Source: Candidatus Latescibacterota bacterium
Lineage (GTDB): Bacteria > Latescibacterota > UBA2968 > UBA8231
NCBI GenBank assembly: GCA_965242865.1
Contig: CBDETK010000013.1
Location: forward strand, 3,488,001-3,552,000
Reading direction: 5' to 3'
Length of the DNA: 64,000 nt
Part shown: positions 1-64,000 of the stretch, piece by piece
How positions within the stretch are numbered: the stretch's first letter is position 1
How the letters are laid out: each line of letters starts with the position of its first letter
The notes under the pieces: generated by a model
Told to the model about the DNA's origin: nothing
Seen by the model: only the letters and a program-made list of their open reading frames with translations
The model's database searches: none
Made by a program: the position numbers and the translations under genes

Positions 1-688
1 CGAGGTCCAACCGGGCCGCGCTCAGGTCGCCGGCGATGATCCGATCGGTGCCGATGTGGCTCAGCACCGCCACTACGAGCTGGCCGATGGGGCCGGCTCC
101 GAGGACCAGCACGGACTTGTCGAGGCCCAACCCCTCGCCGATGTGCGGGATGCCCGGGCCCAAGGCGCGCTCTACCGCCCGGGTGGCCACGGCTGCCGGC
201 TCGGTGAGCACGGCCCGGTCCAAAGGCAGGTCGTCGGGGATCTTGAAGAGCCACGAATGGCCCGTCAAATGCAGGTACTCGGCAAAGCCGCCGCGCGGCA
301 TGGGTGCGAGATCGGCGGACACAAACCCGTACACAAAGCGATTGGCGCACAGCGTGGGCCGCTGGGGCGTATGCAGGCAGTAGTAGCACCGTCCACAGGC
401 CCGCGACGAAGGCGTGGTGGTGACGCGGTCGCCGACCGCGACCGGGCCGCCCACGATGGCCAAGCTATCGGCTGCAGCCGGGCCTATCTCCTCAATGGTG
501 CCCACTAATTCGTGGCCGGGTATTACGGGAAACGACACGGCCATGTGGCCGGCGAACAAGTGCTTGTCGCTGCCGCAGATGCCCGTGCGCTCGACCTTCA
601 ATAGGACTTCGTCGTCTTTGATCTGGGGTTTGGGGTACGACCGCACGGCGATCTGGCCGGGGCCGGTCATAATCGCTGCCTGTATCAT
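1..688 (-). CDS. Zn-dependent alcohol dehydrogenase (MDR family); 3' end lies beyond the window edge
   Basis: Manual translation from ATG 688: MIQAAIMTGPG...GICGSDKH...GHE...CGRCYYC...C...EPAAVA...VLGAGPIG (catalytic Zn, structural Zn and Rossmann motifs). Missing from the ORF track because it has no stop in the window. Confidence 0.9.
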   Translation of the reverse strand, partial: MIQAAIMTGPGQIAVRSYPKPQIKDDEVLLKVERTGICGSDKHLFAGHMAVSFPVIPGHELVGTIEEIGPAAADSLAIVGGPVAVGDRVTTTPSSRACGRCYYCLHTPQRPTLCANRFVYGFVSADLAPMPRGGFAEYLHLTGHSWLFKIPDDLPLDRAVLTEPAAVATRAVERALGPGIPHIGEGLGLDKSVLVLGAGPIGQLVVAVLSHIGTDRIIAGDLSAARLDL

Positions 689-864
689 GCTTTGCTTTTC
701 CTCGACGATCCTAATAGCCATGTAGCTCACTTCCCTACGCCGATGCGGTTATAATCTACCTAACCGCCAAGGCTGGGGCAAATAGGCCAGTGCCGTGCGG
801 CAGGCTCTTTTACACGCGACCGCTCATTCTCCGTATATTTATTGAATTTGGATTGGACCCACGC

Positions 865-3465
865 ATGGGATTTGTACAAACATTTGCCGACTCGCTAAAA
901 GAAAGGCCCCGCGCCCCGCTCGGAGAGGCCCTGCGGCCGCTGTGGCGCGCTGCCCTCGCCCAGCTTGAAGCCGAGCACCGGGCCGGGGCCGACGGGCAGG
1001 TCGTGGCCCGGCAGATCGCCGAGGCCATGGACGCGGTGGTGCTGTCGATCTACCAGCGCGCCATGCCCCAGACAGCCGGCCCCCACGCGCTGGTGGCACT
1101 GGGCGGCTACGGTCGCTGCGAAATGGCCCCGCATTCCGATGTTGACTTGCTCTTCCTGTTCGTCAAAAGCGAAGACAAAGTTCCCGAAGTCGTCGCGGGC
1201 GTATTCAATCCGCTCTGGGACTTGGGGTTTGAGGTGGGGCACAGCAGTCGCACGTTGGACGATGTGGTCCGAGCAGTGCGCGAAGATCTGGAATCGCGCA
1301 CCGCGATGATGGACGGCCGCTTGCTGGCCGGCGACGCCGCGCTTTTCGCCCAGTTTCAAAAGCGGCTCTACAAGCGCGTGCCCAAGCGCACGGTTGCCGA
1401 GCTAAATCGGCTGCGCCAACTGCGCCTCCAAGCGCGGCAATCCGTCCAGCTTTTAGAGCCGAATGTCAAGGAGAGCCCCGGGGGCCTGCGCGAGATGCAG
1501 ATGTTCGAGTGGGCACTCAAAGCCAAGGCCAAAGCACCCGAATGGGGCGATTTGTGCGAGCAGTACCTCGATGGGAGCGGCGATAGCCTCGCCCGCAGCC
1601 GCGCCTTTCTCTGGCGGGTGCGGCACGCGCTCCACTTTGCCGTGGGCCGCAAGCGCGATGTGCTAGAGCACGATCTCAAGCCGCAGCTCGCGGCCTCCTT
1701 GGGCTATGCGGACCAAGGCCAAGAGCTGGCGGCCGAATGCTTTATGCGCGATTACTACCTCCATGCGCGCACCGTGTACCACCTAGTAGAACGGGCCTTC
1801 CAGCGGCTGACTCACAAGCCGCGCAACAGCAGCCGCAGCATGTATCTAGAGCGCGGGGTGGCGGCGGTGGAGGGAGAGCTCGTCCTCGCCGATGGCGCGG
1901 CGTATTTTGCCGCCGACCCCGTGCGCCTGCTAAAAATTTTCCTCACGGCTCAGACCAAAAACTTGGAATTGAGCGATCAGGCGCAGGGCGCGGTCCGCGC
2001 CAGTCTGCCGCTAATAGACGACGCATTCAGACGCCAGCCGGCAGCCCGCGACTTGTTCTTCAAAATCCTCAAGCGCAAATACCGCACCGCGCGCACCCTC
2101 CGGCGCATGCACGACTTAGGCGTCTTGGGCGCGTACCTGCCCGAGTTCGGGCGGCTGACCTGCTTGGTCCAATACGACATCTACCACATCTACACGGTCG
2201 ATGAGCACACGCTGGTCGCGCTGGAAAACTTGGAAGCCCTCGGCCAGCAGGAGGGCGGCATGTCCGCGATCCTCGCCCAATGCACGCGCCGCGACCTGCT
2301 CTTTTTCGCGGTGCTCTTGCACGACGTGGGCAAGTGGAAGCGCGACGACCACATCGCCCGGGGCATTGAGATGACCGAGGCGTTGAGCGAGCGGCTGGGG
2401 CTGGCCCCAGAGGAGCGGGCCATGCTGCGCTTCCTCGTGGAGCACCACCAAGACATGGTGCTGATCTCTAGGCGGCGCAATCTCGACGATTACGAGATGA
2501 TCGCCGAGTTCGCCGGGCTGTTCGCCAACGCGGAATGGCTGCGGGCGCTCTACTTGGTTTCGTATGCCGACCTGTCGGCCGTCGCGCCCGATGCTTGGAC
2601 CGACTGGCAAGGGGCCTTGCTGTGGGAATTGTACTACAAGACGGCCGAGCAATTGCACTCGGACATGCAGGCCCTAGAGGCCAAACAACGCGCTCGGCAG
2701 GTGCTCGACGAGCACCTCGATCACATTGAGGGCCGCTGGTCGGCCCAGCGAGTCGTCCAGTTCCAAGAACACATCGAGCTGCTGGCCCCCAGCTACTTGG
2801 TGGCTTACAACCGCGCCCAGATCAAAGTGCATCTGGCGATGATCGCTCGCCTGAGCCGGGAGCGGCCTTTTGTCGTGGAGTTTATTGAGCACGAGGGGCA
2901 CACCGAGATCGTGGTCTGCACCCGCGACCAGCGCCAGCTCATGGCCAAGATCTGCGGTGCCTTGGCCGTCAACGACATCAACATCCTCCGCGCTGATGTC
3001 AACACCCGCGCCGACGAGGTCGTGCTTGACATTTTCCAAGTGACCGACATCGGCGGCAGCCCGGTGCTGCCCGACTGGAAGAAGGAGCGCGTGCGCGAGC
3101 GGGTGGCCGAGGTCATCTCGCTGCGGCTCAAGGCCCGCGACTTGCTGGAGCGGTACAGCAGCAGTTGGGACCGCCGCCGCCGGCAGCGGCAGTACGACCA
3201 GCCGCCTCGCATCGCGCTCGACAACCAGATTTCGGCCCGCTATACGGTCGTCGATATCGAAGCCCAAGACGATGTGGGCCTGCTCTACCGAATCGCGTAC
3301 CTGCTGGGCGAGCTGGGGCTCAACATTCACCGCGCCATTATCAACACGGTCGCGGCGCGCGCCCAAGACGCCTTCTACATCGTCGATGCCGAGGGACAGA
3401 AGATCGCCAGCCCCGAAGAGCTCGACCGAATACAGGAGTACCTGCTCGACGGGCTGGCGTCTTGA
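865..3465 (+). CDS. glnD: [Protein-PII] uridylyltransferase/uridylyl-removing enzyme
   Basis: ALGGYGR..HSDVDLL NTase motif, NVKESPGGLRE, HIYTVDEH/LLHDVGK HD domain, two C-terminal ACT domains. ATG 865 preferred over the ORF-track start at 790. Confidence 0.95.
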   Translation: MGFVQTFADSLKERPRAPLGEALRPLWRAALAQLEAEHRAGADGQVVARQIAEAMDAVVLSIYQRAMPQTAGPHALVALGGYGRCEMAPHSDVDLLFLFVKSEDKVPEVVAGVFNPLWDLGFEVGHSSRTLDDVVRAVREDLESRTAMMDGRLLAGDAALFAQFQKRLYKRVPKRTVAELNRLRQLRLQARQSVQLLEPNVKESPGGLREMQMFEWALKAKAKAPEWGDLCEQYLDGSGDSLARSRAFLWRVRHALHFAVGRKRDVLEHDLKPQLAASLGYADQGQELAAECFMRDYYLHARTVYHLVERAFQRLTHKPRNSSRSMYLERGVAAVEGELVLADGAAYFAADPVRLLKIFLTAQTKNLELSDQAQGAVRASLPLIDDAFRRQPAARDLFFKILKRKYRTARTLRRMHDLGVLGAYLPEFGRLTCLVQYDIYHIYTVDEHTLVALENLEALGQQEGGMSAILAQCTRRDLLFFAVLLHDVGKWKRDDHIARGIEMTEALSERLGLAPEERAMLRFLVEHHQDMVLISRRRNLDDYEMIAEFAGLFANAEWLRALYLVSYADLSAVAPDAWTDWQGALLWELYYKTAEQLHSDMQALEAKQRARQVLDEHLDHIEGRWSAQRVVQFQEHIELLAPSYLVAYNRAQIKVHLAMIARLSRERPFVVEFIEHEGHTEIVVCTRDQRQLMAKICGALAVNDINILRADVNTRADEVVLDIFQVTDIGGSPVLPDWKKERVRERVAEVISLRLKARDLLERYSSSWDRRRRQRQYDQPPRIALDNQISARYTVVDIEAQDDVGLLYRIAYLLGELGLNIHRAIINTVAARAQDAFYIVDAEGQKIASPEELDRIQEYLLDGLAS

Positions 3466-3504
3466 GTAGCCTGCCGCGGGAACCCATTCACTGAGGAGAA
3501 TCGA

Positions 3505-3930
3505 ATGTCAGAACACCCCGAGCCAACCTGCCAAGTGATTCGCCGCCGAGCAACCTACGAAGGCAAACAGGCACTCACGTATATTTCGGGGATCGCGGCC
3601 GAAACCACCGGCGCGCAGAGGATTTGCATGCACCTGCTGAACATGCCCCCTAAAGAACGGGCCAAGGCCCACCTGCACGAAAACCACGAAACCGCTATTT
3701 ACATCATCAGCGGCCAAGCTGGAATGTGGTATGGCGAGCGGTTGGAGGAGCATCAATACGTCAGTAGCGGCGACTTTGTTTACATCCCTTCCGGCATCCC
3801 TCACCTGCCCTACAATCCCAGCGCGACAGAAACCTGCACTGCGGTGATCGCCCGGACGGACCCCAACGAACAAGAGAGCGTTAAACTCTTGCCCGAACTG
3901 GACGAGATCCGCCGCTCCTTGGACCGCTGA
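3505..3930 (+). CDS. Cupin domain protein
   Basis: AHLHENHETAIY...GDFVYIPSGIPH cupin motifs; GAGGAG RBS upstream. Confidence 0.88.
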   Translation: MSEHPEPTCQVIRRRATYEGKQALTYISGIAAETTGAQRICMHLLNMPPKERAKAHLHENHETAIYIISGQAGMWYGERLEEHQYVSSGDFVYIPSGIPHLPYNPSATETCTAVIARTDPNEQESVKLLPELDEIRRSLDR

Positions 3931-4046
3931 CCGCACGAGCATATCGCATCTTGATTGAGTACTATGGGCAAAAAAGGCCGTGGCGCACCCTGACCCTGAC
4001 CACTATACTAAGAATAACAACGTAAGTGATTGTTTTTATTAAATTT

Positions 4047-6059
4047 ATGAGAATGGGGGGGGGGGGGAGATTTACTCTCTCCACATTCGAGTGGATCGCC
4101 CGGTTCTGGCGCGACCCCTTCGCGCTGCTCATCGTCGTCCTCGCCGGGCTGGGCACCGCCCACATCCTCGTCCGCACCGCCACCTACGGCGCGAAGGTCA
4201 TGTACGACTCTGTAATTTTTCTGTCCACGGCCATGAACTTCCTCGCAGGAGAGGGCTGGCAGGATTTCTGGGGCAACCCAATGGTGTTTTCCCCGCCCTT
4301 GTTCCCCTTGCTGCTAGCGGCCTTGGGGTGGGTTGGCCTCGATCCGGTAGCGGCGAGTCGGTGGGTCAACGCCACCGCCTTCGGGCTGACCATCTTGGCA
4401 GCCGGCCTCTATCTGCGCTCGCATCTCCGGTCGCGGGGACTGGCACTAGCCGCCACCGCGACTATCGCAGCCTCCCTGCCCTTGAGCCATTGGGCGTCAG
4501 AGGTCAGGAACGATCCCCTCTTCGCCCTGTTTACGCTCCTCGCCTTGATCCAATGGGCGTCCTTCCTGCATCGCGGCGGGCGGACGCCCCTGCTGGCGGC
4601 GGTTTGCACCGCGCTGGTCGCGCTGACCCGCTACCCGGGCGTGGTGCTGATCGGCATCGGCGTCCTGCTGTTGCTGGTGCGGCGCAAACCGCCGCTGGCC
4701 GCCCGGTTGAAAGACGCCGTTGTATTTGGGACCATCTCATCCTTGCCCCTCGCGGGGGTGATGACGCGCAACTGGGCGGTCTCCGGGAGCCTGACCGCGA
4801 GGAAAGGCGGGTCGGAGCAGTCCCTGTCCGATTCGCTGAGCCAAGTGGTGGATGTATTCCGGGAATGGGCGATTCCCCCGAATGCGCCGGACGGGTTTAG
4901 TTTTCTCCTGTGGACCGTGGCCGGGCTGGTGGTGGCAGCGGGGGCGATCGTCGTTGGGTCTCGGCTTGGCGGGACGGACGGAGGGGCAACGGAGCGGACT
5001 GCGTCGCCGCGCATGGGGTTGGGGCCGGTGCTCCCATTCGGGGTGTTCGCCCTAGCCTACCTCATATTTATCGTCGCTGTCGTACCCCTTGCGGTTAAAC
5101 AGGTCATCGACAGCCGCTACCTACTGCCGGTGTATGTGCCGCTGCTGGTGGTGCTCGCGTTGCTGTTAGACCGGTTCCTGTCCATCGGGGCGGCGGGTCG
5201 GAGCGCCACCATTCGCTACGGTCTGGCGTGCCTCGTCTTGCTGGCCGCTCTCGCCCACATCGGCTTCTCGGCGCACAGGAATCTCCGTATTACCCGCCAA
5301 GCATGGAGAGCCGGGTTTGAATACTTGACGATCAATGGCTCCTACTGGGAACCTTCCGAGACCCTGAATTACATCAGAACCAACCTTCGCGAGGGCAGAA
5401 TTTATAGCAACAACGCTTACCTTACTTGGTGGTGGGATCGGGATCGGACCGCCGCCTTGGGAAGGCACAAGTTTCTCCCGTGGTTTCGCAAGTTGATGCC
5501 GCTCATAATGCGATGGCCCGACGATGCTCATATCGTTTGGCTCCAGAATGAAAGGGCTTTTTACGACTACGACGCCTTGGACCTCCGCTGCCTGCCCGGC
5601 GTGGAACCCGTGGCCGAGCTATCCGACGGGGTGGTGTTCCGCCTAACGACCGCGGCGACCGAACCGTTCGACGCGGAAAGGCATCGCGCCTGCAAACAAT
5701 CCTACGTGGACCAACTCCTCGCACAGGTCGGCGAGCGGGTCGTCCGCTCCGACTGGGACGTGTACCGCAACGGACGCAAGCTGACGTACCTCAAACAGCC
5801 GTGTGCTTCCGCCGACACGCAGGCCAAGTTCGTTTTGCACGTCACCCCGGCCGACCCGGGCGGCCTTTCGCGCTCCCGCCAGCGGTACGGCTTTGACAAC
5901 CTCGGCTTTCATTTCAACTGGCGCGGCATTCGGCGCGGCGACCAGTGTATCGCGATCGCGCATCTGCCCGCCTACGCCATCAACCGCATCCGGGTCGGCC
6001 AGTGGATTGCCAACGAGAACCGCACCCTCTGGGACGCGGAGTTTTCGCCGAGCCAGTGA
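4047..6059 (+). CDS. Multi-pass GT-C (ArnT/PMT-like) glycosyltransferase with C-terminal extracytoplasmic domain
   Basis: Many TM segments; DS, PPLFPLLL, LTRYPG and RYLLP motifs; soluble tail (DVYRNGRKLTYLKQPC...FDNLGFHF). G13 tract in the first codons. Start uncertain. Confidence 0.7.
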   Translation: MRMGGGGRFTLSTFEWIARFWRDPFALLIVVLAGLGTAHILVRTATYGAKVMYDSVIFLSTAMNFLAGEGWQDFWGNPMVFSPPLFPLLLAALGWVGLDPVAASRWVNATAFGLTILAAGLYLRSHLRSRGLALAATATIAASLPLSHWASEVRNDPLFALFTLLALIQWASFLHRGGRTPLLAAVCTALVALTRYPGVVLIGIGVLLLLVRRKPPLAARLKDAVVFGTISSLPLAGVMTRNWAVSGSLTARKGGSEQSLSDSLSQVVDVFREWAIPPNAPDGFSFLLWTVAGLVVAAGAIVVGSRLGGTDGGATERTASPRMGLGPVLPFGVFALAYLIFIVAVVPLAVKQVIDSRYLLPVYVPLLVVLALLLDRFLSIGAAGRSATIRYGLACLVLLAALAHIGFSAHRNLRITRQAWRAGFEYLTINGSYWEPSETLNYIRTNLREGRIYSNNAYLTWWWDRDRTAALGRHKFLPWFRKLMPLIMRWPDDAHIVWLQNERAFYDYDALDLRCLPGVEPVAELSDGVVFRLTTAATEPFDAERHRACKQSYVDQLLAQVGERVVRSDWDVYRNGRKLTYLKQPCASADTQAKFVLHVTPADPGGLSRSRQRYGFDNLGFHFNWRGIRRGDQCIAIAHLPAYAINRIRVGQWIANENRTLWDAEFSPSQ

Positions 6060-6130
6060 TGGTCGCCAAGGAACGCGCCGACCTCCCCGTCTAGGCCCAT
6101 GAGCGCCCTCGACGAAGCCCCGCAAAACGC

Positions 6131-8020
6131 CTAGCGCAAAAAGAGCAGCTTGCGCGTCAGTTCCACGCCTTGGGTCTCCAAGCGATAGAGATACACGCCG
6201 CTGGCTACGACGCGGCCGCTGTGGTCGCGCCCATCCCAAGCGACTTCGCCGTATCCGGCCGCCGCTTGGTCGGTGGCGAGGGTGCGAACCTTCTGCCCGT
6301 GGAGATTGTAGATGCGTAGGGCGACGGGCGCGGAGTCGGGCGCGATAAAGGGCAAGATCGTGCCCGCATTGAAGGGGTTGGGATAGTTGGGCAAGAGGGA
6401 CCAGCTAGTCGGAGTGGGGCCGGCGGTAGCTGCTATGGCCGTGGAGAAGGCGCGGAGGACCTGCGGCGGCCCAGATGTGGTTAGCCGCTCAACGACCGCG
6501 GCGGCCGGCTCGCCGACGAGTGGGAGCGGGAGCGGATCTATGAGGTCGGTAAAGGGGCGGGAGCGGAACTCGCGGCCATCGTACAGGGTAATGACCACCT
6601 CCCATTCCTCCTCGGGTCGCGTGTCCCCCAAGTCGTCGGAGCAGTCGGTCCGCAGGTCGGCCGAGCGGACTTGGCTGACGTCGGGCAGGTCGGGATTGTA
6701 CGCGAACATGGGGTCGAGAGTCATCTCGTCGGCCGAGAGGGTGGTATAAAGCCGGGTGAGATAGGGCTTTTCCTCTAAGAATTGTCGGATGCCTTCCAGC
6801 GGCTCGACCACGATGCGCTGCAAGTCGTCGGCAAAGGCGTTGGCGTCAAAGGCGAAGTCGGCGAGATAGCGGTCGTAAGTACGCATGTTGTTGTAGAAGG
6901 AGCGTTCGGCGGTGTCTTGGAGCCAGCCTTCCTCCTGTGCTCGCTCGTAGGCTTTACGGTCGCCGGCAAATACCATTTCAAGCACACCTTCTGTGAGCAC
7001 GGCTGGCGGTATGGGGATGTGGCGGCGGATCAGGGTTTGCATCTGGGCGTCGCTGGGGAAACCCTGCCATAAAGCCGCGTTGAGAAAGTCGGCCGGGTGC
7101 GTCTGCCTGCGTAGCTCCGCTAGATCGAACTCCCAAAAGAAAAAGTTGCGGACGATGGTGCTAGGACCGGCGTAATCCGTGACAAAGGCTTGGCCTCCGG
7201 CCTCATTGGCGGCTTGGGTGACGACTTCCGGGTAGTTGAAGCCGCGGTCGAACCAATCGATGAGGGCTTCGTTGATCTGCACGTGCAGGTAGTTTTGCGG
7301 GATGGCGCGGTGCTCACCCAAGATATATGTCAAGATGCCTAGGTCCGGCTCGGTGGCTACTGCGGTGAGGCGGATGGGGATGCCGGGCGCATCGGCCGCA
7401 TAAGTTACGGCGATGGGTTGCAGGTCGCCGACATCGCGGTCTGGCGCGAGCTTGAGGGCCAAAAAGTAAAAGCCCTCTTCCACATAAGGCGTCAAAAGCT
7501 CAACCCCAAGCTCGCCGAGTTGATAGCCGTTGTCCACGAGCCAATCGACAATGGCCTGGGCGTCGTCCGAGGAAATGACCGCGGTGTGGTAGGGGCCAAT
7601 CTGTTCTTGGGCGACCACTTCAACTGAAGGGGGACCGGAGACTCCCACACCAGCGCAGGTTGAGCAACTCTCTGGGAAAATGAAATCGTAGAAATGGTTA
7701 TCGTAGCAGCCCCCCTCATCCACAAAGTTCAGTTGAAAGTCGGGCTGAGTTGCGCCCTGCAACTGGGCGAAAATTTGGTTGTGGCTGACGGCGAGTTCGG
7801 GCACGGCCGGCAGGGGCAACACCCACGCAAAGTCCGCGGCCGTGCCGCTGTACTGGATCTGGACGTGAGTAGTGACCGTGCCTTCCCCTTGGATGAAGAG
7901 GATGTTTTCAGCGACTTGATTCATGGGGACCGTGGTGCAGAAGAAGCCGCCGCAGGCGCGGGCGGCCGGGACGCTGAGCACCAAAGACAACCATAGAAAA
8001 AACAAGCATTTTGCGAGCAT
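6131..8020 (-). CDS. Secreted DUF2330-family protein with C-terminal FlgD-Ig/sorting-like domain
   Basis: Signal peptide then [24 protein letters not shown] (DUF2330-like); tail NYPNPFN...[12 protein letters not shown]...WDGRD...SGVYLYRL. Confidence 0.8.
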
Positions 8021-8032
8021 AATGCCCTCCTG

Positions 8033-8404
8033 TTAGAAAACCTGCTTGGTCCGCCCCAACTCCTCGGCGTCAATCCACTGGCGCAACACCGCTCCCGAGC
8101 GCGCCAATAGCTCCCGATAGGGCCGCTGCAAGCGTTTGGGGAACTTAACCGCGCTGCGCCCCTTCATGGCGTAGTCGGGCTTCGGCGGCCCGTTGGTCAC
8201 ACTGGTGGGCCGGGTCACGCGCTCTTGCCGCCGCTCCTGCCAAGTCTTGCTCAGGGCCGCGCTAAACCCGTGCTGGCGGCACCACACCTTGTAGGCTTCA
8301 ATCGCCGCTAGGCCCAGCGACGCTAAATGGGTGCCCAACTCGGCATTGGCGCGGGCGGTCGCGCCTCGCGGGCGGCCCTTTTTGCGCCTCGTTCCCTTAG
8401 CCAT
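8033..8404 (-). pseudogene. Short, probably internally deleted remnant (PcfJ-like N-terminus?)
   Basis: LGLAAIEAYKVWCRQHGFS...YAMKGRS resembles pieces of much longer PcfJ-domain proteins (from recall); only 123 aa; overlaps the upstream stop. Confidence 0.3.
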
Positions 8405-9383
8405 TTTGCAAAATTTTCGCCAAGTGCTCGGCGGGCGCGTTCCCGCCGCTGAGGATGCCCACGATCTTTTTGCCGGCCAAGGACTGGCGGAGCTTCAAGG
8501 CCACGGCCAGGGATGCGGCCCCGGCGCCTTCGGCCACCAGCTTGGCCTCCCGCGCCAGCAGGCCAATCGCCGCGTCGATCTCCTCGTCGGTGACCAGCTC
8601 AAAGCGATCGACGAGCGCCCACATCATGCGCGTAGTCAGTTCAAAGGGGACGCGCGTGGCAAGCCCTTCGTGCCGCGTAGTCATGGGGGCCGCCACGTCG
8701 AGCCGCCGCTGCTGCCACGCTCGGTGGCAGGCGGGCGCGCTCTCGGTTTGCACGCCGATGATCTCGACGGCCGGGTTTAGGTGGCGCGCCACGAGCGAGA
8801 TGCCGCAAATGCCGCTGCCGCCGCCGACGGGCACGATCAGCGCATCTACATCGGGCAGGGCGGCAAAAATCTCCAAGCCCATGGTGCCCACGCCGGCGAT
8901 CAGCAAAGGCTCGTTGGCCGAATGTACGTAGCGGCAGCCCGTGCGGCGCGCCACCCGCTCAACTTCTGCGCGGGCCTCGTCAAAATCGCGGCCCCAGAGG
9001 CGGACTTCGGCTCCGAGGGCGCGCATGGCCGCGACCTTCGCCGGGTTGCTGGCCCGCTCCGGCCCGTAGATGGTCACTGGCGTGTCAAAGAGCCGACCGG
9101 CGTAGGCCAGCGACTGGCCGTGATTGCCGGTGCTCGCGCTGATGACGCCCGGCTGCCGCTCGTCCGGGCGCAAGCGCCCGATGAGATTGACGCCGCCGCG
9201 GACCTTAAAGGCCCCCACGGGCTGCAAGTTCTCGCACTTGGCGTGGTATTCGCAACCCAGCATCTGCGAGAGCTTCCAGCAGTGGACCAGCGGCGTCGGC
9301 GTCAGATGCGCCCCAATAAACGCCGCGGCCTCTTCCACGGCCGCAAAAGTAAGTGTGTCTGTCATCGGTTGTATTCCGTCCAA
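8397..9383 (-). CDS. PLP-dependent threonine/serine dehydratase family
   Basis: KCENLQPVGAFKVRG (PLP Lys), STGNHG, PVGGGSG, EGAGA, LSGGN; no regulatory ACT tail. Confidence 0.92.
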   Translation of the reverse strand: MDGIQPMTDTLTFAAVEEAAAFIGAHLTPTPLVHCWKLSQMLGCEYHAKCENLQPVGAFKVRGGVNLIGRLRPDERQPGVISASTGNHGQSLAYAGRLFDTPVTIYGPERASNPAKVAAMRALGAEVRLWGRDFDEARAEVERVARRTGCRYVHSANEPLLIAGVGTMGLEIFAALPDVDALIVPVGGGSGICGISLVARHLNPAVEIIGVQTESAPACHRAWQQRRLDVAAPMTTRHEGLATRVPFELTTRMMWALVDRFELVTDEEIDAAIGLLAREAKLVAEGAGAASLAVALKLRQSLAGKKIVGILSGGNAPAEHLAKILQNG

Positions 9384-9585
9384 CGCCTCTGCCTGTAATA
9401 TTGATTATTTAACGCGAGAGTTCAATCTCGCTATGGTCAACCGGCCCAATGTATCCCACCCAATTGATTTAATAAAACGGAATTTCCTATTTTACAGGTC
9501 TTTTTTTTAGTAAGGTTTTTTTGTAAAGGAAATTTCAAAAAACCCTTGTGGACTATCTAGATTAGATGCCCCTTATTTTTGTCTC

Positions 9586-9745
9586 TGCTTACAACTGTGC
9601 AGGTCCGTTTGTCGGGTAGCCTGCTAAATACAAGAGCCTGAACGTGGCCCAGGGTAGCTCCCTAGGGCTAGGTGAATAGGCAGGGACATTCCCGCACCAG
9701 ACTGCGCGGTTGTAAGCAACTGCCCGGCCCCTATAACGGGGGCCG
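9586..9745 (+). ncRNA. Candidate structured RNA/leader of unknown class
   Basis: 9586-9602 pairs with 9702-9718 (15 Watson-Crick + 2 G-U), with internal helices and a separate hairpin at 9725-9745. Confidence 0.35.
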
Positions 9746-9785
9746 CACCGCTACAACCAATTTAATCCCTCGCGGAAGGTGCATT

Positions 9786-9959
9786 ATGCTGACCCTGCTT
9801 ACTCTTATTTTTTCTCTGTTGGTTGCCGCGGTGTTGGGCTGCGGGGATCGGGATAACTCGGTGTCTGTGGAGTCTGCGGCTAAACTGGTTGAGTGTAATT
9901 TGTTCGATATAGCGGCGGGCAAAGAAGGCTGTGAAGTGGAGACGCCGCTTAGCGTTTAG
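9786..9959 (+). pseudogene. Lipoprotein N-terminal fragment ending at the IS1595 boundary
   Basis: MLTLLTLIFSLLVAAVLG-C lipobox; stops after 57 aa immediately next to the IS passenger gene. Confidence 0.5.
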
Positions 9960-9982
9960 TATATGTATGTTCAGGTTTCAAG

Positions 9983-10881
9983 TCAATCCTCCAGTAATAA
10001 CTCAAGCTGCTGATATTTTTGTGGAAACGCTCGATTCAGGTTTCGCTGGAACGCATCCCAATTCGACGATGCCCTCATTAACGCGGTCACTGCGGCTAAA
10101 TGCTCCTTGAGTTTGGGATGGCCTAGGTCTGGAGTGAGATATTGATGGTGACGATGTCGACGGTTCCCCGAAGGCATTATCGGATTCTTCTTGCGTAGCT
10201 CTTCTAGCACCGCTGGATCTAAACGGTTGTACACGATCTCATTGGTATAGCGGCCTATTACGGACGGACGCTTGACGCCGTCTGGTCCGGACCAGCCTTT
10301 GAGCCGGAAAATTTGTTCGTAGAATTCATACGGGAATGTTTTGGTCCAAGGCTGAAGCTCTTTGGCTATGAACTTCTCAATAATGTCCGTGAGTGCGCGT
10401 TCTGCACGGATGCGCTGATAGCCCGTCGCCTCGTCCACGAGAGCGATAATGCCCACCGTAGCAAATCCACGGACTAGAGTCATTGCCCGTTTGACAATAG
10501 AGGCTTGATTAGGACCAGCAAACCCTCTTTGATCCATTTCTAAAATTGTGTCACAAATATCTACAAGTATTTCAGCAGGATAGCCATAGGCTGTTCTACC
10601 GCGTGGCGGATAAAATTCTATCGGATTCATGATATGCACAATTAAGTCTTTGTTTTTTAATATAGTTATGTCTATATTTTTCAAAAAATCGACTATTCTG
10701 GGCGCACCACTTTTCCCTCCCCCAACACCCAATCCAATGCTACCTTGCAATCCGCGCTGAGACAAAACTCTCGTTTCGTCCTCCAAGACATAGCATGGAA
10801 TTTCAATATCTCCGAATCTCCGATTATAAGCGGCTTATCGGGTGCCCCCGCGATAACCTTTAAGGGGTCTTTTTGGCTCAT
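9983..10881 (-). pseudogene. P63C domain protein, frameshifted
   Basis: VGIIALVDEATGYQ...PWTKTFP..FYEQIFRL..HHQYLT. The N-terminus is in another frame; an 8-bp tandem duplication at 10808-10823 explains the shift. Confidence 0.85.
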
Positions 10882-11534
10882 GGTCTGACTCCTAATGCTC
10901 GATTGATAGTAAGGTTAAAGGCAAATTTTGGATTGGCTTTACGGAGGTTGTAGCGATAGCAGAACTCATCGACATAGCGTTGCAGGTGTCGTCTCGACAC
11001 ACTATGGAACTGGCCGAACATGCCGCGCTTGAGCAACGCCCAAAAGCTCTCAATCGTATTGGTATGAATATCGCCGTCTACGTACCACTCCTGATGGCGA
11101 ATGACTTGGTGCGGCAGAACCTTAGACATACCGAGATAGGCTTTGTACTCGTCGGTATAGAGACTGGACTTTTCTGTATTGACGTGCTGGCGGACGAAAG
11201 CCCGCCTATTGCGCCCCTTCATGTTCTTGGCCTCGGTTGCTTTAGCGGTTACATTGCCCTCGCGCTGGACTGCTCCGATAACAGGGGCTTTCTTAGTTCC
11301 CCGACCGCGTTTATGCTGGTTGTCTTTTCCGTCGCCGCGTGTGCCTTTGCGGGGCTTGCCGCCGATATAGGTTTCGTCCATCTCGACAATACCTTGCAGG
11401 ATAGTACGGTGCTCAATTTGGTTCATGGCTTTGCGAATTTGCATATTCATGCGCCATGCCGTGTTTTTATTGACCTTCAAATCGCGGGAAAGTTGGAGTG
11501 CAGAAATACCCTCCTTGGCATTGAGCATCAACAT
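10878..11534 (-). pseudogene. IS1595-family DDE transposase, N-terminally truncated
   Basis: GISALQLSRDL, VEMDETYIGG, LYTDEYKAY, HTNTIESFWALLKR, YVDEFCYRYN; Zn-ribbon N-terminus missing. Confidence 0.9.
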
Positions 11535-11536
11535 AC

Positions 11537-11645
11537 CGCCGCCTGCCTCATAAGCCCCAGATGTCGATCGCGACGAACAGGTCAAAGACCTCTTTGTCAA
11601 GGGAATTCGCCGCCTGCCTCATAAGCCCCAGATGTCGATCGCGAC
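11537..11645. repeat. 38-bp exact direct repeat flanking a 33-bp unique insert
   Basis: CGCCGCCTGCCTCATAAGCCCCAGATGTCGATCGCGAC at 11537-11574 and 11608-11645. Confidence 0.92.
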
Positions 11646-13193
11646 CCCACCACCCGACACTCGGCGATCTCGAAACACCTTGTCCTCCCAACGCCGACCC
11701 GCGCGCCGGTCGAAAATCACTAAATGACCCGCCTCGGCCGCGCAACGGTCCATGTACTCGGCGGTCTGCGCCACCCCCTCGGCGATCGTCTGCTCCAAGC
11801 TCTTGTGGAGCACTTTGCACTCGATCACGAACTTGCGCTCCCGCTCGCCCTGTGGCCAGACGAGGAGCAGATCGGTGCGTTTCCGACCCAAGCCATACTC
11901 GCGCTCAATGCGCCCGCCGCTGTTGACGATCCGTTGCAAAAACGCCTGCAACAGCAACTGCGGACCAGCCTCTTGATATTGGAATCGCTTCACCCAATGC
12001 TCGGAGTGTTCGCGGAAGAAGGTCTGAAACGCGGTCAGCAGTTTGACCACGTCCAAGCGACCATCGGCAAGGACGTACCAGGCTGTTTCCTGATTAAATT
12101 CCTCTTGGATCACCCAGGTCAGTTCGCGGGGGATGACCTCGGCGTAGATCGGATTGGCGATGCGGAGGGGGCGATCTTGAGCCACGAGACCCAGATCGCG
12201 CACGTATTCGAGATCGCGGGCCGAGAAGTCGCTCTTTTCAGCTCCGCTCAACAGCGGCTCCACGATGCGCCGCACGCGCTCCTCTTGGAGCTTGTCCGCC
12301 AATTGGTCGAGGTGGGTTTCGCGGCGGAGGATGAGGTGCTCTTTCGCCGCGATGATGGCCGTCGCCGTGATTGGCTCGCGCTGGTCAGCGGCCCCATCGC
12401 GGAAGCAGGTTTGATCGGCCAAGGCATTGACCAGCCACGGCTGCCCTTGGGTCTGCGTCCAGATCGTCTCTAGGGCGTCGGCGGTAAACGCCTGCCCGGT
12501 CTCCTCAGTGTGTTGAGCGAGCAGTGCCTGCACCTCGTCGGGCGAAAAGTCGCCTAAGCGCAACGAGCGCGATTTGATGTTGAACGCGCTCCCTCCGGCG
12601 ATGGTGGCATTGGCCGAACTAGAATGGATGCGGTAGTCGCGCACATCGCGCACCCCGCATAGCACCACGCTTTGCGGAAACCCTGCTGGGCGCAGGTCAT
12701 ACCCCGCCCGCAACTGCCGCAACACAGACAGGAGGGCGTCGCCGATCAGGGCGTCGATCTCGTCGATGAGCAACACCAGCGGCTTGGGGGCCGCCGAGGC
12801 CCAGCGCGTCAACGCCTCCTGTAAGGCAAGGTCGGGACCGAACTCAGCGAGGATAGCGGGCCAAATTTCGCCCAAAAACTCATCGCCAAAGGTCAAACGC
12901 TCCCGAGACGCCAACCCGGCCAAAACGGTGCGCGTCACTCGTTCCACATCTTCGCGGGCGGCTTGCCCGCTTTCGACGTTGACGTACACGCAACGGTAGA
13001 GACCCTCGGCGTTGAGCAGGTCGCGCAGTGCCAGCAGGATAGAGGTCTTGCCCGTCTGCCGGGGCGCGTGTAGGACGAAGTACTTCTCGTCGCGGATGAG
13101 GGCGCACACATCGTCTAGATCTAGGCGTTCCAGCGGCGGGATGCAGTAATGCCTTTCGGGCTTGATAGGACCGGCGGTGGTGAAGAAGCGCAT
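11619..13193 (-). CDS. AAA-like P-loop ATPase with C-terminal PD-(D/E)XK-like domain
   Basis: HAPRQTGKTS Walker A, LLIDEID Walker B, C-terminal REYGLGRKRTDL...IECK. Confidence 0.85.
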   Translation of the reverse strand: MRFFTTAGPIKPERHYCIPPLERLDLDDVCALIRDEKYFVLHAPRQTGKTSILLALRDLLNAEGLYRCVYVNVESGQAAREDVERVTRTVLAGLASRERLTFGDEFLGEIWPAILAEFGPDLALQEALTRWASAAPKPLVLLIDEIDALIGDALLSVLRQLRAGYDLRPAGFPQSVVLCGVRDVRDYRIHSSSANATIAGGSAFNIKSRSLRLGDFSPDEVQALLAQHTEETGQAFTADALETIWTQTQGQPWLVNALADQTCFRDGAADQREPITATAIIAAKEHLILRRETHLDQLADKLQEERVRRIVEPLLSGAEKSDFSARDLEYVRDLGLVAQDRPLRIANPIYAEVIPRELTWVIQEEFNQETAWYVLADGRLDVVKLLTAFQTFFREHSEHWVKRFQYQEAGPQLLLQAFLQRIVNSGGRIEREYGLGRKRTDLLLVWPQGERERKFVIECKVLHKSLEQTIAEGVAQTAEYMDRCAAEAGHLVIFDRRAGRRWEDKVFRDRRVSGGGVAIDIWGL

Positions 13194-13251
13194 GATGTAG
13201 GTCTCCGGTTCAGGGGACAGCCGGCAGCAAGGCAAGCCTTGTGCTACCCGT

Positions 13252-14127
13252 TCAAACCTTGCGCTTGGCCGCCCACACGGTGTTGTGGAGCAACAGCGCG
13301 ATCGTCATCGGCCCAACCCCATTGGGCACGGGCGTGATCGCCCGGACCTTGGGGCGCACCTGTTGGTAGTCCACGTCGCCGACGAGCCGCCAGCCGCGCT
13401 CGCGTGCGGGGTCATCGACTTGGTTGATGCCCACGTCGATTACCACCGCACCCTCTTTGACCATATCCGCCGTGATCCCCCGGGGAAACCCAGCCGCGAC
13501 CACTAGGATATCCGCTTGGCGCGTAAAGTGCCCGAGGTCGCGGGTGCCGGTGTGGCACAGGGTCACCGTGGCATTGGCCCCGGCCGCCTTGTGCCCCAGC
13601 AAGATGGCTACGGGCCGCCCCACGAGCGCACTGCGGCCAACGACGACCACGTGCTGGCCGGCCACCTCGACCCCGCTGCGGCGGAGAATCTGCAAAACCC
13701 CGTGCGGCGTACAGGGCCAAAAGCACTCCTCCTGCCGCACGAGGCGGCCCAAATTGACCGGGTGCAAGCCATCGACATCCTTGTCTGGGTCGATGGCGTT
13801 GAGGACTTGTTGCTCGTCTTGGCCCGGCAGCGGCAGTTGCACCAAGATGCCGTGAATCGCGTCGTCGGCGTTGAGCCGCTCAACAGTGGCCAGCACGTCC
13901 TCGGTCGCGGCGTTGGCCGGCAGATCGATTTGCACGGAGTGAATGCCGAGGACTTCGCAGGCGCGGCCCTTGGCGCGCACGTAGGACCGCGAGGCTGGGT
14001 CGTCCCCCACCAGCACCACCGCCAAGCCCGGCACCAGACCGTGCTCTCGCTTTAGGCGCGCGATGTCCGCCCGCAGCTCTTCTTGCACTTGGGCCGCCAT
14101 CGCCCGGCCATCGAGTCGCTCGCCCAT
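13252..14127 (-). CDS. folD: Methylenetetrahydrofolate dehydrogenase/cyclohydrolase
   Basis: PGLAVVLVG, GILVQLPLP, KDVDGLHP, PCTP, IDVGIN, TPVPNGVGPMT. Confidence 0.97.
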   Translation of the reverse strand: MGERLDGRAMAAQVQEELRADIARLKREHGLVPGLAVVLVGDDPASRSYVRAKGRACEVLGIHSVQIDLPANAATEDVLATVERLNADDAIHGILVQLPLPGQDEQQVLNAIDPDKDVDGLHPVNLGRLVRQEECFWPCTPHGVLQILRRSGVEVAGQHVVVVGRSALVGRPVAILLGHKAAGANATVTLCHTGTRDLGHFTRQADILVVAAGFPRGITADMVKEGAVVIDVGINQVDDPARERGWRLVGDVDYQQVRPKVRAITPVPNGVGPMTIALLLHNTVWAAKRKV

Positions 14128-15488
14128 CACGCGCTTTTGGGTTGCAGGACGCTTTTCTGCACGACCCGTTGCAAGGCTGCGGGGACCTGCACTGCGCCGC
14201 CGGGTTGTTGATAGTTGTCCAAAATGGCGATCAGCAGCCGGCCCATCGCGCACCCGGTGTCATTGACGAGGTGGCAAAAGCCCCGGCCGGCCGCGCCCTT
14301 GTAGCGGATGTTCAAGCGCCGAGCCTGATAGTCCGTGGCGTTGGTGTCGGTCATTACCTCCATGAACTCGCCCGCCCCAGACATCCACACTTCCACATCC
14401 CGCTGCCGATGGCTGGCTAAATAGCCGGCGTCGCCGTGGCATTTATCGACGACCCGATAGGGCAAGGCCAGCTTTTGCAGGAGCCATTCGTTGATTTGGC
14501 CAAATTCTTCGTACAGGGCCGCGGACTGATCGGGCAGGCACACGGCGTTCATTTCGATTTTGTCAAATTGGTGCATGCGCTTAATGCCCTTGACGTCTTG
14601 GCCCCAAGACCCGGCTTCCGAGCGAAAGCAGGGCGTATAGGCAAAGAGCTTGACGGGTAATTCGGTCGCGTTCAAGGTCTGGTCCATGAAGTAGCTAAAA
14701 TTAGCCGGCTCAGAGGACCCGACTAGAAAAAGCTCGGCCCCTTCTTCTACGTTATCGGTTTTGATGGCATAGACTTGGTCGCGCCCTTCGGGAAAGTGCG
14801 AGGTGCCGTATAGCGCGCGAGCGCGCACTAAGAGCGGCGGCACGAACATCTCGTACCCGCGCCGCAACAACTCGTCTATGAGGAGCTGGCTCAGGGCGTA
14901 TTGCATCCGCGCCACATCGCCGCGCAAATAGGCAAAGCGCGAGCCGGAAACTTGGCCGCCCTGCAAGGTGTCGATGCCGCCCAATCGGACGCCGAGTTCG
15001 GCGTGATGGACGGGTGCGAAGGCGTCGTCTGGAGCGTGTAGGGGCCGCTTGGGCATATATGAAGCGCAGGTGTTCCCACGGCCCAGCTTGTCGGCGGCGA
15101 GGTAGCCCTGCCCCGGAATCCAAGCCTTCTCCTCGACGTTGTCTTCCTCGCCCGCGCCGGCGGGCATGTCGGGATGCGGCCAGTTGGGGAACCAATCCAT
15201 GATGGCTTGCCACTCGGCGACGATGGTTTCCAACTCGTGCTCCAGCACCCGCCCACGCTCGCGCAGCTCTCGTCCCTGTTGGCGCGCCGCGTCCGGGTCG
15301 GTGCGGCCGAGCCGCGCCAGTTGCTTTTTTTCGCTATTGAGCGCGTCGATGTCGCGTTGCAGTTGTTGGCGCGCCGCGTCGAGGGCCAACCAGCGATCTA
15401 CATTGGCTTTGGCCGGGTCAACGTTCCGCACCCGGATCGCTTCGCGCATGGCGTCGGGATGGGCGCGCACGGCCTTGGGGTCGATCAT
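14127..15488 (-). CDS. serS: Seryl-tRNA synthetase (divergent motifs)
   Basis: N-terminal coiled coil, SGSRFAYL, CFRSEAGS..GIKRMHQFDKIEM motif 2, DYQARRLNIRY, DNYQ. Confidence 0.9.
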   Translation of the reverse strand: MIDPKAVRAHPDAMREAIRVRNVDPAKANVDRWLALDAARQQLQRDIDALNSEKKQLARLGRTDPDAARQQGRELRERGRVLEHELETIVAEWQAIMDWFPNWPHPDMPAGAGEEDNVEEKAWIPGQGYLAADKLGRGNTCASYMPKRPLHAPDDAFAPVHHAELGVRLGGIDTLQGGQVSGSRFAYLRGDVARMQYALSQLLIDELLRRGYEMFVPPLLVRARALYGTSHFPEGRDQVYAIKTDNVEEGAELFLVGSSEPANFSYFMDQTLNATELPVKLFAYTPCFRSEAGSWGQDVKGIKRMHQFDKIEMNAVCLPDQSAALYEEFGQINEWLLQKLALPYRVVDKCHGDAGYLASHRQRDVEVWMSGAGEFMEVMTDTNATDYQARRLNIRYKGAAGRGFCHLVNDTGCAMGRLLIAILDNYQQPGGAVQVPAALQRVVQKSVLQPKSA

Positions 15489-15616
15489 AATGCTTGCTCT
15501 CAGTTTTGGGTGAAAAAGTAAGAACGCCGCTGGCGCGAATCGTGGCAAGGCGAGAAGGGGCTACAGAAAGGGCCGCTAGAAAGCAAATCTGGCGGCCTTT
15601 TGTGGGGGGCGGAGCT

Positions 15617-15686
15617 TTCGACTCGGCTGCACTGCGCTCAGCACGACAGAGGCGGTCGGTCGTGCTGAGCGCAAGCGAAGCATCTC
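15617..15686. repeat. REP-like palindromic element pair
   Basis: GCGCTCAGCACGAC...GTCGTGCTGAGCGC inverted pair with TTCGAC and GCGAAGCATCT ends, intergenic. Confidence 0.6.
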
Positions 15687-15884
15687 ACACCGCTTCTACG
15701 GTCGGGGACTTAGGGGGCGGGTGGGGTACACAGAGCATGTTTAGATGGTACACTCTCAGCCGTAACTCGTCGCAGGACAATCACCGAATTCATTTACTAC
15801 CCCTACAACAGCACAACACACACCGCCCGCCCTTCCCTGATTGCTTTCTTGCCTTGACCAAAATCCCCGGCGGCGTAGCTTCGG

Positions 15885-16085
15885 GTGGCCTATTGTCGCC
15901 TTAACGGTTTTTTTAGTGCGGCTGTGGTAGGCGATTTGGAGGTTATTCAGCTATTCGTACAGGCAGGCATGTCGGTTAATACACGCCGCTACGAAAGGGG
16001 CTGGGGCGGCAGGACAGCCCTGCACATTGCGGCGCATGAAGGTCATTTGGAGATCGTAAAGTATTTGGCGTCTCAAGGTGGGTAG
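15885..16085 (+). pseudogene. Ankyrin-repeat fragment
   Basis: AAVVGDLEVIQLFVQAGMSVN...GRTALHIAAHEGHLEIVKYL; no convincing start or RBS. Confidence 0.75.
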
Positions 16086-16331
16086 GGCTGCTCGTCTTTT
16101 TCGTCGGTAGAGTAGAGCAAGGGCAGCACTCGATTGGGTTCGGGGGCCTGCCCTCTTTTTTGTTTGGATACTCCTCATAATTAGGCTTATCGGTAGTGAA
16201 AGCACACCTACTAGTTCTGCCACGGTCACCGGCGCATGATGGGGGCGCGGGCGGTGTGGTTGGTGTGATATGATAGGGTCAGTTTGGCCTTGAACGGCTT
16301 AGGAGGCGTTTGGGGCGGTCTGGGGTGATGC

Positions 16332-16812
16332 TTACGGGGACACTAAGATCGCCAGACGGACATTATCTATTTCAGAAAGTCCTACAGAAAGACCTTCTGC
16401 CCCGGTTAAGAGGAGCTTAACTGGGTCCCAGATCAGGAGTCCGCCCTCGAAGATGAAGAGCATTGGAAGCAGAGGATCCTCCGCCATCAGCGCGGCTTCT
16501 GAGGGTACAAGTGTTGACACATTTATTAAGAGATAGTCTATCGGCATGTAACCCGCGGCGTCGGCGAGGCCGAGGTCGATGTTGAACTTGAGATACAGGG
16601 CTTGGAAGGTTATCGGGGTTATCCGGTCGTCCTCGATGGTGATGTTGCCATCCGCGGGACAGTCGTCGCTCGATAATGATTCCTTGTCGCGGCGGTGCGG
16701 TTTCGCCGCGTGGCCCGGTTGGTCCGATGGGGCCTTGTGGTCCAGCGGGGCCTTCGCAGGCCATTAGGCTGGCAGTCAGTAGGGCGACGACAAGACCGAG
16801 GCGATTACGCAT
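16332..16812 (-). pseudogene. Lipoprotein with short collagen-like GXY run, frameshifted
   Basis: MRNRLGLVVALLTASLMA-C EGPAGPQGPIGPTGPRGE; the frame breaks near 16655 and continues in the frame of ORF 16332..16547; near-tandem 21-bp repeat at the start. Confidence 0.6.
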
Positions 16813-16963
16813 GGTATTCTTTTTTCGGAGCATGGTATTCTTTCTTCGGGTTATGGGTATTGGGTGGAGGATTGGGGAAGATAGCAGGCCGACTTGCTTT
16901 TGTCCACTACGTGGCTGTGTGAGTCTTGCTGTGCTGTGCTGGGGCTGGGGCTGGTTGGCTGGT

Positions 16964-17305
16964 GTGTTGAACAAAGAACAAGTTGAGTTGATAGGCTCCG
17001 TTTTAGATCTCCGGCTAAAAGCGGTGGTTGCGGAGATGCGCCTCGCAACCAAGGAAGAGGGGGAGAAGGTGCGCGAAGCAATGGATACGACGATTAAGGA
17101 GTTACGCGTCGAGATGAAGGACGAGGTGCGCCAGCAATCCAAGTATTTTTGTTGGGTTATAGGGGGTCTGGTCGCTATTTGGCTTGCCGCGGCGACCCTC
17201 GCTGTAAATAAGTGGCCCCAAGCCACGCCGGTCGCTCCGGCAGCCCCAGTTGCCCAAGCCGCGCCCGTTACTCCCGCCGAGCCTCCCGGTCTGAGCCAGC
17301 CCTAA
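16964..17305 (+). CDS. Small coiled-coil + TM protein (DUF1640/CCDC90-like)
   Basis: LATKEE...IKELRVEMKDE coiled coil, TM WVIGGLVAIWLAAATL, Pro/Ala tail; start uncertain. Confidence 0.5.
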   Translation: MLNKEQVELIGSVLDLRLKAVVAEMRLATKEEGEKVREAMDTTIKELRVEMKDEVRQQSKYFCWVIGGLVAIWLAAATLAVNKWPQATPVAPAAPVAQAAPVTPAEPPGLSQP

Positions 17306-17547
17306 TTCCCATACGCGCACTTTAGTACACGCGACTCGGCGCGCGTTGCTCTACCCGATCGTCGCCTCGTGGAGCACCCCACATGCCTCGCGCTCGTCAA
17401 TCCGTACCGCCCTCGCCGTCGTCCCCTTCGTCGTGCTCGTTGTGCTGCTGGCAAGCTGGTAATGCCTTTGACGGAACTCAAAGAAGAACAGGCAGATGAT
17501 GAGTTGCGGTGCTGTTAAAGACATCTAGCCGTGCGCCGCAACACATT

Positions 17548-18480
17548 TCATCGGCATTCCCCCTTGGCGGCACTCTTTGCCAGCCACTCGTCCCGCCCGC
17601 CGTAAGCGGCAAACACGGCTTCGAGCAAGAGCCGCACGGCTTGGCCAAAGTAGCGGCCCCGACGCCAAGCCACGCCGATTTCGCGCTCAAAGGCCACGCC
17701 GCGCACCTCTACGGTTTTGAGCGCACCGCCCGCCAGCGACTCGCCGATGGTCAGCCGCGGCAAAAACGAAATGCCCACGCCGGCCTCCACCAACTTGCGC
17801 ATGGCCTCTGGACTGTGTAGCTCCATCACCGCGCCCGGGGTTAGACCGGCTTCGGCGAGCTTTTCGTCAACCACCTTGCGCGAGACCGAGTCGGCGTGAA
17901 AGAGAATCAAAGGCTCCTCCACCACTTCGCCGAGGGCCACGGACTCACCCCGAGCAAAGCGGTGCTCAGGCCCGACGACCAACGGCATGTCGTCGCGATA
18001 AATCGGCACGGCGTCGATTTTGGGATGGATGTAAGGCAGGTGGATCAGCGCGAACTCAGAGCGCTGCATCAGCAGGTCGTCGATGAGGGAACGCGAGGGG
18101 GCGACTTGGGTCTTGAGCACCACGCCCGGATAGCGGCGCATGTACTCTTTGAGAATTTCCGGCAGGAGATAGATGACGGCCGCATCTACGGCCCCAAACT
18201 GAAAGCCCCCGCCCGGCACTAGGTCGCTTCGCTGAAGCCGCTCGCTCGCCTCTTCCAGCAAGTCCGCGACTTGGACGGCATAGCTCAAGAGCAGGCGGCC
18301 CTCGGTCGTCAGGGCCACGTGCCGATTGTCGCGGTTGAAGAGCTGGACCCCCATGCTCTTTTCCAACTCCAAAACCGCGCTGGAAACCGTCGGCTGAGTG
18401 ACGTTCATAAGGCGCGCTGCTGGGGTAAAGCCGCCGGTGCGCGCTACGGCGAGAAAGTAGCGCAGGTGTTGCAGGTTCAT
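17548..18480 (-). CDS. LysR-family transcriptional regulator
   Basis: MNLQHLRYF...FTPAARLMNVTQPTVS...LF.R HTH plus substrate-binding domain. Confidence 0.95.
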   Translation of the reverse strand: MNLQHLRYFLAVARTGGFTPAARLMNVTQPTVSSAVLELEKSMGVQLFNRDNRHVALTTEGRLLLSYAVQVADLLEEASERLQRSDLVPGGGFQFGAVDAAVIYLLPEILKEYMRRYPGVVLKTQVAPSRSLIDDLLMQRSEFALIHLPYIHPKIDAVPIYRDDMPLVVGPEHRFARGESVALGEVVEEPLILFHADSVSRKVVDEKLAEAGLTPGAVMELHSPEAMRKLVEAGVGISFLPRLTIGESLAGGALKTVEVRGVAFEREIGVAWRRGRYFGQAVRLLLEAVFAAYGGRDEWLAKSAAKGECR

Positions 18481-18504
18481 GGCCGCAACGCGCAGGGTGC
18501 GGGG

Positions 18505-19380
18505 TTAGCCGGACTGGGCGGCTTTCACCGCGCCGAAGGTCGAGTGGCGCAAGACGGTCTGGGTGGCGTAGATGGAGCCGCCGACTTTGGCCCCGGGCAT
18601 CGGCATGCTCACCGGCACGTCGGCCACGCGGATGTGCCGGCTCGGCTCGCCGCGCACAAAGGACCGGCAATAGCCCGCCCAATCGGGTGCCGGCACTAAG
18701 GGCCAAGAATCGCCCGCGCAATACTGCAAGAGCAGGAGCCGGCGCGGATGGGGCGAGGTGTTGGGCAGGGAGCCGTGCAGGGCGCGGACGTGGTGGATGG
18801 AAATGCCGCCGGCTTTTAGCTCGATTTTTTCGGCCGCAGCGTCGTCGAAATCCGCCGTGGTCACCGCGCCGGCAAAATGGCCATCGAGGTGGTGGTTGTA
18901 AATCGGCCCTTGGTGCGACCCGGGGATGACCAGCAAGCAGCCATTGGCCTCGTTCATGTCGTCGATGCACACGCCCACGGCGAGCAGGTCGTCGTTGGTG
19001 TGCGGATAAAAGGCCCAGTCCTGATGCCACTCCACCGGACTGCCGAACGCACCGGATTTCATGTTGAGTTTGTCGCCGTTGGTGCGGATGCGCGGGCCGA
19101 TTAGCTGGGCGACGATGGCCAGAATCCGCTCGTGGTGCAGGGTGCGGCGGTAGGTCTCGTGCTGGGCAACCGGGCTTTTGAGCCGCCGCAGCTTGGGGCT
19201 GTCGGGCGCGTGCTCCGGCTCCAAGTCGAAGGTGGCATCGCTTGCGGTCGCAGCCCGCGACCGCTCCACGAACTCGTCGGTGACCTGCCGCAGCACCGCT
19301 ACTTCGCCGGGGGTCAATACCCCCTCGACGCCGAGGTAGCCCTTTTCTTGGTAGCTGGCGATTTGTTCTCGAGTTAGCAT
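18505..19380 (-). CDS. Phytanoyl-CoA dioxygenase (PhyH) family Fe(II)/2OG enzyme
   Basis: WHQD, GCLLVIPGSH, HGSLPN...RR. Confidence 0.92.
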   Translation of the reverse strand: MLTREQIASYQEKGYLGVEGVLTPGEVAVLRQVTDEFVERSRAATASDATFDLEPEHAPDSPKLRRLKSPVAQHETYRRTLHHERILAIVAQLIGPRIRTNGDKLNMKSGAFGSPVEWHQDWAFYPHTNDDLLAVGVCIDDMNEANGCLLVIPGSHQGPIYNHHLDGHFAGAVTTADFDDAAAEKIELKAGGISIHHVRALHGSLPNTSPHPRRLLLLQYCAGDSWPLVPAPDWAGYCRSFVRGEPSRHIRVADVPVSMPMPGAKVGGSIYATQTVLRHSTFGAVKAAQSG

Positions 19381-19594
19381 GGCCTTTTCTCCGTCGTTGT
19401 AGGCTGTGAATTTCGTTGCTAAAGCGCAGGGACTGCCCGCCCCAATGCCCATAATATAGGGTCTGGCGAGGGCGGCCGAAAATTGGCCGGAGGGACGACG
19501 CACTCAAAGCGGTCAAAGCGCTAGGCTGCTTGCCTCTCGGCGGGCAATTGCAGAAATTAAAGCCGCGTATTTCAAGGAGAATAGAGGGGCTATT

Positions 19595-20083
19595 TTGCCA
19601 AATATAACACTTAGAACGCTCAGTCTTTTCGTCCTGCTTTTTTTGACGTGGCTGCTCTTGTCGGGCCTGTACACCGGCCTGCTCTTGGGCTTGGGCGTCC
19701 TCTCGTGCCTGTTGGTCGTCGCCGTCTGCCGCCGCATGCAGATCGTCGATCTCGAAGGGCACCCCAATCACCTCGTTATCGGGATGCTACGCTATATGCC
19801 TTGGCTCCTCTGGGCGATCGTCAAAGCCAACATCGATGTGGCGCGGCGGATCGTCCATCCTCGGCTGCCAGTGTCGCCCCGCGTCATCCGAGTCGCGGCC
19901 AGCCAAAAAACCCACTTGGGACAAGTCGTGTACGCCAACTCCATCACCCTGACGCCGGGCACGGTTGCCGTGGAGACCGGCGAAGGCACCATTGAGGTCC
20001 ACGCCTTGACCGGCGAAGCCGCCGAGGAGGTGCGCTCTGGGGATATGGACGGCCGCGTAACCGACTTGGAGGGGGAACGCTAG
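19595..20083 (+). CDS. mrpE: Na+/H+ antiporter subunit E
   Basis: ANIDVA, YANSITLTPGT. Confidence 0.92.
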   Translation: MPNITLRTLSLFVLLFLTWLLLSGLYTGLLLGLGVLSCLLVVAVCRRMQIVDLEGHPNHLVIGMLRYMPWLLWAIVKANIDVARRIVHPRLPVSPRVIRVAASQKTHLGQVVYANSITLTPGTVAVETGEGTIEVHALTGEAAEEVRSGDMDGRVTDLEGER

Positions 20084-20349
20084 TGTTCGTCGCGGCCATG
20101 ATTGGGGTGCTGGCCACCATGCTGCTGGCCTTAGTCCGCGCCTTAAAAGGCCCCACCGTGTACGATCGCGTGCTCGCCGTCAACATGTTCGGCACCAAGA
20201 CCGTGTTGCTTTTGTCGGTCATCGGCTTTTTGACCGGCCGGCCCGATTTTCTCGACTTGGGGTTGGTCTATGCGCTAATCAACTTCATCGGCACCATCGC
20301 CATCCTCAAATACGTCTCGACCGCTGGCGAGGAGGAGGTCCGCGCCTGA
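20083..20349 (+). CDS. mrpF: Na+/H+ antiporter subunit F
   Basis: GPTVYDRVLAVN, YALINFIGT. Confidence 0.92.
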   Translation: MFVAAMIGVLATMLLALVRALKGPTVYDRVLAVNMFGTKTVLLLSVIGFLTGRPDFLDLGLVYALINFIGTIAILKYVSTAGEEEVRA

Positions 20350-20663
20350 TGGAAGCACTGCTCTACTATGCGAGCTGGGCTTGTCTGTTGTTGGGGGCTG
20401 GTTTTTGCTTCATCGGCGGCTTGGGCCTCCTGCGGCTGCCCGACTTCTACACCCGCATGCACGGCAGTGGGGTCACCGACACGCTGGGCGCGGGGCTGGT
20501 CCTCTTGGGGCTTGGGTTCCAGAGCGGCCTGTCGCTAGCCACCGTCAAGCTGGCGATGATCGCGCTCTTCTTGCTGCTGGCCAGCCCGGTGGCCACCCAC
20601 GCCATTGCCCGCGCGGCCCGGCACAGCGGACTCGCTCCCCAAGGCACAGGGGAAGAACCGTGA
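20349..20663 (+). CDS. mrpG: Na+/H+ antiporter subunit G
   Basis: RLPDFYTRMH..DTLG, PVATHAIARAA. Confidence 0.92.
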   Translation: MEALLYYASWACLLLGAGFCFIGGLGLLRLPDFYTRMHGSGVTDTLGAGLVLLGLGFQSGLSLATVKLAMIALFLLLASPVATHAIARAARHSGLAPQGTGEEP

Positions 20664-21625
20664 CAGTCGCGCTCGTGGACATCGCGCTGATGACGTTCCT
20701 CGCGATCATCGCCGTAGCCATTATTCAAGTGCGGGACCTGTTTGCCGCGGTGGTGCTCACCGGCATCTTCAGCCTGCTCTCGGCTTGTATCTTCACCACC
20801 CTCGACGCGGTCGATGTGGCCTTCACCGAAGCGGCCGTGGGGGCCGGCTTGGCCACGGTCCTCTTTCTGGCCGCGCTTTCTTCGACCGGGCCGAGCGAAA
20901 AGGCCCGCCCTCAACCCTCGTGGAGCGGCCTCGCCGTCTGCCTCCTGACCGGCGGAGTGCTCGTCTATGGCACGCTCGATATGCCGCACTTGGGCGATCC
21001 CGACGCGCCGGTCCACCAGCACGTGGCCCCCCGCTACATCGCCGAGTCCCCGGCGGAAATCGGCATTCCCAACATGGTCACCTCGGTGCTGGCCAGCTAC
21101 CGCGGCTACGACACCTTGGGCGAGGTCGCGGTGATTTTCACGGCCGGCTTGGCGGTGATCTTGCTCTTGTACGGCCGCCGCCCCGCGCCGGAAGACAGCG
21201 AGTCCATGCACCACGCCATGATCCTCCGCGTCGTCGCCAAGCTCATCATCCCGCTGATTCTGCTCTTTGCCCTCTACGTGCAGTTCCACGGCGACTTCGG
21301 CCCCGGCGGCGGTTTCCAAGCCGGCGTGATTTTTGCCGCGGCCTTTATTCTCTACGCCCTGATTTACGGGGTCGAGGAAGCGCGCCGAGTGGCCCCGGCA
21401 GGCCGCGTCCGCGTCTTTTGCGCCTTGGGGCTCCTGCTCTACATTGGCACGGGCTTGGCCTGCCTGTTGGCCGGCGGCAATTTCCTCGAATACAAGGCAC
21501 TGGCCAGCGAGCCCACCCACGGCGAGCACTACGGCATTTTGCTGATCGAGCTCGGGGTCGGCATTACCGTCGCCGCTGTGGTAATCAACACCTTCTGCCA
21601 CTTTGCCAGCCGAGGGCGGCCATGA
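20660..21625 (+). CDS. mrpB: DUF4040 + MnhB fusion (Mrp subunit A C-terminal part/B)
   Basis: GTG 20660; DAVDVAFTEAAVGAG, YRGYDTLGE, then HGDFGPGGGFQAG in one frame. Confidence 0.88.
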   Translation: MTVALVDIALMTFLAIIAVAIIQVRDLFAAVVLTGIFSLLSACIFTTLDAVDVAFTEAAVGAGLATVLFLAALSSTGPSEKARPQPSWSGLAVCLLTGGVLVYGTLDMPHLGDPDAPVHQHVAPRYIAESPAEIGIPNMVTSVLASYRGYDTLGEVAVIFTAGLAVILLLYGRRPAPEDSESMHHAMILRVVAKLIIPLILLFALYVQFHGDFGPGGGFQAGVIFAAAFILYALIYGVEEARRVAPAGRVRVFCALGLLLYIGTGLACLLAGGNFLEYKALASEPTHGEHYGILLIELGVGITVAAVVINTFCHFASRGRP

Positions 21626-21978
21626 GTTCGGTCCTCGGCTTGTACAACTACTGGATCGTCATCTTCCTGATGATGGCCGGTTTTTACAACGTCATCGCCC
21701 GCGGCAACCTGATTAGGAAGCTCATCGGCCTCAACATCTTCCAGACCTCGGTTTTTTTGCTCTACATTAGCCTCGGCAAAGTGGCAGGGGGGACCGCGCC
21801 CATCCTCGCCGAAGGGGCCGCGACGTACTCCAACCCCCTGCCCCACGTCCTCATCCTCACCGCCATTGTCGTCGGCATCGCGACCACCGCTGTGGGCTTG
21901 GCGCTGGTGGTGCGCATCCGCGCGGCCTACGGAACCATCAAAGAGGACACAATCCAGCACCGGGAAGAGGGGCCGTGA
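21622..21978 (+). CDS. mrpC: Na+/H+ antiporter subunit C
   Basis: NLIRKLIGL, NPLPHVLILTAIVVG. Confidence 0.92.
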   Translation: MSSVLGLYNYWIVIFLMMAGFYNVIARGNLIRKLIGLNIFQTSVFLLYISLGKVAGGTAPILAEGAATYSNPLPHVLILTAIVVGIATTAVGLALVVRIRAAYGTIKEDTIQHREEGP

Positions 21979-23456
21979 TCGCCGCCCATCTACCCGCCCT
22001 GCAGATCGTCTTGCCGCTGGTCGCTGCGCCCGTTTGCCTCGTGCTGCGCCCGCCGCGCTTGCTGTGGCCGTTTGTCATGGCCGTCGGCTGGGGCACGCTG
22101 GCACTGGCCGGGCTGCTGTTGCAGCAAGTGCTCGCCGACGGCCCCATCTCCTACGCCTTGGGCGGCTGGAGCGCCCCTTGGGGCATTGAGTACCGGGTCG
22201 ATGTCCTCAATGCGTATCTGATTTTGCTGGTGGCGTTGATCGGGGCCGTGGTCCTGACCTACGCGCCGGCGAGTGCGGCGGCCGAGATCGAAGCCGAGCG
22301 GCGGCCGTATTTCTGCGCGCTCTTTCTGCTGTGTCTCGCTGGGCTGCTGGGCATTGCCATTACCGGCGACGCCTTCAATGTATTTGTCTTTATGGAAATC
22401 TCGTCGCTTTCGGCTTACGGGCTGATTAGCCTCGGCCGGGATCGCCGTGCCCTGATGGCGACGTATAACTACCTGATCTTGGGCACGATTGGGGCGACCT
22501 TTATCCTAATCGGCATCGGCCTGATGTACGCGATGACCGGCACGCTCAACATGGCCGATCTCGCCGTGCGGATCAAAGCCGTGGCCGACACCCGCACCAT
22601 CAAAGTGGCCTTTGCCTTTCTAAGCGTAGGCTTCACGCTCAAGATGGCGCTTTTCCCGCTGCACTTATGGTTGCCCAACGCCTACACCTATGCCCCTTCG
22701 GTCGTCACCGCCTTTATCGCCGCGACCGCAACCAAGATCGCGGTGTACGCCTTCCTGCGCTTCGCCTTTGCGATTTTTGGCGCGGCCTTTGCCTTTGATA
22801 CCATGCACCTCGATGTCCTGCTCTTGCCGCTGGTGCTGCTGGGCATTTTTATCGCCTCGGCCGTGGCCGTGTATCAAGCCGATCTCAAGCGGCTTTTGGC
22901 TTACTCAAGCGTGGCGCAAATCGGCTACGCCATGCTCGGCATCAGCTTGGGGTCGGCCACGGGCCTGACGGCCGGCATCGTCCACCTCTTCAATCACGCC
23001 CTGATGAAGGCGGCCCTCTTCCTAGCGGCCGGCTGCATCGTCCTCCGCGTCCAGTCCCTGCAACTGGCCGACCTCAGCGGGCTGGGCAAGCGCCTGCCCC
23101 TGACTTCGTGCGCCTTTGTCCTCGCCGGCTTGGGGCTCGTGGGCATGCCCTTTACCGTGGGCTTTATCAGCAAGTGGTACTTGGTCTTGGGGGCGCTAGA
23201 GCGCGGGTGGTGGCCGGTGGCCGCGCTCGTGGCGATCAGCTCGCTGCTGGCGCTGGCTTACATTTGGCGCTTTGTCGAGGTGGCCTATTTCCGCCCGGTC
23301 CCCAAAGAGGCCGCGCCGGTCGCCGAAGCCCCTCTGTCGATGCAAATTCCCCTGTGGCTGCTCATCGCCTTGGCGATTGGCTTGGGGGTGCAGACCTCGC
23401 TGACGGCTGGGGTCGCCCGCCAAGCCGCGCACTATCTCTTGGGCGTGGCACCGTGA
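21975..23456 (+). CDS. mrpD: Na+/H+ antiporter subunit D
   Basis: GDAFNVFVFMEI, PLHLWLPNAY, LLAYSSVAQIGY, GFISKW. Confidence 0.9.
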   Translation: MIAAHLPALQIVLPLVAAPVCLVLRPPRLLWPFVMAVGWGTLALAGLLLQQVLADGPISYALGGWSAPWGIEYRVDVLNAYLILLVALIGAVVLTYAPASAAAEIEAERRPYFCALFLLCLAGLLGIAITGDAFNVFVFMEISSLSAYGLISLGRDRRALMATYNYLILGTIGATFILIGIGLMYAMTGTLNMADLAVRIKAVADTRTIKVAFAFLSVGFTLKMALFPLHLWLPNAYTYAPSVVTAFIAATATKIAVYAFLRFAFAIFGAAFAFDTMHLDVLLLPLVLLGIFIASAVAVYQADLKRLLAYSSVAQIGYAMLGISLGSATGLTAGIVHLFNHALMKAALFLAAGCIVLRVQSLQLADLSGLGKRLPLTSCAFVLAGLGLVGMPFTVGFISKWYLVLGALERGWWPVAALVAISSLLALAYIWRFVEVAYFRPVPKEAAPVAEAPLSMQIPLWLLIALAIGLGVQTSLTAGVARQAAHYLLGVAP

Positions 23457-24907
23457 ATGCCTCCACCGCCATCGTCGCGGCCGTGCTGCTGCCCTTGGCC
23501 GCGACGCCCTTGATCGCCCTGTTGGGCGGCCGGCCCAACCTGCGCGAGGCCGCGACCCTGCTCGCCGCGGGCGGCACCTTTGCCATCGTCTGCACCCTAG
23601 TGCCCAAAGTCGCGGCCGGCGCCCGGCCGGCCGTGCAGCTGGTGGAAGTCTTGCCGGGGCTGCCGCTGGCCTTTGAGGTCGAGCCGCTCGGCGCGCTCTT
23701 CGCGCTGATCGCCGCGGGGCTGTGGACGGCCACTTCGCTCTACTCCATCGGCTACCTGCGGGGCCATCGCGAGGAGCACCAGACCCGCTTTTTCGCCTTC
23801 TTCGCCTTGGCGATCGCCGCGGCCTTGGGCGCGGCCTTTGCCAGCAACATGCTGACCCTGTTTTTCTGCTACGAGGCCCTGACCCTGACGACCTATCCGC
23901 TGGTCACCCACCACCGCAGTGCAGAGGCCAAAGCCGGGGGCCGCGTCTATCTGGGCGTCCTGCTTTCGACCTCGATCGGCTTCCTGCTGCTGGCGATGGT
24001 CGCCACCTATCACCTCACCGGCACCCTCGACTTCGTCCCGGGGGGCATCCTCGCCAACGAGACGCCGACGTGGGGCCTCGGCGTCTTGCTCTTTCTCTAC
24101 GCCTTTGGCACGGGCAAGGCCGCGCTGATGCCCTTCCACCGCTGGCTCCCCGCGGCCATGGTCGCGCCGGCCCCGGTCAGCGCCCTCTTGCACGCGGTGG
24201 CCGTAGTCAAGGCCGGCGTCTTCACCATCCTCAAAGTGGTCGTCTATATCTTCGGCATTGACCTGCTCGCCGACACGGGCTTGGGCGCGTATTTGGCCTA
24301 CGCGGCCGGCGCCACGATCCTCATTGGCTCGCTGGTGGCCATGACCAAGGACAACCTCAAGGCGCGCTTGGCGTATTCCACCGTCAGTCAGCTCGCGTAC
24401 ATCGTGCTCGGCGCGGCGCTGGCCAATGGTTGGGGCATCCTCGGCGGCAGCCTGCACATCGCCATGCATGCCTTTGGCAAAATCACCCTGTTCTTCTGCG
24501 CTGGGGCCATCGCGGTGGCCCTGCACAAGACCGAGATCAGCGAGATGAAGGGCATTGGCCGGCAGATGCCTTGGACGATGGGGGCCTTTCTCGTCGGCTC
24601 GCTCAGCATCATCGGCTTGCCGCCGCTCGGCGGGGCTTGGAGCAAGTGGTATCTCATCCTCGCCGGGCTCAACGCCGAGCAGTACGCAGTCATCGGCGTA
24701 CTCGTGGTAAGCTCACTGCTCAACATCGCCTATTTATGCCCGGTGGCCATCAATGCCTTTTTCTACCCAGCACCGGACGGCGAAAGCGGCCGGCGGGAAG
24801 CGCCGCTGGCCTGCGTCCTGCCGCTGGTTTGCACGGCCTTGGGCGGGCTGGTGCTCTTCCTCTACCCGGACCCCCTCCTCAACCTCTGCCGCCAGATCGG
24901 AGGATAA
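23453..24907 (+). CDS. MrpD/MrpA-like antiporter subunit (2nd)
   Basis: GTG 23453; KAALMPFHRWLP, LLHAVAVVKAG, LAYSTVSQL. Confidence 0.9.
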   Translation: MNASTAIVAAVLLPLAATPLIALLGGRPNLREAATLLAAGGTFAIVCTLVPKVAAGARPAVQLVEVLPGLPLAFEVEPLGALFALIAAGLWTATSLYSIGYLRGHREEHQTRFFAFFALAIAAALGAAFASNMLTLFFCYEALTLTTYPLVTHHRSAEAKAGGRVYLGVLLSTSIGFLLLAMVATYHLTGTLDFVPGGILANETPTWGLGVLLFLYAFGTGKAALMPFHRWLPAAMVAPAPVSALLHAVAVVKAGVFTILKVVVYIFGIDLLADTGLGAYLAYAAGATILIGSLVAMTKDNLKARLAYSTVSQLAYIVLGAALANGWGILGGSLHIAMHAFGKITLFFCAGAIAVALHKTEISEMKGIGRQMPWTMGAFLVGSLSIIGLPPLGGAWSKWYLILAGLNAEQYAVIGVLVVSSLLNIAYLCPVAINAFFYPAPDGESGRREAPLACVLPLVCTALGGLVLFLYPDPLLNLCRQIGG

Positions 24908-24911
24908 AGCC

Positions 24912-25172
24912 ATGCCTTCAGAGAAAAAACATCTATTCGACGCGCCGCAGAACGTCTATCGCTTGCTAGGAATCTTCTTCGCGCTCTGCGCCGTGCTCTT
25001 GGGGATGGACCTGCTCTTCCATCGGCACTTGAGCTTTGCCGCGGGAGTCTTCCCGGTTGAAGGATGGTTCGGCTTTTACGCGATATACGGATTTGTCGCG
25101 TGCGTGTTCTTGGTGTTGGCGGCCACCCAGCTGCGCAAGGTGCTGATGCGCCGCGAGGAGTACTATGACTAG
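24912..25172 (+). CDS. Small Mrp-associated membrane protein
   Basis: Two TM helices, GFYAIYGFVAC...LMRREEYYD; overlaps the start of the next gene. Confidence 0.8.
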   Translation: MPSEKKHLFDAPQNVYRLLGIFFALCAVLLGMDLLFHRHLSFAAGVFPVEGWFGFYAIYGFVACVFLVLAATQLRKVLMRREEYYD

Positions 25173-26853
25173 CCTACCCCCAGCAGTCTTTCTACTCGTA
25201 GGCGGGCTGCTGTTGCCCGTCTTGCCGCTGGCCGTGCGGCGGGTGGCCTTGCTGCTGTTGCCGCTCGCCGGACTCTACAATCTCCTCGGCTACCAAGCCG
25301 GCGACAGCCAAGTCGGTGCCCTCGCCGGGTACGAGCTGCACTGGGTGCGCGTCGATCAACTCAGCCTGCTGTTTGGCTATCTCTTTCACTTGGCCGCCTT
25401 CCTCGCCGCGCTCTTCTCCCTGCACCTGCGCGACCGACTGCAACAGGCGACCGGCCTCCTGTACGCGGGCGCGGCCGTGGGGGCAGTCTTTGCCGGCGAT
25501 CTCATCGCGCTCTTCATCTTCTGGGAGCTGTTGGCGATTACCTCGGTCTTCCAGATCTGGGCGAGCCGGAGCGAAAGGGCCTTGGCCGCGGGAACGCGCT
25601 ACCTGCTGATCAACGTCAGCTCCGGCCTGCTGCTCGTGGTCGGCACGGCTTGGCACTATCAGCAGACCGGCTCGCTGGCACTGGGGCATTTGGGCATCGA
25701 TAGCTGGGCCACGCGGCTGATTTTTCTCGGCGTTGGCATTAAATGCGCCTTCCCGTTCTTGCACTCGTGGCTGGTGGATGCCTACCCAGAGTCCACGCCC
25801 ACGGGCGCGGTCTTTTTGAGTACCTTTAGCACCAAGACTGCGGTCTATGTGTTGGCGCGCAGCTTTGCCGGCACCGAATACCTGCTTTACATCGGCGCGG
25901 CCATGGCGATGTTCCCCATCTTCTATGCGGTCATTGAAAACGATCTGCGCCGCGTGTTGAGCTACAGCATGATCAACCAGATCGGCTTTATGGTCGTCGG
26001 GGTCGGCTTGGGGCCGGGCATGGGGGTCAACGGCGCGGTGGCCCACGCCTTTGCCCATATCCTCTACAAGGCACTCCTGTTCATGTCGATGGGGGCCGTG
26101 CTCTACCGCACCGGCCGGATCAACGGCTCAGATCTCGGGGGCCTGTACAAATCCATGCCTTGGACCTGCGGCTTCTGCATGGTCGGAGCCGCGTCGATTT
26201 CGGCTTTCCCGCTCTTTAGCGGCTTTGTCAGCAAGTCCATGGTCATGCGGGCCGCGGCCAACGAGGGGCACCTCGGGGTGTGGCTGCTGCTGCTGTTTGC
26301 CTCGGCCGGCGTCTTCCACCACGCCGGCATCAAGGTTCCCTTCTTTGCCTTCTTCGCCCACGACGCGGGGATCCGCTGCCGCGAAGCACCGCGCAACATG
26401 CTCTGGGCCATGGGGCTTGGAGCGGCGCTGTGCATTGGCATTGGCTCGTTCCCGCACTATCTGTACCGCCTCCTGCCCTACCCGGTTGACTACGTCCCTT
26501 ACGACGCGACCCACGTCGTCTTACAACTCCAGTTGTTGTTCTTTTCGGCGCTGGCCTTTGTCGCGCTCAAGCTGACGGGCCTGTACCCACCGGAGCTGCG
26601 CTCGGCCAACCTCGACGTGGACTGGACCTACCGCAAGCTGCTACCGGGCGCGGCGCGGTGGTGCGTACAACGGGGTGCGCCGCTGCGGGATGGACTGATC
26701 GCGTGGGGCAAGCGGCAGGTCTTCTCGCTCGTGGAGCGGGTGCGCCAGTACCACGGCCCGGCCGGGGTCTTTGCCCGGGCTTGGCCCAGCAGCAGCAGCG
26801 TGTTGGTGGTGGCGATTTTCTTGGCACTATACTTGTTTTTTTACTTGGGCTGA
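25165..26853 (+). CDS. MrpD/MrpA-like antiporter subunit (3rd)
   Basis: FIFWE, HSWLVDAYPE, LSYSMINQIG, GFVSKS. Confidence 0.9.
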   Translation: MTSLPPAVFLLVGGLLLPVLPLAVRRVALLLLPLAGLYNLLGYQAGDSQVGALAGYELHWVRVDQLSLLFGYLFHLAAFLAALFSLHLRDRLQQATGLLYAGAAVGAVFAGDLIALFIFWELLAITSVFQIWASRSERALAAGTRYLLINVSSGLLLVVGTAWHYQQTGSLALGHLGIDSWATRLIFLGVGIKCAFPFLHSWLVDAYPESTPTGAVFLSTFSTKTAVYVLARSFAGTEYLLYIGAAMAMFPIFYAVIENDLRRVLSYSMINQIGFMVVGVGLGPGMGVNGAVAHAFAHILYKALLFMSMGAVLYRTGRINGSDLGGLYKSMPWTCGFCMVGAASISAFPLFSGFVSKSMVMRAAANEGHLGVWLLLLFASAGVFHHAGIKVPFFAFFAHDAGIRCREAPRNMLWAMGLGAALCIGIGSFPHYLYRLLPYPVDYVPYDATHVVLQLQLLFFSALAFVALKLTGLYPPELRSANLDVDWTYRKLLPGAARWCVQRGAPLRDGLIAWGKRQVFSLVERVRQYHGPAGVFARAWPSSSSVLVVAIFLALYLFFYLG

Positions 26854-26866
26854 CGCGGTGCCGCCA

Positions 26867-27352
26867 TTAGATCTGCAAGGCCGAGCGAATGGCCGCGGCA
26901 ATGGCGGCCGGGGGTGGGCCGATGTCCACGCTCAGCGCGTCGCTCGGCTCTTCGAGGGTCGCAAATTGGCTGTTGAGCAGGGTGGCCGGCATGTAGCGGT
27001 GCTGCCGCGTCGCCAGCCGCCGGGCGATGAGGGCCTTCGGGCCTTTGAGATGGACGATTTGCACGCCGGGCCGGCCGCCGACCAAGAGGTCGCGGTAGCT
27101 CTGTTTGAGCGCGGAACACCCGAGGATCGCCCCTTGGTCGGCGCGGAGCCACTGGCCGATGGCTGCCGCGAGGGTCTCCAGCCAAGGCCAGCGGTCTTCG
27201 TCAACAAGCGGCGTACCGCTGGCCATTTTGCGCACGTTGGCTGGGGGGTGGAAATCGTCCGCGTCGTAATAAGCCCAGCCGAGCTGTTGGGCGAGCAACT
27301 CGCCCACCGTCGTCTTGCCGCTGCCGGTTACGCCCATTAGTACGATGACCAT
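26867..27352 (-). CDS. gntK: Gluconokinase
   Basis: MGVTGSGKTT, DADDFHP, CSALK..YR, SQFATLEEP. Confidence 0.92.
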   Translation of the reverse strand: MVIVLMGVTGSGKTTVGELLAQQLGWAYYDADDFHPPANVRKMASGTPLVDEDRWPWLETLAAAIGQWLRADQGAILGCSALKQSYRDLLVGGRPGVQIVHLKGPKALIARRLATRQHRYMPATLLNSQFATLEEPSDALSVDIGPPPAAIAAAIRSALQI

Positions 27353-27463
27353 GCGCTGCACCTCCCGCCTGAACATATAGGAGCGCGTCTATTGCAACAA
27401 GGCGACCCGCGCCAAGGCTTGCGGTGTTGACAAGGTGACGCGCTCTACTTGTGTTTGACAGCA

Positions 27464-28762
27464 ATGGAAGCAACCCGCACCCTGCACTCAGAACGCGCCA
27501 TCCTCGTCGGCGTCGCCCTGCCCAACATGCCCGCTTGGGAGGCCGAATACTCCCTCGACGAGCTCGGCCGCTTAGCGGCCACCGCCGGTCTCGTTGAGGC
27601 CGCGCGCCGCATCCAACGGCGCGAGCGCATTGACCCAGCCCACTACATCGGCAAGGGCAAGGCCGCTTCCCTCAAGCCGCTCGCGGCCGGCTGCCAAGCC
27701 GAGGTAATCGTCTTTGACAACGACCTCTCGCCGGCCCAGATGCGCAACTTGGAGCGCGTCACCCAACGCCGCATTCTCGACCGCAGCGCCGTGATCTTGG
27801 ACATCTTCGCCCGCCACGCCCGCACCCACACGGCGCAACTGCAAGTCGAGTTGGCCCAGCTCAACTACCTCCTGCCGCGCCTGACCCGCTACTGGACCCA
27901 CCTCTCGCGCCAAGCCGGCGGCGGGGCCATCCGCGGCATGGGGGCGGCCGGGGTCCGCGGCCCGGGCGAAACCCAGTTGGAAATTGACCGCCGCCTGATT
28001 CGCCGCCAGATCAACGCCCTAGAGGGCAAGCTCGACAAAATCGGCGTACAGATGGCGACCAACCGCAAAAATCGCGCGGATGCCTTTAAGGTGGCCCTCG
28101 TAGGCTATACCAACGCCGGCAAATCAACGCTGATGCGAGCGCTGTCGGGCGCGGATGTCCTCGTCGAGGATCAGCTCTTTGCCACCTTGGACTCAACCAC
28201 GCGCGCCGTGGCCCTCGACCGCGGCCACAAAATCCTGCTCACCGACACGGTCGGCTTTATCAATCGCCTGCCCCACCACCTGTTTGCCTCGTTTCGCGCC
28301 ACCCTCGAAGAGGCCGTGGAGGCCGACTTGCTGCTCCACGTCATCGACTTGAGCGTTCCGCACTGCGAGGCGCAGATCGCCACCGTTGAGCAAGTCCTGC
28401 ACAGCCTAGGGCTTGCAGACAGCCCCACCCTGAAGGTGTACAACAAAATCGATCAAGTAGCGCGCGGCCAAGAGGAGCGAATCATAACTGCGTATGCGGC
28501 CCGCGAAGACGCCATCGCCATCTCGGCCCGCCAAGGCATCAACCTCGACGCGCTGCGCGACAAAATCCGCGCGTCCAGCGCGGCCGGGGCCGTCACCTTG
28601 GAGCTACAGGTTCCCCAAGCCGAGGGCCGGCTCTTGGCCCATCTCCACCAGCAGGGCCAAGTCCTCGCAGAGACCTACACCGGCAACGACGTCTGCTTGT
28701 GCGTGCGCTTGGAAAAGACTTGGGCCAAGCGCTGGCGGCTAGAGCGCTTTGTCCCGGCCTGA
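27464..28762 (+). CDS. hflX: Ribosome-splitting GTPase HflX
   Basis: RGPGETQLEIDRR, GYTNAGKST, LFATLD, DTVGFI, NKID. Confidence 0.97.
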   Translation: MEATRTLHSERAILVGVALPNMPAWEAEYSLDELGRLAATAGLVEAARRIQRRERIDPAHYIGKGKAASLKPLAAGCQAEVIVFDNDLSPAQMRNLERVTQRRILDRSAVILDIFARHARTHTAQLQVELAQLNYLLPRLTRYWTHLSRQAGGGAIRGMGAAGVRGPGETQLEIDRRLIRRQINALEGKLDKIGVQMATNRKNRADAFKVALVGYTNAGKSTLMRALSGADVLVEDQLFATLDSTTRAVALDRGHKILLTDTVGFINRLPHHLFASFRATLEEAVEADLLLHVIDLSVPHCEAQIATVEQVLHSLGLADSPTLKVYNKIDQVARGQEERIITAYAAREDAIAISARQGINLDALRDKIRASSAAGAVTLELQVPQAEGRLLAHLHQQGQVLAETYTGNDVCLCVRLEKTWAKRWRLERFVPA

Positions 28763-28763
28763 G

Positions 28764-29354
28764 CTATTCGGCCAAAATCCCCTTTGCCACGGCTGTGTCG
28801 ATCAGCTTCCGCGCATATTCCCACAACGCCGGTGCGCCTTCCCGGATGTGTGCGTTGTGGGCGATTACCTGCGCCTTTTTGACCCCATGGCGCTGCCACG
28901 CCGCTCCGTCGGTGTGCAGGTTGAGCAATAGCGGCTGCAGCCGGTCGAGCGCGGCCGCATAGCGCGCTTCCGCGCTCTGGCGCTGCTCAAACTCCTCCCA
29001 CAAGGCGCGATAGGTGCTGGCCTGATCGGCCGGCAACAGGCCGAACAGCCGGTCCGCCGCTTGCTGCTCGCGTTGGGCCTTGTCCGCGTTGCCGACTGCG
29101 TCATAGACGAAGGTGTCGCCAGCGTCAATCTCCACCACATCGTGGATCAACAGCATCTTGAGCACCTTCAGCAGATCGACTTCGGCCGCTGCGTACTCGA
29201 CTAGTAGCATGGCCATCACGCTCAGGTGCCACGAGTGTTCAGCGTCGTTTTCCCGCCGACGGTCGCCCGGCAACAGGGTCTGGCGAAAGACTTGGTTGAG
29301 TTGTTCGACTTCGAGGACGAAACCGAGTTGGGCTTCAAGACGCTCGGCATCCAT
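28764..29354 (-). CDS. HD-domain phosphohydrolase (HD_3)
   Basis: ENDAEHSWH, LIHDVVEIDAGD, LDRLQP. Confidence 0.9.
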   Translation of the reverse strand: MDAERLEAQLGFVLEVEQLNQVFRQTLLPGDRRRENDAEHSWHLSVMAMLLVEYAAAEVDLLKVLKMLLIHDVVEIDAGDTFVYDAVGNADKAQREQQAADRLFGLLPADQASTYRALWEEFEQRQSAEARYAAALDRLQPLLLNLHTDGAAWQRHGVKKAQVIAHNAHIREGAPALWEYARKLIDTAVAKGILAE

Positions 29355-29414
29355 CTATCGCTCCTTGGGGATTATTGGTTAGTTTGTAGGGACGAACTTA
29401 GACCGTTTAGTATA

Positions 29415-30209
29415 ATGACAAAAACGACTCCAGCCTTCGCCGTAACCACCACCTTGCGCCCCCGGCCCCAAGAGTGTGCGACCGCCCGCGGCATCGCGGC
29501 TGCAACCGGCTGTCCCTACGTGCCACGGGGCCGAGACGCGCTCGCCCAAGCCGCCGGCCGCGCCGGTCGTGCCGGCCTGCTCGTGGTCGAGCGCACGGAG
29601 CTTTCTTTGTGGGTGGCCGGCCGGCGTTTTCGCTACCATCCCAATATGGCCAAGCTGCGCGTACTGGCCTTGCAACAACGCAAAAGGGACGCCCTAATCG
29701 CCGCTATGCAACTCGCGCCCGGGGGAAGCGTCCTCGACTGCACCTGCGGATTGGGGGCCGACGCCATCGTCGCCTCTTGGGTGGTTCGCCCGGCTGGCCG
29801 CGTGTGCGCGCTCGAAGCCTCGCCCCTGTTGGCCCTGCTCGTCGAGCGCGGCTTGGCCTCCTGCGCGATCGACGACCCGCCCGCCCTCGTCCCGGCCATG
29901 CGCCGCGTCGAGGTTTGCTGCGCCGACTTTGCCCGCTATCTGCGCGGCGAAGCCGACGACACTTGGGATGTGGTTTACTTCGACCCCATGTTCACAGAGA
30001 CCATTGCCGATTCCGAGGGCCTAGATTTGGTCCGCTGCTTGGCCGAGGGAGGCGGTCCTTCCCCGGCCGATCTAGACCAAGCCCGCCGCGTCGCTCGCCG
30101 CCGAGTGGTGATGAAAGATCGCCAGCCCGGGCACGCGCTCGCCCACCTCGGTTTTGCCAAAGTCGAGGGGGGCCGCCGCGTCTGCTACGGCGTCCTGCCC
30201 GCTTGGTAG
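29415..30209 (+). CDS. Class I SAM methyltransferase, RsmJ-like
   Basis: VLDCTCGLGAD, VVYFDPMF, RRVVMK. Confidence 0.8.
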   Translation: MTKTTPAFAVTTTLRPRPQECATARGIAAATGCPYVPRGRDALAQAAGRAGRAGLLVVERTELSLWVAGRRFRYHPNMAKLRVLALQQRKRDALIAAMQLAPGGSVLDCTCGLGADAIVASWVVRPAGRVCALEASPLLALLVERGLASCAIDDPPALVPAMRRVEVCCADFARYLRGEADDTWDVVYFDPMFTETIADSEGLDLVRCLAEGGGPSPADLDQARRVARRRVVMKDRQPGHALAHLGFAKVEGGRRVCYGVLPAW

Positions 30210-30222
30210 AAAGGAACGGATC

Positions 30223-30999
30223 GTGGAGCTATCCTGTTGTGCTTGGGCCTTGACCGGCTCGGAAGAAGACGCCCTTACTGCGCTGGCCGCTATCGGCTTC
30301 CGCTCCATAGACGTGCAGGCGAAAACCTTTGTCAGCCCGGCATCGCGGGCGCGCCTAGACGACCTCGGCCTGTCGGTCTCCTGCCTCGCGCTAAGTTTTA
30401 ATATGGAAGAGAGCGCGGCCCTCGACGGCGCGACCCCGGCTGCTCAACGCGCCGCCCTCGACCACTGCCGGGAAGCCCTCGACCACGCGGCCGCCCTCGG
30501 TGCCAGCACCGCATACATAGTCCCGGGGGACGATGCCGCTACGCTACCCCGGTTTGGCGAGGCCCTCGGACAGGTGGCAGACTTCGCGGCCGAGCGGGCG
30601 ATCCGCGTCGGGGTTGAGCACTTCCCCGGCAAAGCCCTGCCGACCGCGGCCGCGACCTTGGCGTACCTGTCCCGCTTGAACCACCCCAACCTCTACTTGC
30701 TCCTCGACACCGGGCACCTGCAGATGGCTGGGGAAGACCCGGCCACGGTCATCGCGGCCGCCGGCGACCGGCTCGGGTACGTGCATCTAGACGACAACGA
30801 CGGGAAAGCCGACTTGCACTGGCCCCTGCTGGCGGGCGTCCTGACCGAGGAGGCCCTCGCCGCGACCTTCGCCGCCCTCGCCCGGAGCGCGTACGACGGG
30901 CCAGCGAGCATTGAGCTCAGCCCCCAACTCCTCGACCCCGGGGCCGCCTTGGCCCAAAGCCGCGCTCGCGCCCTGCATGCGACTACGAGAGAAAAGTAA
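30223..30999 (+). CDS. Sugar phosphate isomerase/epimerase (xylose-isomerase-like TIM barrel)
   Basis: VEHFP, LDTGH, VHLDDN, SIE metal ligands. Confidence 0.85.
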   Translation: MELSCCAWALTGSEEDALTALAAIGFRSIDVQAKTFVSPASRARLDDLGLSVSCLALSFNMEESAALDGATPAAQRAALDHCREALDHAAALGASTAYIVPGDDAATLPRFGEALGQVADFAAERAIRVGVEHFPGKALPTAAATLAYLSRLNHPNLYLLLDTGHLQMAGEDPATVIAAAGDRLGYVHLDDNDGKADLHWPLLAGVLTEEALAATFAALARSAYDGPASIELSPQLLDPGAALAQSRARALHATTREK

Positions 31000-31002
31000 A
31001 TC

Positions 31003-32727
31003 ATGCCCATCCTGCTTTTAGCCTTGCCCTTCATCGCCTGCACGGGCGACGAGGGCGGATACGTCCTCAAAAAGGTGCCGCGCAACCGGACCTTGATCAT
31101 GGATTGTCCCGAGGCCAACACCTGTGCCGGCCAGATCAAAGATTACAACTCCTTCAATCCCTTCATCCCGGGCAGCATCTCGCGGATAGGCTTCAACTTC
31201 CTGTACGAGCCGCTCTACTTCTTCAATGCCTACGAGGAAGACGCCGAGCTCATGCCTTGGATCGCCGAGAGCCACCGCTTCAACGCGGAGTACACCGAGC
31301 TGGTGGTCAACATCCGTCCGGGCGTCGAGTGGAGCGACGGCCAGCCGTGGTCGGCGCACGACTTGGCCTTTACCATCAACATGCTCGTGGAGCACGCCCC
31401 CCAGCTCGTGTACTCGACAGATATGGCGACTTGGGTCAAGGAGGCGGTCGCCCTCGACAGCCTGACGGCCCGCATCACCCTCAAGGAGCCCAATCCGCGC
31501 TTCCTCTTCAGCTACTTCGTCCACAGCGGCGACCAAGGCGTCCCCATCGTGCCCAAGCATATCTGGGCGGGCAAAGATCCCTTGACTTTTGCCAACTTCG
31601 ACCCGCAAAAAGGCTGGCCGGTTCTGACCGGCCCCTACCGCATGGTGCGTTCGGAGCCAGCCCAGCGGATTTGGGACCGGCGCGAGGGCTGGTGGGCCGA
31701 GAAGATCGGCTTTCAGGAGCCGCCGCAGGTCGAGCGGCTGATTTACCTGACGTACATGGAGGAGCACAAGCGCGTCCAAAACCTGATCGCCAACAACATC
31801 GACACCTGCTTGGAACTGCGCCCGGCCAACATGGTGTCTCTGTTGGAGCGCAACCGCAACATCACGACTTGGACCGGCCGCGAGCCGCCGTATAGCTACA
31901 TCACTTGGTGGCCCATCTCGCTGGGGTTTAACGGGCTAGAAGCTCCATGGTCCGATCCCGCGATGCGCCGCGCGGTCAACTACGCCATCGACCGCGAGCG
32001 ACTCGTGAGCATCGGCTGGCAAAACTCAGGGGCCTGGACCCTGCTGCCCTTACCCGATCTCCCGCAGCTGCAGCGGTATTTTACGCTGGCCGAGGATTTG
32101 GTCGCCGAGCACCAAGTCGGCGTCTTCGACTTGGCAAAGAGCGCGGAGATCCTCGCCGGCAAAGGCTACATGCACAACGGGGTCTTTTGGGAAAAGGACG
32201 GGCAGCCTCTGCGCATGGTCATCGACATCTTCTCGCACTTTCAGGATCTGACGCCCGTGCTCATCGCCCAGCTCAAAAGGGCCGGCATCGACGCCTCCTT
32301 TCGCATGACCTCGGACTTTTCTACCCGCCTGCGCCAAGGCACGGCGCGCGCGTACCTAATTGGCAACTTCAGCTCCATGCGCGACCCCTACTTTGTGCTG
32401 CGCCAGTACCAAAGCCGCTTTGTCCAGCCCACCGGCGAACCGGCCGACATGCCTTGGCGCTGGCAAAACCCGGCGTACGACGCGCTGATCGACCAAATGG
32501 GGCAGACGCCGGCCGACGACCCGGCGATGGACGCGCTCTACCGCCAAGCCATGGACCTCTGGCTCGCCGAACTGCCCTCCATCCCCCTCGTCCAATGGCC
32601 GCACCGCATCCCGCACAACGAGACCTATTGGACCAACTGGCCCAGCGCGGCAAACCCCTATATCAACAGCGCGTACTGGAGCCGCACTTGGCTTTTGGTA
32701 TTGCTAAACTTGCGGCCGCAGCGGTGA
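31003..32727 (+). CDS. ABC transporter family 5 solute-binding lipoprotein
   Basis: Lipobox FIA-C; IRPGVEWSDG, TGPY, RRAVNYAIDR. No permease genes adjacent. Confidence 0.9.
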   Translation: MPILLLALPFIACTGDEGGYVLKKVPRNRTLIMDCPEANTCAGQIKDYNSFNPFIPGSISRIGFNFLYEPLYFFNAYEEDAELMPWIAESHRFNAEYTELVVNIRPGVEWSDGQPWSAHDLAFTINMLVEHAPQLVYSTDMATWVKEAVALDSLTARITLKEPNPRFLFSYFVHSGDQGVPIVPKHIWAGKDPLTFANFDPQKGWPVLTGPYRMVRSEPAQRIWDRREGWWAEKIGFQEPPQVERLIYLTYMEEHKRVQNLIANNIDTCLELRPANMVSLLERNRNITTWTGREPPYSYITWWPISLGFNGLEAPWSDPAMRRAVNYAIDRERLVSIGWQNSGAWTLLPLPDLPQLQRYFTLAEDLVAEHQVGVFDLAKSAEILAGKGYMHNGVFWEKDGQPLRMVIDIFSHFQDLTPVLIAQLKRAGIDASFRMTSDFSTRLRQGTARAYLIGNFSSMRDPYFVLRQYQSRFVQPTGEPADMPWRWQNPAYDALIDQMGQTPADDPAMDALYRQAMDLWLAELPSIPLVQWPHRIPHNETYWTNWPSAANPYINSAYWSRTWLLVLLNLRPQR

Positions 32728-33044
32728 TGGACCGCCAAGCTAGGCGCACGCTCATTGCGGCGTGGTTGGTGGCTTCAGCCGGGCTGCTTTTCGCATTGGT
32801 CGCGCCCTATCTCGTGCCGGAGCAAACGCTTTTTTCCGCCAGCGCGGTCTTTGCGGTGCCGCATGGCCGCGGGGAGACGTGCGCTTTGTGCGGCATGACG
32901 CGGGCCTTCGCGGCCATTGCCCGGGGCGACTTTGCGGCGGCCCTTCTGTACAATCGAGGATCAGTCGCCTTTTACGGAGTTTTGCTCGCCAATTCGCTCG
33001 CGGTCGCCGCTTTCTTACTGCGGCGAATGCACAAAGGGAGGTAA
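32727..33044 (+). CDS. DUF2752-like membrane protein
   Basis: CALCGMTRAF...A..YN motif. Confidence 0.75.
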   Translation: MDRQARRTLIAAWLVASAGLLFALVAPYLVPEQTLFSASAVFAVPHGRGETCALCGMTRAFAAIARGDFAAALLYNRGSVAFYGVLLANSLAVAAFLLRRMHKGR

Positions 33045-33048
33045 CATC

Positions 33049-33297
33049 ATGCAGGTGCTTAGTTTGCTGTGGGGCATTCTGGCTATTGTTGGAATGGTCG
33101 TGGGGTTTTTCCCGTGTCTCGGCTCGCTAAACTGGCTCAACATACCTTTTGCCGGCGTCGGCATCATCGTCAGCGGCATCGCGCTCGGCACGGCGGGCGA
33201 CCAATCCAAAAGCACGGCCGCGGCTGGGCTGGTATGCTGTGTTGTGGCCCTGTTTTTTGGCATCATACGCCTCGCGCTCGGCGGGGGCGTTCTCTAG
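33049..33297 (+). CDS. Small membrane protein (DUF4190-like)
   Basis: GGAGG RBS; three hydrophobic segments, FPCLGSLNWLNIPFA. Confidence 0.7.
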   Translation: MQVLSLLWGILAIVGMVVGFFPCLGSLNWLNIPFAGVGIIVSGIALGTAGDQSKSTAAAGLVCCVVALFFGIIRLALGGGVL

Positions 33298-33301
33298 CCC
33301 C

Positions 33302-34597
33302 TTACGAGAGCCGCCCCTCTTTTTGCAGAATGTCCCCGGCAATCGCGTAGGTCGTGCCGTGCATGGCAATGACGACGAGGCCGATTCCGGCCGCGAGATA
33401 GCCCCCGAGATACAAGTTGGGTACGTCAATCGATTCGTAGTTGTGAGCGTGGGTCTGCACTTGCTCAACTTGGAATCGGTAGTTGTCGCGCATGGGCGTT
33501 AGGGTCAGCGGCGCAAAGCCCTGCACGATTGAATAATCGGCCACGCCGCCGATTTCCTTGATCACGTGATCGACCTCCACCACTTGCTCGCCGGCGGGCG
33601 TTTTCAGCCCGACCCGGCCGTCCTCGGCAATTTGGGTCACCTGGGTGTGATACGAGGTTTTGAGCCGGGGCGAGCGGCTTTCGAGGATTTCGGCGATGCG
33701 CTGGTAATAAGGCAACCCGTGGCGGCTGTCGTTGATTAGCTGCCAATGGACCGCTGGCCCTTGGCGCATGGCGTAATGCACTTGCTTGCCGGCGTCGTGC
33801 AATTCGGTCGCGGCCCAATCGCCCGAGCGCCCGCCGCCCACCACGAGCACCCGCTCGCCGGGGAAGTCTTCGGGCTTGTCGTAGTGCGCGGTGACCAAAG
33901 GACAAGTCTCGCCCTCAACCCCTAGTGACCGCAGGCGACCGCGCTGGCCGGTTGCCAAGACCAAGTACTTACAGGTGTAGCGTTGCTCAACGCCCGTTTG
34001 CACGTGCCGACTGGTGAGCTGAAAGCCCCGTTCGTGCGGTTCAATCCGCTCAACTTCCTCAAAGGTGCGAATGCGCTCGGCCACCCCAAAGCGCTCGGGC
34101 ACTCGGTGGTAGTACTCGATCAGGTCGGTCTTGAGGATTAGGGCGTTGACGTCTAAGGCGCGCCCGGCTTCTGCGGCGTACTGGGCCAGCGGATAAAAGG
34201 CAAACTCCATCCACTGGCCCGGCGACAAGGTCAACAGGTTTTGCGGTGCTCGGTTCCACAATCCGCCGACCGGCTCGCGGCTGATGAGCAGGGCGTCCAA
34301 TGGCTCGCCGCGCCGAAAGTCCATGGCGACTTGGTCTAGTTCCTCAAAGAGCTGGCGCGGGTGGTGCAGCGCGCGAAATAGGTCAACCGGCTTGATGCCG
34401 CTCTGCACGAGCTGGCGCATATCCAGCCCCAACAGCGAGCGGTCGAACTGCTGCAAGTACCGGGCGAGCGGCGCGTAGCGCGTGGCAAACATGCGGCTGT
34501 TGCGGAAAAAAGGATGCCAGCCGCCCAAAACTACGGCGAGGGGTAGGCCCGCTGGCCCCCCGCCGACGATGATGACGGTGTGGTGTTCTGTGCTCAT
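33302..34597 (-). CDS. FAD/NAD(P)-dependent oxidoreductase, OSGIN-like
   Basis: IIVGGGPAG, GGLW, LATG, VVGGGRSG; N-terminal layout resembles animal OSGIN1/2 (from recall). Confidence 0.8.
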   Translation of the reverse strand: MSTEHHTVIIVGGGPAGLPLAVVLGGWHPFFRNSRMFATRYAPLARYLQQFDRSLLGLDMRQLVQSGIKPVDLFRALHHPRQLFEELDQVAMDFRRGEPLDALLISREPVGGLWNRAPQNLLTLSPGQWMEFAFYPLAQYAAEAGRALDVNALILKTDLIEYYHRVPERFGVAERIRTFEEVERIEPHERGFQLTSRHVQTGVEQRYTCKYLVLATGQRGRLRSLGVEGETCPLVTAHYDKPEDFPGERVLVVGGGRSGDWAATELHDAGKQVHYAMRQGPAVHWQLINDSRHGLPYYQRIAEILESRSPRLKTSYHTQVTQIAEDGRVGLKTPAGEQVVEVDHVIKEIGGVADYSIVQGFAPLTLTPMRDNYRFQVEQVQTHAHNYESIDVPNLYLGGYLAAGIGLVVIAMHGTTYAIAGDILQKEGRLS

Positions 34598-34618
34598 CTC
34601 ATTTCAGTCGTTACAGTC

Positions 34619-34654
34619 GTTTCGATCTGCTTCCCTGCCGAAGCAAGGGGAGAC
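34619..34654 (-). repeat. Degenerate detached CRISPR repeat
   Basis: + strand GTTTCGATCTGCTTCCCTGCCGAAGCAAGGGGAGAC; last 14 nt identical to the consensus; 280 bp from the array. Confidence 0.85.
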
Positions 34655-34741
34655 ATAATTGGCAGTATTGGTAATATAGCAGTCCTAAGTAACTTGAAGG
34701 CATGAAATGTTGATTGGCACCGTCTTTTTTGCCTATGAGAA

Positions 34742-34766
34742 GTCATTCCCGCAACAGCGGGAATCC
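34742..34766. repeat. REP/dRS3-like palindrome
   Basis: GTCATTCCC-GCAACAGC-GGGAATCC (ATTCCC-N8-GGGAAT). Confidence 0.5.
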
Positions 34767-34934
34767 AGTTTTGAATGATATGGGATTGCTATTATGAACC
34801 GGGGTTTCTTGTTGGTCAATTGTGCGTATTGTGCAGATGCGGCGGGCTTGCCTGCCCTGTGAGGCTCCCAATCGCTACGATTATCCCAAAAGCGACTACA
34901 CAATTTGCATAAAAATGCTCGGCGTACCCGCACT

Positions 34935-37849
34935 GTTTCAATCCGCTCCCCTCACCAAAGCAAGGGGAGACTCGTTGACTTTGGCCCGCGCCTCCGATTA
35001 TTTCACGTTTCAATCCGCTCCCCTCACCAAAGCAAGGGGAGACATCATGGAATTACTCGTGCTGGCTGCCCTGGTCATGTTTCAATCCGCTCCCCTCACC
35101 AAAGCAAGGGGAGACAGCCGCAGCTCTTTGGCCAGCTCGCCGGTCAAGCTGTTTCAATCCGCTCCCCTCACCAAAGCAAGGGGAGACCCCGAAGACGTGC
35201 GCGACGAGGCGGTCATCCGGGTGTTTCAATCCGCTCCCCTCACCAAAGCAAGGGGAGACGGGTTAGTGCAGGGGGAAGCGTCGCTGTACAGCGGCGTTTC
35301 AATCCGCTCCCCTCACCAAAGCAAGGGGAGACGGGCGCTGGACTCCCCATCATACTCGAGGTAGCACCAGTTTCAATCCGCTCCCCTCACCAAAGCAAGG
35401 GGAGACCACGGGCATGACGACGGGCATGACGACGCCCATGAGTTTCAATCCGCTCCCCTCACCAAAGCAAGGGGAGACCCAAGTCGCTCGCCCGCACCGC
35501 CCGGCTAGAACGTAGTTTCAATCCGCTCCCCTCACCAAAGCAAGGGGAGACGCGAGCCCTTCTGCGGGATGGCTTCGATATTGCTCGTTTCAATCCGCTC
35601 CCCTCACCAAAGCAAGGGGAGACTTGGGGCTGGGGCGGACGTCAACGCGAAGGACAGAGTTTCAATCCGCTCCCCTCACCAAAGCAAGGGGAGACAAGGG
35701 ACAAGCGATACCGTGGTGCTGCATCTATTGTTTCAATCCGCTCCCCTCACCAAAGCAAGGGGAGACTCGCTCAGGTAGGCTACGATTACGTCCTTGCGCT
35801 TGTTTCAATCCGCTCCCCTCACCAAAGCAAGGGGAGACCGCGCCGTAACAGCACACCCACGTAGTTGATGGAGTTTCAATCCGCTCCCCTCACCAAAGCA
35901 AGGGGAGACGCGAGTTCGGCGGTGACCGCTGGCGATACAGTTTGTTTCAATCCGCTCCCCTCACCAAAGCAAGGGGAGACAACAAGGGGAACACGCGATT
36001 TCACGTGAGCGTAAAGTTTCAATCCGCTCCCCTCACCAAAGCAAGGGGAGACCGCCTCGCTGACGGATGGGCGTTACGTCATTTACGTTTCAATCCGCTC
36101 CCCTCACCAAAGCAAGGGGAGACCCGTCACGTCTCTCGTAGCGGCCGCGAACTGCAAGGTTTCAATCCGCTCCCCTCACCAAAGCAAGGGGAGACTGGGA
36201 ACCCTGTACCTTAGGGGGGCGGCGGCTTGGTTTCAATCCGCTCCCCTCACCAAAGCAAGGGGAGACGCCAATCTGATAGGCACAATCTACCAGGATGCCC
36301 TGTTTCAATCCGCTCCCCTCACCAAAGCAAGGGGAGACGCGTCGCGTCCGCGTAGAGGATCGCCGCGTCGGTGTTTCAATCCGCTCCCCTCACCAAAGCA
36401 AGGGGAGACTGCCGCACGCTGACCGAGGGCTTCATTGTCCTATGGGTTTCAATCCGCTCCCCTCACCAAAGCAAGGGGAGACGCGCCGCGCCCGCGAACA
36501 ACGACATGGCCCAGCGAAGTTTCAATCCGCTCCCCTCACCAAAGCAAGGGGAGACTTGCCAATTTATCCTTGCTTGGGTTGGCATGATAGGTTTCAATCC
36601 GCTCCCCTCACCAAAGCAAGGGGAGACCCGCTGTGTGTGTGTGCCGCGCTTGGCCGCGGCACAGTTTCAATCCGCTCCCCTCACCAAAGCAAGGGGAGAC
36701 CCCCGGCTTGGGGTGCGGCAGGGGGCGGCGGCAAGGTTTCAATCCGCTCCCCTCACCAAAGCAAGGGGAGACACCGCGGCTTCGAGCGGCTTGTGTTCCT
36801 CGCAATCGTTTCAATCCGCTCCCCTCACCAAAGCAAGGGGAGACATATCAGGCCTCCTTTTGGTTGGGTGGGTGGACTGTTTCAATCCGCTCCCCTCACC
36901 AAAGCAAGGGGAGACGGGCCGTCAAGCCCCGCAACAAGCACATGGGCTTTGTTTCAATCCGCTCCCCTCACCAAAGCAAGGGGAGACGGGGCGCGCGGGG
37001 CGTTCCCACTTGGCTGGATCTAGTTTCAATCCGCTCCCCTCACCAAAGCAAGGGGAGACCCGATCATGCCAACCCAAGCAAGGTTATTTGGCTATGTTTC
37101 AATCCGCTCCCCTCACCAAAGCAAGGGGAGACACCGCACCTGCAAGGCTACCCGCTCATTGTCGATGTTTCAATCCGCTCCCCTCACCAAAGCAAGGGGA
37201 GACAGCCCGAGGGGTAATTGGTCTTGCCGCATTAGCTTGTTTCAATCCGCTCCCCTCACCAAAGCAAGGGGAGACCAAGCGACCGCGCCCACGTCGGCAG
37301 CCGATACCGTGTTTCAATCCGCTCCCCTCACCAAAGCAAGGGGAGACAACCCGAATGCGGTCTTGTCGGCTTGTATTTTTCTGTTTCAATCCGCTCCCCT
37401 CACCAAAGCAAGGGGAGACCGGGCGTTGAAGCTGGGAGCACGGTATAAGAAGATGTTTCAATCCGCTCCCCTCACCAAAGCAAGGGGAGACAGAGTGGAT
37501 TGAAACTTTTTCTTTTTTCTTTGCGTGTTTCAATCCGCTCCCCTCACCAAAGCAAGGGGAGACATTTGCGGCTGGGCGGTGAGTGCGAGGTGATCGAGTT
37601 TCAATCCGCTCCCCTCACCAAAGCAAGGGGAGACAAGGTGGAACGTTGGGCCGGTCTCGCCCCCGGCCCGTTTCAATCCGCTCCCCTCACCAAAGCAAGG
37701 GGAGACGATGCGTTGGTCAAAACGACCACGAGCGCGAACACGTTTCAATCCGCTCCCCTCACCAAAGCAAGGGGAGACAGGTAGAGGATTTTCCCTACTC
37801 GCTCTCGCGCTTGTTTCAATCCGCTCCCCTCACCAAAGCAAGGGGAGAC
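34935..37849 (-). CRISPR. CRISPR array, 41 repeats of 37 bp and 40 spacers of about 34-37 bp
   Basis: Repeat in the transcribed orientation GTCTCCCCTTGCTTTGGTGAGGGGAGCGGATTGAAAC (hairpin + ATTGAAAC end); about 72-bp period; leader on the cas2 side. Confidence 0.99.
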
Positions 37850-38029
37850 TCCGGTTGCTGTAACCAGCGGAACAACAAAAGGTTACATAAGTGGATGCGC
37901 GAACCTCCTTTCTTCCGCATCCTACGGCCGAAGCGAGAGCATACTCCTCGCTGTAAATTATTGTTAGCCATAAAGTTGCTAACTGCGCGAAAGTAAGCGC
38001 AAAACGCCGTTGCTTCGCATTCGCGCATG
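37850..38029 (-). promoter_or_regulatory. CRISPR leader
   Basis: Non-coding, relatively AT-rich stretch between the cas2 stop and the first repeat. Confidence 0.8.
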
Positions 38030-38320
38030 CTATAAGACCAGTGGCTCATTCAAGTCCACGGGTTCGTTAAGTCCGTGATGCTCCGTCTTGCCTCTGGCGT
38101 CTTCGTCCAGATAATAAAACCTGAGAGAATCCTGCTTGGGATCAATTCCCTTTAGCAGGCGACTCCTAAGCACCGCCCATTCCGTTTTTCCCACCTGACA
38201 TTCAAAAAGCGATTTCTGCACTCGGACGCCGTAATCCTTACAGGCTCTTGCCACTTGGCGTAGCCGTCGTTGGCCAGCTCGGTCGGTAGTAGAAACGTCG
38301 TACGCGATCAGGATAAACAT
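38030..38320 (-). CDS. cas2: Cas2
   Basis: MFILIAYDVST...RRLRQVARAC..YGVRVQKSLFEC...DSLRFY. Confidence 0.97.
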   Translation of the reverse strand: MFILIAYDVSTTDRAGQRRLRQVARACKDYGVRVQKSLFECQVGKTEWAVLRSRLLKGIDPKQDSLRFYYLDEDARGKTEHHGLNEPVDLNEPLVL

Positions 38321-39375
38321 TATTTTGGAATGAAGGGGATATAGTCCGGGACATCGCCGCGGAGCTTGCGGGCCAACAATTTGGCCTGAATACTGAATAC
38401 TTGCCCCAAGCGGACATTCTGCTTGAATAGGGCGTGTTTTACTTCTGTTTGCTTGCGCCGTTGCCAAGCTTGGATGACCTCTCGCCTGCCTTGGTCGGTA
38501 AATTCTACGGCCCCGCCCTCTCGCTCGCGAAAGTGCTTGGCCTCGATCTGCCGTCGATTGATCAGGGTCAATGCCAGCCGCTCTGCCAAACAGGGTCGAA
38601 ACTCTTCCATGAGGTCTAAGGCGCAAGCCGGCCTTCCCGCTCGCGTTACATGAAGCCAGCCGACATAAGCGTCCAACCCAGCGGTCGTTAGCGCGGCTAA
38701 GCAATCGTGGCGCACCAAGGCATAAATAAAGGAAAGCAGGCAGTTTATCCGATCCCGGGGCGGACGCCGCGTCCGGGTTAAAAACCTGAAGTCTTCTCGC
38801 TGTTGTTTGAGCATACATTGGAACACCGAGAAGTAGGTCTTGGCCCCTAGCCCCTCTAAGCCCCTGATTGGGTCGAGTGCTTCCCTAAGCCCGCAGTCTG
38901 GGGCAATAGGTGGGGCAGCGCCGAGTTGGCGGATTAGCCGGGCCAGTTCATGCGCTGCATCTGCCAAGGCCGTGCGGTCGGCATCGCCATCGGCTTCCCG
39001 TCCGGCTCGCAAGAGATTGGAGCGTGCGTTTTGCAATTTTCCAGCGACGAATTGCCGGGCAATGCGCGCGGCCTCTTGCGGGCTGTCTGCTGCGGCATAC
39101 TGCGCCCGGCGCAGCAAGTAGCGGGTATCTCCGCTTCCCAAGACTTGTGCCAGCAAGTAGCCGTTCTCCGTGTGGTAATGAACCGCCACTTGATGATCCC
39201 AGCACAAGGCCATGGCCGGGGGCGTAACCACGACCCGCCCAAACGCACAAATGCTTTCCAAATGGTGAATCGGCACGGTCAGGCGATTTTGCTTTTCAAT
39301 CTCGACTCGCAACGTCAAGTGGTCCCTGTGTACCACAGTACCCGGCGTCGTCAAATAAAGAGTGTTTTGTTTCAA
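38320..39375 (-). CDS. cas1: Cas1 (type I-C)
   Basis: NTLYLTT, RGLEG..A..YF, RRPPRDRINCLLSF.Y, LDLMEEFRP. TTG 39375 with AGGGAG RBS is the likely start (track start 39411); both lie inside repeat-like DNA. Confidence 0.96.
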   Translation of the reverse strand: MKQNTLYLTTPGTVVHRDHLTLRVEIEKQNRLTVPIHHLESICAFGRVVVTPPAMALCWDHQVAVHYHTENGYLLAQVLGSGDTRYLLRRAQYAAADSPQEAARIARQFVAGKLQNARSNLLRAGREADGDADRTALADAAHELARLIRQLGAAPPIAPDCGLREALDPIRGLEGLGAKTYFSVFQCMLKQQREDFRFLTRTRRPPRDRINCLLSFIYALVRHDCLAALTTAGLDAYVGWLHVTRAGRPACALDLMEEFRPCLAERLALTLINRRQIEAKHFREREGGAVEFTDQGRREVIQAWQRRKQTEVKHALFKQNVRLGQVFSIQAKLLARKLRGDVPDYIPFIPK

Positions 39376-39454
39376 TCCGTCTCCCTGTTTCAATCCGTTT
39401 CCCTCACCCAAGCAAGAGGAGACGCTGATTGCCGTAACCAGCGGAATGACAAAA
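39369..39454 (-). repeat. Leader fragment + degenerate repeat + half repeat at the cas1 start
   Basis: 39387-39423 matches the repeat at 33/37; 39369-39386 is the repeat 3' half; 39424-39454 matches leader 37850-37880 at 25/31. Confidence 0.92.
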
Positions 39455-39480
39455 TCCTTAAATAGGAGATCCAGACGGGT

Positions 39481-40137
39481 CTAGTCGGTAGTATCGAACA
39501 CTGCCCGATAGGCCCGCGCCAGCGTGGGCGGAACACTGGTGATTTCGGGAAGGCAATGGTCGAAAAGCGAGCACTCGGAACATTGGGGTTTGTGAACAGC
39601 TTGTGGAACCGCGTCCTCCTCAATTATCCGGTGCATGGCTGCGATGGCCTGCTCGGTGAGGCGGCGCAAATCCTCGGTAAATTCCACCTCGCGGCGGCGC
39701 TTGCTCTTGGCGTGGAAGATGGCCCCGCGGGGAATGTCCCGTCCAAACATCTCTTCCAAACACAGGGCTTGCGCGCAAAGCTGGGCGTCGTCGTTGTCAA
39801 ACTTGCGGCGTTTGCCCTTTTTGAACTCGACCGGAACCAACGAACCATCGGGATGGCGTTCAACAATGTCGCACTTGCCGCTGAGCCGCAGCCGATCCGA
39901 CCAGACGGGCAGGGCGCGCAACAGCGTCACGCCCTTGACGGTTTCGTAGCCGGAAACGTCGGCCTGATCATGAAGTTGGCTCCCGACCACCGTATGCACG
40001 TTGTCGCTAAAGGTTCCCTCAACGTGAATTAAGGCCGCCCGGCGAGGGCAATAGAGATATTGATTGATAGAGGAGAGCGGGATGGTCCGCCCCCCACTAT
40101 CGAATGATTGAATCGGCAGGGTGCCCGTTTCATTCAT
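39481..40137 (-). CDS. cas4: Cas4
   Basis: YCPRR, GKCDIVE, PVEFKKG, QLCAQALCLEE, CSECSLFDHC Fe-S cysteines. Confidence 0.97.
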   Translation of the reverse strand: MNETGTLPIQSFDSGGRTIPLSSINQYLYCPRRAALIHVEGTFSDNVHTVVGSQLHDQADVSGYETVKGVTLLRALPVWSDRLRLSGKCDIVERHPDGSLVPVEFKKGKRRKFDNDDAQLCAQALCLEEMFGRDIPRGAIFHAKSKRRREVEFTEDLRRLTEQAIAAMHRIIEEDAVPQAVHKPQCSECSLFDHCLPEITSVPPTLARAYRAVFDTTD

Positions 40138-40173
40138 GTTTCAATCCGCCCCCGTACTCGGAGCCAAGGCGCC
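40138..40173 (-). repeat. Repeat-like hairpin + handle filling the cas7-cas4 gap
   Basis: TGA-GGCGCCTTGGCTCCGAGTACGGGGGCGGATTGAAAC-ATG; 15 of the last 16 nt match the repeat 3' end. Confidence 0.85.
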
Positions 40174-41130
40174 TCAGGCATGACGCTTGTGCAAGCGCAC
40201 ACCGGCCGGTAGGTCCGTGCTATCCCACCCACAGCTAACCTCGTAATCGGCAAAAGATTTGGGAAATTCCACGCTATCCTTCAACGTCACCTCAATGCCC
40301 TCGAAGAGCTTGTGAGCATGGGCGCAACCGAGGCGGGCTTCTCGCCTGTTCTGCGCGGCGTTGTTCTCGTGCTGGGTGCCGACATGCTCAAAGTCGTAGA
40401 TGCCGCGCACCGCCATTTCGCCGCGGGCGGCGGAGCGGTCATGCTCGAACATCTGGTTGAGTGCGTCAAAGAGAATGTCGAGATCGGCGTTGGTGAAACC
40501 CGTGCGCTCGGCAAAGGCCGGAGATACGTAAGCCTTGGCGGCATAGAGGGCGTAGGGCACAATGTGCTTGTTGCCCATGGTGCGTTCCTTCTCGGCGTCC
40601 TCTTCTTTGGTCACGGCCATGCGAGTAATGGAAATCTCCATCGGGGTGATAGGGTGGTACGACTGGCCGAAGGTAAATTGCACCGGGCCGCGCACTTGGC
40701 CCCAAGCAGAGCCTCTCATAATATCGTTACCGACAGCAAGCACACCACCAAAGGCACGGACATCAAAGAACTCGCGACACAGCCATTTCATGGCGGCTTC
40801 CTGTTGTTCGGATTTGGACGCACCCGAAGCCAAGCCCTCACCGCTTTTCTTAATGCCGTTGCTGATCTCATTGCTGAGCACGGCACCCTGCTTGATCAGC
40901 AGATTATAGCCGTTGGCCCCATTCTCCCCAATCCGCTCCGGGGAGAACATTTCGACGAAGTTCCGCACCTTGCGCTTAAGGCACACATCGGAGACGATGC
41001 CGCGGTTGGTATTGGGGTCAAGGCGCGGCATGTTGCCAGCATCGGGATCGCCGTTGGGATTGCCATTCGTGACATCGAAGATCAGCAACACATCGTGCCG
41101 ATTGGTGAGGATGTCGTTGAGTTTGTTCAT
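40174..41130 (-). CDS. cas7: Cas7c (Csd2)
   Basis: NGNPNGDPDAGNMPR, DVCLKRKVRN, DVRAFG, RGPVQ, TMGNKH, DRSAAR. Confidence 0.97.
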   Translation of the reverse strand: MNKLNDILTNRHDVLLIFDVTNGNPNGDPDAGNMPRLDPNTNRGIVSDVCLKRKVRNFVEMFSPERIGENGANGYNLLIKQGAVLSNEISNGIKKSGEGLASGASKSEQQEAAMKWLCREFFDVRAFGGVLAVGNDIMRGSAWGQVRGPVQFTFGQSYHPITPMEISITRMAVTKEEDAEKERTMGNKHIVPYALYAAKAYVSPAFAERTGFTNADLDILFDALNQMFEHDRSAARGEMAVRGIYDFEHVGTQHENNAAQNRREARLGCAHAHKLFEGIEVTLKDSVEFPKSFADYEVSCGWDSTDLPAGVRLHKRHA

Positions 41131-41151
41131 CGTTCAATCTCCTGTCAGGGG

Positions 41152-43020
41152 TTATTGGTTATCGGTTTCTTTGTTTTGCTTGGCCGCCTCGCGGGCGACG
41201 CGAGCTTCGGCTTTTTGCTGGTAAAAGCCGATGGCGAACCGCCCCTGCGCGTGCAGGTCCAGCGTGCGGGGAAATTGGTTGACCCGGGTCAACACATCTT
41301 GAATGGCTTCGTCGAGGAAACGCTCATGACCTTTATACTTGTCGGACTTGCCGATTTTGCTGAGGTGATGGCGGTTGAGTTTGAGAAGAACGGGAAACAC
41401 CGAGGCCGGCGAGGCCATGGCAGTGCCAAAGTACCGTTCGACAACGCCGGCACCTTCAAGCGAATAGTCATGCGCCTTGGCCTGAGTTTCGGCGAGGACA
41501 GCGAGCAATCGACCGCATTGATAGGCCGCATCGCCCGTATCGGCGGTTTGTCTTTCTGCAATCTCCATAATGTCGTCCTTTCTGTTTCGGTTTAGAATGA
41601 GTTTCGCCAAGGCGAAACGGGAATGGTTCGATAATGCCTTGCTCCCATCCTTGCTCCCATCGCACGCTATATCCACGCGCAGGCGGTTTAGTATGGGATG
41701 CAACAGAGTAAGTGAAGGGGCAGTCCCTTCCAGTGCGGCGCGAAATAATTGTGCGATCACTTCCGTTTTCAAATCCTTCGCATCGCGTACCGTAGCACAG
41801 GCCAGTCGGAATAGGCCCAACGGCGGCATCTTTTCCGTGCCAGATGGCGGACGCACAGGCTCCAAATCTAGATCGCTGAACCAGCGTCGCAAGCTTTCCG
41901 TAGCGATTTCCAAAGTAGTCTGCATCCAGTGGCGCACGACGATTCGCCCGCTGTTGCCCGCGAGAGTGACGGCATAGAACTGCTCCTGCCGCAACAACTC
42001 GCGCTCTTGTCCAGACCATGGGGATTTCAGAAAATCCGCCACGGCCTTGGGGTCAGCATCGTTAAGCAAAGCCCCCCAAGCACTCGTGGCGTTCGTTTTG
42101 TTGCGAGTCCAGAAGCAACAGATGGTCGGCCCAAGTCTGACTGAATGATCTCCTCTGAAAATCATGAACTTCAAGGCCTCCGTATAAGCCTTTGAAGCTT
42201 CCACGGAGCATGGCGCATTGCTACCTTGTTTCAAACCGAAAGAAGAAAAAGAGGGAGAAGACTTTTCGAATGAAACCAATCTTGAACCACTGGGTTGCCC
42301 TCCAGGTACGCGTTTGATTTCAGGATGCGAACGCTCGATCGGAACTTCATTATCTCCAGTTATCAAGCATAATCCCGTCTCAACTTGAAGCGACTCCTGT
42401 TCTTCCCGGAATACTTCTCTCCAATAAGGCTTAATACAGTCTTCTTCTTCCAAAACCAAATTACCTTCCACGTTAAACGAGAAATTGTCGGTGCCTAATT
42501 TGACTTTTTCCCCGCTAGATGTGGTAATCCACCACGCAGGTTTCTCATTTTTTTTTGGATTTTCACTCAAGTTCCATTCCAAAAAGGAAGGTATTTCGCC
42601 CCGCTCTAGCTGAAACTGTTTTATCGCCTTCAACAAGTGGTTCTGTGTAGCATGATGTGCGTCATTTATCTTTCTCCAAAAATCATCGAACTTGTCATTG
42701 TTATTTTTGTCCCGTTTTTCCTGTTGTGTAGGAGTCCGCTTCGTTCTCGATTCGGGATCACTTTCTAGTCTGAACAATGAGGTAATTCCATCTGCCAAAA
42801 AATCCCCGATTCCCCCTGCATTCTTATTTCCGACAGTTTTGGGGCACAGATAAATCTTTCCCTTGTTTTTGTTCTCTCCAACTGTTTCGATCGGCCCTTT
42901 GCCTACAAGTTTGCCATCAGAATCGATGGGGATAATCCAACGAACGGCCTTAGGTTCAAAGGCGGGATCATCGAGGAGTTTTCGAGAGTTCGCAAAGTCA
43001 TTCAAATGTTGCAGCAACAT
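41152..43020 (-). CDS. cas8c: Cas8c (Csd1)
   Basis: CLITG, LVSF, GNSGRIVVR, YQCGRLLAVL, FAIGFYQQ. Confidence 0.95.
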   Translation of the reverse strand: MLLQHLNDFANSRKLLDDPAFEPKAVRWIIPIDSDGKLVGKGPIETVGENKNKGKIYLCPKTVGNKNAGGIGDFLADGITSLFRLESDPESRTKRTPTQQEKRDKNNNDKFDDFWRKINDAHHATQNHLLKAIKQFQLERGEIPSFLEWNLSENPKKNEKPAWWITTSSGEKVKLGTDNFSFNVEGNLVLEEEDCIKPYWREVFREEQESLQVETGLCLITGDNEVPIERSHPEIKRVPGGQPSGSRLVSFEKSSPSFSSFGLKQGSNAPCSVEASKAYTEALKFMIFRGDHSVRLGPTICCFWTRNKTNATSAWGALLNDADPKAVADFLKSPWSGQERELLRQEQFYAVTLAGNSGRIVVRHWMQTTLEIATESLRRWFSDLDLEPVRPPSGTEKMPPLGLFRLACATVRDAKDLKTEVIAQLFRAALEGTAPSLTLLHPILNRLRVDIACDGSKDGSKALSNHSRFALAKLILNRNRKDDIMEIAERQTADTGDAAYQCGRLLAVLAETQAKAHDYSLEGAGVVERYFGTAMASPASVFPVLLKLNRHHLSKIGKSDKYKGHERFLDEAIQDVLTRVNQFPRTLDLHAQGRFAIGFYQQKAEARVAREAAKQNKETDNQ

Positions 43021-43022
43021 GA

Positions 43023-43826
43023 TCAGGCCCCTTTAGGTTCGAGGATTTCAACTTCATCGGGATGGCAAGCCAAGGTGGAATTCTCGATCTTGGCGCGGAA
43101 GAAACAGGCCCTCGGTTTCGCCAATTCGCCGACAAAACGCGGGGTATTCTTTTTTGGTTTGGGTCCTAGTTCGTCCGGGCGTTTCCAGCGAAAGCCCTCG
43201 GCTCGGGCGTTGGGTGAAAAAACATCGTAGAGCATCCAACCCAAGTCCTCCTCGGGCTGCCGCCAACTGGTACCAAGTTCGGCTGTTCGCTCTTCCATGG
43301 CAGTTTGGGGATCATCCACCCACTCGAAGTCCGCCGCAAATTCACGCATACCCAAGGCTGGCCGATGGAAGCACTTGCCCTGTTGGGCGCGGCGCTTGAA
43401 TTCAGCGAAATACTTCATCGGCGGGTCAGTCTTGCGATCCGCCAACGGCGTGGTACGCAACTCGGCACTGATGATGTACTCCACTTCCTGCAAAGCCAAC
43501 ATGTTGCGCTGGGTACCGTCGGGTGCGCCACCGCCTGCCTCAATAGGTTTGACCTTCTCCGGCTGAGCCATCCATTGACTGACGTTACGTAGGCTGATGA
43601 CCGACTGCACTTCATTGCGCCGAATGGAGGCCCAGCGGCCTCGCCGCACCACCCGGATGGCGGCGACGCGATAGCAGACTTGGGGCTCCCAAAAGACAGC
43701 TTCCAAGATGCCTCGGGCCGCAGAAGGCGTCATAATTGGATAACTGACGCGCTCCACTTTCATTTCAGGGCGGGTGAAACAGGCCCAGTCGCCCCAGACT
43801 CTCAGATGTACGTAGTTACCTTTCAT
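43023..43826 (-). CDS. cas5: Cas5d/Cas5c crRNA-processing endoribonuclease
   Basis: WGDWACFTRPEMKVERVSY..MTPSAARG, IRRNEV, LGMREF, DLGWMLYD. Confidence 0.97.
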   Translation of the reverse strand: MKGNYVHLRVWGDWACFTRPEMKVERVSYPIMTPSAARGILEAVFWEPQVCYRVAAIRVVRRGRWASIRRNEVQSVISLRNVSQWMAQPEKVKPIEAGGGAPDGTQRNMLALQEVEYIISAELRTTPLADRKTDPPMKYFAEFKRRAQQGKCFHRPALGMREFAADFEWVDDPQTAMEERTAELGTSWRQPEEDLGWMLYDVFSPNARAEGFRWKRPDELGPKPKKNTPRFVGELAKPRACFFRAKIENSTLACHPDEVEILEPKGA

Positions 43827-46075
43827 AGCAAAAAATCCTCGGTTGGGCGTGAACCAATAACCACGCCGAGATGTTCGTGATAAGCGGCCTCATCCAAAAC
43901 TCTGAGTTCCATGCCGGGGAGCAGTGGGCGGAGTAGCCCCATTGAATCCAACGCATGGAAATCGCGCAAATGCAGATTCACCATAAAGCGTTGGAGATCG
44001 CGCAAATCCTTGCGCGTGAAACGCGGACCACCCGTTTGAGCGCGTTCTCTGATGGCGTCCACTTCTTCCAAGGCTTGCTTCATTGGCGCGATGACAGCCT
44101 GCGTGTCATCGGTGATTACCTTGGCCTTGCGGGCCACTTCGCGGAAACGCAACGCCTCTCGATCTTCTTGAATGGGGCATTCCCGTTTGCGATCGTGATC
44201 CGTGGACACGCATTCAAAAAGCTCCGCAAAATAACGCCCGAACAACGCCGGCTCGCAAGACCAATCATCCGTAGCCAAATCATCCAACAACCGTGCCGCA
44301 ATGTCCGTGGCGACGCGATAGACGCCGCCGGGCAACTTGGCTTCTATTGGCCGGAACACCACCACGCGCCCTTTGTTCGGCAGGCGTCCTTCTCGATTGC
44401 ACCGTCCTGCCGCCTGCACAATCGAATCTAGCGGTCCCAAGGCTCGATAAACCAACGGAAAGTCAATATCCACCCCGGCCTCTACGACCTGCGTAGAAAC
44501 CAACCAGCAAAATCGACCTTCCCTTAAACGCCGACGAACCTTTTTCAACACTTGAGTTCGATGTTCTGCACACATAGCAGAAGAAAGATGGAATACACTT
44601 CTCAGCCTTGCTTCCAACCTATCTTTTGATAAGCCTTGCTCTTTCAAAGAATCTCTCAACATTTCCCACCATTCGGCGGCCTGCTTGCGCGTATTTACTA
44701 CCCCCAAGGCTTGGGGTTCGCTTGTCCATTCTGTGGCTAATCCAGACCAATCGCTCTCTGTCTTTCGCACCGAGTACGCTACCCGGCCCAACTTCTTAAA
44801 CAAGTCATCGGGTTGCGATACGAGTTCCTTTACTTCGCGCTCATCAAAACCATTCGACAACGATGTGCTACGCTTAAAGGCCGGTTGGGTCGCCGTAGAA
44901 AAAACAAAACTCACTCGGTAGTGTTTTTTGAGGTCGCGCAACACATGTAGGAGCGGATTGAGCAGATGTGCAGGTAGCGTTTGCACCTCATCCAGCAACA
45001 CCACAGAATTTGCGATGTTGTGTAGTTTCCGGCACTTAGAAGTGCGATTGGCAAAGAGGGACTCGATGAACTGCACCGAAGTGGTGACGATGATCGGCGC
45101 GTCCCAGTTCTCTGCCGCCAATTCCTCTGGGGACCGGCCTTGTTCGTCATTATCATCTTTTGGTGCGACGGCCGAATGGTGCTCAATCACGATGCCTTCG
45201 TCGTTGGGGTCGAGCACTTTGCGGTATTCGGCGGCGTTTTGCTCGATGATTGACAGATACGGTATCACCACGATCACCCGCTCCATGTCATGCCGTCGCG
45301 CATGTTCCAAGGCAAAGGCCATGCCCGAAAGCGTCTTGCCCCCGCCCGTCGGCACGGTTAAAAAAAAGAAGCCTGTCGGCTCCGCGGCCTTTGCCAAGCA
45401 GTCTTCAAACACGCGGTTACGCAACGCATTGAGTTCGCCCGAAGAATCAAACTCGCCCCGGTGCGCTTGCAGTCGCTCTAGTAACAACGCAGCGTCCAGC
45501 TTCAGCGAGCGTCGTTCTTGGCCACGGCTAAATTGTTCCGTATCCAGAAAATCCGCATCCACCAAACAGGAAAACAACATTCGCACGTAGAATTCTGCGA
45601 CAGCCTTGTCCTCTGCACACTTGGCAAATTCCGGTTCGGCTAACTCGTTGGGAATTTTCCCCAATTCATCTTCAAACCGTTTTACCAGAGGTACGAGCCG
45701 GTTCACAGCATCGTATTTCTCGCCGCCAACCAATGCCTGCAAATCACTCACGTCATGCAGCCCCGCATGGTGCCCAGCAATGGCAAAAGCTGGGCCGACC
45801 CACTCTCGTTGAAACGCTAAAGCGGCACCAAACACCGCATGATGCGTTTCAGCAGATCCTGGGCGTTTGCCTGCCAAGTATTCTTGGAATGGCTCCCGAT
45901 ATTTTCCTAAGTCGTGGAGTAGCCCAGCCCATTTCGCGGCGGGGCCGAGTGGTCCACCAAACTCCCGAGCCTTTTCCGCCACATTTCGCAAATGCTCGGA
46001 TAACGGTTGCCAGTGCGATTTATTCGGATCGCGTTCCCCAGCCTCCGTTTCAGCGGTGTGAGCGTAATAATTCAT
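43823..46075 (-). CDS. cas3: Cas3 HD nuclease-helicase
   Basis: HDLGK, HHAG, LVDAD, PTGGGKT, DEVQ, TATQP, QAAGRCNR. Confidence 0.98.
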   Translation of the reverse strand: MNYYAHTAETEAGERDPNKSHWQPLSEHLRNVAEKAREFGGPLGPAAKWAGLLHDLGKYREPFQEYLAGKRPGSAETHHAVFGAALAFQREWVGPAFAIAGHHAGLHDVSDLQALVGGEKYDAVNRLVPLVKRFEDELGKIPNELAEPEFAKCAEDKAVAEFYVRMLFSCLVDADFLDTEQFSRGQERRSLKLDAALLLERLQAHRGEFDSSGELNALRNRVFEDCLAKAAEPTGFFFLTVPTGGGKTLSGMAFALEHARRHDMERVIVVIPYLSIIEQNAAEYRKVLDPNDEGIVIEHHSAVAPKDDNDEQGRSPEELAAENWDAPIIVTTSVQFIESLFANRTSKCRKLHNIANSVVLLDEVQTLPAHLLNPLLHVLRDLKKHYRVSFVFSTATQPAFKRSTSLSNGFDEREVKELVSQPDDLFKKLGRVAYSVRKTESDWSGLATEWTSEPQALGVVNTRKQAAEWWEMLRDSLKEQGLSKDRLEARLRSVFHLSSAMCAEHRTQVLKKVRRRLREGRFCWLVSTQVVEAGVDIDFPLVYRALGPLDSIVQAAGRCNREGRLPNKGRVVVFRPIEAKLPGGVYRVATDIAARLLDDLATDDWSCEPALFGRYFAELFECVSTDHDRKRECPIQEDREALRFREVARKAKVITDDTQAVIAPMKQALEEVDAIRERAQTGGPRFTRKDLRDLQRFMVNLHLRDFHALDSMGLLRPLLPGMELRVLDEAAYHEHLGVVIGSRPTEDFLL

Positions 46076-46185
46076 TCAATTCTCTCCTGAAAATCTAACA
46101 TCTCCGCCCTAAAGTCGTGCTCCTCCTGCTTGGGGCTGGAGTGGTTTACTCAGCCAATGAACACTTCGTCCAGACACTTCCGCGC

Positions 46186-47982
46186 CTACCGCACCTCCTG
46201 CCGCACCGCAGTCATGGCCCCAAACGGATCCGGCCCCTGCAGCCGACGATGGGCCTCCTCGTCGCCCTTGAGATACCAGTCGAACCACGCCCGCGCATAC
46301 CAGTCGCGGATTACGTGGGGCAAATACACTTCGCCGGCATCGCCGACCGCGGCCCAGCCCAACTGAGTGTAGGGCTCCCCAGACGCACCCGGCGGCCCCA
46401 AGGCGCGCTCGCCCGTGGGCTTGCGAGTGCGCTCCGGGGTTTGGCCAAAGGGCCATTCGCCGCGCTGGAATTTCGGCCACGGGAAGAGCCGCGCAAAGTC
46501 CTCGGCCAAGGTGAAGTGGTCCGTGTCGCGCACAATCGCCAGTACGCGGTCTGAGGTGGTGCGCCGCCAAGCACTCAACGCCACGGGCTGGGGATTCTCT
46601 ATGCGTTCGGGCAGAGCGCGTTCTAAGTCCAAGGGGAATGCCTCGGCCGGATCGCCCCCGGCCCGCGCCACGGCCGCCTGAAACAGGCTGACGAACACGT
46701 TTTGCACAAAATCGTCCTCGTCGCCGATGAGCAGCAGCAGGGGCTTGTGGCTGCCCACCGGCAGGCCCTCCTCGGTTTGGCCCGCGCCGTACATTTCCTC
46801 GGGCGTCCACGCGAAGGGCGGAGCGTTGTTCAGGCCCATGGCCGCGCTAATACCGGGCAGGTGGTTGGCCGCCAACTGCGCCGTCATCGACCCGAGCGAA
46901 TGCCCGGCAAGACCGACGCGCTCGCCGTCAATGCGCCCGTTGAGCAGCCCGCACAGATCGCGAGCAGCACTGGTGGCCCCCATCGAGGCGAGCCCGGTGC
47001 GGCAGGTGGCTTCGCCCGCGCCGAGCAGGCGCACGGTATGTAGCACCAGCCCCACATCCGACACGCGCTGGCGGAACAGGTTGCGCATCATGGTGGTGGC
47101 GCGCTCCACGCCACCGGGGACCACTTTGGCCGTGGCCGGGTCGAAATGCGCTGGCGGCGCAAACCCCCGACCCTCCTGCCCGAAGAGCAAGCGGTAGAAA
47201 TAGGGAACGACCTTGTACTGGCCCAAGAGCAACTCGTAGGCCCGCTTGAGTTCCTCCGGCGACGCGCTCGCGGCAAAAGGCGAGTCCTCATCGTGAAACA
47301 CCAGCGGCAAGCCGCCGTCGGAAACAAAGGTGGGGGCCGCGACCACATACCCGTGCGAAGCGAGAAATTCGGCAAAGGAACTCCACATGCCGTGGTTGCC
47401 GGCCAGCCCGTGCGCGAGGAGAATCAGCGGGAACGGGCCGTCCGCGGCCCGAGCATCTTGCCACGCGCCCTGCGGCGCATTGAGAATCCGCTGGCCGATT
47501 TCGGCGAATGCCGCTTCCTGCGCCGCCGGATCAGCTTCGGCCAGAATGCCGCCGGGCAGGTGGATGAAATGGGGCAGGACCACCTGGGCTGCCGCGCCGA
47601 GCGTCCGCGCCATGTCGCCGGCTTGAAAGAAGAAATCGTAGTAGTTGGCCCGTCGGCCGCTCGTCGCAGCAAAGGGCGAGCGCGGCCCGGCGAGCCGCCC
47701 CGGCACTGGGTCCGGCACCGCTGGATACCACAACTGAAAGACCACCGTGCGGGTCTGTCCGGCGGCTTCTACCTCCCGCAGTAGAGCGCGGTATTCGGGA
47801 CCGGCATACGCGCTGTTCCAAGGGTCGAAACGCTGGCGATTGTCCACGGCAAAACCCGTGGCCACGCCCACGGCGTAGTCGCCGTAAACGGCACTTACCG
47901 GCAATTGGTCCATTTGCGCTCGGGCGCTCAAGGCCGACGCGAAAATCGCGACCAACGCGGCGGCTGTTGCTCTTCTGTCCAT
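46186..47982 (-). CDS. Secreted alpha/beta hydrolase (PAF-AH/chlorophyllase-like)
   Basis: Signal peptide, QLWYPA, PLILLAHG, LASHGYVV, GHSLG nucleophile elbow. Confidence 0.75.
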   Translation of the reverse strand: MDRRATAAALVAIFASALSARAQMDQLPVSAVYGDYAVGVATGFAVDNRQRFDPWNSAYAGPEYRALLREVEAAGQTRTVVFQLWYPAVPDPVPGRLAGPRSPFAATSGRRANYYDFFFQAGDMARTLGAAAQVVLPHFIHLPGGILAEADPAAQEAAFAEIGQRILNAPQGAWQDARAADGPFPLILLAHGLAGNHGMWSSFAEFLASHGYVVAAPTFVSDGGLPLVFHDEDSPFAASASPEELKRAYELLLGQYKVVPYFYRLLFGQEGRGFAPPAHFDPATAKVVPGGVERATTMMRNLFRQRVSDVGLVLHTVRLLGAGEATCRTGLASMGATSAARDLCGLLNGRIDGERVGLAGHSLGSMTAQLAANHLPGISAAMGLNNAPPFAWTPEEMYGAGQTEEGLPVGSHKPLLLLIGDEDDFVQNVFVSLFQAAVARAGGDPAEAFPLDLERALPERIENPQPVALSAWRRTTSDRVLAIVRDTDHFTLAEDFARLFPWPKFQRGEWPFGQTPERTRKPTGERALGPPGASGEPYTQLGWAAVGDAGEVYLPHVIRDWYARAWFDWYLKGDEEAHRRLQGPDPFGAMTAVRQEVR

Positions 47983-48184
47983 GACGTGGGCTCCTTTGGT
48001 GACGCGGGTGCGCTGATAAGTAGGTCTCTTTTGCTCATGGGCGATACGCCGTCAATTACCTCGATTATGGACATAGCTCAATCCGCCTTGACCGCCCAAT
48101 AGCAATAAACCATTCTTAAAATCCGTCTCAAGTCAACATAACCTTGGAGTGCGCTACCGAGGAGCAAAAAGTTAGGATAGGCTA

Positions 48185-50875
48185 ATGAACCCCGTTTTTT
48201 CCTTTAGCGAAGTAGCCCGGCTGCCCATGCCCGGCGACAATGTGGCGATTGCCACCCAGTGCTTAGCCGCGGGCACGCGAATCGACTGCGAAGGGCGGTC
48301 GTTCGCGTTGTCCCACACGGTGATGGAAGGCCATCGCTTTGCCGTGGAGCCAATTGAACCCGGCCAATTCCTGCTGTCGTGGCACCTGCCCTTTGGCGTG
48401 GCCGAGCGCGTCCTACAGCCGGGCGACTACGCCTGCAACCAGAGCATGCTCGACGCCTTGGGCATCCGGCAGTTGGACTTTGACCTGCCCGCGCAGGCCA
48501 ATTTCGTCGATCGCATTGAGCCGTATCAACTCGACCCGGCCGCGTTCCAGCCCGGGGTTGCGCTCGACCCGCACGCGGAGCGGCGAACCTTTTTAGGCTA
48601 CGGACGCGCCGGGGGACGCGGCGTGGGGACGCGCAATCACATCGTCGTCTTGGGCACTTCCTCGCGCACGGCCAGTTATGCCCGGGTGTTGGCCGAGCGT
48701 TGGGCCGGCCGGCCAGCCGGCGACGGCGTGGTGCCGATTGCCCACACCGAGGGCGGCGGCGGGTCTGCTCCCAACAACCGCGAACTCGTCTTGCGCACCC
48801 TAGCCGGCTTTGTCGTCCATCCCAATGTCGGCGCAGTGCTGGCGGTGGACTACGGCCGCGAAGCCGTGACCAACCATATCCTGCAAGAGTACATGGCCGC
48901 GCACGGCTACGTGCTCGACCACGTCCGGTGTCGCTTTATGACCTTGGACGGTTCCTTTGCGGCGCGGTTGGAAGAGGGCGACCGGCAAGTGGCGGCTTGG
49001 GCGCACACAATGGCGGGCGAGGAGCGGAGCGAGCACGACCTACGCCATCTCAAGATCGCCTTGCAGTGCGGCGGGTCGGACGCCTTTTCGGGCATTTCGG
49101 GCAATCCGCTGGCCGCGTGGGTGGCGCGCGAGTTGATCCGCTACGGCGGTGCCGCCAACCTCGCCGAGACCGACGAGCTGATCGGCGCCGAACCATACGT
49201 GCTGCAAAACGTCAAGGATGTGGAGACGGCGCGCACCTTTTTGCAGATGGTCGAGCGCTTCAAGGAGCGGGTGTCGTGGCACGGGGCCTCGGCCGAGGGC
49301 AATCCCTCGGGCGGCAACAAATTTCGCGGTCTCTACAATATCGCGCTCAAGTCCATTGGCGCGGCGCGCAAGCGCGATCCAGACGTGCGCTTGGACTACG
49401 CCATTGAGTACGGCGAGCCGCTTAGAGGAGCGGGTTTCCATTTTATGGACAGCCCGGGCAACGACCTAGAAAGCATCGCCGGGCAGGTGGCCAGCGGTTG
49501 CAACGCCATTTTCTTTGTCACGGGCAACGGCTCCATCACCAATTTCCCCTTTGTGCCTACGATCAAAATCGTCACGACCTCGGAGCGCTACGAGTTGCTG
49601 GCCGCCGATCTCGACATCAATGCCGGGGCCTACTTGGATGGCGCGTCCATGGACGAGTTGGGAGCGGCGTTGTTTGAGCGCACCTTGCAGGTGGCCTCGG
49701 GCGAGCGGTCGCTGGGCGAGCGGGCCGGTCACGCCCAAGTGTCCATCTGGCGCGACTGGCAACAGACCGATGCCAGTCGGCTGGCGGAACTGTTGGCCGC
49801 GCCCGCGCCCGCGGGCCGTCCCGTGCCGGTGCGGGACGAGGTCGGGCCAGCCGCGTCGTTCCCCATGCTGGACGGAGGGCGCGGGGCCGCGCTCGAGCAG
49901 GTGGGGCTAATTTTGCCGACCAGCCTGTGCGCGGGCCAGATCGCCCGGATAGGTGCCGAGCGGCTCAATGCCCGGCAAGTGGGTCGCGCCCAGGGCCTGT
50001 CGCGCTTTGTCGCCTTGGTCCACACCGAAGGCTGCGGGCTGTCGTCGAGCGGCGCCACCGAGCAAATGCACTTGCGCACCATGATGGGGTACGCCGCGCA
50101 TCCGTTGGCCCGGCGCGTTTTGTTGCTGGAGCACGGCTGCGAAAAGACCCACAACGACTACATGCGCAACGGCCTTGAGGAATGGGGCTTAGACCCGGCT
50201 GATTTTGGCTGGGCTTCGGTGCAGTTGGACGGCGGCATTGTCAAGGCGCTGGACAAGGTCGAGGCCTGGTTTCGCCAAACGCTGGCCGGGCTGGAAGCAC
50301 CTGTTGCCGTGGAGCGCGGCTTTGCGGCCCTGCGCTTGGGGCTGCAGGCGACGGGGGTGCTGGGGGCGGACGCGGCGCGGTCTTTTGCCCAGTTGACGCG
50401 CTGGGTGGTCACGGCCGGCGGCACGGTGGTCGTACCGCACAATGCAACCCTGCTGCGGGAATCGGCCTATCTCGAATCCGTGCTAATCCAGCCCTCGGAC
50501 GCTGCGACATTGCCGTATGGCGAGGCCGCCGCCGAGCCGGGTTTTTACATCATGGAGACGCCCACCGACCACTGGGTGGAGACGGCCACCGGCCTGGGTG
50601 CTACGGGCGTGGACCTAATTTTGGCTCACACCGGCGAGCATCCCTTACAAGGGCATCCCCTGCTGCCGGTGGTGCAGGTCAGCGCGAACCCGGCGGTCGC
50701 GGCGCGCTACGGCGACGATATTGATTGGGCGTTGACGGGGACAACAGACGATTGGGCCGCGCAGTTGGCCGCGTTGTTGGTTCGGGTGGCGCGCCGCGAC
50801 CACCTCCCCGGGGCCTTGCAGCAGCGCAACCTCGACTTCCAATTGACGCGCGGCTTGTTGGGGGTTTCGACCTGA
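48185..50875 (+). CDS. UxaA/GarD-family sugar-acid dehydratase with a duplicated C-terminal module
   Basis: SAF domain (DNVAIA..GHRFA), GTRN, HPNVG, QCGGSDAFSG..NP; second ALVHTEGCG/EHGCEK unit. Confidence 0.88.
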   Translation: MNPVFSFSEVARLPMPGDNVAIATQCLAAGTRIDCEGRSFALSHTVMEGHRFAVEPIEPGQFLLSWHLPFGVAERVLQPGDYACNQSMLDALGIRQLDFDLPAQANFVDRIEPYQLDPAAFQPGVALDPHAERRTFLGYGRAGGRGVGTRNHIVVLGTSSRTASYARVLAERWAGRPAGDGVVPIAHTEGGGGSAPNNRELVLRTLAGFVVHPNVGAVLAVDYGREAVTNHILQEYMAAHGYVLDHVRCRFMTLDGSFAARLEEGDRQVAAWAHTMAGEERSEHDLRHLKIALQCGGSDAFSGISGNPLAAWVARELIRYGGAANLAETDELIGAEPYVLQNVKDVETARTFLQMVERFKERVSWHGASAEGNPSGGNKFRGLYNIALKSIGAARKRDPDVRLDYAIEYGEPLRGAGFHFMDSPGNDLESIAGQVASGCNAIFFVTGNGSITNFPFVPTIKIVTTSERYELLAADLDINAGAYLDGASMDELGAALFERTLQVASGERSLGERAGHAQVSIWRDWQQTDASRLAELLAAPAPAGRPVPVRDEVGPAASFPMLDGGRGAALEQVGLILPTSLCAGQIARIGAERLNARQVGRAQGLSRFVALVHTEGCGLSSSGATEQMHLRTMMGYAAHPLARRVLLLEHGCEKTHNDYMRNGLEEWGLDPADFGWASVQLDGGIVKALDKVEAWFRQTLAGLEAPVAVERGFAALRLGLQATGVLGADAARSFAQLTRWVVTAGGTVVVPHNATLLRESAYLESVLIQPSDAATLPYGEAAAEPGFYIMETPTDHWVETATGLGATGVDLILAHTGEHPLQGHPLLPVVQVSANPAVAARYGDDIDWALTGTTDDWAAQLAALLVRVARRDHLPGALQQRNLDFQLTRGLLGVST

Positions 50876-50926
50876 GTGCGGAGAAGCGGGCCGAGGCCGA
50901 TCAGCCGCACCCCCTCGTGCGCTGGA

Positions 50927-51268
50927 CTAGCTGGCACGGGACTTGCTCAAAGTTTCTTTGATTAGGAATCCAAGCAGAATAAACAACGCTCTATCTAGGA
51001 TAGCAAAGAACTGCTCAAAAAGGGGCGAATCTTTGAACCACATGGATCCGATGATACTTCCTACTAACAACAGGATGAGGATGCCACAGATCAATAGAAA
51101 TACTTGGTTGCGTTGAACGGACTGCTTATCCCCCAATATTTTATCAAAGAACTTGTCTTCTTGCTCACGGATGGGCGTAGGAGAAGGCAGGTCTTCAGCA
51201 TCAGCAATACGACCTAGTTTTTCTTTTATATCTGATTGTTCTAGTGGTTCACCGCCAGACTCGCTCAT
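50927..51268 (-). CDS. Small 2-TM protein coupled to the Panacea gene (possible toxin)
   Basis: ATGA overlap with the upstream gene; two C-terminal hydrophobic helices; AT-rich. Confidence 0.5.
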   Translation of the reverse strand: MSESGGEPLEQSDIKEKLGRIADAEDLPSPTPIREQEDKFFDKILGDKQSVQRNQVFLLICGILILLLVGSIIGSMWFKDSPLFEQFFAILDRALFILLGFLIKETLSKSRAS

Positions 51269-51758
51269 TTGAGTTTACCCTTGTAGTAGTCTCTAATATC
51301 TTCGTTTTCGATATGGGCGTTCTTGATTTCCCCCCTATATGATGCCTTGCTCCAAGGACTGTCTTCTTGGTGAGTCAGAGAGGAAAGTTCTCCTGGGCTA
51401 AAGTCCTTATAAAGATTCCAAATGTGATCGATAAAGTCTTTCACGAATCCCTTAGTGGGATTATGAGCAACCCAAGACTCCCACTTCTCTTTTATAGGGT
51501 TGAAACGATATTCAAGGGCTTTTCTATCGATCGGCTGTCTGCCAAATTCTGCAAACTCGTAGTACAGTGAGGGAATACAGGTCCATATTGCCACGCCTCG
51601 ACAAACTCATCATCAACGAGAGGCTTATCAGTGACGGCCAAAAACCACCCATGCGCGATATAGACCAGTTTTTGAATCTTTAGAGGCGTAATTTCTTTGT
51701 TTTCTTTATTCGCCAGATCCAGAAAGCAATTAGCGACAGCTTGAGCTGAGTATCCCAT
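51265..51758 (-). pseudogene. Panacea/SocA (DUF4065) antitoxin, frameshifted
   Basis: ITPLKIQKLVY.AHG, EAWQYGPV, LSSLTHQEDSPW; halves in two frames, consistent with a 1-bp loss near 51575. Confidence 0.85.
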
Positions 51759-51892
51759 ATCTTTCTCCTTCATTCATCTATATTAGATACTGAACATCTA
51801 AACCATATTGCACTGTGTCAACTGGCTTTTTTCCACCTGAAAACGGAAAATTCTTGCTGCGGTTCCCGCACCTGAATAAACAGGAATATAGA

Positions 51893-51975
51893 ATGTATGC
51901 GCGTATGACTTCCAAAGGTCAGGTGACCATCCCGCAGGAGATCCGCAAAAAACTCAAGCTGAAGGAAAGGGTCAT
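51893..51975 (+). pseudogene. AbrB/MazE-type antitoxin N-terminal fragment
   Basis: MYARMTSKGQVTIPQEIRKKLKLK then runs into the convergent gene. Confidence 0.7.
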
Positions 51976-52640
51976 TGGCTTCGCTTGCGCGCCAGCGTCA
52001 ACCCATCGCCAATCGACAGCAGGGACGCGGTTACGCGCTCGTCGGCGCAGATTTTGGCGTTGAGTGCTCGGATCGCTGCGGTGCTCTCGTCCTGCACGCT
52101 GGCGTCGGCGGGCCGCCCGCCCCACAGCACATTGTCGATTAAGATCAATCCGCCCGGGCGCAAAAGCTGCAAACAGCGCTCGTAATAGGCGTCGTAATTT
52201 TCCTTGTCTGCGTCGATAAAGGCCAAGTCGAAGCAACCCGCTTCCCCGGCCGCGAGCATTCGGTCGAGCGTGCCTACCGCTGGTCCCAATCGCAATTCGA
52301 TCTTGTCGGCCACGCCGGCTTCCTGCCAATAGCGTTGGGCGACGCGGGTAAATTCGGCGCTCACGTCGCAGGCGATTAGCCGCCCGTCGGCGGGCAGAGC
52401 TAACGCCAGCGCAAGGCTGCTGTAGCCGGTAAAAGTCCCCACCTCCACGATCCGCTTGGCGTCGGTCAGCTCGACGAGCAGCCCCATGAACTGCCCCTGA
52501 TCGGGCGAGATTTGCATGCCGCCCATGGGCAGGGCTTGAGTCTCTTGGCGCAACCGCCTGAACACGGCTCGGTCGCGCAGGGAGTTGGCGAGGATATAGT
52601 CGTAAATATGCGTTTCGATAAAACCATTGCGGGCACTCAT
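51972..52640 (-). CDS. O-methyltransferase (CCoAOMT/Methyltransf_3)
   Basis: MQISPDQG, EVGTFTGYS, FIDADK, DNVLWGG, IGDG. Confidence 0.93.
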   Translation of the reverse strand: MSARNGFIETHIYDYILANSLRDRAVFRRLRQETQALPMGGMQISPDQGQFMGLLVELTDAKRIVEVGTFTGYSSLALALALPADGRLIACDVSAEFTRVAQRYWQEAGVADKIELRLGPAVGTLDRMLAAGEAGCFDLAFIDADKENYDAYYERCLQLLRPGGLILIDNVLWGGRPADASVQDESTAAIRALNAKICADERVTASLLSIGDGLTLARKRSQ

Positions 52641-52721
52641 GGACGGACCTTTCGCAAAAGGGGATACGGGAAGTTTTGCCAAAGTAAGCGGATGCCTTGT
52701 GCGGCACAACTTGCCGGAGGT

Positions 52722-54038
52722 TCAGTCGCCGCCCACGGCCAACAACCTAAATCCCCCGGGAGCCAATTCCACGGTTGCGGCTCGGTTGTCGATCGCCAAG
52801 GCCGCGCCGGTCGCTGCATCGCGAGCCTCGTCCTTCTTCAGGGCCAACCCCACGCGCCGCCGTTCCCAAGTGCGCCGATTGACGACCAACACGTGGGTCT
52901 GCTGCTGGAGGTCGCCAAAAAATCCGAGCTCTAAGTCGGCATCGGCCGCGGCGATCAGCTCGTTTTCAGCGAGACGGTCTGTGCTCGTCGCGCCGCGAAA
53001 GTACAGGCCGGCGATCGCCGGACTCAGCGCGGCGATCAGCTCGTTGATCTTTTGCACGGCCGCATAGCTCGCCGTAGGAGCCCCAGCTCGATCTACCAAC
53101 CCCTCATACCAGCGCGTCTGGACCAGCGCACCGCGGGCATCGCGCACCTTTTCGAGGCCCGAGCTGTAGAGAAAATAGACGATGCCCGAGGCCCCCCGCG
53201 TCAGCGCGAATCCCACTTGGACGGAAATTTCCGCCGGCGAAGGCTGGCGATAGTACGGCTTCCCGCCGCGTGTCTCGCCGTGTACTTGCACGATGGCGTG
53301 CCAGCGGCCCCAGTGGGCGCGCAGGTGGGCGGCGACTTGGTCGTATCCGGCGAGCAAGGCGTTGAGCCGACGCTGTAAGCCCGCGCCCGCGTGCGGCGCG
53401 TGGCTCCTAAACACGTAGTGCTCGTGTTGAAAGATGTTGGGCGGCCCGCGCTGGCGGAAAAACGCCTCGGCAAAGGCCCGGCGGTCCTCGTAGTGGTCGA
53501 GCCGCCCCACAGTGAGGACCGGCCGCAGGGAGTCAGCGCGCCCGAGTGCAGACACGACCTCGGCGAGCGCGTCGTAGTACTCTTCCCGATAGTCTTCGTG
53601 CCCCACGAGATAGCCCTGCAACCCGGCCGCGCCCTCCCACTGCGCGACGAGAGCTCGCACTCGCAGAGAGAGCGAGTCGGCAAATCCCGCGCCCACCGGG
53701 GAGCGCGTGGCCCAGCGTTGCAACTTGTCGTCGGGCGCGTACCCGGGCGGCTCGTAAAAGACCGGCATCTGCCAGCCGCGGGCATGGCAAAAGTCCATGG
53801 CCCGCTCTTCGGCCGTTTTTCCGCCCACCTCGGCCCGCTGCAACCACTCTAGCTGATTCAGGCCCAGTTCGGCGAGCTGCTGCCGGTCGGTCGCGCTGAA
53901 CCGATAGGTGTCCAGCCCGGCCGGCAACCACGCGCCCACGACGAGCGCACCGATGGGGGTGGGCACAGAGGGACGCGGGGGCTCACACCCGGCCCCGGCC
54001 AGCAGCACCGCCCCGAGATAGAGGAGGTAGAATTTCAA
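52722..54038 (-). CDS. Hypothetical lipoprotein (possible glycoside-hydrolase-like TIM barrel)
   Basis: Lipobox LAGAG-C; GYLVGHE, GASGIVYF; overlaps the upstream stop. Confidence 0.55.
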   Translation of the reverse strand: MKFYLLYLGAVLLAGAGCEPPRPSVPTPIGALVVGAWLPAGLDTYRFSATDRQQLAELGLNQLEWLQRAEVGGKTAEERAMDFCHARGWQMPVFYEPPGYAPDDKLQRWATRSPVGAGFADSLSLRVRALVAQWEGAAGLQGYLVGHEDYREEYYDALAEVVSALGRADSLRPVLTVGRLDHYEDRRAFAEAFFRQRGPPNIFQHEHYVFRSHAPHAGAGLQRRLNALLAGYDQVAAHLRAHWGRWHAIVQVHGETRGGKPYYRQPSPAEISVQVGFALTRGASGIVYFLYSSGLEKVRDARGALVQTRWYEGLVDRAGAPTASYAAVQKINELIAALSPAIAGLYFRGATSTDRLAENELIAAADADLELGFFGDLQQQTHVLVVNRRTWERRRVGLALKKDEARDAATGAALAIDNRAATVELAPGGFRLLAVGGD

Positions 54039-54382
54039 GATTGGAGTTTGGGATTTTCCGCGTGCCGCCGCCGGTCGCGGCGGGTCTTCTTGGCCAGCGC
54101 ACGTTGGAAGGATTCTTCTAAGTCAACCCCGGTCTGATTGGCGAGGCACAGGAGGACGAAGAGCACATCGGCCATCTCCATGCCGAGATCGGCTTCTTCG
54201 CCCTCCTTAAAGCTCTGCTCCCCAAAGGTGCGAGCCATGATCCGCGCCAACTCGCCGACTTCCTCCATTAGCACGGCCGTATTGGTTAGCTCGGAGAAGT
54301 AGCGCACGCCGACCTCGGCGATCCACTCATCTACGGCCCGCTGGCAGGCGCGGAGGGTGTGCTCAGGCGCGGGCGGGTTCAT
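54035..54382 (-). CDS. MazG-like nucleotide pyrophosphohydrolase
   Basis: LMEEVGELAR...EMADVLFVL. Confidence 0.92.
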   Translation of the reverse strand: MNPPAPEHTLRACQRAVDEWIAEVGVRYFSELTNTAVLMEEVGELARIMARTFGEQSFKEGEEADLGMEMADVLFVLLCLANQTGVDLEESFQRALAKKTRRDRRRHAENPKLQS

Positions 54383-55490
54383 GGGGAACGGGTGCTAGAC
54401 CGTCTTGTTGGCGTTGGGCATTGACATCGTCCAACCGCCAAGGCACGGCCGATCCGTCGGCGCGAAAGCGCTTGTAGTAGCGGCCTTGGCCGAGGCGGGC
54501 GATGGGCATTAGCGGCGTGGCAGACCGCAGCTCGGCTAGGGCCGCGCCCTGGAGCACCGCGCCGCTCGCGAGATCGACGACCTTGATTTTCTCGGGGTCA
54601 ATGAGGCCCAAGCCGCGGGCGTGGGCGCATTGCAGATAGGGGGTGGCCTGCGGATCGAGGCCCATCAGGTAGGTCGCCACGGCATCTACCTGTACTTCGT
54701 TGACGCCGGCCAACGCCCAGCCGAGGGGATAATTGGCCCCTTCGTTGAACGCCGTGCCGTCGCGCCCGACTAGGCCATCTACCACCGCAAGCCGCGGAAT
54801 CTCCAAGCCGCGCAACGCGACCAATAGATCGCAGAGCTTGTGATAGAAGCGGTCTTCAAAGAGGCTGAGGCCGCTCTCGGTCAGCCGCCACAGGTCTGCG
54901 GCGCAGGGCGCGTCCACCGCTTGGATCGCGCACAGGTGCCGCTCGGGCTTGGCTACGATGCCCATTAGGTTTTTGATCGACAAGGTCGTGCAGCCCAAGT
55001 TGTGGCACTTGGCGAGAGGGACGTTCAAAAAGAAGGCACAATCGGTCACTTCCCGGTACAGGGGATAACGCTCATACACCACGCCAGCGGCGACCTCGAC
55101 GACGCGGGAATCCTCGTCGGCGTTCATTTCTTGGAGCCGCACGCCCCGGTCCGCGGCCATGGCGCGATAGCCGCATTGTTCCCAAGTATGCCCGGCCGCG
55201 GCGTTTTCCCCAGACTGGCCATCGGCAACGACCATGCGCTCGGCGGGGACGCCTTGGCTGGACAGGGCGTCGAGGAGGCCGCCGACAAACCCGGGGTGGG
55301 TGATGACGCGCTTTTCCGGTGGATAGAGCACTGTGGCGTTGGGCTTGAGCAAGATGGTGCCAGCGGCCGGCAGCGGCACCTGTAGGGCGGCGAGGGTGCG
55401 GTAGGCCAACTCCCGGTAGGTCGCAAAGGGAGCTTCGGCGCGGTCGATGGGCGAGCGCGCTACATATACTGAGTCGGGGGATGCGAGCAT
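54363..55490 (-). CDS. DUF362 protein
   Basis: LLKPN, THP, P.AKCH...TLSIKNLMG, VDG, DAVA. Confidence 0.85.
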   Translation of the reverse strand: MLASPDSVYVARSPIDRAEAPFATYRELAYRTLAALQVPLPAAGTILLKPNATVLYPPEKRVITHPGFVGGLLDALSSQGVPAERMVVADGQSGENAAAGHTWEQCGYRAMAADRGVRLQEMNADEDSRVVEVAAGVVYERYPLYREVTDCAFFLNVPLAKCHNLGCTTLSIKNLMGIVAKPERHLCAIQAVDAPCAADLWRLTESGLSLFEDRFYHKLCDLLVALRGLEIPRLAVVDGLVGRDGTAFNEGANYPLGWALAGVNEVQVDAVATYLMGLDPQATPYLQCAHARGLGLIDPEKIKVVDLASGAVLQGAALAELRSATPLMPIARLGQGRYYKRFRADGSAVPWRLDDVNAQRQQDGLAPVPHEPARA

Positions 55491-55578
55491 GGTGAATTCC
55501 CAAGTGATCGGCAAGCAAAAGCGGCCGAGAGCACCGAGCTCCCGACCGCTTTTAGTCGCCTTGGCGGCGCAACGCGCC

Positions 55579-56850
55579 TCAGTGCCTTTCGATGTCGGCG
55601 CCCAAGGCCCGCAGGCGGTGCTCGATGTGGGCGTGCCCGCGGTCGAGCTGGTAGAGGTTGCTTATTTCGGTGTGGCCCTCGGCCGCTAGGCCGGCGAGTA
55701 CGCAGGCGGCCCCAGCACGAATGTCCATGGCCTTGACTTTGGCCCCCTTGAGCTGGGCCGGCCCATGCACCAACACGAGGCGATCCTTTTCCGGGGCGAT
55801 GCGCGCCCCAAAAGAGCGCAAGGTCTTGACGTGGCCGAGGCGGTCTTCAAACACGGTCTCGCGGATGTAGCTGTCGCCTTTGGCCCTACAGGCCAAGGCG
55901 GTCATCCCGGGCTGCAGATCGGTTGGGAAGCCGGGGTAAAACGTGGTGACTACGTTGATCGGCGACAAAATTTTCGGCCCGCGCACCCGCATCCAAGCGC
56001 CTTCTTCCGTCATCTCGACGCCCATCTGCTGGAGCTTGGCCTCAAACACGTACAGGTGATCGCGCACCACGCCCTTGAGGGCGATGTCGCCGCCGGTAAT
56101 CGCGCCGGCCATCATTAGGAGACCGGCGTCGAGGCGGTCGTACATGATCGTGTGCTCGGCGCCGACCAATTCGCGGACTCCCTTGATATGCACCCGCCGC
56201 GTACCCGCGCCTTCTACTTGGGCCCCCATCTTTTGGAGGAATGCGGCGAAATCGACGATCTCCGGGTCGGAGGCTGCGTTTTCGATCGCGGATTCGCCCT
56301 CGGCCAGACAGGACGCCATAACGAGGTTTTCCACCCCGGTGTGGCTGGGCAAATCGCAGTACATAACCGCGCCGGAGAGCCGCTTGGCTACCACGTCGAT
56401 GCCACCGCCGACCACGCTTTGGACTTCGGCGCCGAGCCGGGCAAAGCCGCGATAGTGATAATCCGTCGGCCGCGAGCCAATCGTGCAGCCGCCCACCTCT
56501 TGGATCCAAGCGCGGCCAAAGCGGGCCAACAGCGGCCCGACGAAAACCAGCGCAGCGCGAAAGCGCTTGGTCAAATCTTCGGGCAGCCGGGTCTCTTTGA
56601 CATCGCGGGTGTCTAGGACGGCTACTCTCTCGGTTGCGTCGTAATCGACGCGGGCGCCGAGCCGCCGCAGCACTGCTAGGGCGACCAATACGTCTTTGAC
56701 CGGGGGCACCCGGTGCAAAATGGTTTGCCCTTCTGTGGCCAGCAGCGAGGCGGCCAACATGGGCAGCGCGGCGTTTTTGGCCCCTTGAACCTCGACTTCA
56801 CCTTGCAAAGGGCGACCGCCGCGCACGAAAAGGACTTCTGGAGAACTCAT
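55579..56850 (-). CDS. murA: UDP-N-acetylglucosamine 1-carboxyvinyltransferase
   Basis: GAKNAALP, GGCTIGSRP (catalytic Cys), YPGFPTDLQ, DIRAGA. Confidence 0.96.
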   Translation of the reverse strand: MSSPEVLFVRGGRPLQGEVEVQGAKNAALPMLAASLLATEGQTILHRVPPVKDVLVALAVLRRLGARVDYDATERVAVLDTRDVKETRLPEDLTKRFRAALVFVGPLLARFGRAWIQEVGGCTIGSRPTDYHYRGFARLGAEVQSVVGGGIDVVAKRLSGAVMYCDLPSHTGVENLVMASCLAEGESAIENAASDPEIVDFAAFLQKMGAQVEGAGTRRVHIKGVRELVGAEHTIMYDRLDAGLLMMAGAITGGDIALKGVVRDHLYVFEAKLQQMGVEMTEEGAWMRVRGPKILSPINVVTTFYPGFPTDLQPGMTALACRAKGDSYIRETVFEDRLGHVKTLRSFGARIAPEKDRLVLVHGPAQLKGAKVKAMDIRAGAACVLAGLAAEGHTEISNLYQLDRGHAHIEHRLRALGADIERH

Positions 56851-57035
56851 TGGCAATCCTAAAGTTAAGCAGGAGAGTCAACACAATAAGGTGGGGGGAT
56901 AGCTCAAATGTAATGCCGGGTATTCGGTTCGTCAATCACAGAATGCCGTGCTTGACAGGGAGGGGCGCAACTCTATATTCACCGAAACCACCGAAGGCAA
57001 CATCGCCTCTATCACGCCAAAAAGGAGTCCCAATC

Positions 57036-57305
57036 ATGGCTGAATCCCCTCACATCGTCGCTTACCTAAAGCCGGTTTGCGGCTGGAGCCGCAGCGTGCG
57101 CGAAACCTTCGCCAAGTACGGCCTCTCATACGAGGACAAAGACATTATCAACAATCCGGCTATCTACGCTGAGATGGTGCAAAAAAGCGGCCAGCCCCTC
57201 TCGCCCTGCGTCGAGATCAATGGCCAGATGCTGGCCGATGTCGATGGCGATGAGGTCGAGGCTTGGATGCTCGAAAACGGAGTCGTCGAGCCGGTCGCGG
57301 TCTAG
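57036..57305 (+). CDS. Monothiol glutaredoxin-like protein
   Basis: AGGAG RBS; CGWS, SGQPLSPCVEING. Confidence 0.85.
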   Translation: MAESPHIVAYLKPVCGWSRSVRETFAKYGLSYEDKDIINNPAIYAEMVQKSGQPLSPCVEINGQMLADVDGDEVEAWMLENGVVEPVAV

Positions 57306-57823
57306 CCGCCCAGCCGGCTCAGCACGCGCCGCATGCCCTCGCACAGGTTGGGTTGCTCGTGGTTGAGCGGCCCGCTCGCCGCTCGGCGAATCAAGGTCAA
57401 CGCGCCCCAGAGCCGGCCGTCGCTGGCCTTGAGGGGCAGCACGTAGCTAAAGCCGATAGACCCGTCTTCAGCCCCCTCTAGCAGGAAGCGCACCACTCCT
57501 GCTGGCAGGGGGCTTTCTTCGTCGGCGCGGGTCTGCCCCACTATCAACAGCGCGGACCCACCAACCCCGTCTTGAGCGGCGAAGGAATTCCCGCTGTCCT
57601 GCTCCAACACCCGCTGCAGGACCTCAGCCCCTGCGCCAGCCGTGCGGACCACCCCTGGGCCGACGCGCTCATATACGATGGTGTCGGCCGCTTCAATGCC
57701 CAGCAGCAAATTCATGCCTTGGAGCACGGCTTCATCTGGCGACATGGCTTCGAGCGATGCGACGATGTGCGGAGGAATTGCAGCGGGTTCGGGCATGTTA
57801 AACGGGATGATTGAGATGGGCAT
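57302..57823 (-). CDS. GAF-like hypothetical protein
   Basis: YVLPL....GRLWGALTLIR GAF-type strand motif. Confidence 0.55.
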   Translation of the reverse strand: MPISIIPFNMPEPAAIPPHIVASLEAMSPDEAVLQGMNLLLGIEAADTIVYERVGPGVVRTAGAGAEVLQRVLEQDSGNSFAAQDGVGGSALLIVGQTRADEESPLPAGVVRFLLEGAEDGSIGFSYVLPLKASDGRLWGALTLIRRAASGPLNHEQPNLCEGMRRVLSRLGG

Positions 57824-57832
57824 GGCGCATCC

Positions 57833-57860
57833 TTGACAAGGCAAATGAGGGGGCTTTAAT
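57833..57860 (+). promoter_or_regulatory. Sigma70-type promoter of tRNA-Phe
   Basis: TTGACA (57833-57838), 16-nt spacer, TTTAAT (57855-57860). Confidence 0.6.
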
Positions 57861-57880
57861 TTTTTGACGCTTTTTTTGGT

Positions 57881-57956
57881 GGCTCTTTAGCTCAGTTGGT
57901 AGAGCAGGAGACTGAAAATCTCTGTGTCCGCGGTTCGATTCCGCGAGGAGCCACCA
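57881..57956 (+). tRNA. tRNA-Phe(GAA)
   Basis: GGCTCTT acceptor, TAGCTCAGTTGGTAGAGC D arm, CTGAAAA loop, GGTTCGATTCC T arm, encoded CCA; 76 nt. Confidence 0.98.
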
Positions 57957-57968
57957 CTAATAAACAAT

Positions 57969-58008
57969 AAACAGCCCCTTAGCGCACCCAAGCTGAGGGG
58001 CTGTTTTT
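57969..58008 (+). terminator. Rho-independent terminator
   Basis: AAACAGCCCCTTAGC / GCTGAGGGGCTGTTT stem followed by a T run. Confidence 0.85.
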
Positions 58009-58254
58009 GCGTTTGCCGCCTTGCCCTTTTCGCTTATGGGCCGTTAATTGTGGCCCGTGCCCCGAAGAGGAGTTTGCACAGCAAAGGAAATCCAGAAGGA
58101 TACATTCCCAGATTATGCCCAGATTATGAGTCTATCACAAGAAGCTGGATTTGAGCTCTGTGGCGTCGTGGTAGGCTTCCTACTGGATAGGAGTACTCCT
58201 TAGGATGGGCAGGCGATTACCAACCATTAGTACTCACAGGAAGGAGCCTCCCTC

Positions 58255-59619
58255 ATGCCCCCTTCTAAGCCCCATGCCATCCGAAACGTCCCAAAGCTTA
58301 CCGTCTCAAAGCGGCTGCGGAAACCGCCTCCACGACATGACCCCTTGAAGGAGTACCAATTCCGCTATCGTGCCAAGACGCACAGCACTCTGCCTCATGT
58401 CGTGAAATTCTCGGCCGGGCGTTCCAGCGGAATGCTCCTATTTACGCTCCTTAAAAACAGAATCCTCGACGCAAGTCGCGGCGACGTCATTGTATTCAAC
58501 AATACGTCAGCCGAACACCCAAGCACCTACTGCTTCGCACGGGACTGCGAGGAAGTTGCTAACCTTTACAAAATTCCGTTCTTCTGGGTTGAGTTTCAGA
58601 CCTACGAAGACGCTCGCAACGGCGAATGGACGCGGTTGGCCTCATATCGTCTTGTCAACAACCAGCCAAAGGCCCCCGACAACCCGGATGGCTTCCACTG
58701 GCGGGGGGAAGTCTTTGAGGAGCTTCTCTCTTGGTCAGGCTATGTCCCCAACCAATTCAGCCGCACCTGCACACAGAGGATGAAACTGGAGGCGACACGC
58801 CTGTTCCTCAAGGACTGGCTAGCTTCTAAAAAGACCATCCCACGCCTCGGACATTACGGAAACGAATCGCGCATTGACCCCGATATCCTGTACCAACGTC
58901 ACCGCCGCAACCAAGGTGAAGTACCCGAGGACATATTCCGCCGCAAGCGGGCATACAACTTGGCACGGCCCCATGTGCGCCCAGAGCAGTGCTACGCCGA
59001 CTTCTCTCAAGCTTGGCAGCCTTTTGACAATTCTGCCCTGAAGGGTAAAGCGTACGGGGAGAAAGCTTGGTTCGGCAAAGGTGGGATGGAATACGTCGCC
59101 TTCGTCGGACTCCGGGGCGATGAACCGACTCGGGTCAAGCGGGTCGAGGATCGCAACGCAGGTCCTGGCGCATCCGGTTACAAGGGAGAGCATGTCTATA
59201 TGCCGCTGGCCGACATGTCCGTGACCCGGGACGACGTCAATGCCTTCTGGGACCGGCAGACTTGGGACCTCTCGCTACCTAAGGAGGGGAGCCTATCCAA
59301 CTGTGTTTACTGCTTCCTAAAAGGATCGGCTAACCTACATAGCATTCACAGCCAGATGGAGAAAGAGAAGCAAGCTGAGATTCCCGGATTCGGCTCGCTT
59401 CTCAACACACCGTGCGACATCGCTTGGTGGAGTCGTATCGAGAACGACTATCACCGGGATCTTATAGCCGAAGGCCGGGAAATCCGAGGCGATTCCAATA
59501 TTACCCGTATCGGCTTTTTTGGAAACAATGAGTTTTCTTACGATCTCCTAGCTAAAAACAAAGAGGCGGATCTCGAAAGGTTTTCTGAGACGCTACTGCC
59601 ATGCGACTGCACAGAGTGA
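58255..59619 (+). CDS. PAPS-reductase/PP-loop family protein with Cys motifs (phage-type, DndC/SspD-analogous)
   Basis: VVKFSAGRSSG PP-loop, FNNTSAEH, RTCTQRMK, VGLRGDE, YMPL, SNCVYCFLKG, terminal PCDC; AAGGAG RBS. Confidence 0.8.
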   Translation: MPPSKPHAIRNVPKLTVSKRLRKPPPRHDPLKEYQFRYRAKTHSTLPHVVKFSAGRSSGMLLFTLLKNRILDASRGDVIVFNNTSAEHPSTYCFARDCEEVANLYKIPFFWVEFQTYEDARNGEWTRLASYRLVNNQPKAPDNPDGFHWRGEVFEELLSWSGYVPNQFSRTCTQRMKLEATRLFLKDWLASKKTIPRLGHYGNESRIDPDILYQRHRRNQGEVPEDIFRRKRAYNLARPHVRPEQCYADFSQAWQPFDNSALKGKAYGEKAWFGKGGMEYVAFVGLRGDEPTRVKRVEDRNAGPGASGYKGEHVYMPLADMSVTRDDVNAFWDRQTWDLSLPKEGSLSNCVYCFLKGSANLHSIHSQMEKEKQAEIPGFGSLLNTPCDIAWWSRIENDYHRDLIAEGREIRGDSNITRIGFFGNNEFSYDLLAKNKEADLERFSETLLPCDCTE

Positions 59620-59626
59620 TCTACAC

Positions 59627-60775
59627 GTGTATCTAAAACCGGTTTATCTCGATTACCAAGCGACCACTCCTATAGATCCGAGAGTGCGTGAAGCAATGCT
59701 CCCGTTCCTGAACGACCAGTTCGGGAACCCGCACTCCAACGGCCACGCGTACGGATGGAAGGCGTCGGATGCCGTCAAGGAATCGCGAGTCCAAGTGGCC
59801 CAGCTAATCAACGCCGACGACAACGAGGTCGTATTTACGTCCGGTGCGACAGAATCCTGCAACCTCGCTTTACGCGGGGTCGCAAGGGCTTCCGACGAAA
59901 AGCGCAATAAGCTCATCACCGTCGCCACCGAGCATCCGGCGGTTCTCGAAACGGTCGAAGATTTGGGACACTCAGGCTATGAAGCCGTGATCCTGCCGGT
60001 CGAACCCGACGGTCTCCTGAAACTCGCCAACCTCGAGCGGGAATTGGACGAACGGACGCTACTCGTCTCCGTCATGGCGGTGAACAACGAAATCGGTGTG
60101 CTTCAGCCACTCACTGAAATCGCCGAACGTTGCCGAGCCGTAGGTGCACTCTTCCACACCGACGCAACCCAAGCCGCTGGGCGCACAGGCATTGACGTCG
60201 ACGCTTGGAAGGTTGACCTCCTCAGTCTCTCCGCTCACAAAGTGTACGGTCCAAAGGGTATCGGTGCCTTGTTCGTGCGATCCGGCGTCCATATCAAGCC
60301 GATTGCAACGGGAGGAGGCCAGGAGCTCGGGCTGCGGCCCGGAACCATACCCCCGGCTTTAGCAGTTGGTTTCGGGGAAGCATGCGAACTCGCATGGGTT
60401 GAGGGAAGCCACGACACACGGCATATAATCACACTCACGAGACGCCTTCACGACTACTTGCTACAAGACTGTCCGAATCTGTATCTTTTCGGACATCCAG
60501 AAAAACGGGTTGCAGGAAACCTCAATATCGGTTTTCCGGGGACTAGTGCTGACGTCGTCGTCCATAACGTCGCAGACCAGATAGCAATCTCAACAGGTTC
60601 CGCCTGTGCTTCGGCTACATCGGAACCGTCTAGGGTGCTGCTCGCGCTCGGCTTCAACCGGGAAGTCGCCTCGATGGGCGTTCGCATCAGCTTGGGACGC
60701 TTCACCACAAGCCAAGATATCGAAACTGCGGCGGCGGCCTTCTCCGAAATTGCCGCTGTCGCCAGCAGGAATTGA
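59627..60775 (+). CDS. Cysteine desulfurase (IscS/DndA-like)
   Basis: YLDYQATTP, FTSGATE, SAHKVYGPKG (PLP Lys), STGSACAS (catalytic Cys). Confidence 0.95.
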   Translation: MYLKPVYLDYQATTPIDPRVREAMLPFLNDQFGNPHSNGHAYGWKASDAVKESRVQVAQLINADDNEVVFTSGATESCNLALRGVARASDEKRNKLITVATEHPAVLETVEDLGHSGYEAVILPVEPDGLLKLANLERELDERTLLVSVMAVNNEIGVLQPLTEIAERCRAVGALFHTDATQAAGRTGIDVDAWKVDLLSLSAHKVYGPKGIGALFVRSGVHIKPIATGGGQELGLRPGTIPPALAVGFGEACELAWVEGSHDTRHIITLTRRLHDYLLQDCPNLYLFGHPEKRVAGNLNIGFPGTSADVVVHNVADQIAISTGSACASATSEPSRVLLALGFNREVASMGVRISLGRFTTSQDIETAAAAFSEIAAVASRN

Positions 60776-60779
60776 CATC

Positions 60780-62762
60780 ATGCCCAACCAATCACTTGAT
60801 CTCAGGTTCGGGCCAGGAACCAGCACTGGCTTTACTCCCGCTGGAATCGCGGCCTTCACCGATCTCCGGCCCGCAGCCGTCGTTCGTGAGCTTATCCAGA
60901 ACGCCCTCGACGCGGCCCAAGAAGCGGACGAACAGAAAGCTGTCATACGTTTTCGGCTTACACAAAAGAAGAGATCCCAGATTCCTGGGATCCGGAGCTA
61001 CAACAGGGCTTTCCGCAATGCGATAAAAACCCATGAAAAAATGGGAGGCGGTAAACTGCCGAGCCAAGCCGAACTAGTCGTCAAAACGATCCGAGCCGCA
61101 CTAGACCAAAGTGTATTGGACGTTCTTTCGGTCCTCGACAACGGTATCGGCCTCAACAAGCGACGCATGACTGCCCTTCTCAGTGATGGCATTAGTGCCA
61201 AAGGCGGCAATGCAACAGGTACTTACGGTAACGGTCACTCGGTAGCGATCCCGGCATCCGACTTGCGCTATGTCCTGTACGGTGGAGTGATGGACAATGG
61301 ACACAGAATCGGTGCAGGTCACGCTGTGCTCGCGTCCCACAACGGAAAAGACAATAACAAAGAACATCCTTGCGCCGGAGATGGCTTCCTCGTTCTCGGA
61401 TTCCGAAACGACACAAATGGGAACCTGTACGACTACGCCAAAAGCTCTGACATTCCAAAGATAATAACGGACGACCTCAAAAACATACGCGGCACCTCTC
61501 GCCACGGTACCGCTGTTGTGATACCTGCTTTCAACCACTTCCGAGAAGAAAAAAAATCGCTCTGGGAAATGGTCGCACAAGCTGCTGCGTGCAATTTCTT
61601 TGAAGCGATTGAAAAGAGAAAGCTCGAGGTACAGGTCGAAGACCTGCGGCCGGAAAGCGATCACAGTCTCAATGTTCTAGACCACTCCACGCTTGCTAAG
61701 ACGCTGGAAGAATATCGAGAGAGGAGGAGAACAGGAGCATTCCTCAGCGGTCATAGGGCATTTGAAGCATATGAAGTATTGCGGATCGGAAAACACCACA
61801 GCATTCAGACCTCATATGGCAAAATTCGAGTCCACCTGTTCACTCAACGTTCAGGCAATACTCGTGTCGATCTGTGCCGCAATGGAATGTGGATCGCAGA
61901 CGATAAGGAGATTCCCGGCTTCTATTACAAATTCAGGGATCGTGTCCCCTTCCGCGCCGTGTTGCTCCTCAATTCGGATAGTGGAGGCGAACTACACAGG
62001 CTTGTCCGGGACGCTGAAGGTCCGCTGCACGATAGTATTCGTACCAAAGATCTCTCTAAGGAAGACAGGAAGAAACTTTATCAAGGCTTTGGCGAAATCC
62101 GCGATTGGCTCTTGAGAAATACCCAAGAGATCAGCGACGAATCTTATAGTCCCGACGACTTCCTTACTCTCGATTTTGGAGACGAGGGAGAAGGGCTAGG
62201 GGGGGCGAGCCGAAACTCTTTTTGGGGAACACCGATCGCTGTTGGACAGAGGGATCCAGATCGGGCGAAGCTCTCCATAAACACTGGCGAAGGAAACCCT
62301 CAGCCCGAATCGAACAATGGATCCGGCCAAGGTAACGCCACTCGTCCAAGAAAACGCCCGGTGCTCCGGTCCTTCTTACGGGCTGTCTCCGTTCCTGTAG
62401 GCGACAACCGCCGGCGCATCCAAATCGAGTGCGAGGAAGGCTGCGAGAACGCCGAATTGCGTCTCCGGGTCGACGAAAACATGGATGCCACTTGCGACAG
62501 CTTGCGACAGGATGAAATCGCCCCGGTCGTCCTAAACGAAGTCACGGTTGATGGACAGCGGCCCAATGAGGTCAGCCTCGTCAAAGAAAACGGACACATT
62601 GTGGGTGTACGCCTTGGAAATCTCTCTACCGGCTCTTCCATCCAAGTCGAGACAGACTACCGGCTTACCAAAGACTTTGAGTTATTGCCGGGAGCCGAAC
62701 CTTCGCTCCGGGTCGACATATTCGAGGCAATATCCGACACCTGCCCAGGAGCGGGAACATGA
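60780..62762 (+). CDS. GHKL (HATPase/MORC-like) ATPase, about 660 aa
   Basis: RELIQNALDA (N box), DNGIGL (G1), GTYGNG (G2), HGT; ATG 60780 lies 4 nt after the desulfurase stop. Confidence 0.8.
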   Translation: MPNQSLDLRFGPGTSTGFTPAGIAAFTDLRPAAVVRELIQNALDAAQEADEQKAVIRFRLTQKKRSQIPGIRSYNRAFRNAIKTHEKMGGGKLPSQAELVVKTIRAALDQSVLDVLSVLDNGIGLNKRRMTALLSDGISAKGGNATGTYGNGHSVAIPASDLRYVLYGGVMDNGHRIGAGHAVLASHNGKDNNKEHPCAGDGFLVLGFRNDTNGNLYDYAKSSDIPKIITDDLKNIRGTSRHGTAVVIPAFNHFREEKKSLWEMVAQAAACNFFEAIEKRKLEVQVEDLRPESDHSLNVLDHSTLAKTLEEYRERRRTGAFLSGHRAFEAYEVLRIGKHHSIQTSYGKIRVHLFTQRSGNTRVDLCRNGMWIADDKEIPGFYYKFRDRVPFRAVLLLNSDSGGELHRLVRDAEGPLHDSIRTKDLSKEDRKKLYQGFGEIRDWLLRNTQEISDESYSPDDFLTLDFGDEGEGLGGASRNSFWGTPIAVGQRDPDRAKLSINTGEGNPQPESNNGSGQGNATRPRKRPVLRSFLRAVSVPVGDNRRRIQIECEEGCENAELRLRVDENMDATCDSLRQDEIAPVVLNEVTVDGQRPNEVSLVKENGHIVGVRLGNLSTGSSIQVETDYRLTKDFELLPGAEPSLRVDIFEAISDTCPGAGT

Positions 62763-63613
62763 CCCAGATCACCACCGTCTCACAGGCACCCTCAAATGCG
62801 GTCCGATCCCACAGCCATCCAGTGCTGGAAGCCGGTAACCTATCGTTTCCCAACGGGCAGTATGTCGTGGATTTCAAGCCGGGCGAGGACCGTTCGTCGT
62901 TTACCCTTGAGCACCAGATCGAAGGTGCCGCACTGATTTCACGTTTACTGGCGGATAAACAGGCGCAATATGTCTGTATCGTCTCGTCGCCGATCTCGTC
63001 GTACCGTAGGACCCATATTTCCGATTTAGCTATGCACAAGGTGCGATGGGATACAGAGAACTTGGGAGAGTCCCCACTTTTCACGCCGATGATTTTATGC
63101 ACCGCCTCTTGCGAATTGACCATTAGCCAAAAGCGGGATGGCGTTCACAGCATTTGGGATGGCGCACACATCAATTTTAAGAAAGGCTCGCGACTCGCTC
63201 TAGGACCTGTAGTTCGATTACAATCATCCATAATCCAACTGCTCTCATTTCGTAAGGACGAGAATCTTAAGAACGGAACATTCTTCGTCGACGCCGAGAC
63301 GCAACCATTCCGATTTCTTGTAAATGTTAGTCCCGATCTTCACAGGTTCCTACACTTTGAAGGAGAACATCAAACCCGAAAAAATATCATGACGCACGTA
63401 GTAACGGCTTGCTTCGCCCTACTTCAAAGAGACTTTGCCGAAGACAATGAGGAAGAAGGATGGCGGACACACCGCAACCTTCTCGCTCTTGCCGATTTTC
63501 TCGAAAGTAAAGGCCTTCAGTGCTGGGATGCTCCAGAGTTCCGCCCGGAGGAGGTCGCCACGACACTCTACTCACATATCCTGCCCGTTGAAAACGAGGA
63601 GGATGAAGCATGA
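62759..63613 (+). CDS. Hypothetical protein, translationally coupled
   Basis: ATGA overlaps at both ends; 284 aa; N-terminal HPVL motif. Confidence 0.75.
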   Translation: MTQITTVSQAPSNAVRSHSHPVLEAGNLSFPNGQYVVDFKPGEDRSSFTLEHQIEGAALISRLLADKQAQYVCIVSSPISSYRRTHISDLAMHKVRWDTENLGESPLFTPMILCTASCELTISQKRDGVHSIWDGAHINFKKGSRLALGPVVRLQSSIIQLLSFRKDENLKNGTFFVDAETQPFRFLVNVSPDLHRFLHFEGEHQTRKNIMTHVVTACFALLQRDFAEDNEEEGWRTHRNLLALADFLESKGLQCWDAPEFRPEEVATTLYSHILPVENEEDEA

Positions 63614-64000
63614 ACTCCATCTCTCACAAGGAACTTAACGACGCCGAATACACACGGATGCGGAAAAGCTTACTTCGAACCAAGGGGGGGCAAATTCAGG
63701 TAGAGTTCCTCGCGGCTGTTCGCAATAATAACGATTTCCTTGAGTACATATCGGAAATACCCATAAAGGGTTCGGACGAAGTACCCCTCTCGCCGGATCC
63801 CATGACGGAAGACGAGTTCAAGGCCCCGCCTTCGGACACTGAAATCAGGTTGTACAGGGCGTGGTCCGCCCTCACACCCCGGATCGCATGCCGCTCAACC
63901 TTCTGGGCAAACCTTACCTGCCGACATATCGAGGCTCAGAAGATCGATTCCGTTTATCTTGCTGCCAATGGAAGCAACTTAGGCGGTGCGGAGCGAATAG
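63610..64000 (+). CDS. DUF6339-like protein, runs off the window edge
   Basis: Manual translation MNSISHKELND...LYRAWSALTPRIACRSTFWANLT; open to the window end. Family assignment is from recall of an L-TP..A....W..LT motif. Confidence 0.55.
   Translation, partial: MNSISHKELNDAEYTRMRKSLLRTKGGQIQVEFLAAVRNNNDFLEYISEIPIKGSDEVPLSPDPMTEDEFKAPPSDTEIRLYRAWSALTPRIACRSTFWANLTCRHIEAQKIDSVYLAANGSNLGGAERI

What the first reader, a model, noticed from the sequence alone, without database searches (positions are those of the whole stretch)
39369..39454. cas1 RBS and start codon are built from CRISPR repeat DNA, behind a copy of the leader-repeat junction
Seen, in transcription order: a 31-nt leader copy (25/31 match to 37850-37880), a full degenerate repeat (33/37), then an 18-nt half repeat AGGGAGACGGA-TTG-AAAC that supplies both the Shine-Dalgarno and the likely TTG start (LKQNTLYLTT). 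Known: Cas5d cuts repeat hairpins and stays on the 5' handle; leader-repeat junctions are Cas1-Cas2 integration sites; degenerate repeats regulate cas genes in CreA/CreR systems. Inference: the cas1-cas2 mRNA is processed or occluded by Cas5d/Cascade, giving post-transcriptional feedback on adaptation. The site might also accept spacers.
Basis: partly seen in the sequence, partly recalled or inferred. Interest (0 to 1): 0.8.

Follow-up and report, generated by a model that had tools for sequence, protein, structure and literature searches.

The report
CRISPR repeat relic starts cas1
A worn copy of the CRISPR repeat sits directly in front of the cas1 gene and supplies its ribosome-binding site and start codon; relatives carry similar relics in front of cas1, cas4 and cas2, so it is inherited rather than a one-off scar, and it might let the CRISPR machinery act on its own messenger RNA.

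Summary
On the minus strand of a type I-C locus in a Latescibacterota MAG, the cas4-cas1 spacer holds three things. There is a 31-nt leader-like stretch (25/31), a degenerate repeat (33/37; covariance model E 4e-9), and an 18-nt copy of that repeat's 3' end. This copy carries GGGAG and the TTG that fits the Cas1 N-terminus.

Comparative data change the picture. The repeat relic is ancestral to a widely transferred cas4-cas1-cas2 module. With the array-repeat HMM, 11 of 11 sense-strand hits (E<0.1) in 33 operons abut the start of cas4, cas1 or cas2. No hit was found in 402 intragenic control segments. The leader-like patch and the 18-nt duplication are specific to this genome.

Best reading: a decaying solitary repeat co-opted as a translation initiation region.

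The Cas5c/Cascade feedback idea remains untested, and the evidence is mixed:
- In favour, both handles are intact, and the handle before cas4 is strongly conserved (P about 3e-5).
- Against, the stem base next to the cut site is broken here.
- Against, only 2 of 26 relics fold better than shuffled sequence.
- Against, the handle before cas1 evolves near-neutrally (P=0.13).

No RNA data exist, and no spacer insertion was seen. I rate it a new variant of a known kind (solitary repeat units in cas loci).

The parts
39424..39454 (-). Leader-like stretch, a copy of the last 31 nt of a CRISPR leader. It includes the junction palindrome GCTGGTT..AATCAGC with one mismatch. Weaker similarity continues to about 39465.
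   Evidence: It matches the own leader at 25/31, the G007 leader at 26/31 and the L039 leader at 27/31. It is part of the 68-nt, 85% identity, E 2.5e-15 match. It is absent at this position in G007, G019, L038 and L039.
39387..39423 (-). Degenerate solitary CRISPR repeat: 33/37 identical, 8 of 10 stem pairs kept, 11-nt handle intact. It contains the in-frame TTGs at 39411 and 39393.
   Evidence: Covariance model 33.7 bits, E 4.3e-9, with non-standard pairs at model positions 3-26 and 5-24. nhmmer E 4.7e-6. MFE -10.3 against -17.6 kcal/mol for the array repeat, z -0.5.
39369..39386 (-). 18-nt tandem duplicate of the relic's 3' end. GGGAG (39385-39381) is the likely Shine-Dalgarno and TTG (39375-39373) the likely cas1 start.
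   Evidence: 17/18 identical to 39404-39387. Predicted duplex with a recalled anti-SD motif is -8.2 kcal/mol, like cas3 and cas7 at -7.4. The TTG sits two codons before the invariant Q3.
38320..39375 (-). cas1 (type I-C Cas1c), 351 aa counted from TTG 39375; the stop overlaps the cas2 ATG (TAATG).
   Evidence: TIGR03640 scores 418.6 bits against a cut-off of 385. It is 85-94% identical to four relatives.
38030..38320 (-). cas2
   Evidence: TIGR01573, E 2.6e-15. Start read.
37850..38029 (-). True CRISPR leader
   Evidence: It lies between the cas2 stop and the first repeat. Its length is conserved: 183 nt from the last cas2 codon in 17 of 25 loci.
34935..37849 (-). CRISPR array: 41 identical 37-nt repeats, each with a 10-bp stem, a tetraloop and an 11-nt handle.
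   Evidence: Across 19 related array repeats the stem pairs in 100% of cells and shows covariation.
39481..40137 (-). cas4; its stop codon is in frame with cas1.
   Evidence: TIGR00372, 130 bits. Frame read.
40138..40173 (-). Second, more decayed repeat relic. It fills the whole cas7-cas4 spacer, and its exact handle CGGATTGAAAC abuts the cas4 ATG.
   Evidence: Covariance model 16.4 bits, E 0.0014. Homologous relics occur in L034, L038, L045 and L063. The handle shows 2 minimum changes in 11 sites against 11.4 expected from 4-fold sites, P about 3e-5.
40174..46075 (-). Effector genes: cas3 (46075-43823), cas5c (43826-43023), cas8c (43020-41152) and cas7 (41130-40174).
   Evidence: NCBIfam models TIGR01876, TIGR01863 and TIGR02589 all score above their cut-offs.

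Best explanation
The element is a decaying solitary CRISPR repeat inherited with a horizontally mobile cas4-cas1-cas2-leader-array module. In this genus it has been co-opted as the translation initiation region of cas1.

How it works:
- The 3' arm of the old repeat stem (GGGAG) serves as the Shine-Dalgarno sequence.
- The TTG inside the repeat's ATTGAAAC tail serves as the start codon. In this genus the ancestral ATG-GCC-ATT-NNN codons are absent.

Two later events are specific to this genome:
- An 18-nt in-frame tandem duplication renewed the SD plus TTG unit. The copy nearest the gene reads GGGAG where the older one reads GGGAA.
- A patch of leader sequence was copied in by recombination or gene conversion with a leader-repeat junction.

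What is shown: the sequence identity, the homology with relatives, the position relative to start codons, and the lack of any other start codon.

What is inferred: that TTG 39375 is the codon actually used, that GGGAG acts as the SD, and the order of events. On this reading any contact with Cas5c is incidental.
For: Identity and significance.

The relic is inherited.
- G007 and G019 (same genus) carry one degenerate repeat fused to cas1 codon 3, with TTG in ATTG[A/C]AAC as the only start. They have no leader copy.
- In 6 further loci (L032, L034, L038, L039, L042, L050), plus the metagenome locus L064, the relic ends directly at the ATG of ATG-GCC-ATT (or ATG-ATT in L032).

Position is non-random.
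- In 33 operons stripped of arrays (285,513 nt) the array-repeat HMM gives 12 hits at E<0.1.
- 11 of them are on the sense strand. All 11 end within -13 to +29 nt of the first codon of cas4 (4), cas1 (4) or cas2 (3).
- In upstream segments, 18 of 95 have a hit at E<1: 8 of 32 for cas1, 4 of 32 for cas4, 6 of 31 for cas2. None of 402 intragenic sense segments does.

Ancestry: on a cas1 tree of 30 rows, the relic-bearing loci form the basal grade of the 25-row clade, with 4 state changes.

Parallel exaptation at cas2: in G040, L029, L030, L031, L033 and L035 the relic gives AGGAG(A/T)G plus TTG-AAA in place of ATG-TTT-ATC, while its hairpin is lost.

Renewal of start features.
- In G019 the relic's TTG has become TTA, and a 9-nt duplicate GATTGAAAC supplies TTG.
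- Here the 18-nt duplicate improves GGGAA to GGGAG.
- Predicted SD duplex energies are -8.2 kcal/mol (TTG 39375), -8.1 (39393) and +0.6 (39411).

Decay pattern.
- Only 2 of 26 relic segments fold better than shuffles at z<-2.
- The cas1-site handle has 15 minimum changes in 11 sites against 18.4 expected, P=0.13.
Against: - No proteomic or ribosome data show which TTG is used. None of the three possible Cas1 sequences is in the protein collection.
- The anti-SD motif used was recalled, not read from this genome's 16S rRNA.
- A pure RBS role does not explain why the 11 nt between the SD and the ATG are almost invariant in the homologous relic before cas4 (2 changes against 11.4 expected).
- It also does not explain why both handles here are 11/11 intact.
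- Passages read in PMC8524198 say Cas5c recognises mainly the cut site and the handle. Passages read in PMC10651486 report that a solitary I-C repeat carried on an mRNA inhibits a I-C system. So an RNA like this one could well be bound.
- Relic presence or absence on the tree was scored partly by eye.
Confidence: 0.6

Rival explanations
1. Handle-mimic feedback. The repeat relics in front of cas1, and of cas4 and cas2 in relatives, are bound or cut by Cas5c, or nucleate Cascade subunits on the cas mRNA. Free effector protein then lowers translation of the adaptation genes. This would resemble ribosomal proteins repressing their own mRNAs through rRNA mimics.
For: - Both handles here are 11/11, and 8 of 10 stem pairs are kept.
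- The handle before cas4 in 5 loci shows 2 changes against 11.4 expected from 4-fold sites, P about 3e-5.
- 4 of those 5 cas4 relics keep a 6-7-bp stem ending at the handle. L034 has CTCCTC/GAGGAG where array repeats have CTCCCC/GGGGAG, which is a change on both sides of the stem.
- The G019 cas1 relic (-15.2 kcal/mol, z -4.4) and the G025 cas4 relic (-25.4, z -5.7) are strongly structured.
- Cas5c recognises the cut site plus the handle (PMC8524198, passages read).
- RacrIC1, a solitary I-C repeat on a bicistronic mRNA, inhibits I-C immunity (PMC10651486, passages read).
Against: - In this genome the two pairs nearest the scissile bond are broken (3-26 and 5-24). Only 2 contiguous pairs abut the handle.
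- Stem-base mutations inhibited B. halodurans Cas5c, according to PMC8524198 (passage read).
- The 18-nt copy has no 5' arm of its own.
- 24 of 26 relics are no more stable than shuffles.
- The cas1-site handle is not significantly conserved.
- The relic has been lost from much of the clade without replacement. It is essentially absent from 64 distinct loci of a more distant I-C clade that has the same handle.
- Gene conversion from array repeats could also keep handles intact.
Confidence: 0.25
2. Inert recombination scar. The repeat, leader patch and duplication are neutral debris from array-mediated rearrangement and play no part in cas1 expression beyond lying upstream.
For: - The cas1 relic evolves at about the rate of 4-fold sites.
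- It is lost in many lineages.
- Shmakov et al. consider most solitary repeat units spurious (PMC10120712, Discussion read).
Against: - There is no ATG, GTG or TTG other than the three repeat-derived TTGs between the cas4 stop and the invariant Cas1 N-terminus. So cas1 must initiate inside the relic.
- The SD and TTG were renewed by duplication in two genomes.
- Relics end exactly at start codons.
Confidence: 0.07
3. Second live integration site. The copied leader-repeat junction at 39424/39423 is recognised by Cas4-Cas1-Cas2 and can seed a new mini-array in front of cas1.
For: The junction and its palindrome are close to the family consensus, ending ..CAGC|GTCTCC as in most related leaders.
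Against: - Only about 31-45 of about 180 leader nt are present.
- No spacer lies between the repeat and the half repeat.
- Contigs of 3 runs bridge 37822-39936 with no gaps, and a fourth covers 39083-39460. One of the three is a strain variant with 19 substitutions.
Confidence: 0.04
4. CreA/CreR-type guide. The relic gives a crRNA-like RNA whose pseudo-spacer directs Cascade to repress a promoter.
For: Degenerate repeats in cas loci do this in I-B, I-F and V-A systems (PMC10120712, Discussion read).
Against: - There is no second repeat at spacer distance.
- The pseudo-spacers after the three handles have no PAM-flanked seed match near the cas promoter.
- The single TTC-flanked 14-mer with 2 mismatches (at 52968) lies about 7 kb away. 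By my own estimate that is within chance.
Confidence: 0.02

Closest known systems
Standalone repeat-like sequences / solitary repeat units (SRUs) in CRISPR-cas loci (Shmakov et al. 2023, PMC10120712; sections 20, 21, 27 and Table 1 read)
   Same: It is a degenerate repeat outside the array, in an intergenic spacer of the cas operon, and conserved among related loci. That paper counts at least one repeat-like sequence in 34% of 1,206 I-C loci.
   Different: - The sections read do not describe I-C cases.
- They do not describe repeats that abut start codons or supply the SD and start codon.
- They do not describe a copied leader junction.
- Their Table S5 lists positions relative to cas genes. 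It is a supplement that I could not open, and it may already hold cas4/cas1-adjacent hits.
CreA / CreR / crRNA-like mini-array regulators
   Same: They are derived from degenerate CRISPR repeats inside cas loci and are proposed to couple effector abundance to gene expression.
   Different: Those are repeat-spacer-repeat units whose spacer partly matches a promoter, and they act on DNA. Here there is no spacer and no target. Any effect would be on the mRNA that carries the relic.
RNA anti-CRISPRs, e.g. RacrIC1 (Camara-Wilpert et al. 2023, PMC10651486; passages read)
   Same: A solitary I-C repeat embedded in a protein-coding transcript. It shows that such RNAs engage I-C Cas proteins.
   Different: Racrs are phage-encoded, lie downstream of an acr gene and act as decoys. 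This relic is chromosomal, lies upstream of cas1 and forms its start region.
Canonical pre-crRNA repeat as Cas5c substrate (PMC8524198; passages read)
   Same: It has the same 11-nt handle and most of the hairpin.
   Different: The base of the stem next to the cut site carries two mismatches. The second copy lacks a 5' arm.
Autogenous translational control of ribosomal-protein operons by rRNA mimics (recalled textbook knowledge, not from a call)
   Same: In concept only: a binding-site mimic of the protein's normal RNA ligand is placed at the translation start of its own operon.
   Different: No binding or repression has been shown here. This is an analogy for the rival model.

Membership tests
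Type I-C CRISPR-Cas locus | Cas5c, Cas8c and Cas7 (Csd2) effector genes plus Cas1c | tested here: met
   TIGR01876 116.5 bits (cut-off 85), TIGR01863 331 (218.65), TIGR02589 293.6 (182.25), TIGR03640 418.6 (385).
Type I-C CRISPR-Cas locus | Hairpin repeat with an 11-nt 3' tail ending ATTGAAAC | tested here: met
   41 identical repeats. A 10-bp stem pairs in 100% of cells, with covariation, across 19 related repeats.
Solitary repeat unit in a cas locus (Shmakov 2023 criteria) | A match of at least 16 bp to the array repeat, outside the array, in an intergenic region of the locus | tested here: met
   68-nt match of 85% identity, E 2.5e-15. Covariance model E 4.3e-9.
Solitary repeat unit in a cas locus (Shmakov 2023 criteria) | Conserved in closely related loci | tested here: met
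   Present before cas1 in G007 and G019 (same genus) and in G025. 8 of 32 cas1 upstream segments have a hit at E<1.
Mini-array regulator (CreA/CreR/crlRNA) | Two repeat-like units separated by a spacer of about 30-36 nt | tested here: not met
   The 18-nt partial repeat follows the full relic with 0 nt between them.
Mini-array regulator (CreA/CreR/crlRNA) | Spacer partly complementary to a PAM-flanked promoter target | tested here: not met
   No seed match near the cas promoter. One distant hit is compatible with chance.
Cas5c processing substrate | Intact handle downstream of the cut site | tested here: met
   CGGATTGAAAC is exact at 39397-39387 and at 39379-39369.
Cas5c processing substrate | Stem paired down to the cut site | tested here: not met
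   Pairs 3-26 and 5-24 are non-standard. Only 2 contiguous pairs end at the handle, against 10 in the array repeat.
Cas5c processing substrate | Actual cleavage or binding | not testable with these tools
   No RNA run is listed for this sequence.
Functional leader-repeat integration site | Full leader with its upstream elements next to a repeat | tested here: not met
   Only the last 31 nt (25/31) are clearly copied, out of a leader of about 180 nt.
Functional leader-repeat integration site | Evidence of spacer gain | tested here: inconclusive
   No insertion appears in the contigs of 4 runs. Contigs drop rare variants.

The most novel reading that the evidence does not exclude
The ancestor of this widely transferred type I-C adaptation module carried a CRISPR repeat directly in front of each of cas4, cas1 and cas2, and possibly cas3. 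The repeats were placed so that the crRNA 5' handle forms the last 11 nt before each start codon. Cas5c, alone or with Cas7 and Cas8c, binds or cuts these handle mimics when it is not occupied by crRNA. That would set the translation of the adaptation genes according to the balance between effector protein and guide RNA. This would be autogenous translational control by crRNA mimicry. The relic studied here would be a partly eroded, locally renewed survivor of that circuit.
Probability: 0.2. Interest if true: 0.8.

Novelty: new variant of a known kind. Interest (0 to 1): 0.5.

Why it matters
Solitary repeats inside cas loci are known statistically, but most have no assigned role. This case gives them a concrete role: supplying the ribosome-binding site and start codon of adaptation genes, repeatedly and in parallel at cas1 and cas2.

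It also shows that one cas4-cas1-cas2-leader-array module, with its relics, has moved between MAGs labelled as at least seven different phyla or classes. Along the way it has been combined with three divergent I-C effector sets.

The strongly conserved handle directly before the cas4 start codon makes a simple hypothesis testable with reporter fusions and one purified protein. The hypothesis is that Cas5c or Cascade senses its own mRNA, coupling adaptation to effector and crRNA levels.

For annotation, it warns that Cas1 and Cas2 starts in this family can be TTG codons inside repeat-like DNA.

Tried and rejected
I did not repeat it and used the DNA search, BLAST, nhmmer and the covariance model instead.
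- RNA evidence: no RNA holder is listed for window 38000-41200. Processing and expression could not be examined.
- Read laying on DNA contigs of 4 runs gave no joints or indels at the relic. One strain variant has 19 substitutions over 2,148 nt, none of them in 39369-39454, which is uninformative at that density.
- Promoter scan of 37800-40300: no sigma-70-like site on the minus strand. It is a consensus scan only.
- CreR-like target search: nothing convincing.
- Folding of the whole junction. The MFE pairs the relic's 5' arm GUCUCC with the duplicate's GGGAGAC, which would hide the SD. The z-scores are -0.53 and +0.57, so nothing distinguishes it from shuffled sequence and I make no claim from it.
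- hmmalign zone identities and ungapped pairwise identities show a gradient of conservation from 5' to 3'. They are confounded by local alignment and indels, so I relied on the resampling tests instead. The count of 15 changes used was made by hand, with gaps counted as states.
- A metagenome scan for the exact fusion of the repeat tail to cas1 codon 3 found 0 stretches.
- The Cas1-based metagenome scan mostly returned a 55-60% identical I-C clade, where relics are essentially absent. nhmmer with that clade's own repeat HMM gave 0 hits at E<1 in the distant-clade loci. The only hit among the 69 distinct loci searched was L063, which belongs to the close clade. The handle motif with at most 2 mismatches within 60 nt upstream occurred before cas1 in 3 of 64 loci, before cas2 in 0 of 64 and before cas4 in 4 of 52.
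- Exact look-up of three alternative Cas1 sequences: none is in the collection.
- Garside et al. 2012 (PMC3479392) is not held. Its content is cited only through passages of PMC8524198.
- Literature searches found no paper describing repeat-derived start codons or RBSs of cas genes, or repeats between cas4 and cas1 in I-C. Supplements were closed, notably Table S5 of PMC10120712.
- Rows dropped from the tree: L050, L055 and L056, because cas1 is truncated or only partly aligned.
- G019 and G025 are the same records as L027 and L045 and were counted once.
Full report
**The locus.** The window carries a complete type I-C system on the minus strand.
- cas3: 46075-43823
- cas5c: 43826-43023
- cas8c: 43020-41152
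- cas7: 41130-40174
- cas4: 40137-39481
- cas1: ending at 38320
- cas2: 38320-38030
- Leader of about 180 nt: 38029-37850
- Array of 41 identical 37-nt repeats: 37849-34935

The repeat GTCTCCCCTTGCTTTGGTGAGGGGAGCGGATTGAAAC folds into a 10-bp stem with a tetraloop, followed by an 11-nt tail. Across 19 related array repeats the stem pairs in 100% of cells and shows covariation. Record titles of close relatives place the genome among Latescibacterota MAGs.

**The observation.** Reading the cas4-cas1 spacer in transcription order gives:
- the cas4 stop TAG (39483-39481);
- 16 nt shared with relatives;
- a stretch resembling the end of the leader (39454-39424), 25/31 to the true leader;
- a degenerate repeat (39423-39387), 33/37;
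- an 18-nt unit AGGGAGACGGATTGAAAC (39386-39369);
- the conserved cas1 codons.

Statistical support is strong:
- Leader copy plus repeat form one 68-nt BLAST match of 85% identity, E 2.5e-15, against the whole genome.
- A covariance model of the array repeats scores the relic 33.7 bits, E 4.3e-9.

The 18-nt unit is 17/18 identical to the end of the adjacent relic but 15/18 to the canonical repeat. So it is a tandem duplication, six codons long and in frame.

The only ATG/GTG/TTG codons between the cas4 stop and the invariant Cas1 residues Q-N-T-L-Y-L-T-T are three TTGs (39411, 39393, 39375), all in repeat-derived DNA. TTG 39375 sits two codons before Q, which is where the Cas1c family model begins. 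It is preceded by GGGAG at a spacing of 5 nt.

**Relatives.** I compared the junction in 33 loci. These were the window, G007 and G040 from the genome set, and 30 loci from named genome records, in which G019 and G025 reappear as L027 and L045.

Same-genus genomes G007 and G019:
- Each has a single degenerate repeat fused to cas1 codon 3.
- TTG inside ATTG[A/C]AAC is the only start.
- They have no leader-like stretch. The short sequence in its place is also shared with L038 and L039.

Other loci:
- In L032, L034, L038, L039, L042 and L050, and in the metagenome locus L064, a decayed repeat ends directly at the ATG of ATG-GCC-ATT (ATG-ATT in L032).
- G025 has two partial repeat ends followed by a new SD and ATG.

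The same pattern occurs at other genes:
- A repeat relic fills the cas7-cas4 spacer of the window. The exact handle CGGATTGAAAC abuts the cas4 ATG (covariance model E 0.0014).
- Relics also lie before cas4 in L034, L038, L045 and L063.
- A relic precedes cas2 in G040, L029, L030, L031, L033 and L035. There TTG-AAA from ATTGAAAC replaces ATG-TTT-ATC, and the stem's 3' arm has become AGGAG(A/T)G. Weaker relics lie before the cas2 start in L037, L038, L042 and L045.

**Statistics of position.** An HMM of 19 array repeats was searched against the 33 operons with arrays removed (285,513 nt, both strands).
- It gave 12 hits at E<0.1.
- 11 are on the sense strand, and all 11 end within -13 to +29 nt of the first codon of cas4 (4), cas1 (4) or cas2 (3).
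- The twelfth is antisense, near the start of L040.
- In a focused search of 95 upstream segments, 18 have a hit at E<1: 8 of 32 for cas1, 4 of 32 for cas4, 6 of 31 for cas2.
- None of 402 intragenic sense-strand control segments (38,190 nt) has such a hit.

**History.** A maximum-likelihood tree was built from cas1 DNA starting at codon 3. It has 30 rows, and L050, L055 and L056 were left out as truncated.
- Loci with the cas1 relic form the basal grade of the 25-row clade.
- Loci without it form later branches.
- The fewest state changes are 4 for the cas1 relic, 4 for the cas2 relic and 6 for the cas4 relic. States were scored by nhmmer and partly by eye.

The simplest reading is an ancestral module with repeats before cas1 and cas2, and probably cas4, followed by decay and loss.

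The relics share stem variants with each other rather than with the local array. For example, CCTTGCTT.GGTAAGG occurs before cas1 in G019, whose array has CCTCGTTTCGGCGGGG. That speaks for inheritance rather than repeated fresh capture.

The leader-like patch is closer to the leaders of L039 (27/31) and G007 (26/31) than to the window's own leader (25/31). It therefore reflects an older or foreign leader-repeat junction copied onto the pre-existing relic.

The same adaptation module (Cas1 83-94% identical) occurs in MAGs labelled Latescibacterota, Binatia, Gemmatimonadota, Bryobacterales/Terriglobia, Opitutales, Rhodothermales and Alphaproteobacteria. It sits next to three divergent I-C effector sets.

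A more distant I-C clade (Cas1 55-60% identical, 64 distinct metagenome loci) uses the same handle but essentially lacks relics.

**What the relic does: evidence for a translation-start role.**
- In this genus cas1 has no other start codon.
- At cas2 the parallel relics have lost the hairpin but hold a strong SD plus TTG.
- Where the relic's own features eroded, short tandem duplications restored them. In G019 the relic's TTG became TTA, and a 9-nt duplicate supplies TTG. Here GGGAA became GGGAG in the 18-nt duplicate.
- Predicted pairing with a recalled anti-SD motif is -8.2 kcal/mol for TTG 39375 and -8.1 for TTG 39393. That is comparable to cas3 and cas7 at -7.4, whereas TTG 39411 gives +0.6.
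- Where the ATG is not adjacent to the relic (G025 cas1), a new SD lies between them. This fits selection on SD-start spacing.

**What the relic does: evidence on the Cas5c/Cascade idea.**

For:
- Both handles here are exact.
- According to passages read in PMC8524198, Cas5c recognises mainly the cut site and the handle.
- RacrIC1 shows that a solitary I-C repeat on an mRNA engages the I-C machinery (PMC10651486, passages read).
- In the five loci with a cas4 relic, the 11-nt handle shows 2 minimum changes. Eleven 4-fold degenerate sites drawn from cas4, cas7 and cas1 of the same loci average 11.4 (P about 3e-5 by resampling).
- Four of those five relics keep a 6-7-bp stem ending at the handle.

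Against:
- In the window's cas1 relic the two pairs nearest the scissile bond are broken. Only 2 contiguous pairs abut the handle.
- Stem-base mutations inhibited B. halodurans Cas5c (PMC8524198, passage read).
- Only 2 of 26 relic segments fold better than shuffles at z<-2.
- The cas1-site handle in 13 loci shows 15 changes (hand count) against 18.4 expected, P=0.13.
- Many lineages lost the relic.
- Gene conversion from array repeats could also preserve handles.

No RNA run is available.

**Other readings.**
- A CreR-like guide is unlikely. There is no spacer between the two repeat units and no PAM-flanked seed match near the cas promoter.
- A live integration site is unlikely. Only about 31 of about 180 leader nt are copied. 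Contigs from four runs, including one strain variant, cover the site without insertions, though rare variants would be missed.

**Comparison with what is known.** Shmakov et al. 2023 (PMC10120712; sections 20, 21, 27 and Table 1 read) report repeat-like sequences in 34% of I-C loci. They regard solitary units as mostly spurious and sometimes conserved. The sections read do not describe units that abut start codons or supply them. Their Table S5 could not be opened. Five full-text searches found no description of repeat-derived RBSs or start codons of cas genes. I therefore file the element as a solitary repeat unit of a I-C locus with a new use, that is, a new variant of a known kind.

**Verdict.**
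- The RBS and start-codon claim is well supported.
- The relic is inherited, and it is part of a wider pattern at cas4, cas1 and cas2.
- The leader copy and the half repeat are local events.
- The Cas5c feedback mechanism is possible at about one chance in four. The best place to test it is the conserved relic before cas4.
- Interest 0.5.

Noticed in passing
window 40138-40173 (-): The whole 36-nt cas7-cas4 spacer is a decayed repeat whose exact 11-nt handle abuts the cas4 ATG. Homologous relics occur in L034, L038, L045 and L063. Their handle is far more conserved than 4-fold sites (2 changes against 11.4 expected, P about 3e-5).
   Followed up: yes
G040 (L024), L029, L030, L031, L033, L035: cas1-cas2 spacer: A decayed repeat precedes cas2. 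TTG-AAA from ATTGAAAC replaces the usual ATG-TTT-ATC, and AGGAG(A/T)G acts as the SD. This is a parallel to the cas1 case.
   Followed up: yes
window 46076-46090 (-); L045 upstream of cas3; L029 upstream of cas5: Repeat-tail-like motifs lie directly before other cas starts: AGGAGAGAATTGA|ATG (window cas3), AAGCGGATTGAGATT|ATG (L045 cas3) and GAGGAATGGATTGAAAC|ATG (L029 cas5, nhmmer E 4.1). None is significant on its own.
   Followed up: partly
window 34619-34654 (-): A degenerate repeat (84% identity) lies about 280 nt beyond the last array repeat. It is probably an old array end.
   Followed up: no
G000 contig C4:12436-12539 and C13:4026324-4026361 (outside the window): The same genome has a second site with two repeats 97% identical to the array repeat, and a further single repeat-like match of 89% identity about 0.5 Mb away.
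   Followed up: no
loci L027-L050 and L055, plus G007 and G040: One cas4-cas1-cas2-leader-array module (Cas1 83-94% identical) is found in MAGs labelled as at least seven phyla or classes. It is combined with three divergent I-C effector sets. One of them has the order cas5-cas8-cas7-cas3 and scores below the family cut-offs. This points to horizontal transfer and module shuffling.
   Followed up: partly
leaders of 25 loci (e.g. window 37850-38029): Leader length is fixed at 183 nt from the last cas2 codon in 17 of 25 loci. There is a conserved TCGCGCAT box, and a palindrome GCTGGTTAC.GCAACCAGC abuts the first repeat. The palindrome is a candidate recognition site for the integrase.
   Followed up: no
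L022/L027 (G019) between cas7 and cas4; also L040 and L055: An extra ORF of roughly 130 aa is inserted between cas7 and cas4. The same C-terminal coding sequence (..KRLPAVLL..) is seen in L040 and L055. Its identity was not tested.
   Followed up: no
window 40929-40945 (-), inside cas7: CTCC..GGAGCGGATTG lies inside the cas7 coding sequence (covariance model 11.2 bits, E 0.061). The same GGAGCGGATTGA occurs in cas7 of L045. It could be coding conservation or another trace of a repeat.
   Followed up: no
window 39355-39430 (-): The predicted MFE pairs the relic's 5' arm GUCUCC with GGGAGAC of the 18-nt duplicate, which would hide the SD of TTG 39375. The z-score is only -0.53.
   Followed up: partly

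Follow-up and report, generated by a model that had tools for sequence, protein, structure and literature searches.

Analysis of the window, which is the whole 64,000-nucleotide stretch of DNA considered here, demonstrated that the gap between cas7 and cas4 of its type I-C CRISPR-Cas operon genuinely derives from the CRISPR repeat and belongs to a known class of objects, the single repeat units. Sequence comparison suggests, with a probability of roughly 55%, that this repeat relic has been taken over as the leader and ribosome-binding region of cas4. The features that appear to support this reading are an exact and non-random handle (the 3′ end of the repeat), fuller copies at the same junction, repeat-free relatives, recurrent half repeats, and decay of the stem. 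The homology of the element to the repeat, its orthology, position, dispensability, and decay, and the repeat origin of the leader were each established in the analysis.

Organization of the Type I-C Locus

The genes on the minus strand constitute a complete type I-C operon in the order cas3-cas5d-cas8c-cas7-cas4-cas1-cas2-array, as determined from ORFs and NCBIfam profiles (Table 1). The cas7 stop codon occupies positions 40174–40176 and the cas4 ATG positions 40135–40137, and the cas4 product has the N-terminus MNET, as in relatives. No repeat element was found at the cas1-cas2 junction of the window, where the two genes overlap. The 16S rRNA of the organism has a canonical 3′ end (..CACCUCCUU) with the anti-Shine-Dalgarno (anti-SD) sequence. 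On the minus strand, the leaders of cas7 (CAGGAGATTGAACG-ATG, 41131–41148) and cas3 (CAGGAGAGAATTGA-ATG, 46076–46092) also look like an SD sequence plus handle. Since relatives mostly carry ordinary SD leaders at these two places, with nothing repeat-like upstream, the likeness was treated as coincidence.

Table 1. Features of the type I-C locus in the window and crRNA-like candidates in other type I-C loci.
Feature	Position	Strand	Basis or remark
cas3	43823–46075	−	ORFs, NCBIfam
cas5d, 267 aa	43023–43826	−	NCBIfam; F45-K138-Y139 at catalytic-triad positions
cas8c	41152–43020	−	ORFs, NCBIfam
cas7/csd2, 318 aa	40174–41130	−	TIGR02589, 293.6 bits
Decayed single repeat unit, whole cas7-cas4 gap	40138–40173	−	Smith-Waterman against own repeat; fuller orthologous copies
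Vestigial stem-loop: CTCC(G), short loop, GGGGG	40149–40163	−	Folds
11-nt handle CGGATTGAAAC	40138–40148	−	Same as repeat 3′ end; adjoins cas4 ATG
cas4, 218 aa	39481–40137	−	TIGR00372, 130 bits
Near-full stray repeat (33/37), cas4-cas1 gap	39387–39423	−	
Half repeat AGGGAGACGGATTGAAAC, 18 nt	39369–39386	−	Holds TTG at 39373–39375
cas1 (type I-C)	about 38320–39375	−	TIGR03640, 418.6 bits
cas2	38030–38320	−	Overlaps cas1 stop (TAATG)
CRISPR array, 41 repeats of GTCTCCCCTTGCTTTGGTGAGGGGAGCGGATTGAAAC (transcription direction), 37 nt each	34934–37849	−	
crRNA-like candidates, cas3-cas5 gaps (230–370 nt)	L074:7367, L097:7436, L105:7370, L107:7417, L110:7463		
crRNA-like candidates, about 170–190 nt upstream of cas3	L123:1005, L127:96, L138:1026		

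Descent of the Gap Element From the CRISPR Repeat

On the minus strand, the gap reads GGCGCCTTGGCTCCGAGTACGGGGGCGGATTGAAAC and is followed by the cas4 ATG without spacing. The initial annotation had described it as about one repeat long, with an exact handle abutting the cas4 start. Both points were confirmed: the gap measures 36 nt against 37 nt for the array repeat, and its final 12 bases are the final 12 bases of the repeat. This 12-mer (GCGGATTGAAAC) occurs exactly 42 times in the window, namely in the 41 array repeats and in the gap. The chance expectation with one mismatch allowed is 0.45 matches, and more than three matches were obtained in none of 100 shuffles. In the whole 6.0-Mb genome, the 11-mer handle was found 46 times (41 copies in the array, three in two cas gaps, and two elsewhere), and the reversed control gave 0 matches. 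A Smith-Waterman score of 16 between the gap and the locus’s own repeat was reached by none of 200 shuffles. A blastn-short search at 14 or more identities did not list the gap element, and a 16-bp BLASTN threshold could miss such copies. The element lies outside the array, in the intergenic space between cas7 and cas4 and 2.3 kb from the array. The exact 12-mer, the genome counts, and the alignment score beyond shuffles indicate a repeat origin for both the handle and the 3′ arm of the stem.

Predicted Folding of the Gap Element

The array repeat folds at −17.6 kcal/mol (z = −3.2) into a strong hairpin of 11 pairs followed by an unpaired tail. For the gap element, the predicted energy was −9.7 kcal/mol, and 85 of 200 dinucleotide shuffles folded as well. 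The CTCCG/CGGGG stem proposed in the initial annotation can form and is present in the minimum-energy fold, but it is no better than that of shuffled sequence. The structure said to be retained is not significant in the window copy, whether judged by the whole fold (z = −0.09) or by the 4-bp helix that closes at the expected cut site (P = 0.73 against shuffles). CUCC...GGGG of the gap pairs in the register of the bottom four pairs of the array hairpin, so that the gap may be read as a repeat minus its upper stem and loop.

The handle is unpaired when the element is folded alone. In a 141-nt context fold, codons 9–14 or so of cas4 can pair with the handle and the start AUG (GAUUGAA with UUCAAUC; window 40090–40150, minus strand), and this fold as a whole is no better than shuffles (z = +0.54). 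The G-run of the 3′ arm is the sole SD-like run ahead of cas4, and its distance of 11 nt to the ATG is the longest SD spacing of the operon.

Searches for other RNA signals were negative. Rfam at E ≤ 1 over positions 33000–47000 returned only a chance miRNA-like match inside the array. No intrinsic terminator site was found in the gap, where the hairpin is followed by GGAUUGAAAC, and a promoter and terminator scan of positions 37800–46500 found nothing in or beside the gap, with totals not above those of shuffles.

The cas7-cas4 Junction in Related Operons

Junctions were gathered from 7 related genomes, 80 genome contigs (by Cas7 alignment), and 32 metagenome contigs. The two genes were adjacent in 82 of 88 sequences of the genome set and in 26 of 32 of the metagenome set. 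The Cas7 metagenome scan (32 loci, 26 with cas7 and cas4) added one orthologue only, L117. Besides the window, five loci have a repeat-like element at this junction: G025, L033, L034, L117, and G008. The copies are about 42 nt long in G025 (L026) and L033 and 36 nt long in L034 and L117, and in these four loci the handle ends 0–2 nt ahead of the cas4 ATG. G008 (L031) belongs to a distant I-C branch with a 32-nt repeat, and a degenerate copy of that repeat lies 25 nt upstream of its cas4. This copy is absent from its sisters and is separate from those of the window subclade. A hairpin-like remnant without the handle was found at the junction of L062.

Four close relatives, L035, L037, L038, and L059, have no cas7-cas4 gap at all, and in the first three of them the end of cas7 and the beginning of cas4 overlap (CGTCATGA..). 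The system can thus dispense with the element. Each of the four has an array, with between 9 and 108 repeats. A repeat element was likewise absent from this junction in about 100 I-C loci of more distant kinship. The initial annotation had named the lack of the handle in homologous operons as an observation that would count against Cas5d recognition; the handle proved to be kept in four relatives and absent in the four close ones just described. The element is therefore inherited within a small subclade of type I-C operons.

Weak Smith-Waterman scores (P = 0.01–0.05 of 200 shuffles) were excluded for L028, L029, L041, L047, L085, L102, and L110; in L028 and L029, the weak match may be what is left of the insertion seen in G008. 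When the five gap elements and the array repeat were aligned with MAFFT, the 5′ arms fell out of structural register, and pairs were listed per sequence instead. The handle of L034 is identical to that of the window at 12 of 12 positions although the cas7 genes share about 80% nucleotide identity. Selection could account for this identity; so, equally well, could arrays with a common handle, as the source of independent copies or of gene conversion.

An extra gene occupies the cas7-cas4 gap instead in three close relatives, L027 (G019; oriented 1853–2248), L064 (10942–11370), and L036 (11027–11425). It is retropepsin-like and about 131 aa long, and the L027 copy matches PF13975 with 32.9 bits (cut-off, 28.2). 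In L040 (10934–11257), L048 (10929–11291), and L049 (10939–11274), the gap is filled by a different conserved ORF, about 110 aa long and with the motif MPEI..LFISPHA..F..RIAP...RPFPFEFRAFCVFD; the L040 copy had no Pfam match. In a genome of the same genus, L032 (G002) is a broken I-C remnant in which fragments of cas7 (residues 131–250), cas4 (96–131), and cas1 (1–113) are joined.

Stray Repeats at Other Junctions and Probable Repeat-Derived Start Codons

The second repeat mimic proposed in the initial annotation, at cas1, is also real. The cas4-cas1 gap of the window contains a repeat copy matching at 33 of 37 positions together with an 18-nt half repeat; the stem base of the former is broken by two C·A mismatches, and the latter is without a 5′ arm. 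The cas1 start is likely the TTG inside the half repeat, which is preceded by GGGAGA. Homology to Cas1 begins at residue 15 of the ORF starting at 39411, and all three in-frame start candidates (39411, 39393, and 39375) lie in repeat-derived sequence.

Stray repeats are located between cas4 and cas1 in the window, G019, G025, L033, L034, and L064, between cas1 and cas2 in L033, G025, L035, L117, and G004, and between cas3 and cas5 in L035. The junction repeats are in sense orientation throughout, and the handle adjoins or contains the start codon. A uniform scan with the last 12 bases of each locus’s own repeat, one mismatch allowed, covered 119 loci and 808 kb of cas operons. It yielded 22 sense matches (21 distinct) and six antisense matches, with 1 + 1 for the reversed controls. 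Eleven of the 21 distinct sense matches either overlap a cas4, cas1, or cas2 start or precede it by 0–25 nt.

In the window and in G019, TTG codons within repeat-derived sequence are the sole plausible cas1 starts, the best being a handle TTG 4–5 nt after GGGAGA, and a handle TTG behind GGAGAG or GGAGCG is the best cas2 start in L035 and L117; over the cas1 and cas2 cases together, the spacing is 4–6 nt. Half repeats consisting of the 3′ arm and handle only recur, twice in the window and also in L034, L035, and L117. The handle TTGs behind SD-like runs, together with the canonical 16S end, suggest that the repeat brings with its 3′ end everything needed to start translation and has been put to this use.

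Structure among these elements is uneven. The stem base comprises at most 4 bp in 10 of 18 junction repeats, including both cas1 elements of the window, and a helix beyond shuffles at P ≤ 0.05 was found in two of the 18. The cas7-cas4 copies of G025 and L033 form a 13-bp hairpin (−23.9 and −21.5 kcal/mol, respectively), which begins 5 nt past the cas7 stop, includes the SD-like arm of cas4, and pairs its 5′ end GUCCG with CGGAU, the first five bases of the handle. The two hairpins differ by one compensatory change, from C-G to U-A, and a second compensatory change restores a pair in the cas4-cas1 element of G019 (L027). These two changes show that some relatives select for RNA structure, which the window copies have lost. 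In G025 and L033, selection seems to act on a stable hairpin with an SD-like arm and not on a free handle; a 13-bp hairpin that buries CGGAU fits sequestering or coupling of a ribosome-binding site rather than a Cas5c substrate.

Further observations were made in individual loci. In L035, a repeat-like element within about 45 nt upstream of cas5 ends in TGGATTGAAAC and abuts the cas5 ATG, and cas3 and cas5 overlap in other relatives. L033 has repeat-derived elements ahead of cas4, cas1, and cas2 (10985–11005, 11646–11680, and 12744–12790, respectively), so that each of these genes is bracketed like an oversized spacer. In the distant I-C locus L030 (G004), a 29/32 copy of the 32-nt repeat (3235–3265) adjoins the stop codon of cas1 and is separated from the cas2 ATG by 12 nt; it appears to be a young, independent insertion. 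For the I-C operon of G025 (C1:672502–679649), the 7 kb that follow cas2 contain no array. The genome of G025 holds 256 matches to the repeat 3′ end, and the matches listed lie about 300 kb from the operon.

Proposed Origin and Role of the cas4 Leader

It is proposed that a single CRISPR repeat unit entered, by copying or recombination, the boundary that separates the effector genes (cas3 to cas7) from the adaptation genes (cas4 to cas2), probably in an ancestor of the small type I-C subclade. This insertion would have broken the ancestral overlap of cas7 and cas4, which is still present in the repeat-free relatives. Since then, the 3′ end of the repeat would have served as the entire untranslated leader of cas4, with the G-run as the only SD-like motif and the handle as the spacer up to the ATG; the role in translation is suggested by this arrangement. 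At cas1 of the window, a relic of the same kind may supply both the SD sequence and the TTG at which translation starts. In the window, the loop and the upper part of the stem have eroded, and the remaining part may persist by descent and as the translation-initiation region of cas4. Cas5d or Cascade may still contact the gap RNA as a side effect, but the element is probably not a dedicated gate.

Several points stand against this account. The distance of 11 nt to the ATG makes the G-run ill suited to ribosome binding. Constraint on translation initiation and constraint on Cas5d recognition would fit the retained parts alike. Moreover, the compensatory changes at the cas7-cas4 junction of L033 and the cas4-cas1 junction of L027 point to structure selected in some relatives.

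Alternative Explanations

A first alternative is that the stray repeats mark, and may promote, exchange between effector and adaptation modules, leaving a recombination scar or hot spot without a role in expression. This is a tentative possibility that we would not favor as the whole explanation, and it can hold together with the use of the relic as a leader. Trees of Cas7, Cas4, and Cas1 from 17 loci disagree: the window groups with G025 and L033 in the Cas7 tree (99/93) and with G019 in the Cas1 tree (97/96), and it is without a supported partner in the Cas4 tree. Sliding nucleotide identity to L033 and G025 is 90–97% over most of cas7, drops at the cas7 3′ end and the gap, and is 72–90% in cas4, and identity to G019 rises up to 87–96% in cas1-cas2. 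Relatives have other insertions at the same junction, namely the retropepsin-like ORF and the ORF of about 110 aa. The tree conflict, identity shifts, stray repeats, and inserted ORFs indicate that the effector-adaptation boundary is a place of exchange and insertion. Exchange at the boundary fits the suggestion in the text of Shmakov et al. (PMC10120712) that repeat units may serve recombination, although the repeat is not thereby proven to be its cause. However, the switch of identity to G019 takes place inside cas4 and not at the repeat between cas4 and cas1, and 12–37 bp offer little homology for recombination.

The initial annotation had proposed that the element acts as a gate for Cas5d. 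According to this model, the mRNA would be recognized at the repeat mimic through the stem base and the 11-nt handle, and a predicted cut 11 nt before the cas4 AUG would separate the Cascade mRNA from the adaptation mRNA, with the cas1 element acting alike; the resulting cas4 mRNA would be tagged with the handle and perhaps occupied by Cas5 and Cas7. Cas5c/Cas5d has been reported to read the stem base, the cut site, and a single-stranded 3′ overhang, to leave an 11-nt tag, and to tolerate changes in the loop and 5′ overhang (PMC5965381; PMC8524198). The 11-nt overhang of repeat sequence is present in the gap, partly paired in the 141-nt context fold, and the full handle and the G before it are intact. 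The strongest point for the model is that the window element keeps just the 3′ arm of the stem and the handle, the parts that Cas5c reportedly reads. CUCC...GGGG is also in register with the bottom four pairs of the array hairpin, a cut at the predicted site would leave an 11-nt leader stripped of the G-run, and the junction repeats are all sense. The compensatory changes in L033 (cas7-cas4) and L027 (cas4-cas1) are likewise consistent with it, as is the reported in vivo activity of the type I-C repeat mimic RacrIC1 on a bicistronic mRNA (PMC10651486).

Against these points, the window hairpin is no better than chance, and the cas1 elements are decayed, with two stem-base mismatches in the first and no 5′ arm in the second. 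A stem base of at most 4 bp in 10 of the 18 junction repeats and the four close relatives that have large arrays without the element also speak against a gate. The best-kept orthologues, G025 and L033, hide CGGAU of the handle, which Cas5c needs single-stranded, in their 13-bp stem. Furthermore, Cas5d of the window has F-K-Y where every solved Cas5c aligned has a Y/H-K-H triad, which makes its cleavage chemistry putative. In an alignment that is otherwise good, F45, K138, and Y139 stand where 3KG4, 3VZI, and 8DEJ have Y/H, K, and H. The triad His is replaced by Tyr in 35 of 68 I-C loci scored, 33 of these 35 having Phe at the first position, and the Tyr-type loci essentially coincide with the 37-nt-repeat clade. 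In the 33 classical loci, with repeats of 31–33 nt, the residues are H/Y, then K (G in two), then H. The large arrays in the F-K-Y clade indicate that something processes array transcripts there. Taken together, stem decay, dispensability, the buried handle of the best-kept copies, and the unusual Cas5d weaken a dedicated gate, which by sequence comparison is possible but doubtful.

An extension of this idea, which we consider improbable, treats the adaptation genes as giant spacers between repeat units in the order repeat-cas4-repeat-cas1-repeat-cas2-array, an arrangement that is complete in L033. Cas5d would dice the transcript and thereby link expression of the adaptation genes to free Cascade subunits. 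If so, dicing would yield monocistronic mRNAs with handle-capped 5′ ends and hairpin tails, and free Cas5 and Cas7 would assemble on the handle-tagged 5′ ends of the cas4, cas1, and cas2 mRNAs. Expression of Cas4, Cas1, and Cas2 would then be tied to Cascade subunits not yet loaded with crRNA, giving a direct feedback between interference capacity and spacer uptake.

It is very unlikely that the element is a regulatory crRNA-like guide of the CreR/crlRNA kind, in which the repeat and the bases downstream of it direct Cascade to repress a promoter. Such elements are described in type I loci in the CreR/crlRNA literature, and clear examples with a repeat, a guide of 25–35 nt, and a terminator hairpin were found in other I-C loci surveyed. 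However, the would-be guide in the window is cas4 coding sequence, no second repeat or terminator follows it (the next repeat-like sequence is 714 nt downstream, at 39423), and no promoter-like site is present in or near the gap. A search of the 64-kb window for a PAM-flanked partial target returned the self match and one match without a PAM, with 0.85 for shuffled guides, and a CreR-like target search of the window with three pseudo-guides returned only self matches and array repeats. The candidates for crRNA-like RNA genes in classical I-C loci (Table 1) each consist of a repeat end, about 25–35 nt, and a terminator-like hairpin; the candidate guides of L074 and L110 are alike, and L105 also has a two-repeat mini-array (4484–4553).

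Finally, the reading that an ordinary ribosome-binding region resembles the repeat end by chance has next to no probability and is refuted by the orthologues: GGAG(N)ATTGA(A) is found in the leaders of cas7 and cas3 too, so that an SD sequence plus ATTGA can arise without a repeat, but the 12/12 match occurs nowhere else outside the array and relatives have full-length repeat copies at the same site.

Implications of Repeat-Derived Leaders

Stray CRISPR repeats in cas loci are common and mostly unexplained unless they form regulatory mini-arrays. The use of a repeat relic as the cas4 leader suggests a second fate for them, as leaders or start codons. In one I-C clade, the 3′ ends of repeats (G-rich arm, handle, and TTG) seem to have repeatedly become leaders or starts of adaptation genes, at junctions where gene modules also exchange, which bears on models of how effector and adaptation modules are uncoupled. 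For annotation, it follows that the starts of cas1 and cas2 can fall inside repeat-like sequence. These operons also offer a natural test bed for the question of whether a crRNA nuclease processes cas mRNAs as well.

Comparison With Known Systems

Intercistronic hairpins can sequester a downstream ribosome-binding site and thereby couple or attenuate translation. The 13-bp hairpin of G025 and L033, which holds the SD-like arm of cas4, resembles such hairpins but differs from them in its origin from a CRISPR repeat, and the window copy has lost most of it. Synthetic operon mRNAs are cut into units with the help of engineered Cas6f/Csy4 hairpins. The Cas5d-gate model would be a natural counterpart of this cutting, and no natural case was found in the literature searched.

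The gap element shares degenerate repeats within a cas locus with the CreR/CreA/crlRNA mini-arrays (Liu et al., 2023, preprint, and others), in which the repeats are reported to be read by Cas proteins. Those mini-arrays are described as having a short guide that can pair in part with a promoter, and in most cases another degenerate repeat, and the gap element is without either. RacrIC1 is an RNA anti-CRISPR that mimics a solitary type I-C repeat (Camara-Wilpert et al., 2023; PMC10651486). Like the gap element, it is located on the mRNA of a protein gene, and it is reported to be able to engage I-C Cas proteins. RacrIC1 is encoded by a mobile element and inhibits immunity, whereas the gap element is decayed and belongs to the host’s own cas operon. 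Identity with a Racr was rejected, as the element is inside the host cas operon and not on a phage, plasmid, or other mobile element.

The closest likeness is to the single repeat units of Shmakov et al. (2023; PMC10120712). Of the 1206 I-C loci in that study, 34% were reported to contain one or more repeat-like sequences and 7% to contain mini-arrays. Enrichment was described in long intergenic regions near cas3 (I-E, I-D, and I-F1) or cas6 (I-B), and many single repeat units were regarded as spurious duplications, with some conserved and of unknown function. The gap element agrees with these units as a degraded copy of the locus’s own repeat that is intergenic in a cas locus and conserved in some related loci. 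It differs in that the I-C cas7-cas4 junction, the fusion of a handle to a start codon, and Cas5d are not mentioned in the text of that study. Full-text searches likewise found no description of type I-C repeat-like elements next to cas4 or cas1 in this arrangement, nor of natural processing of cas mRNAs at standalone repeats. Relative to the literature searched, the new features are therefore the location within the operon at adaptation-gene junctions, the fusion of the handle to start codons, and the clade-wide recurrence.
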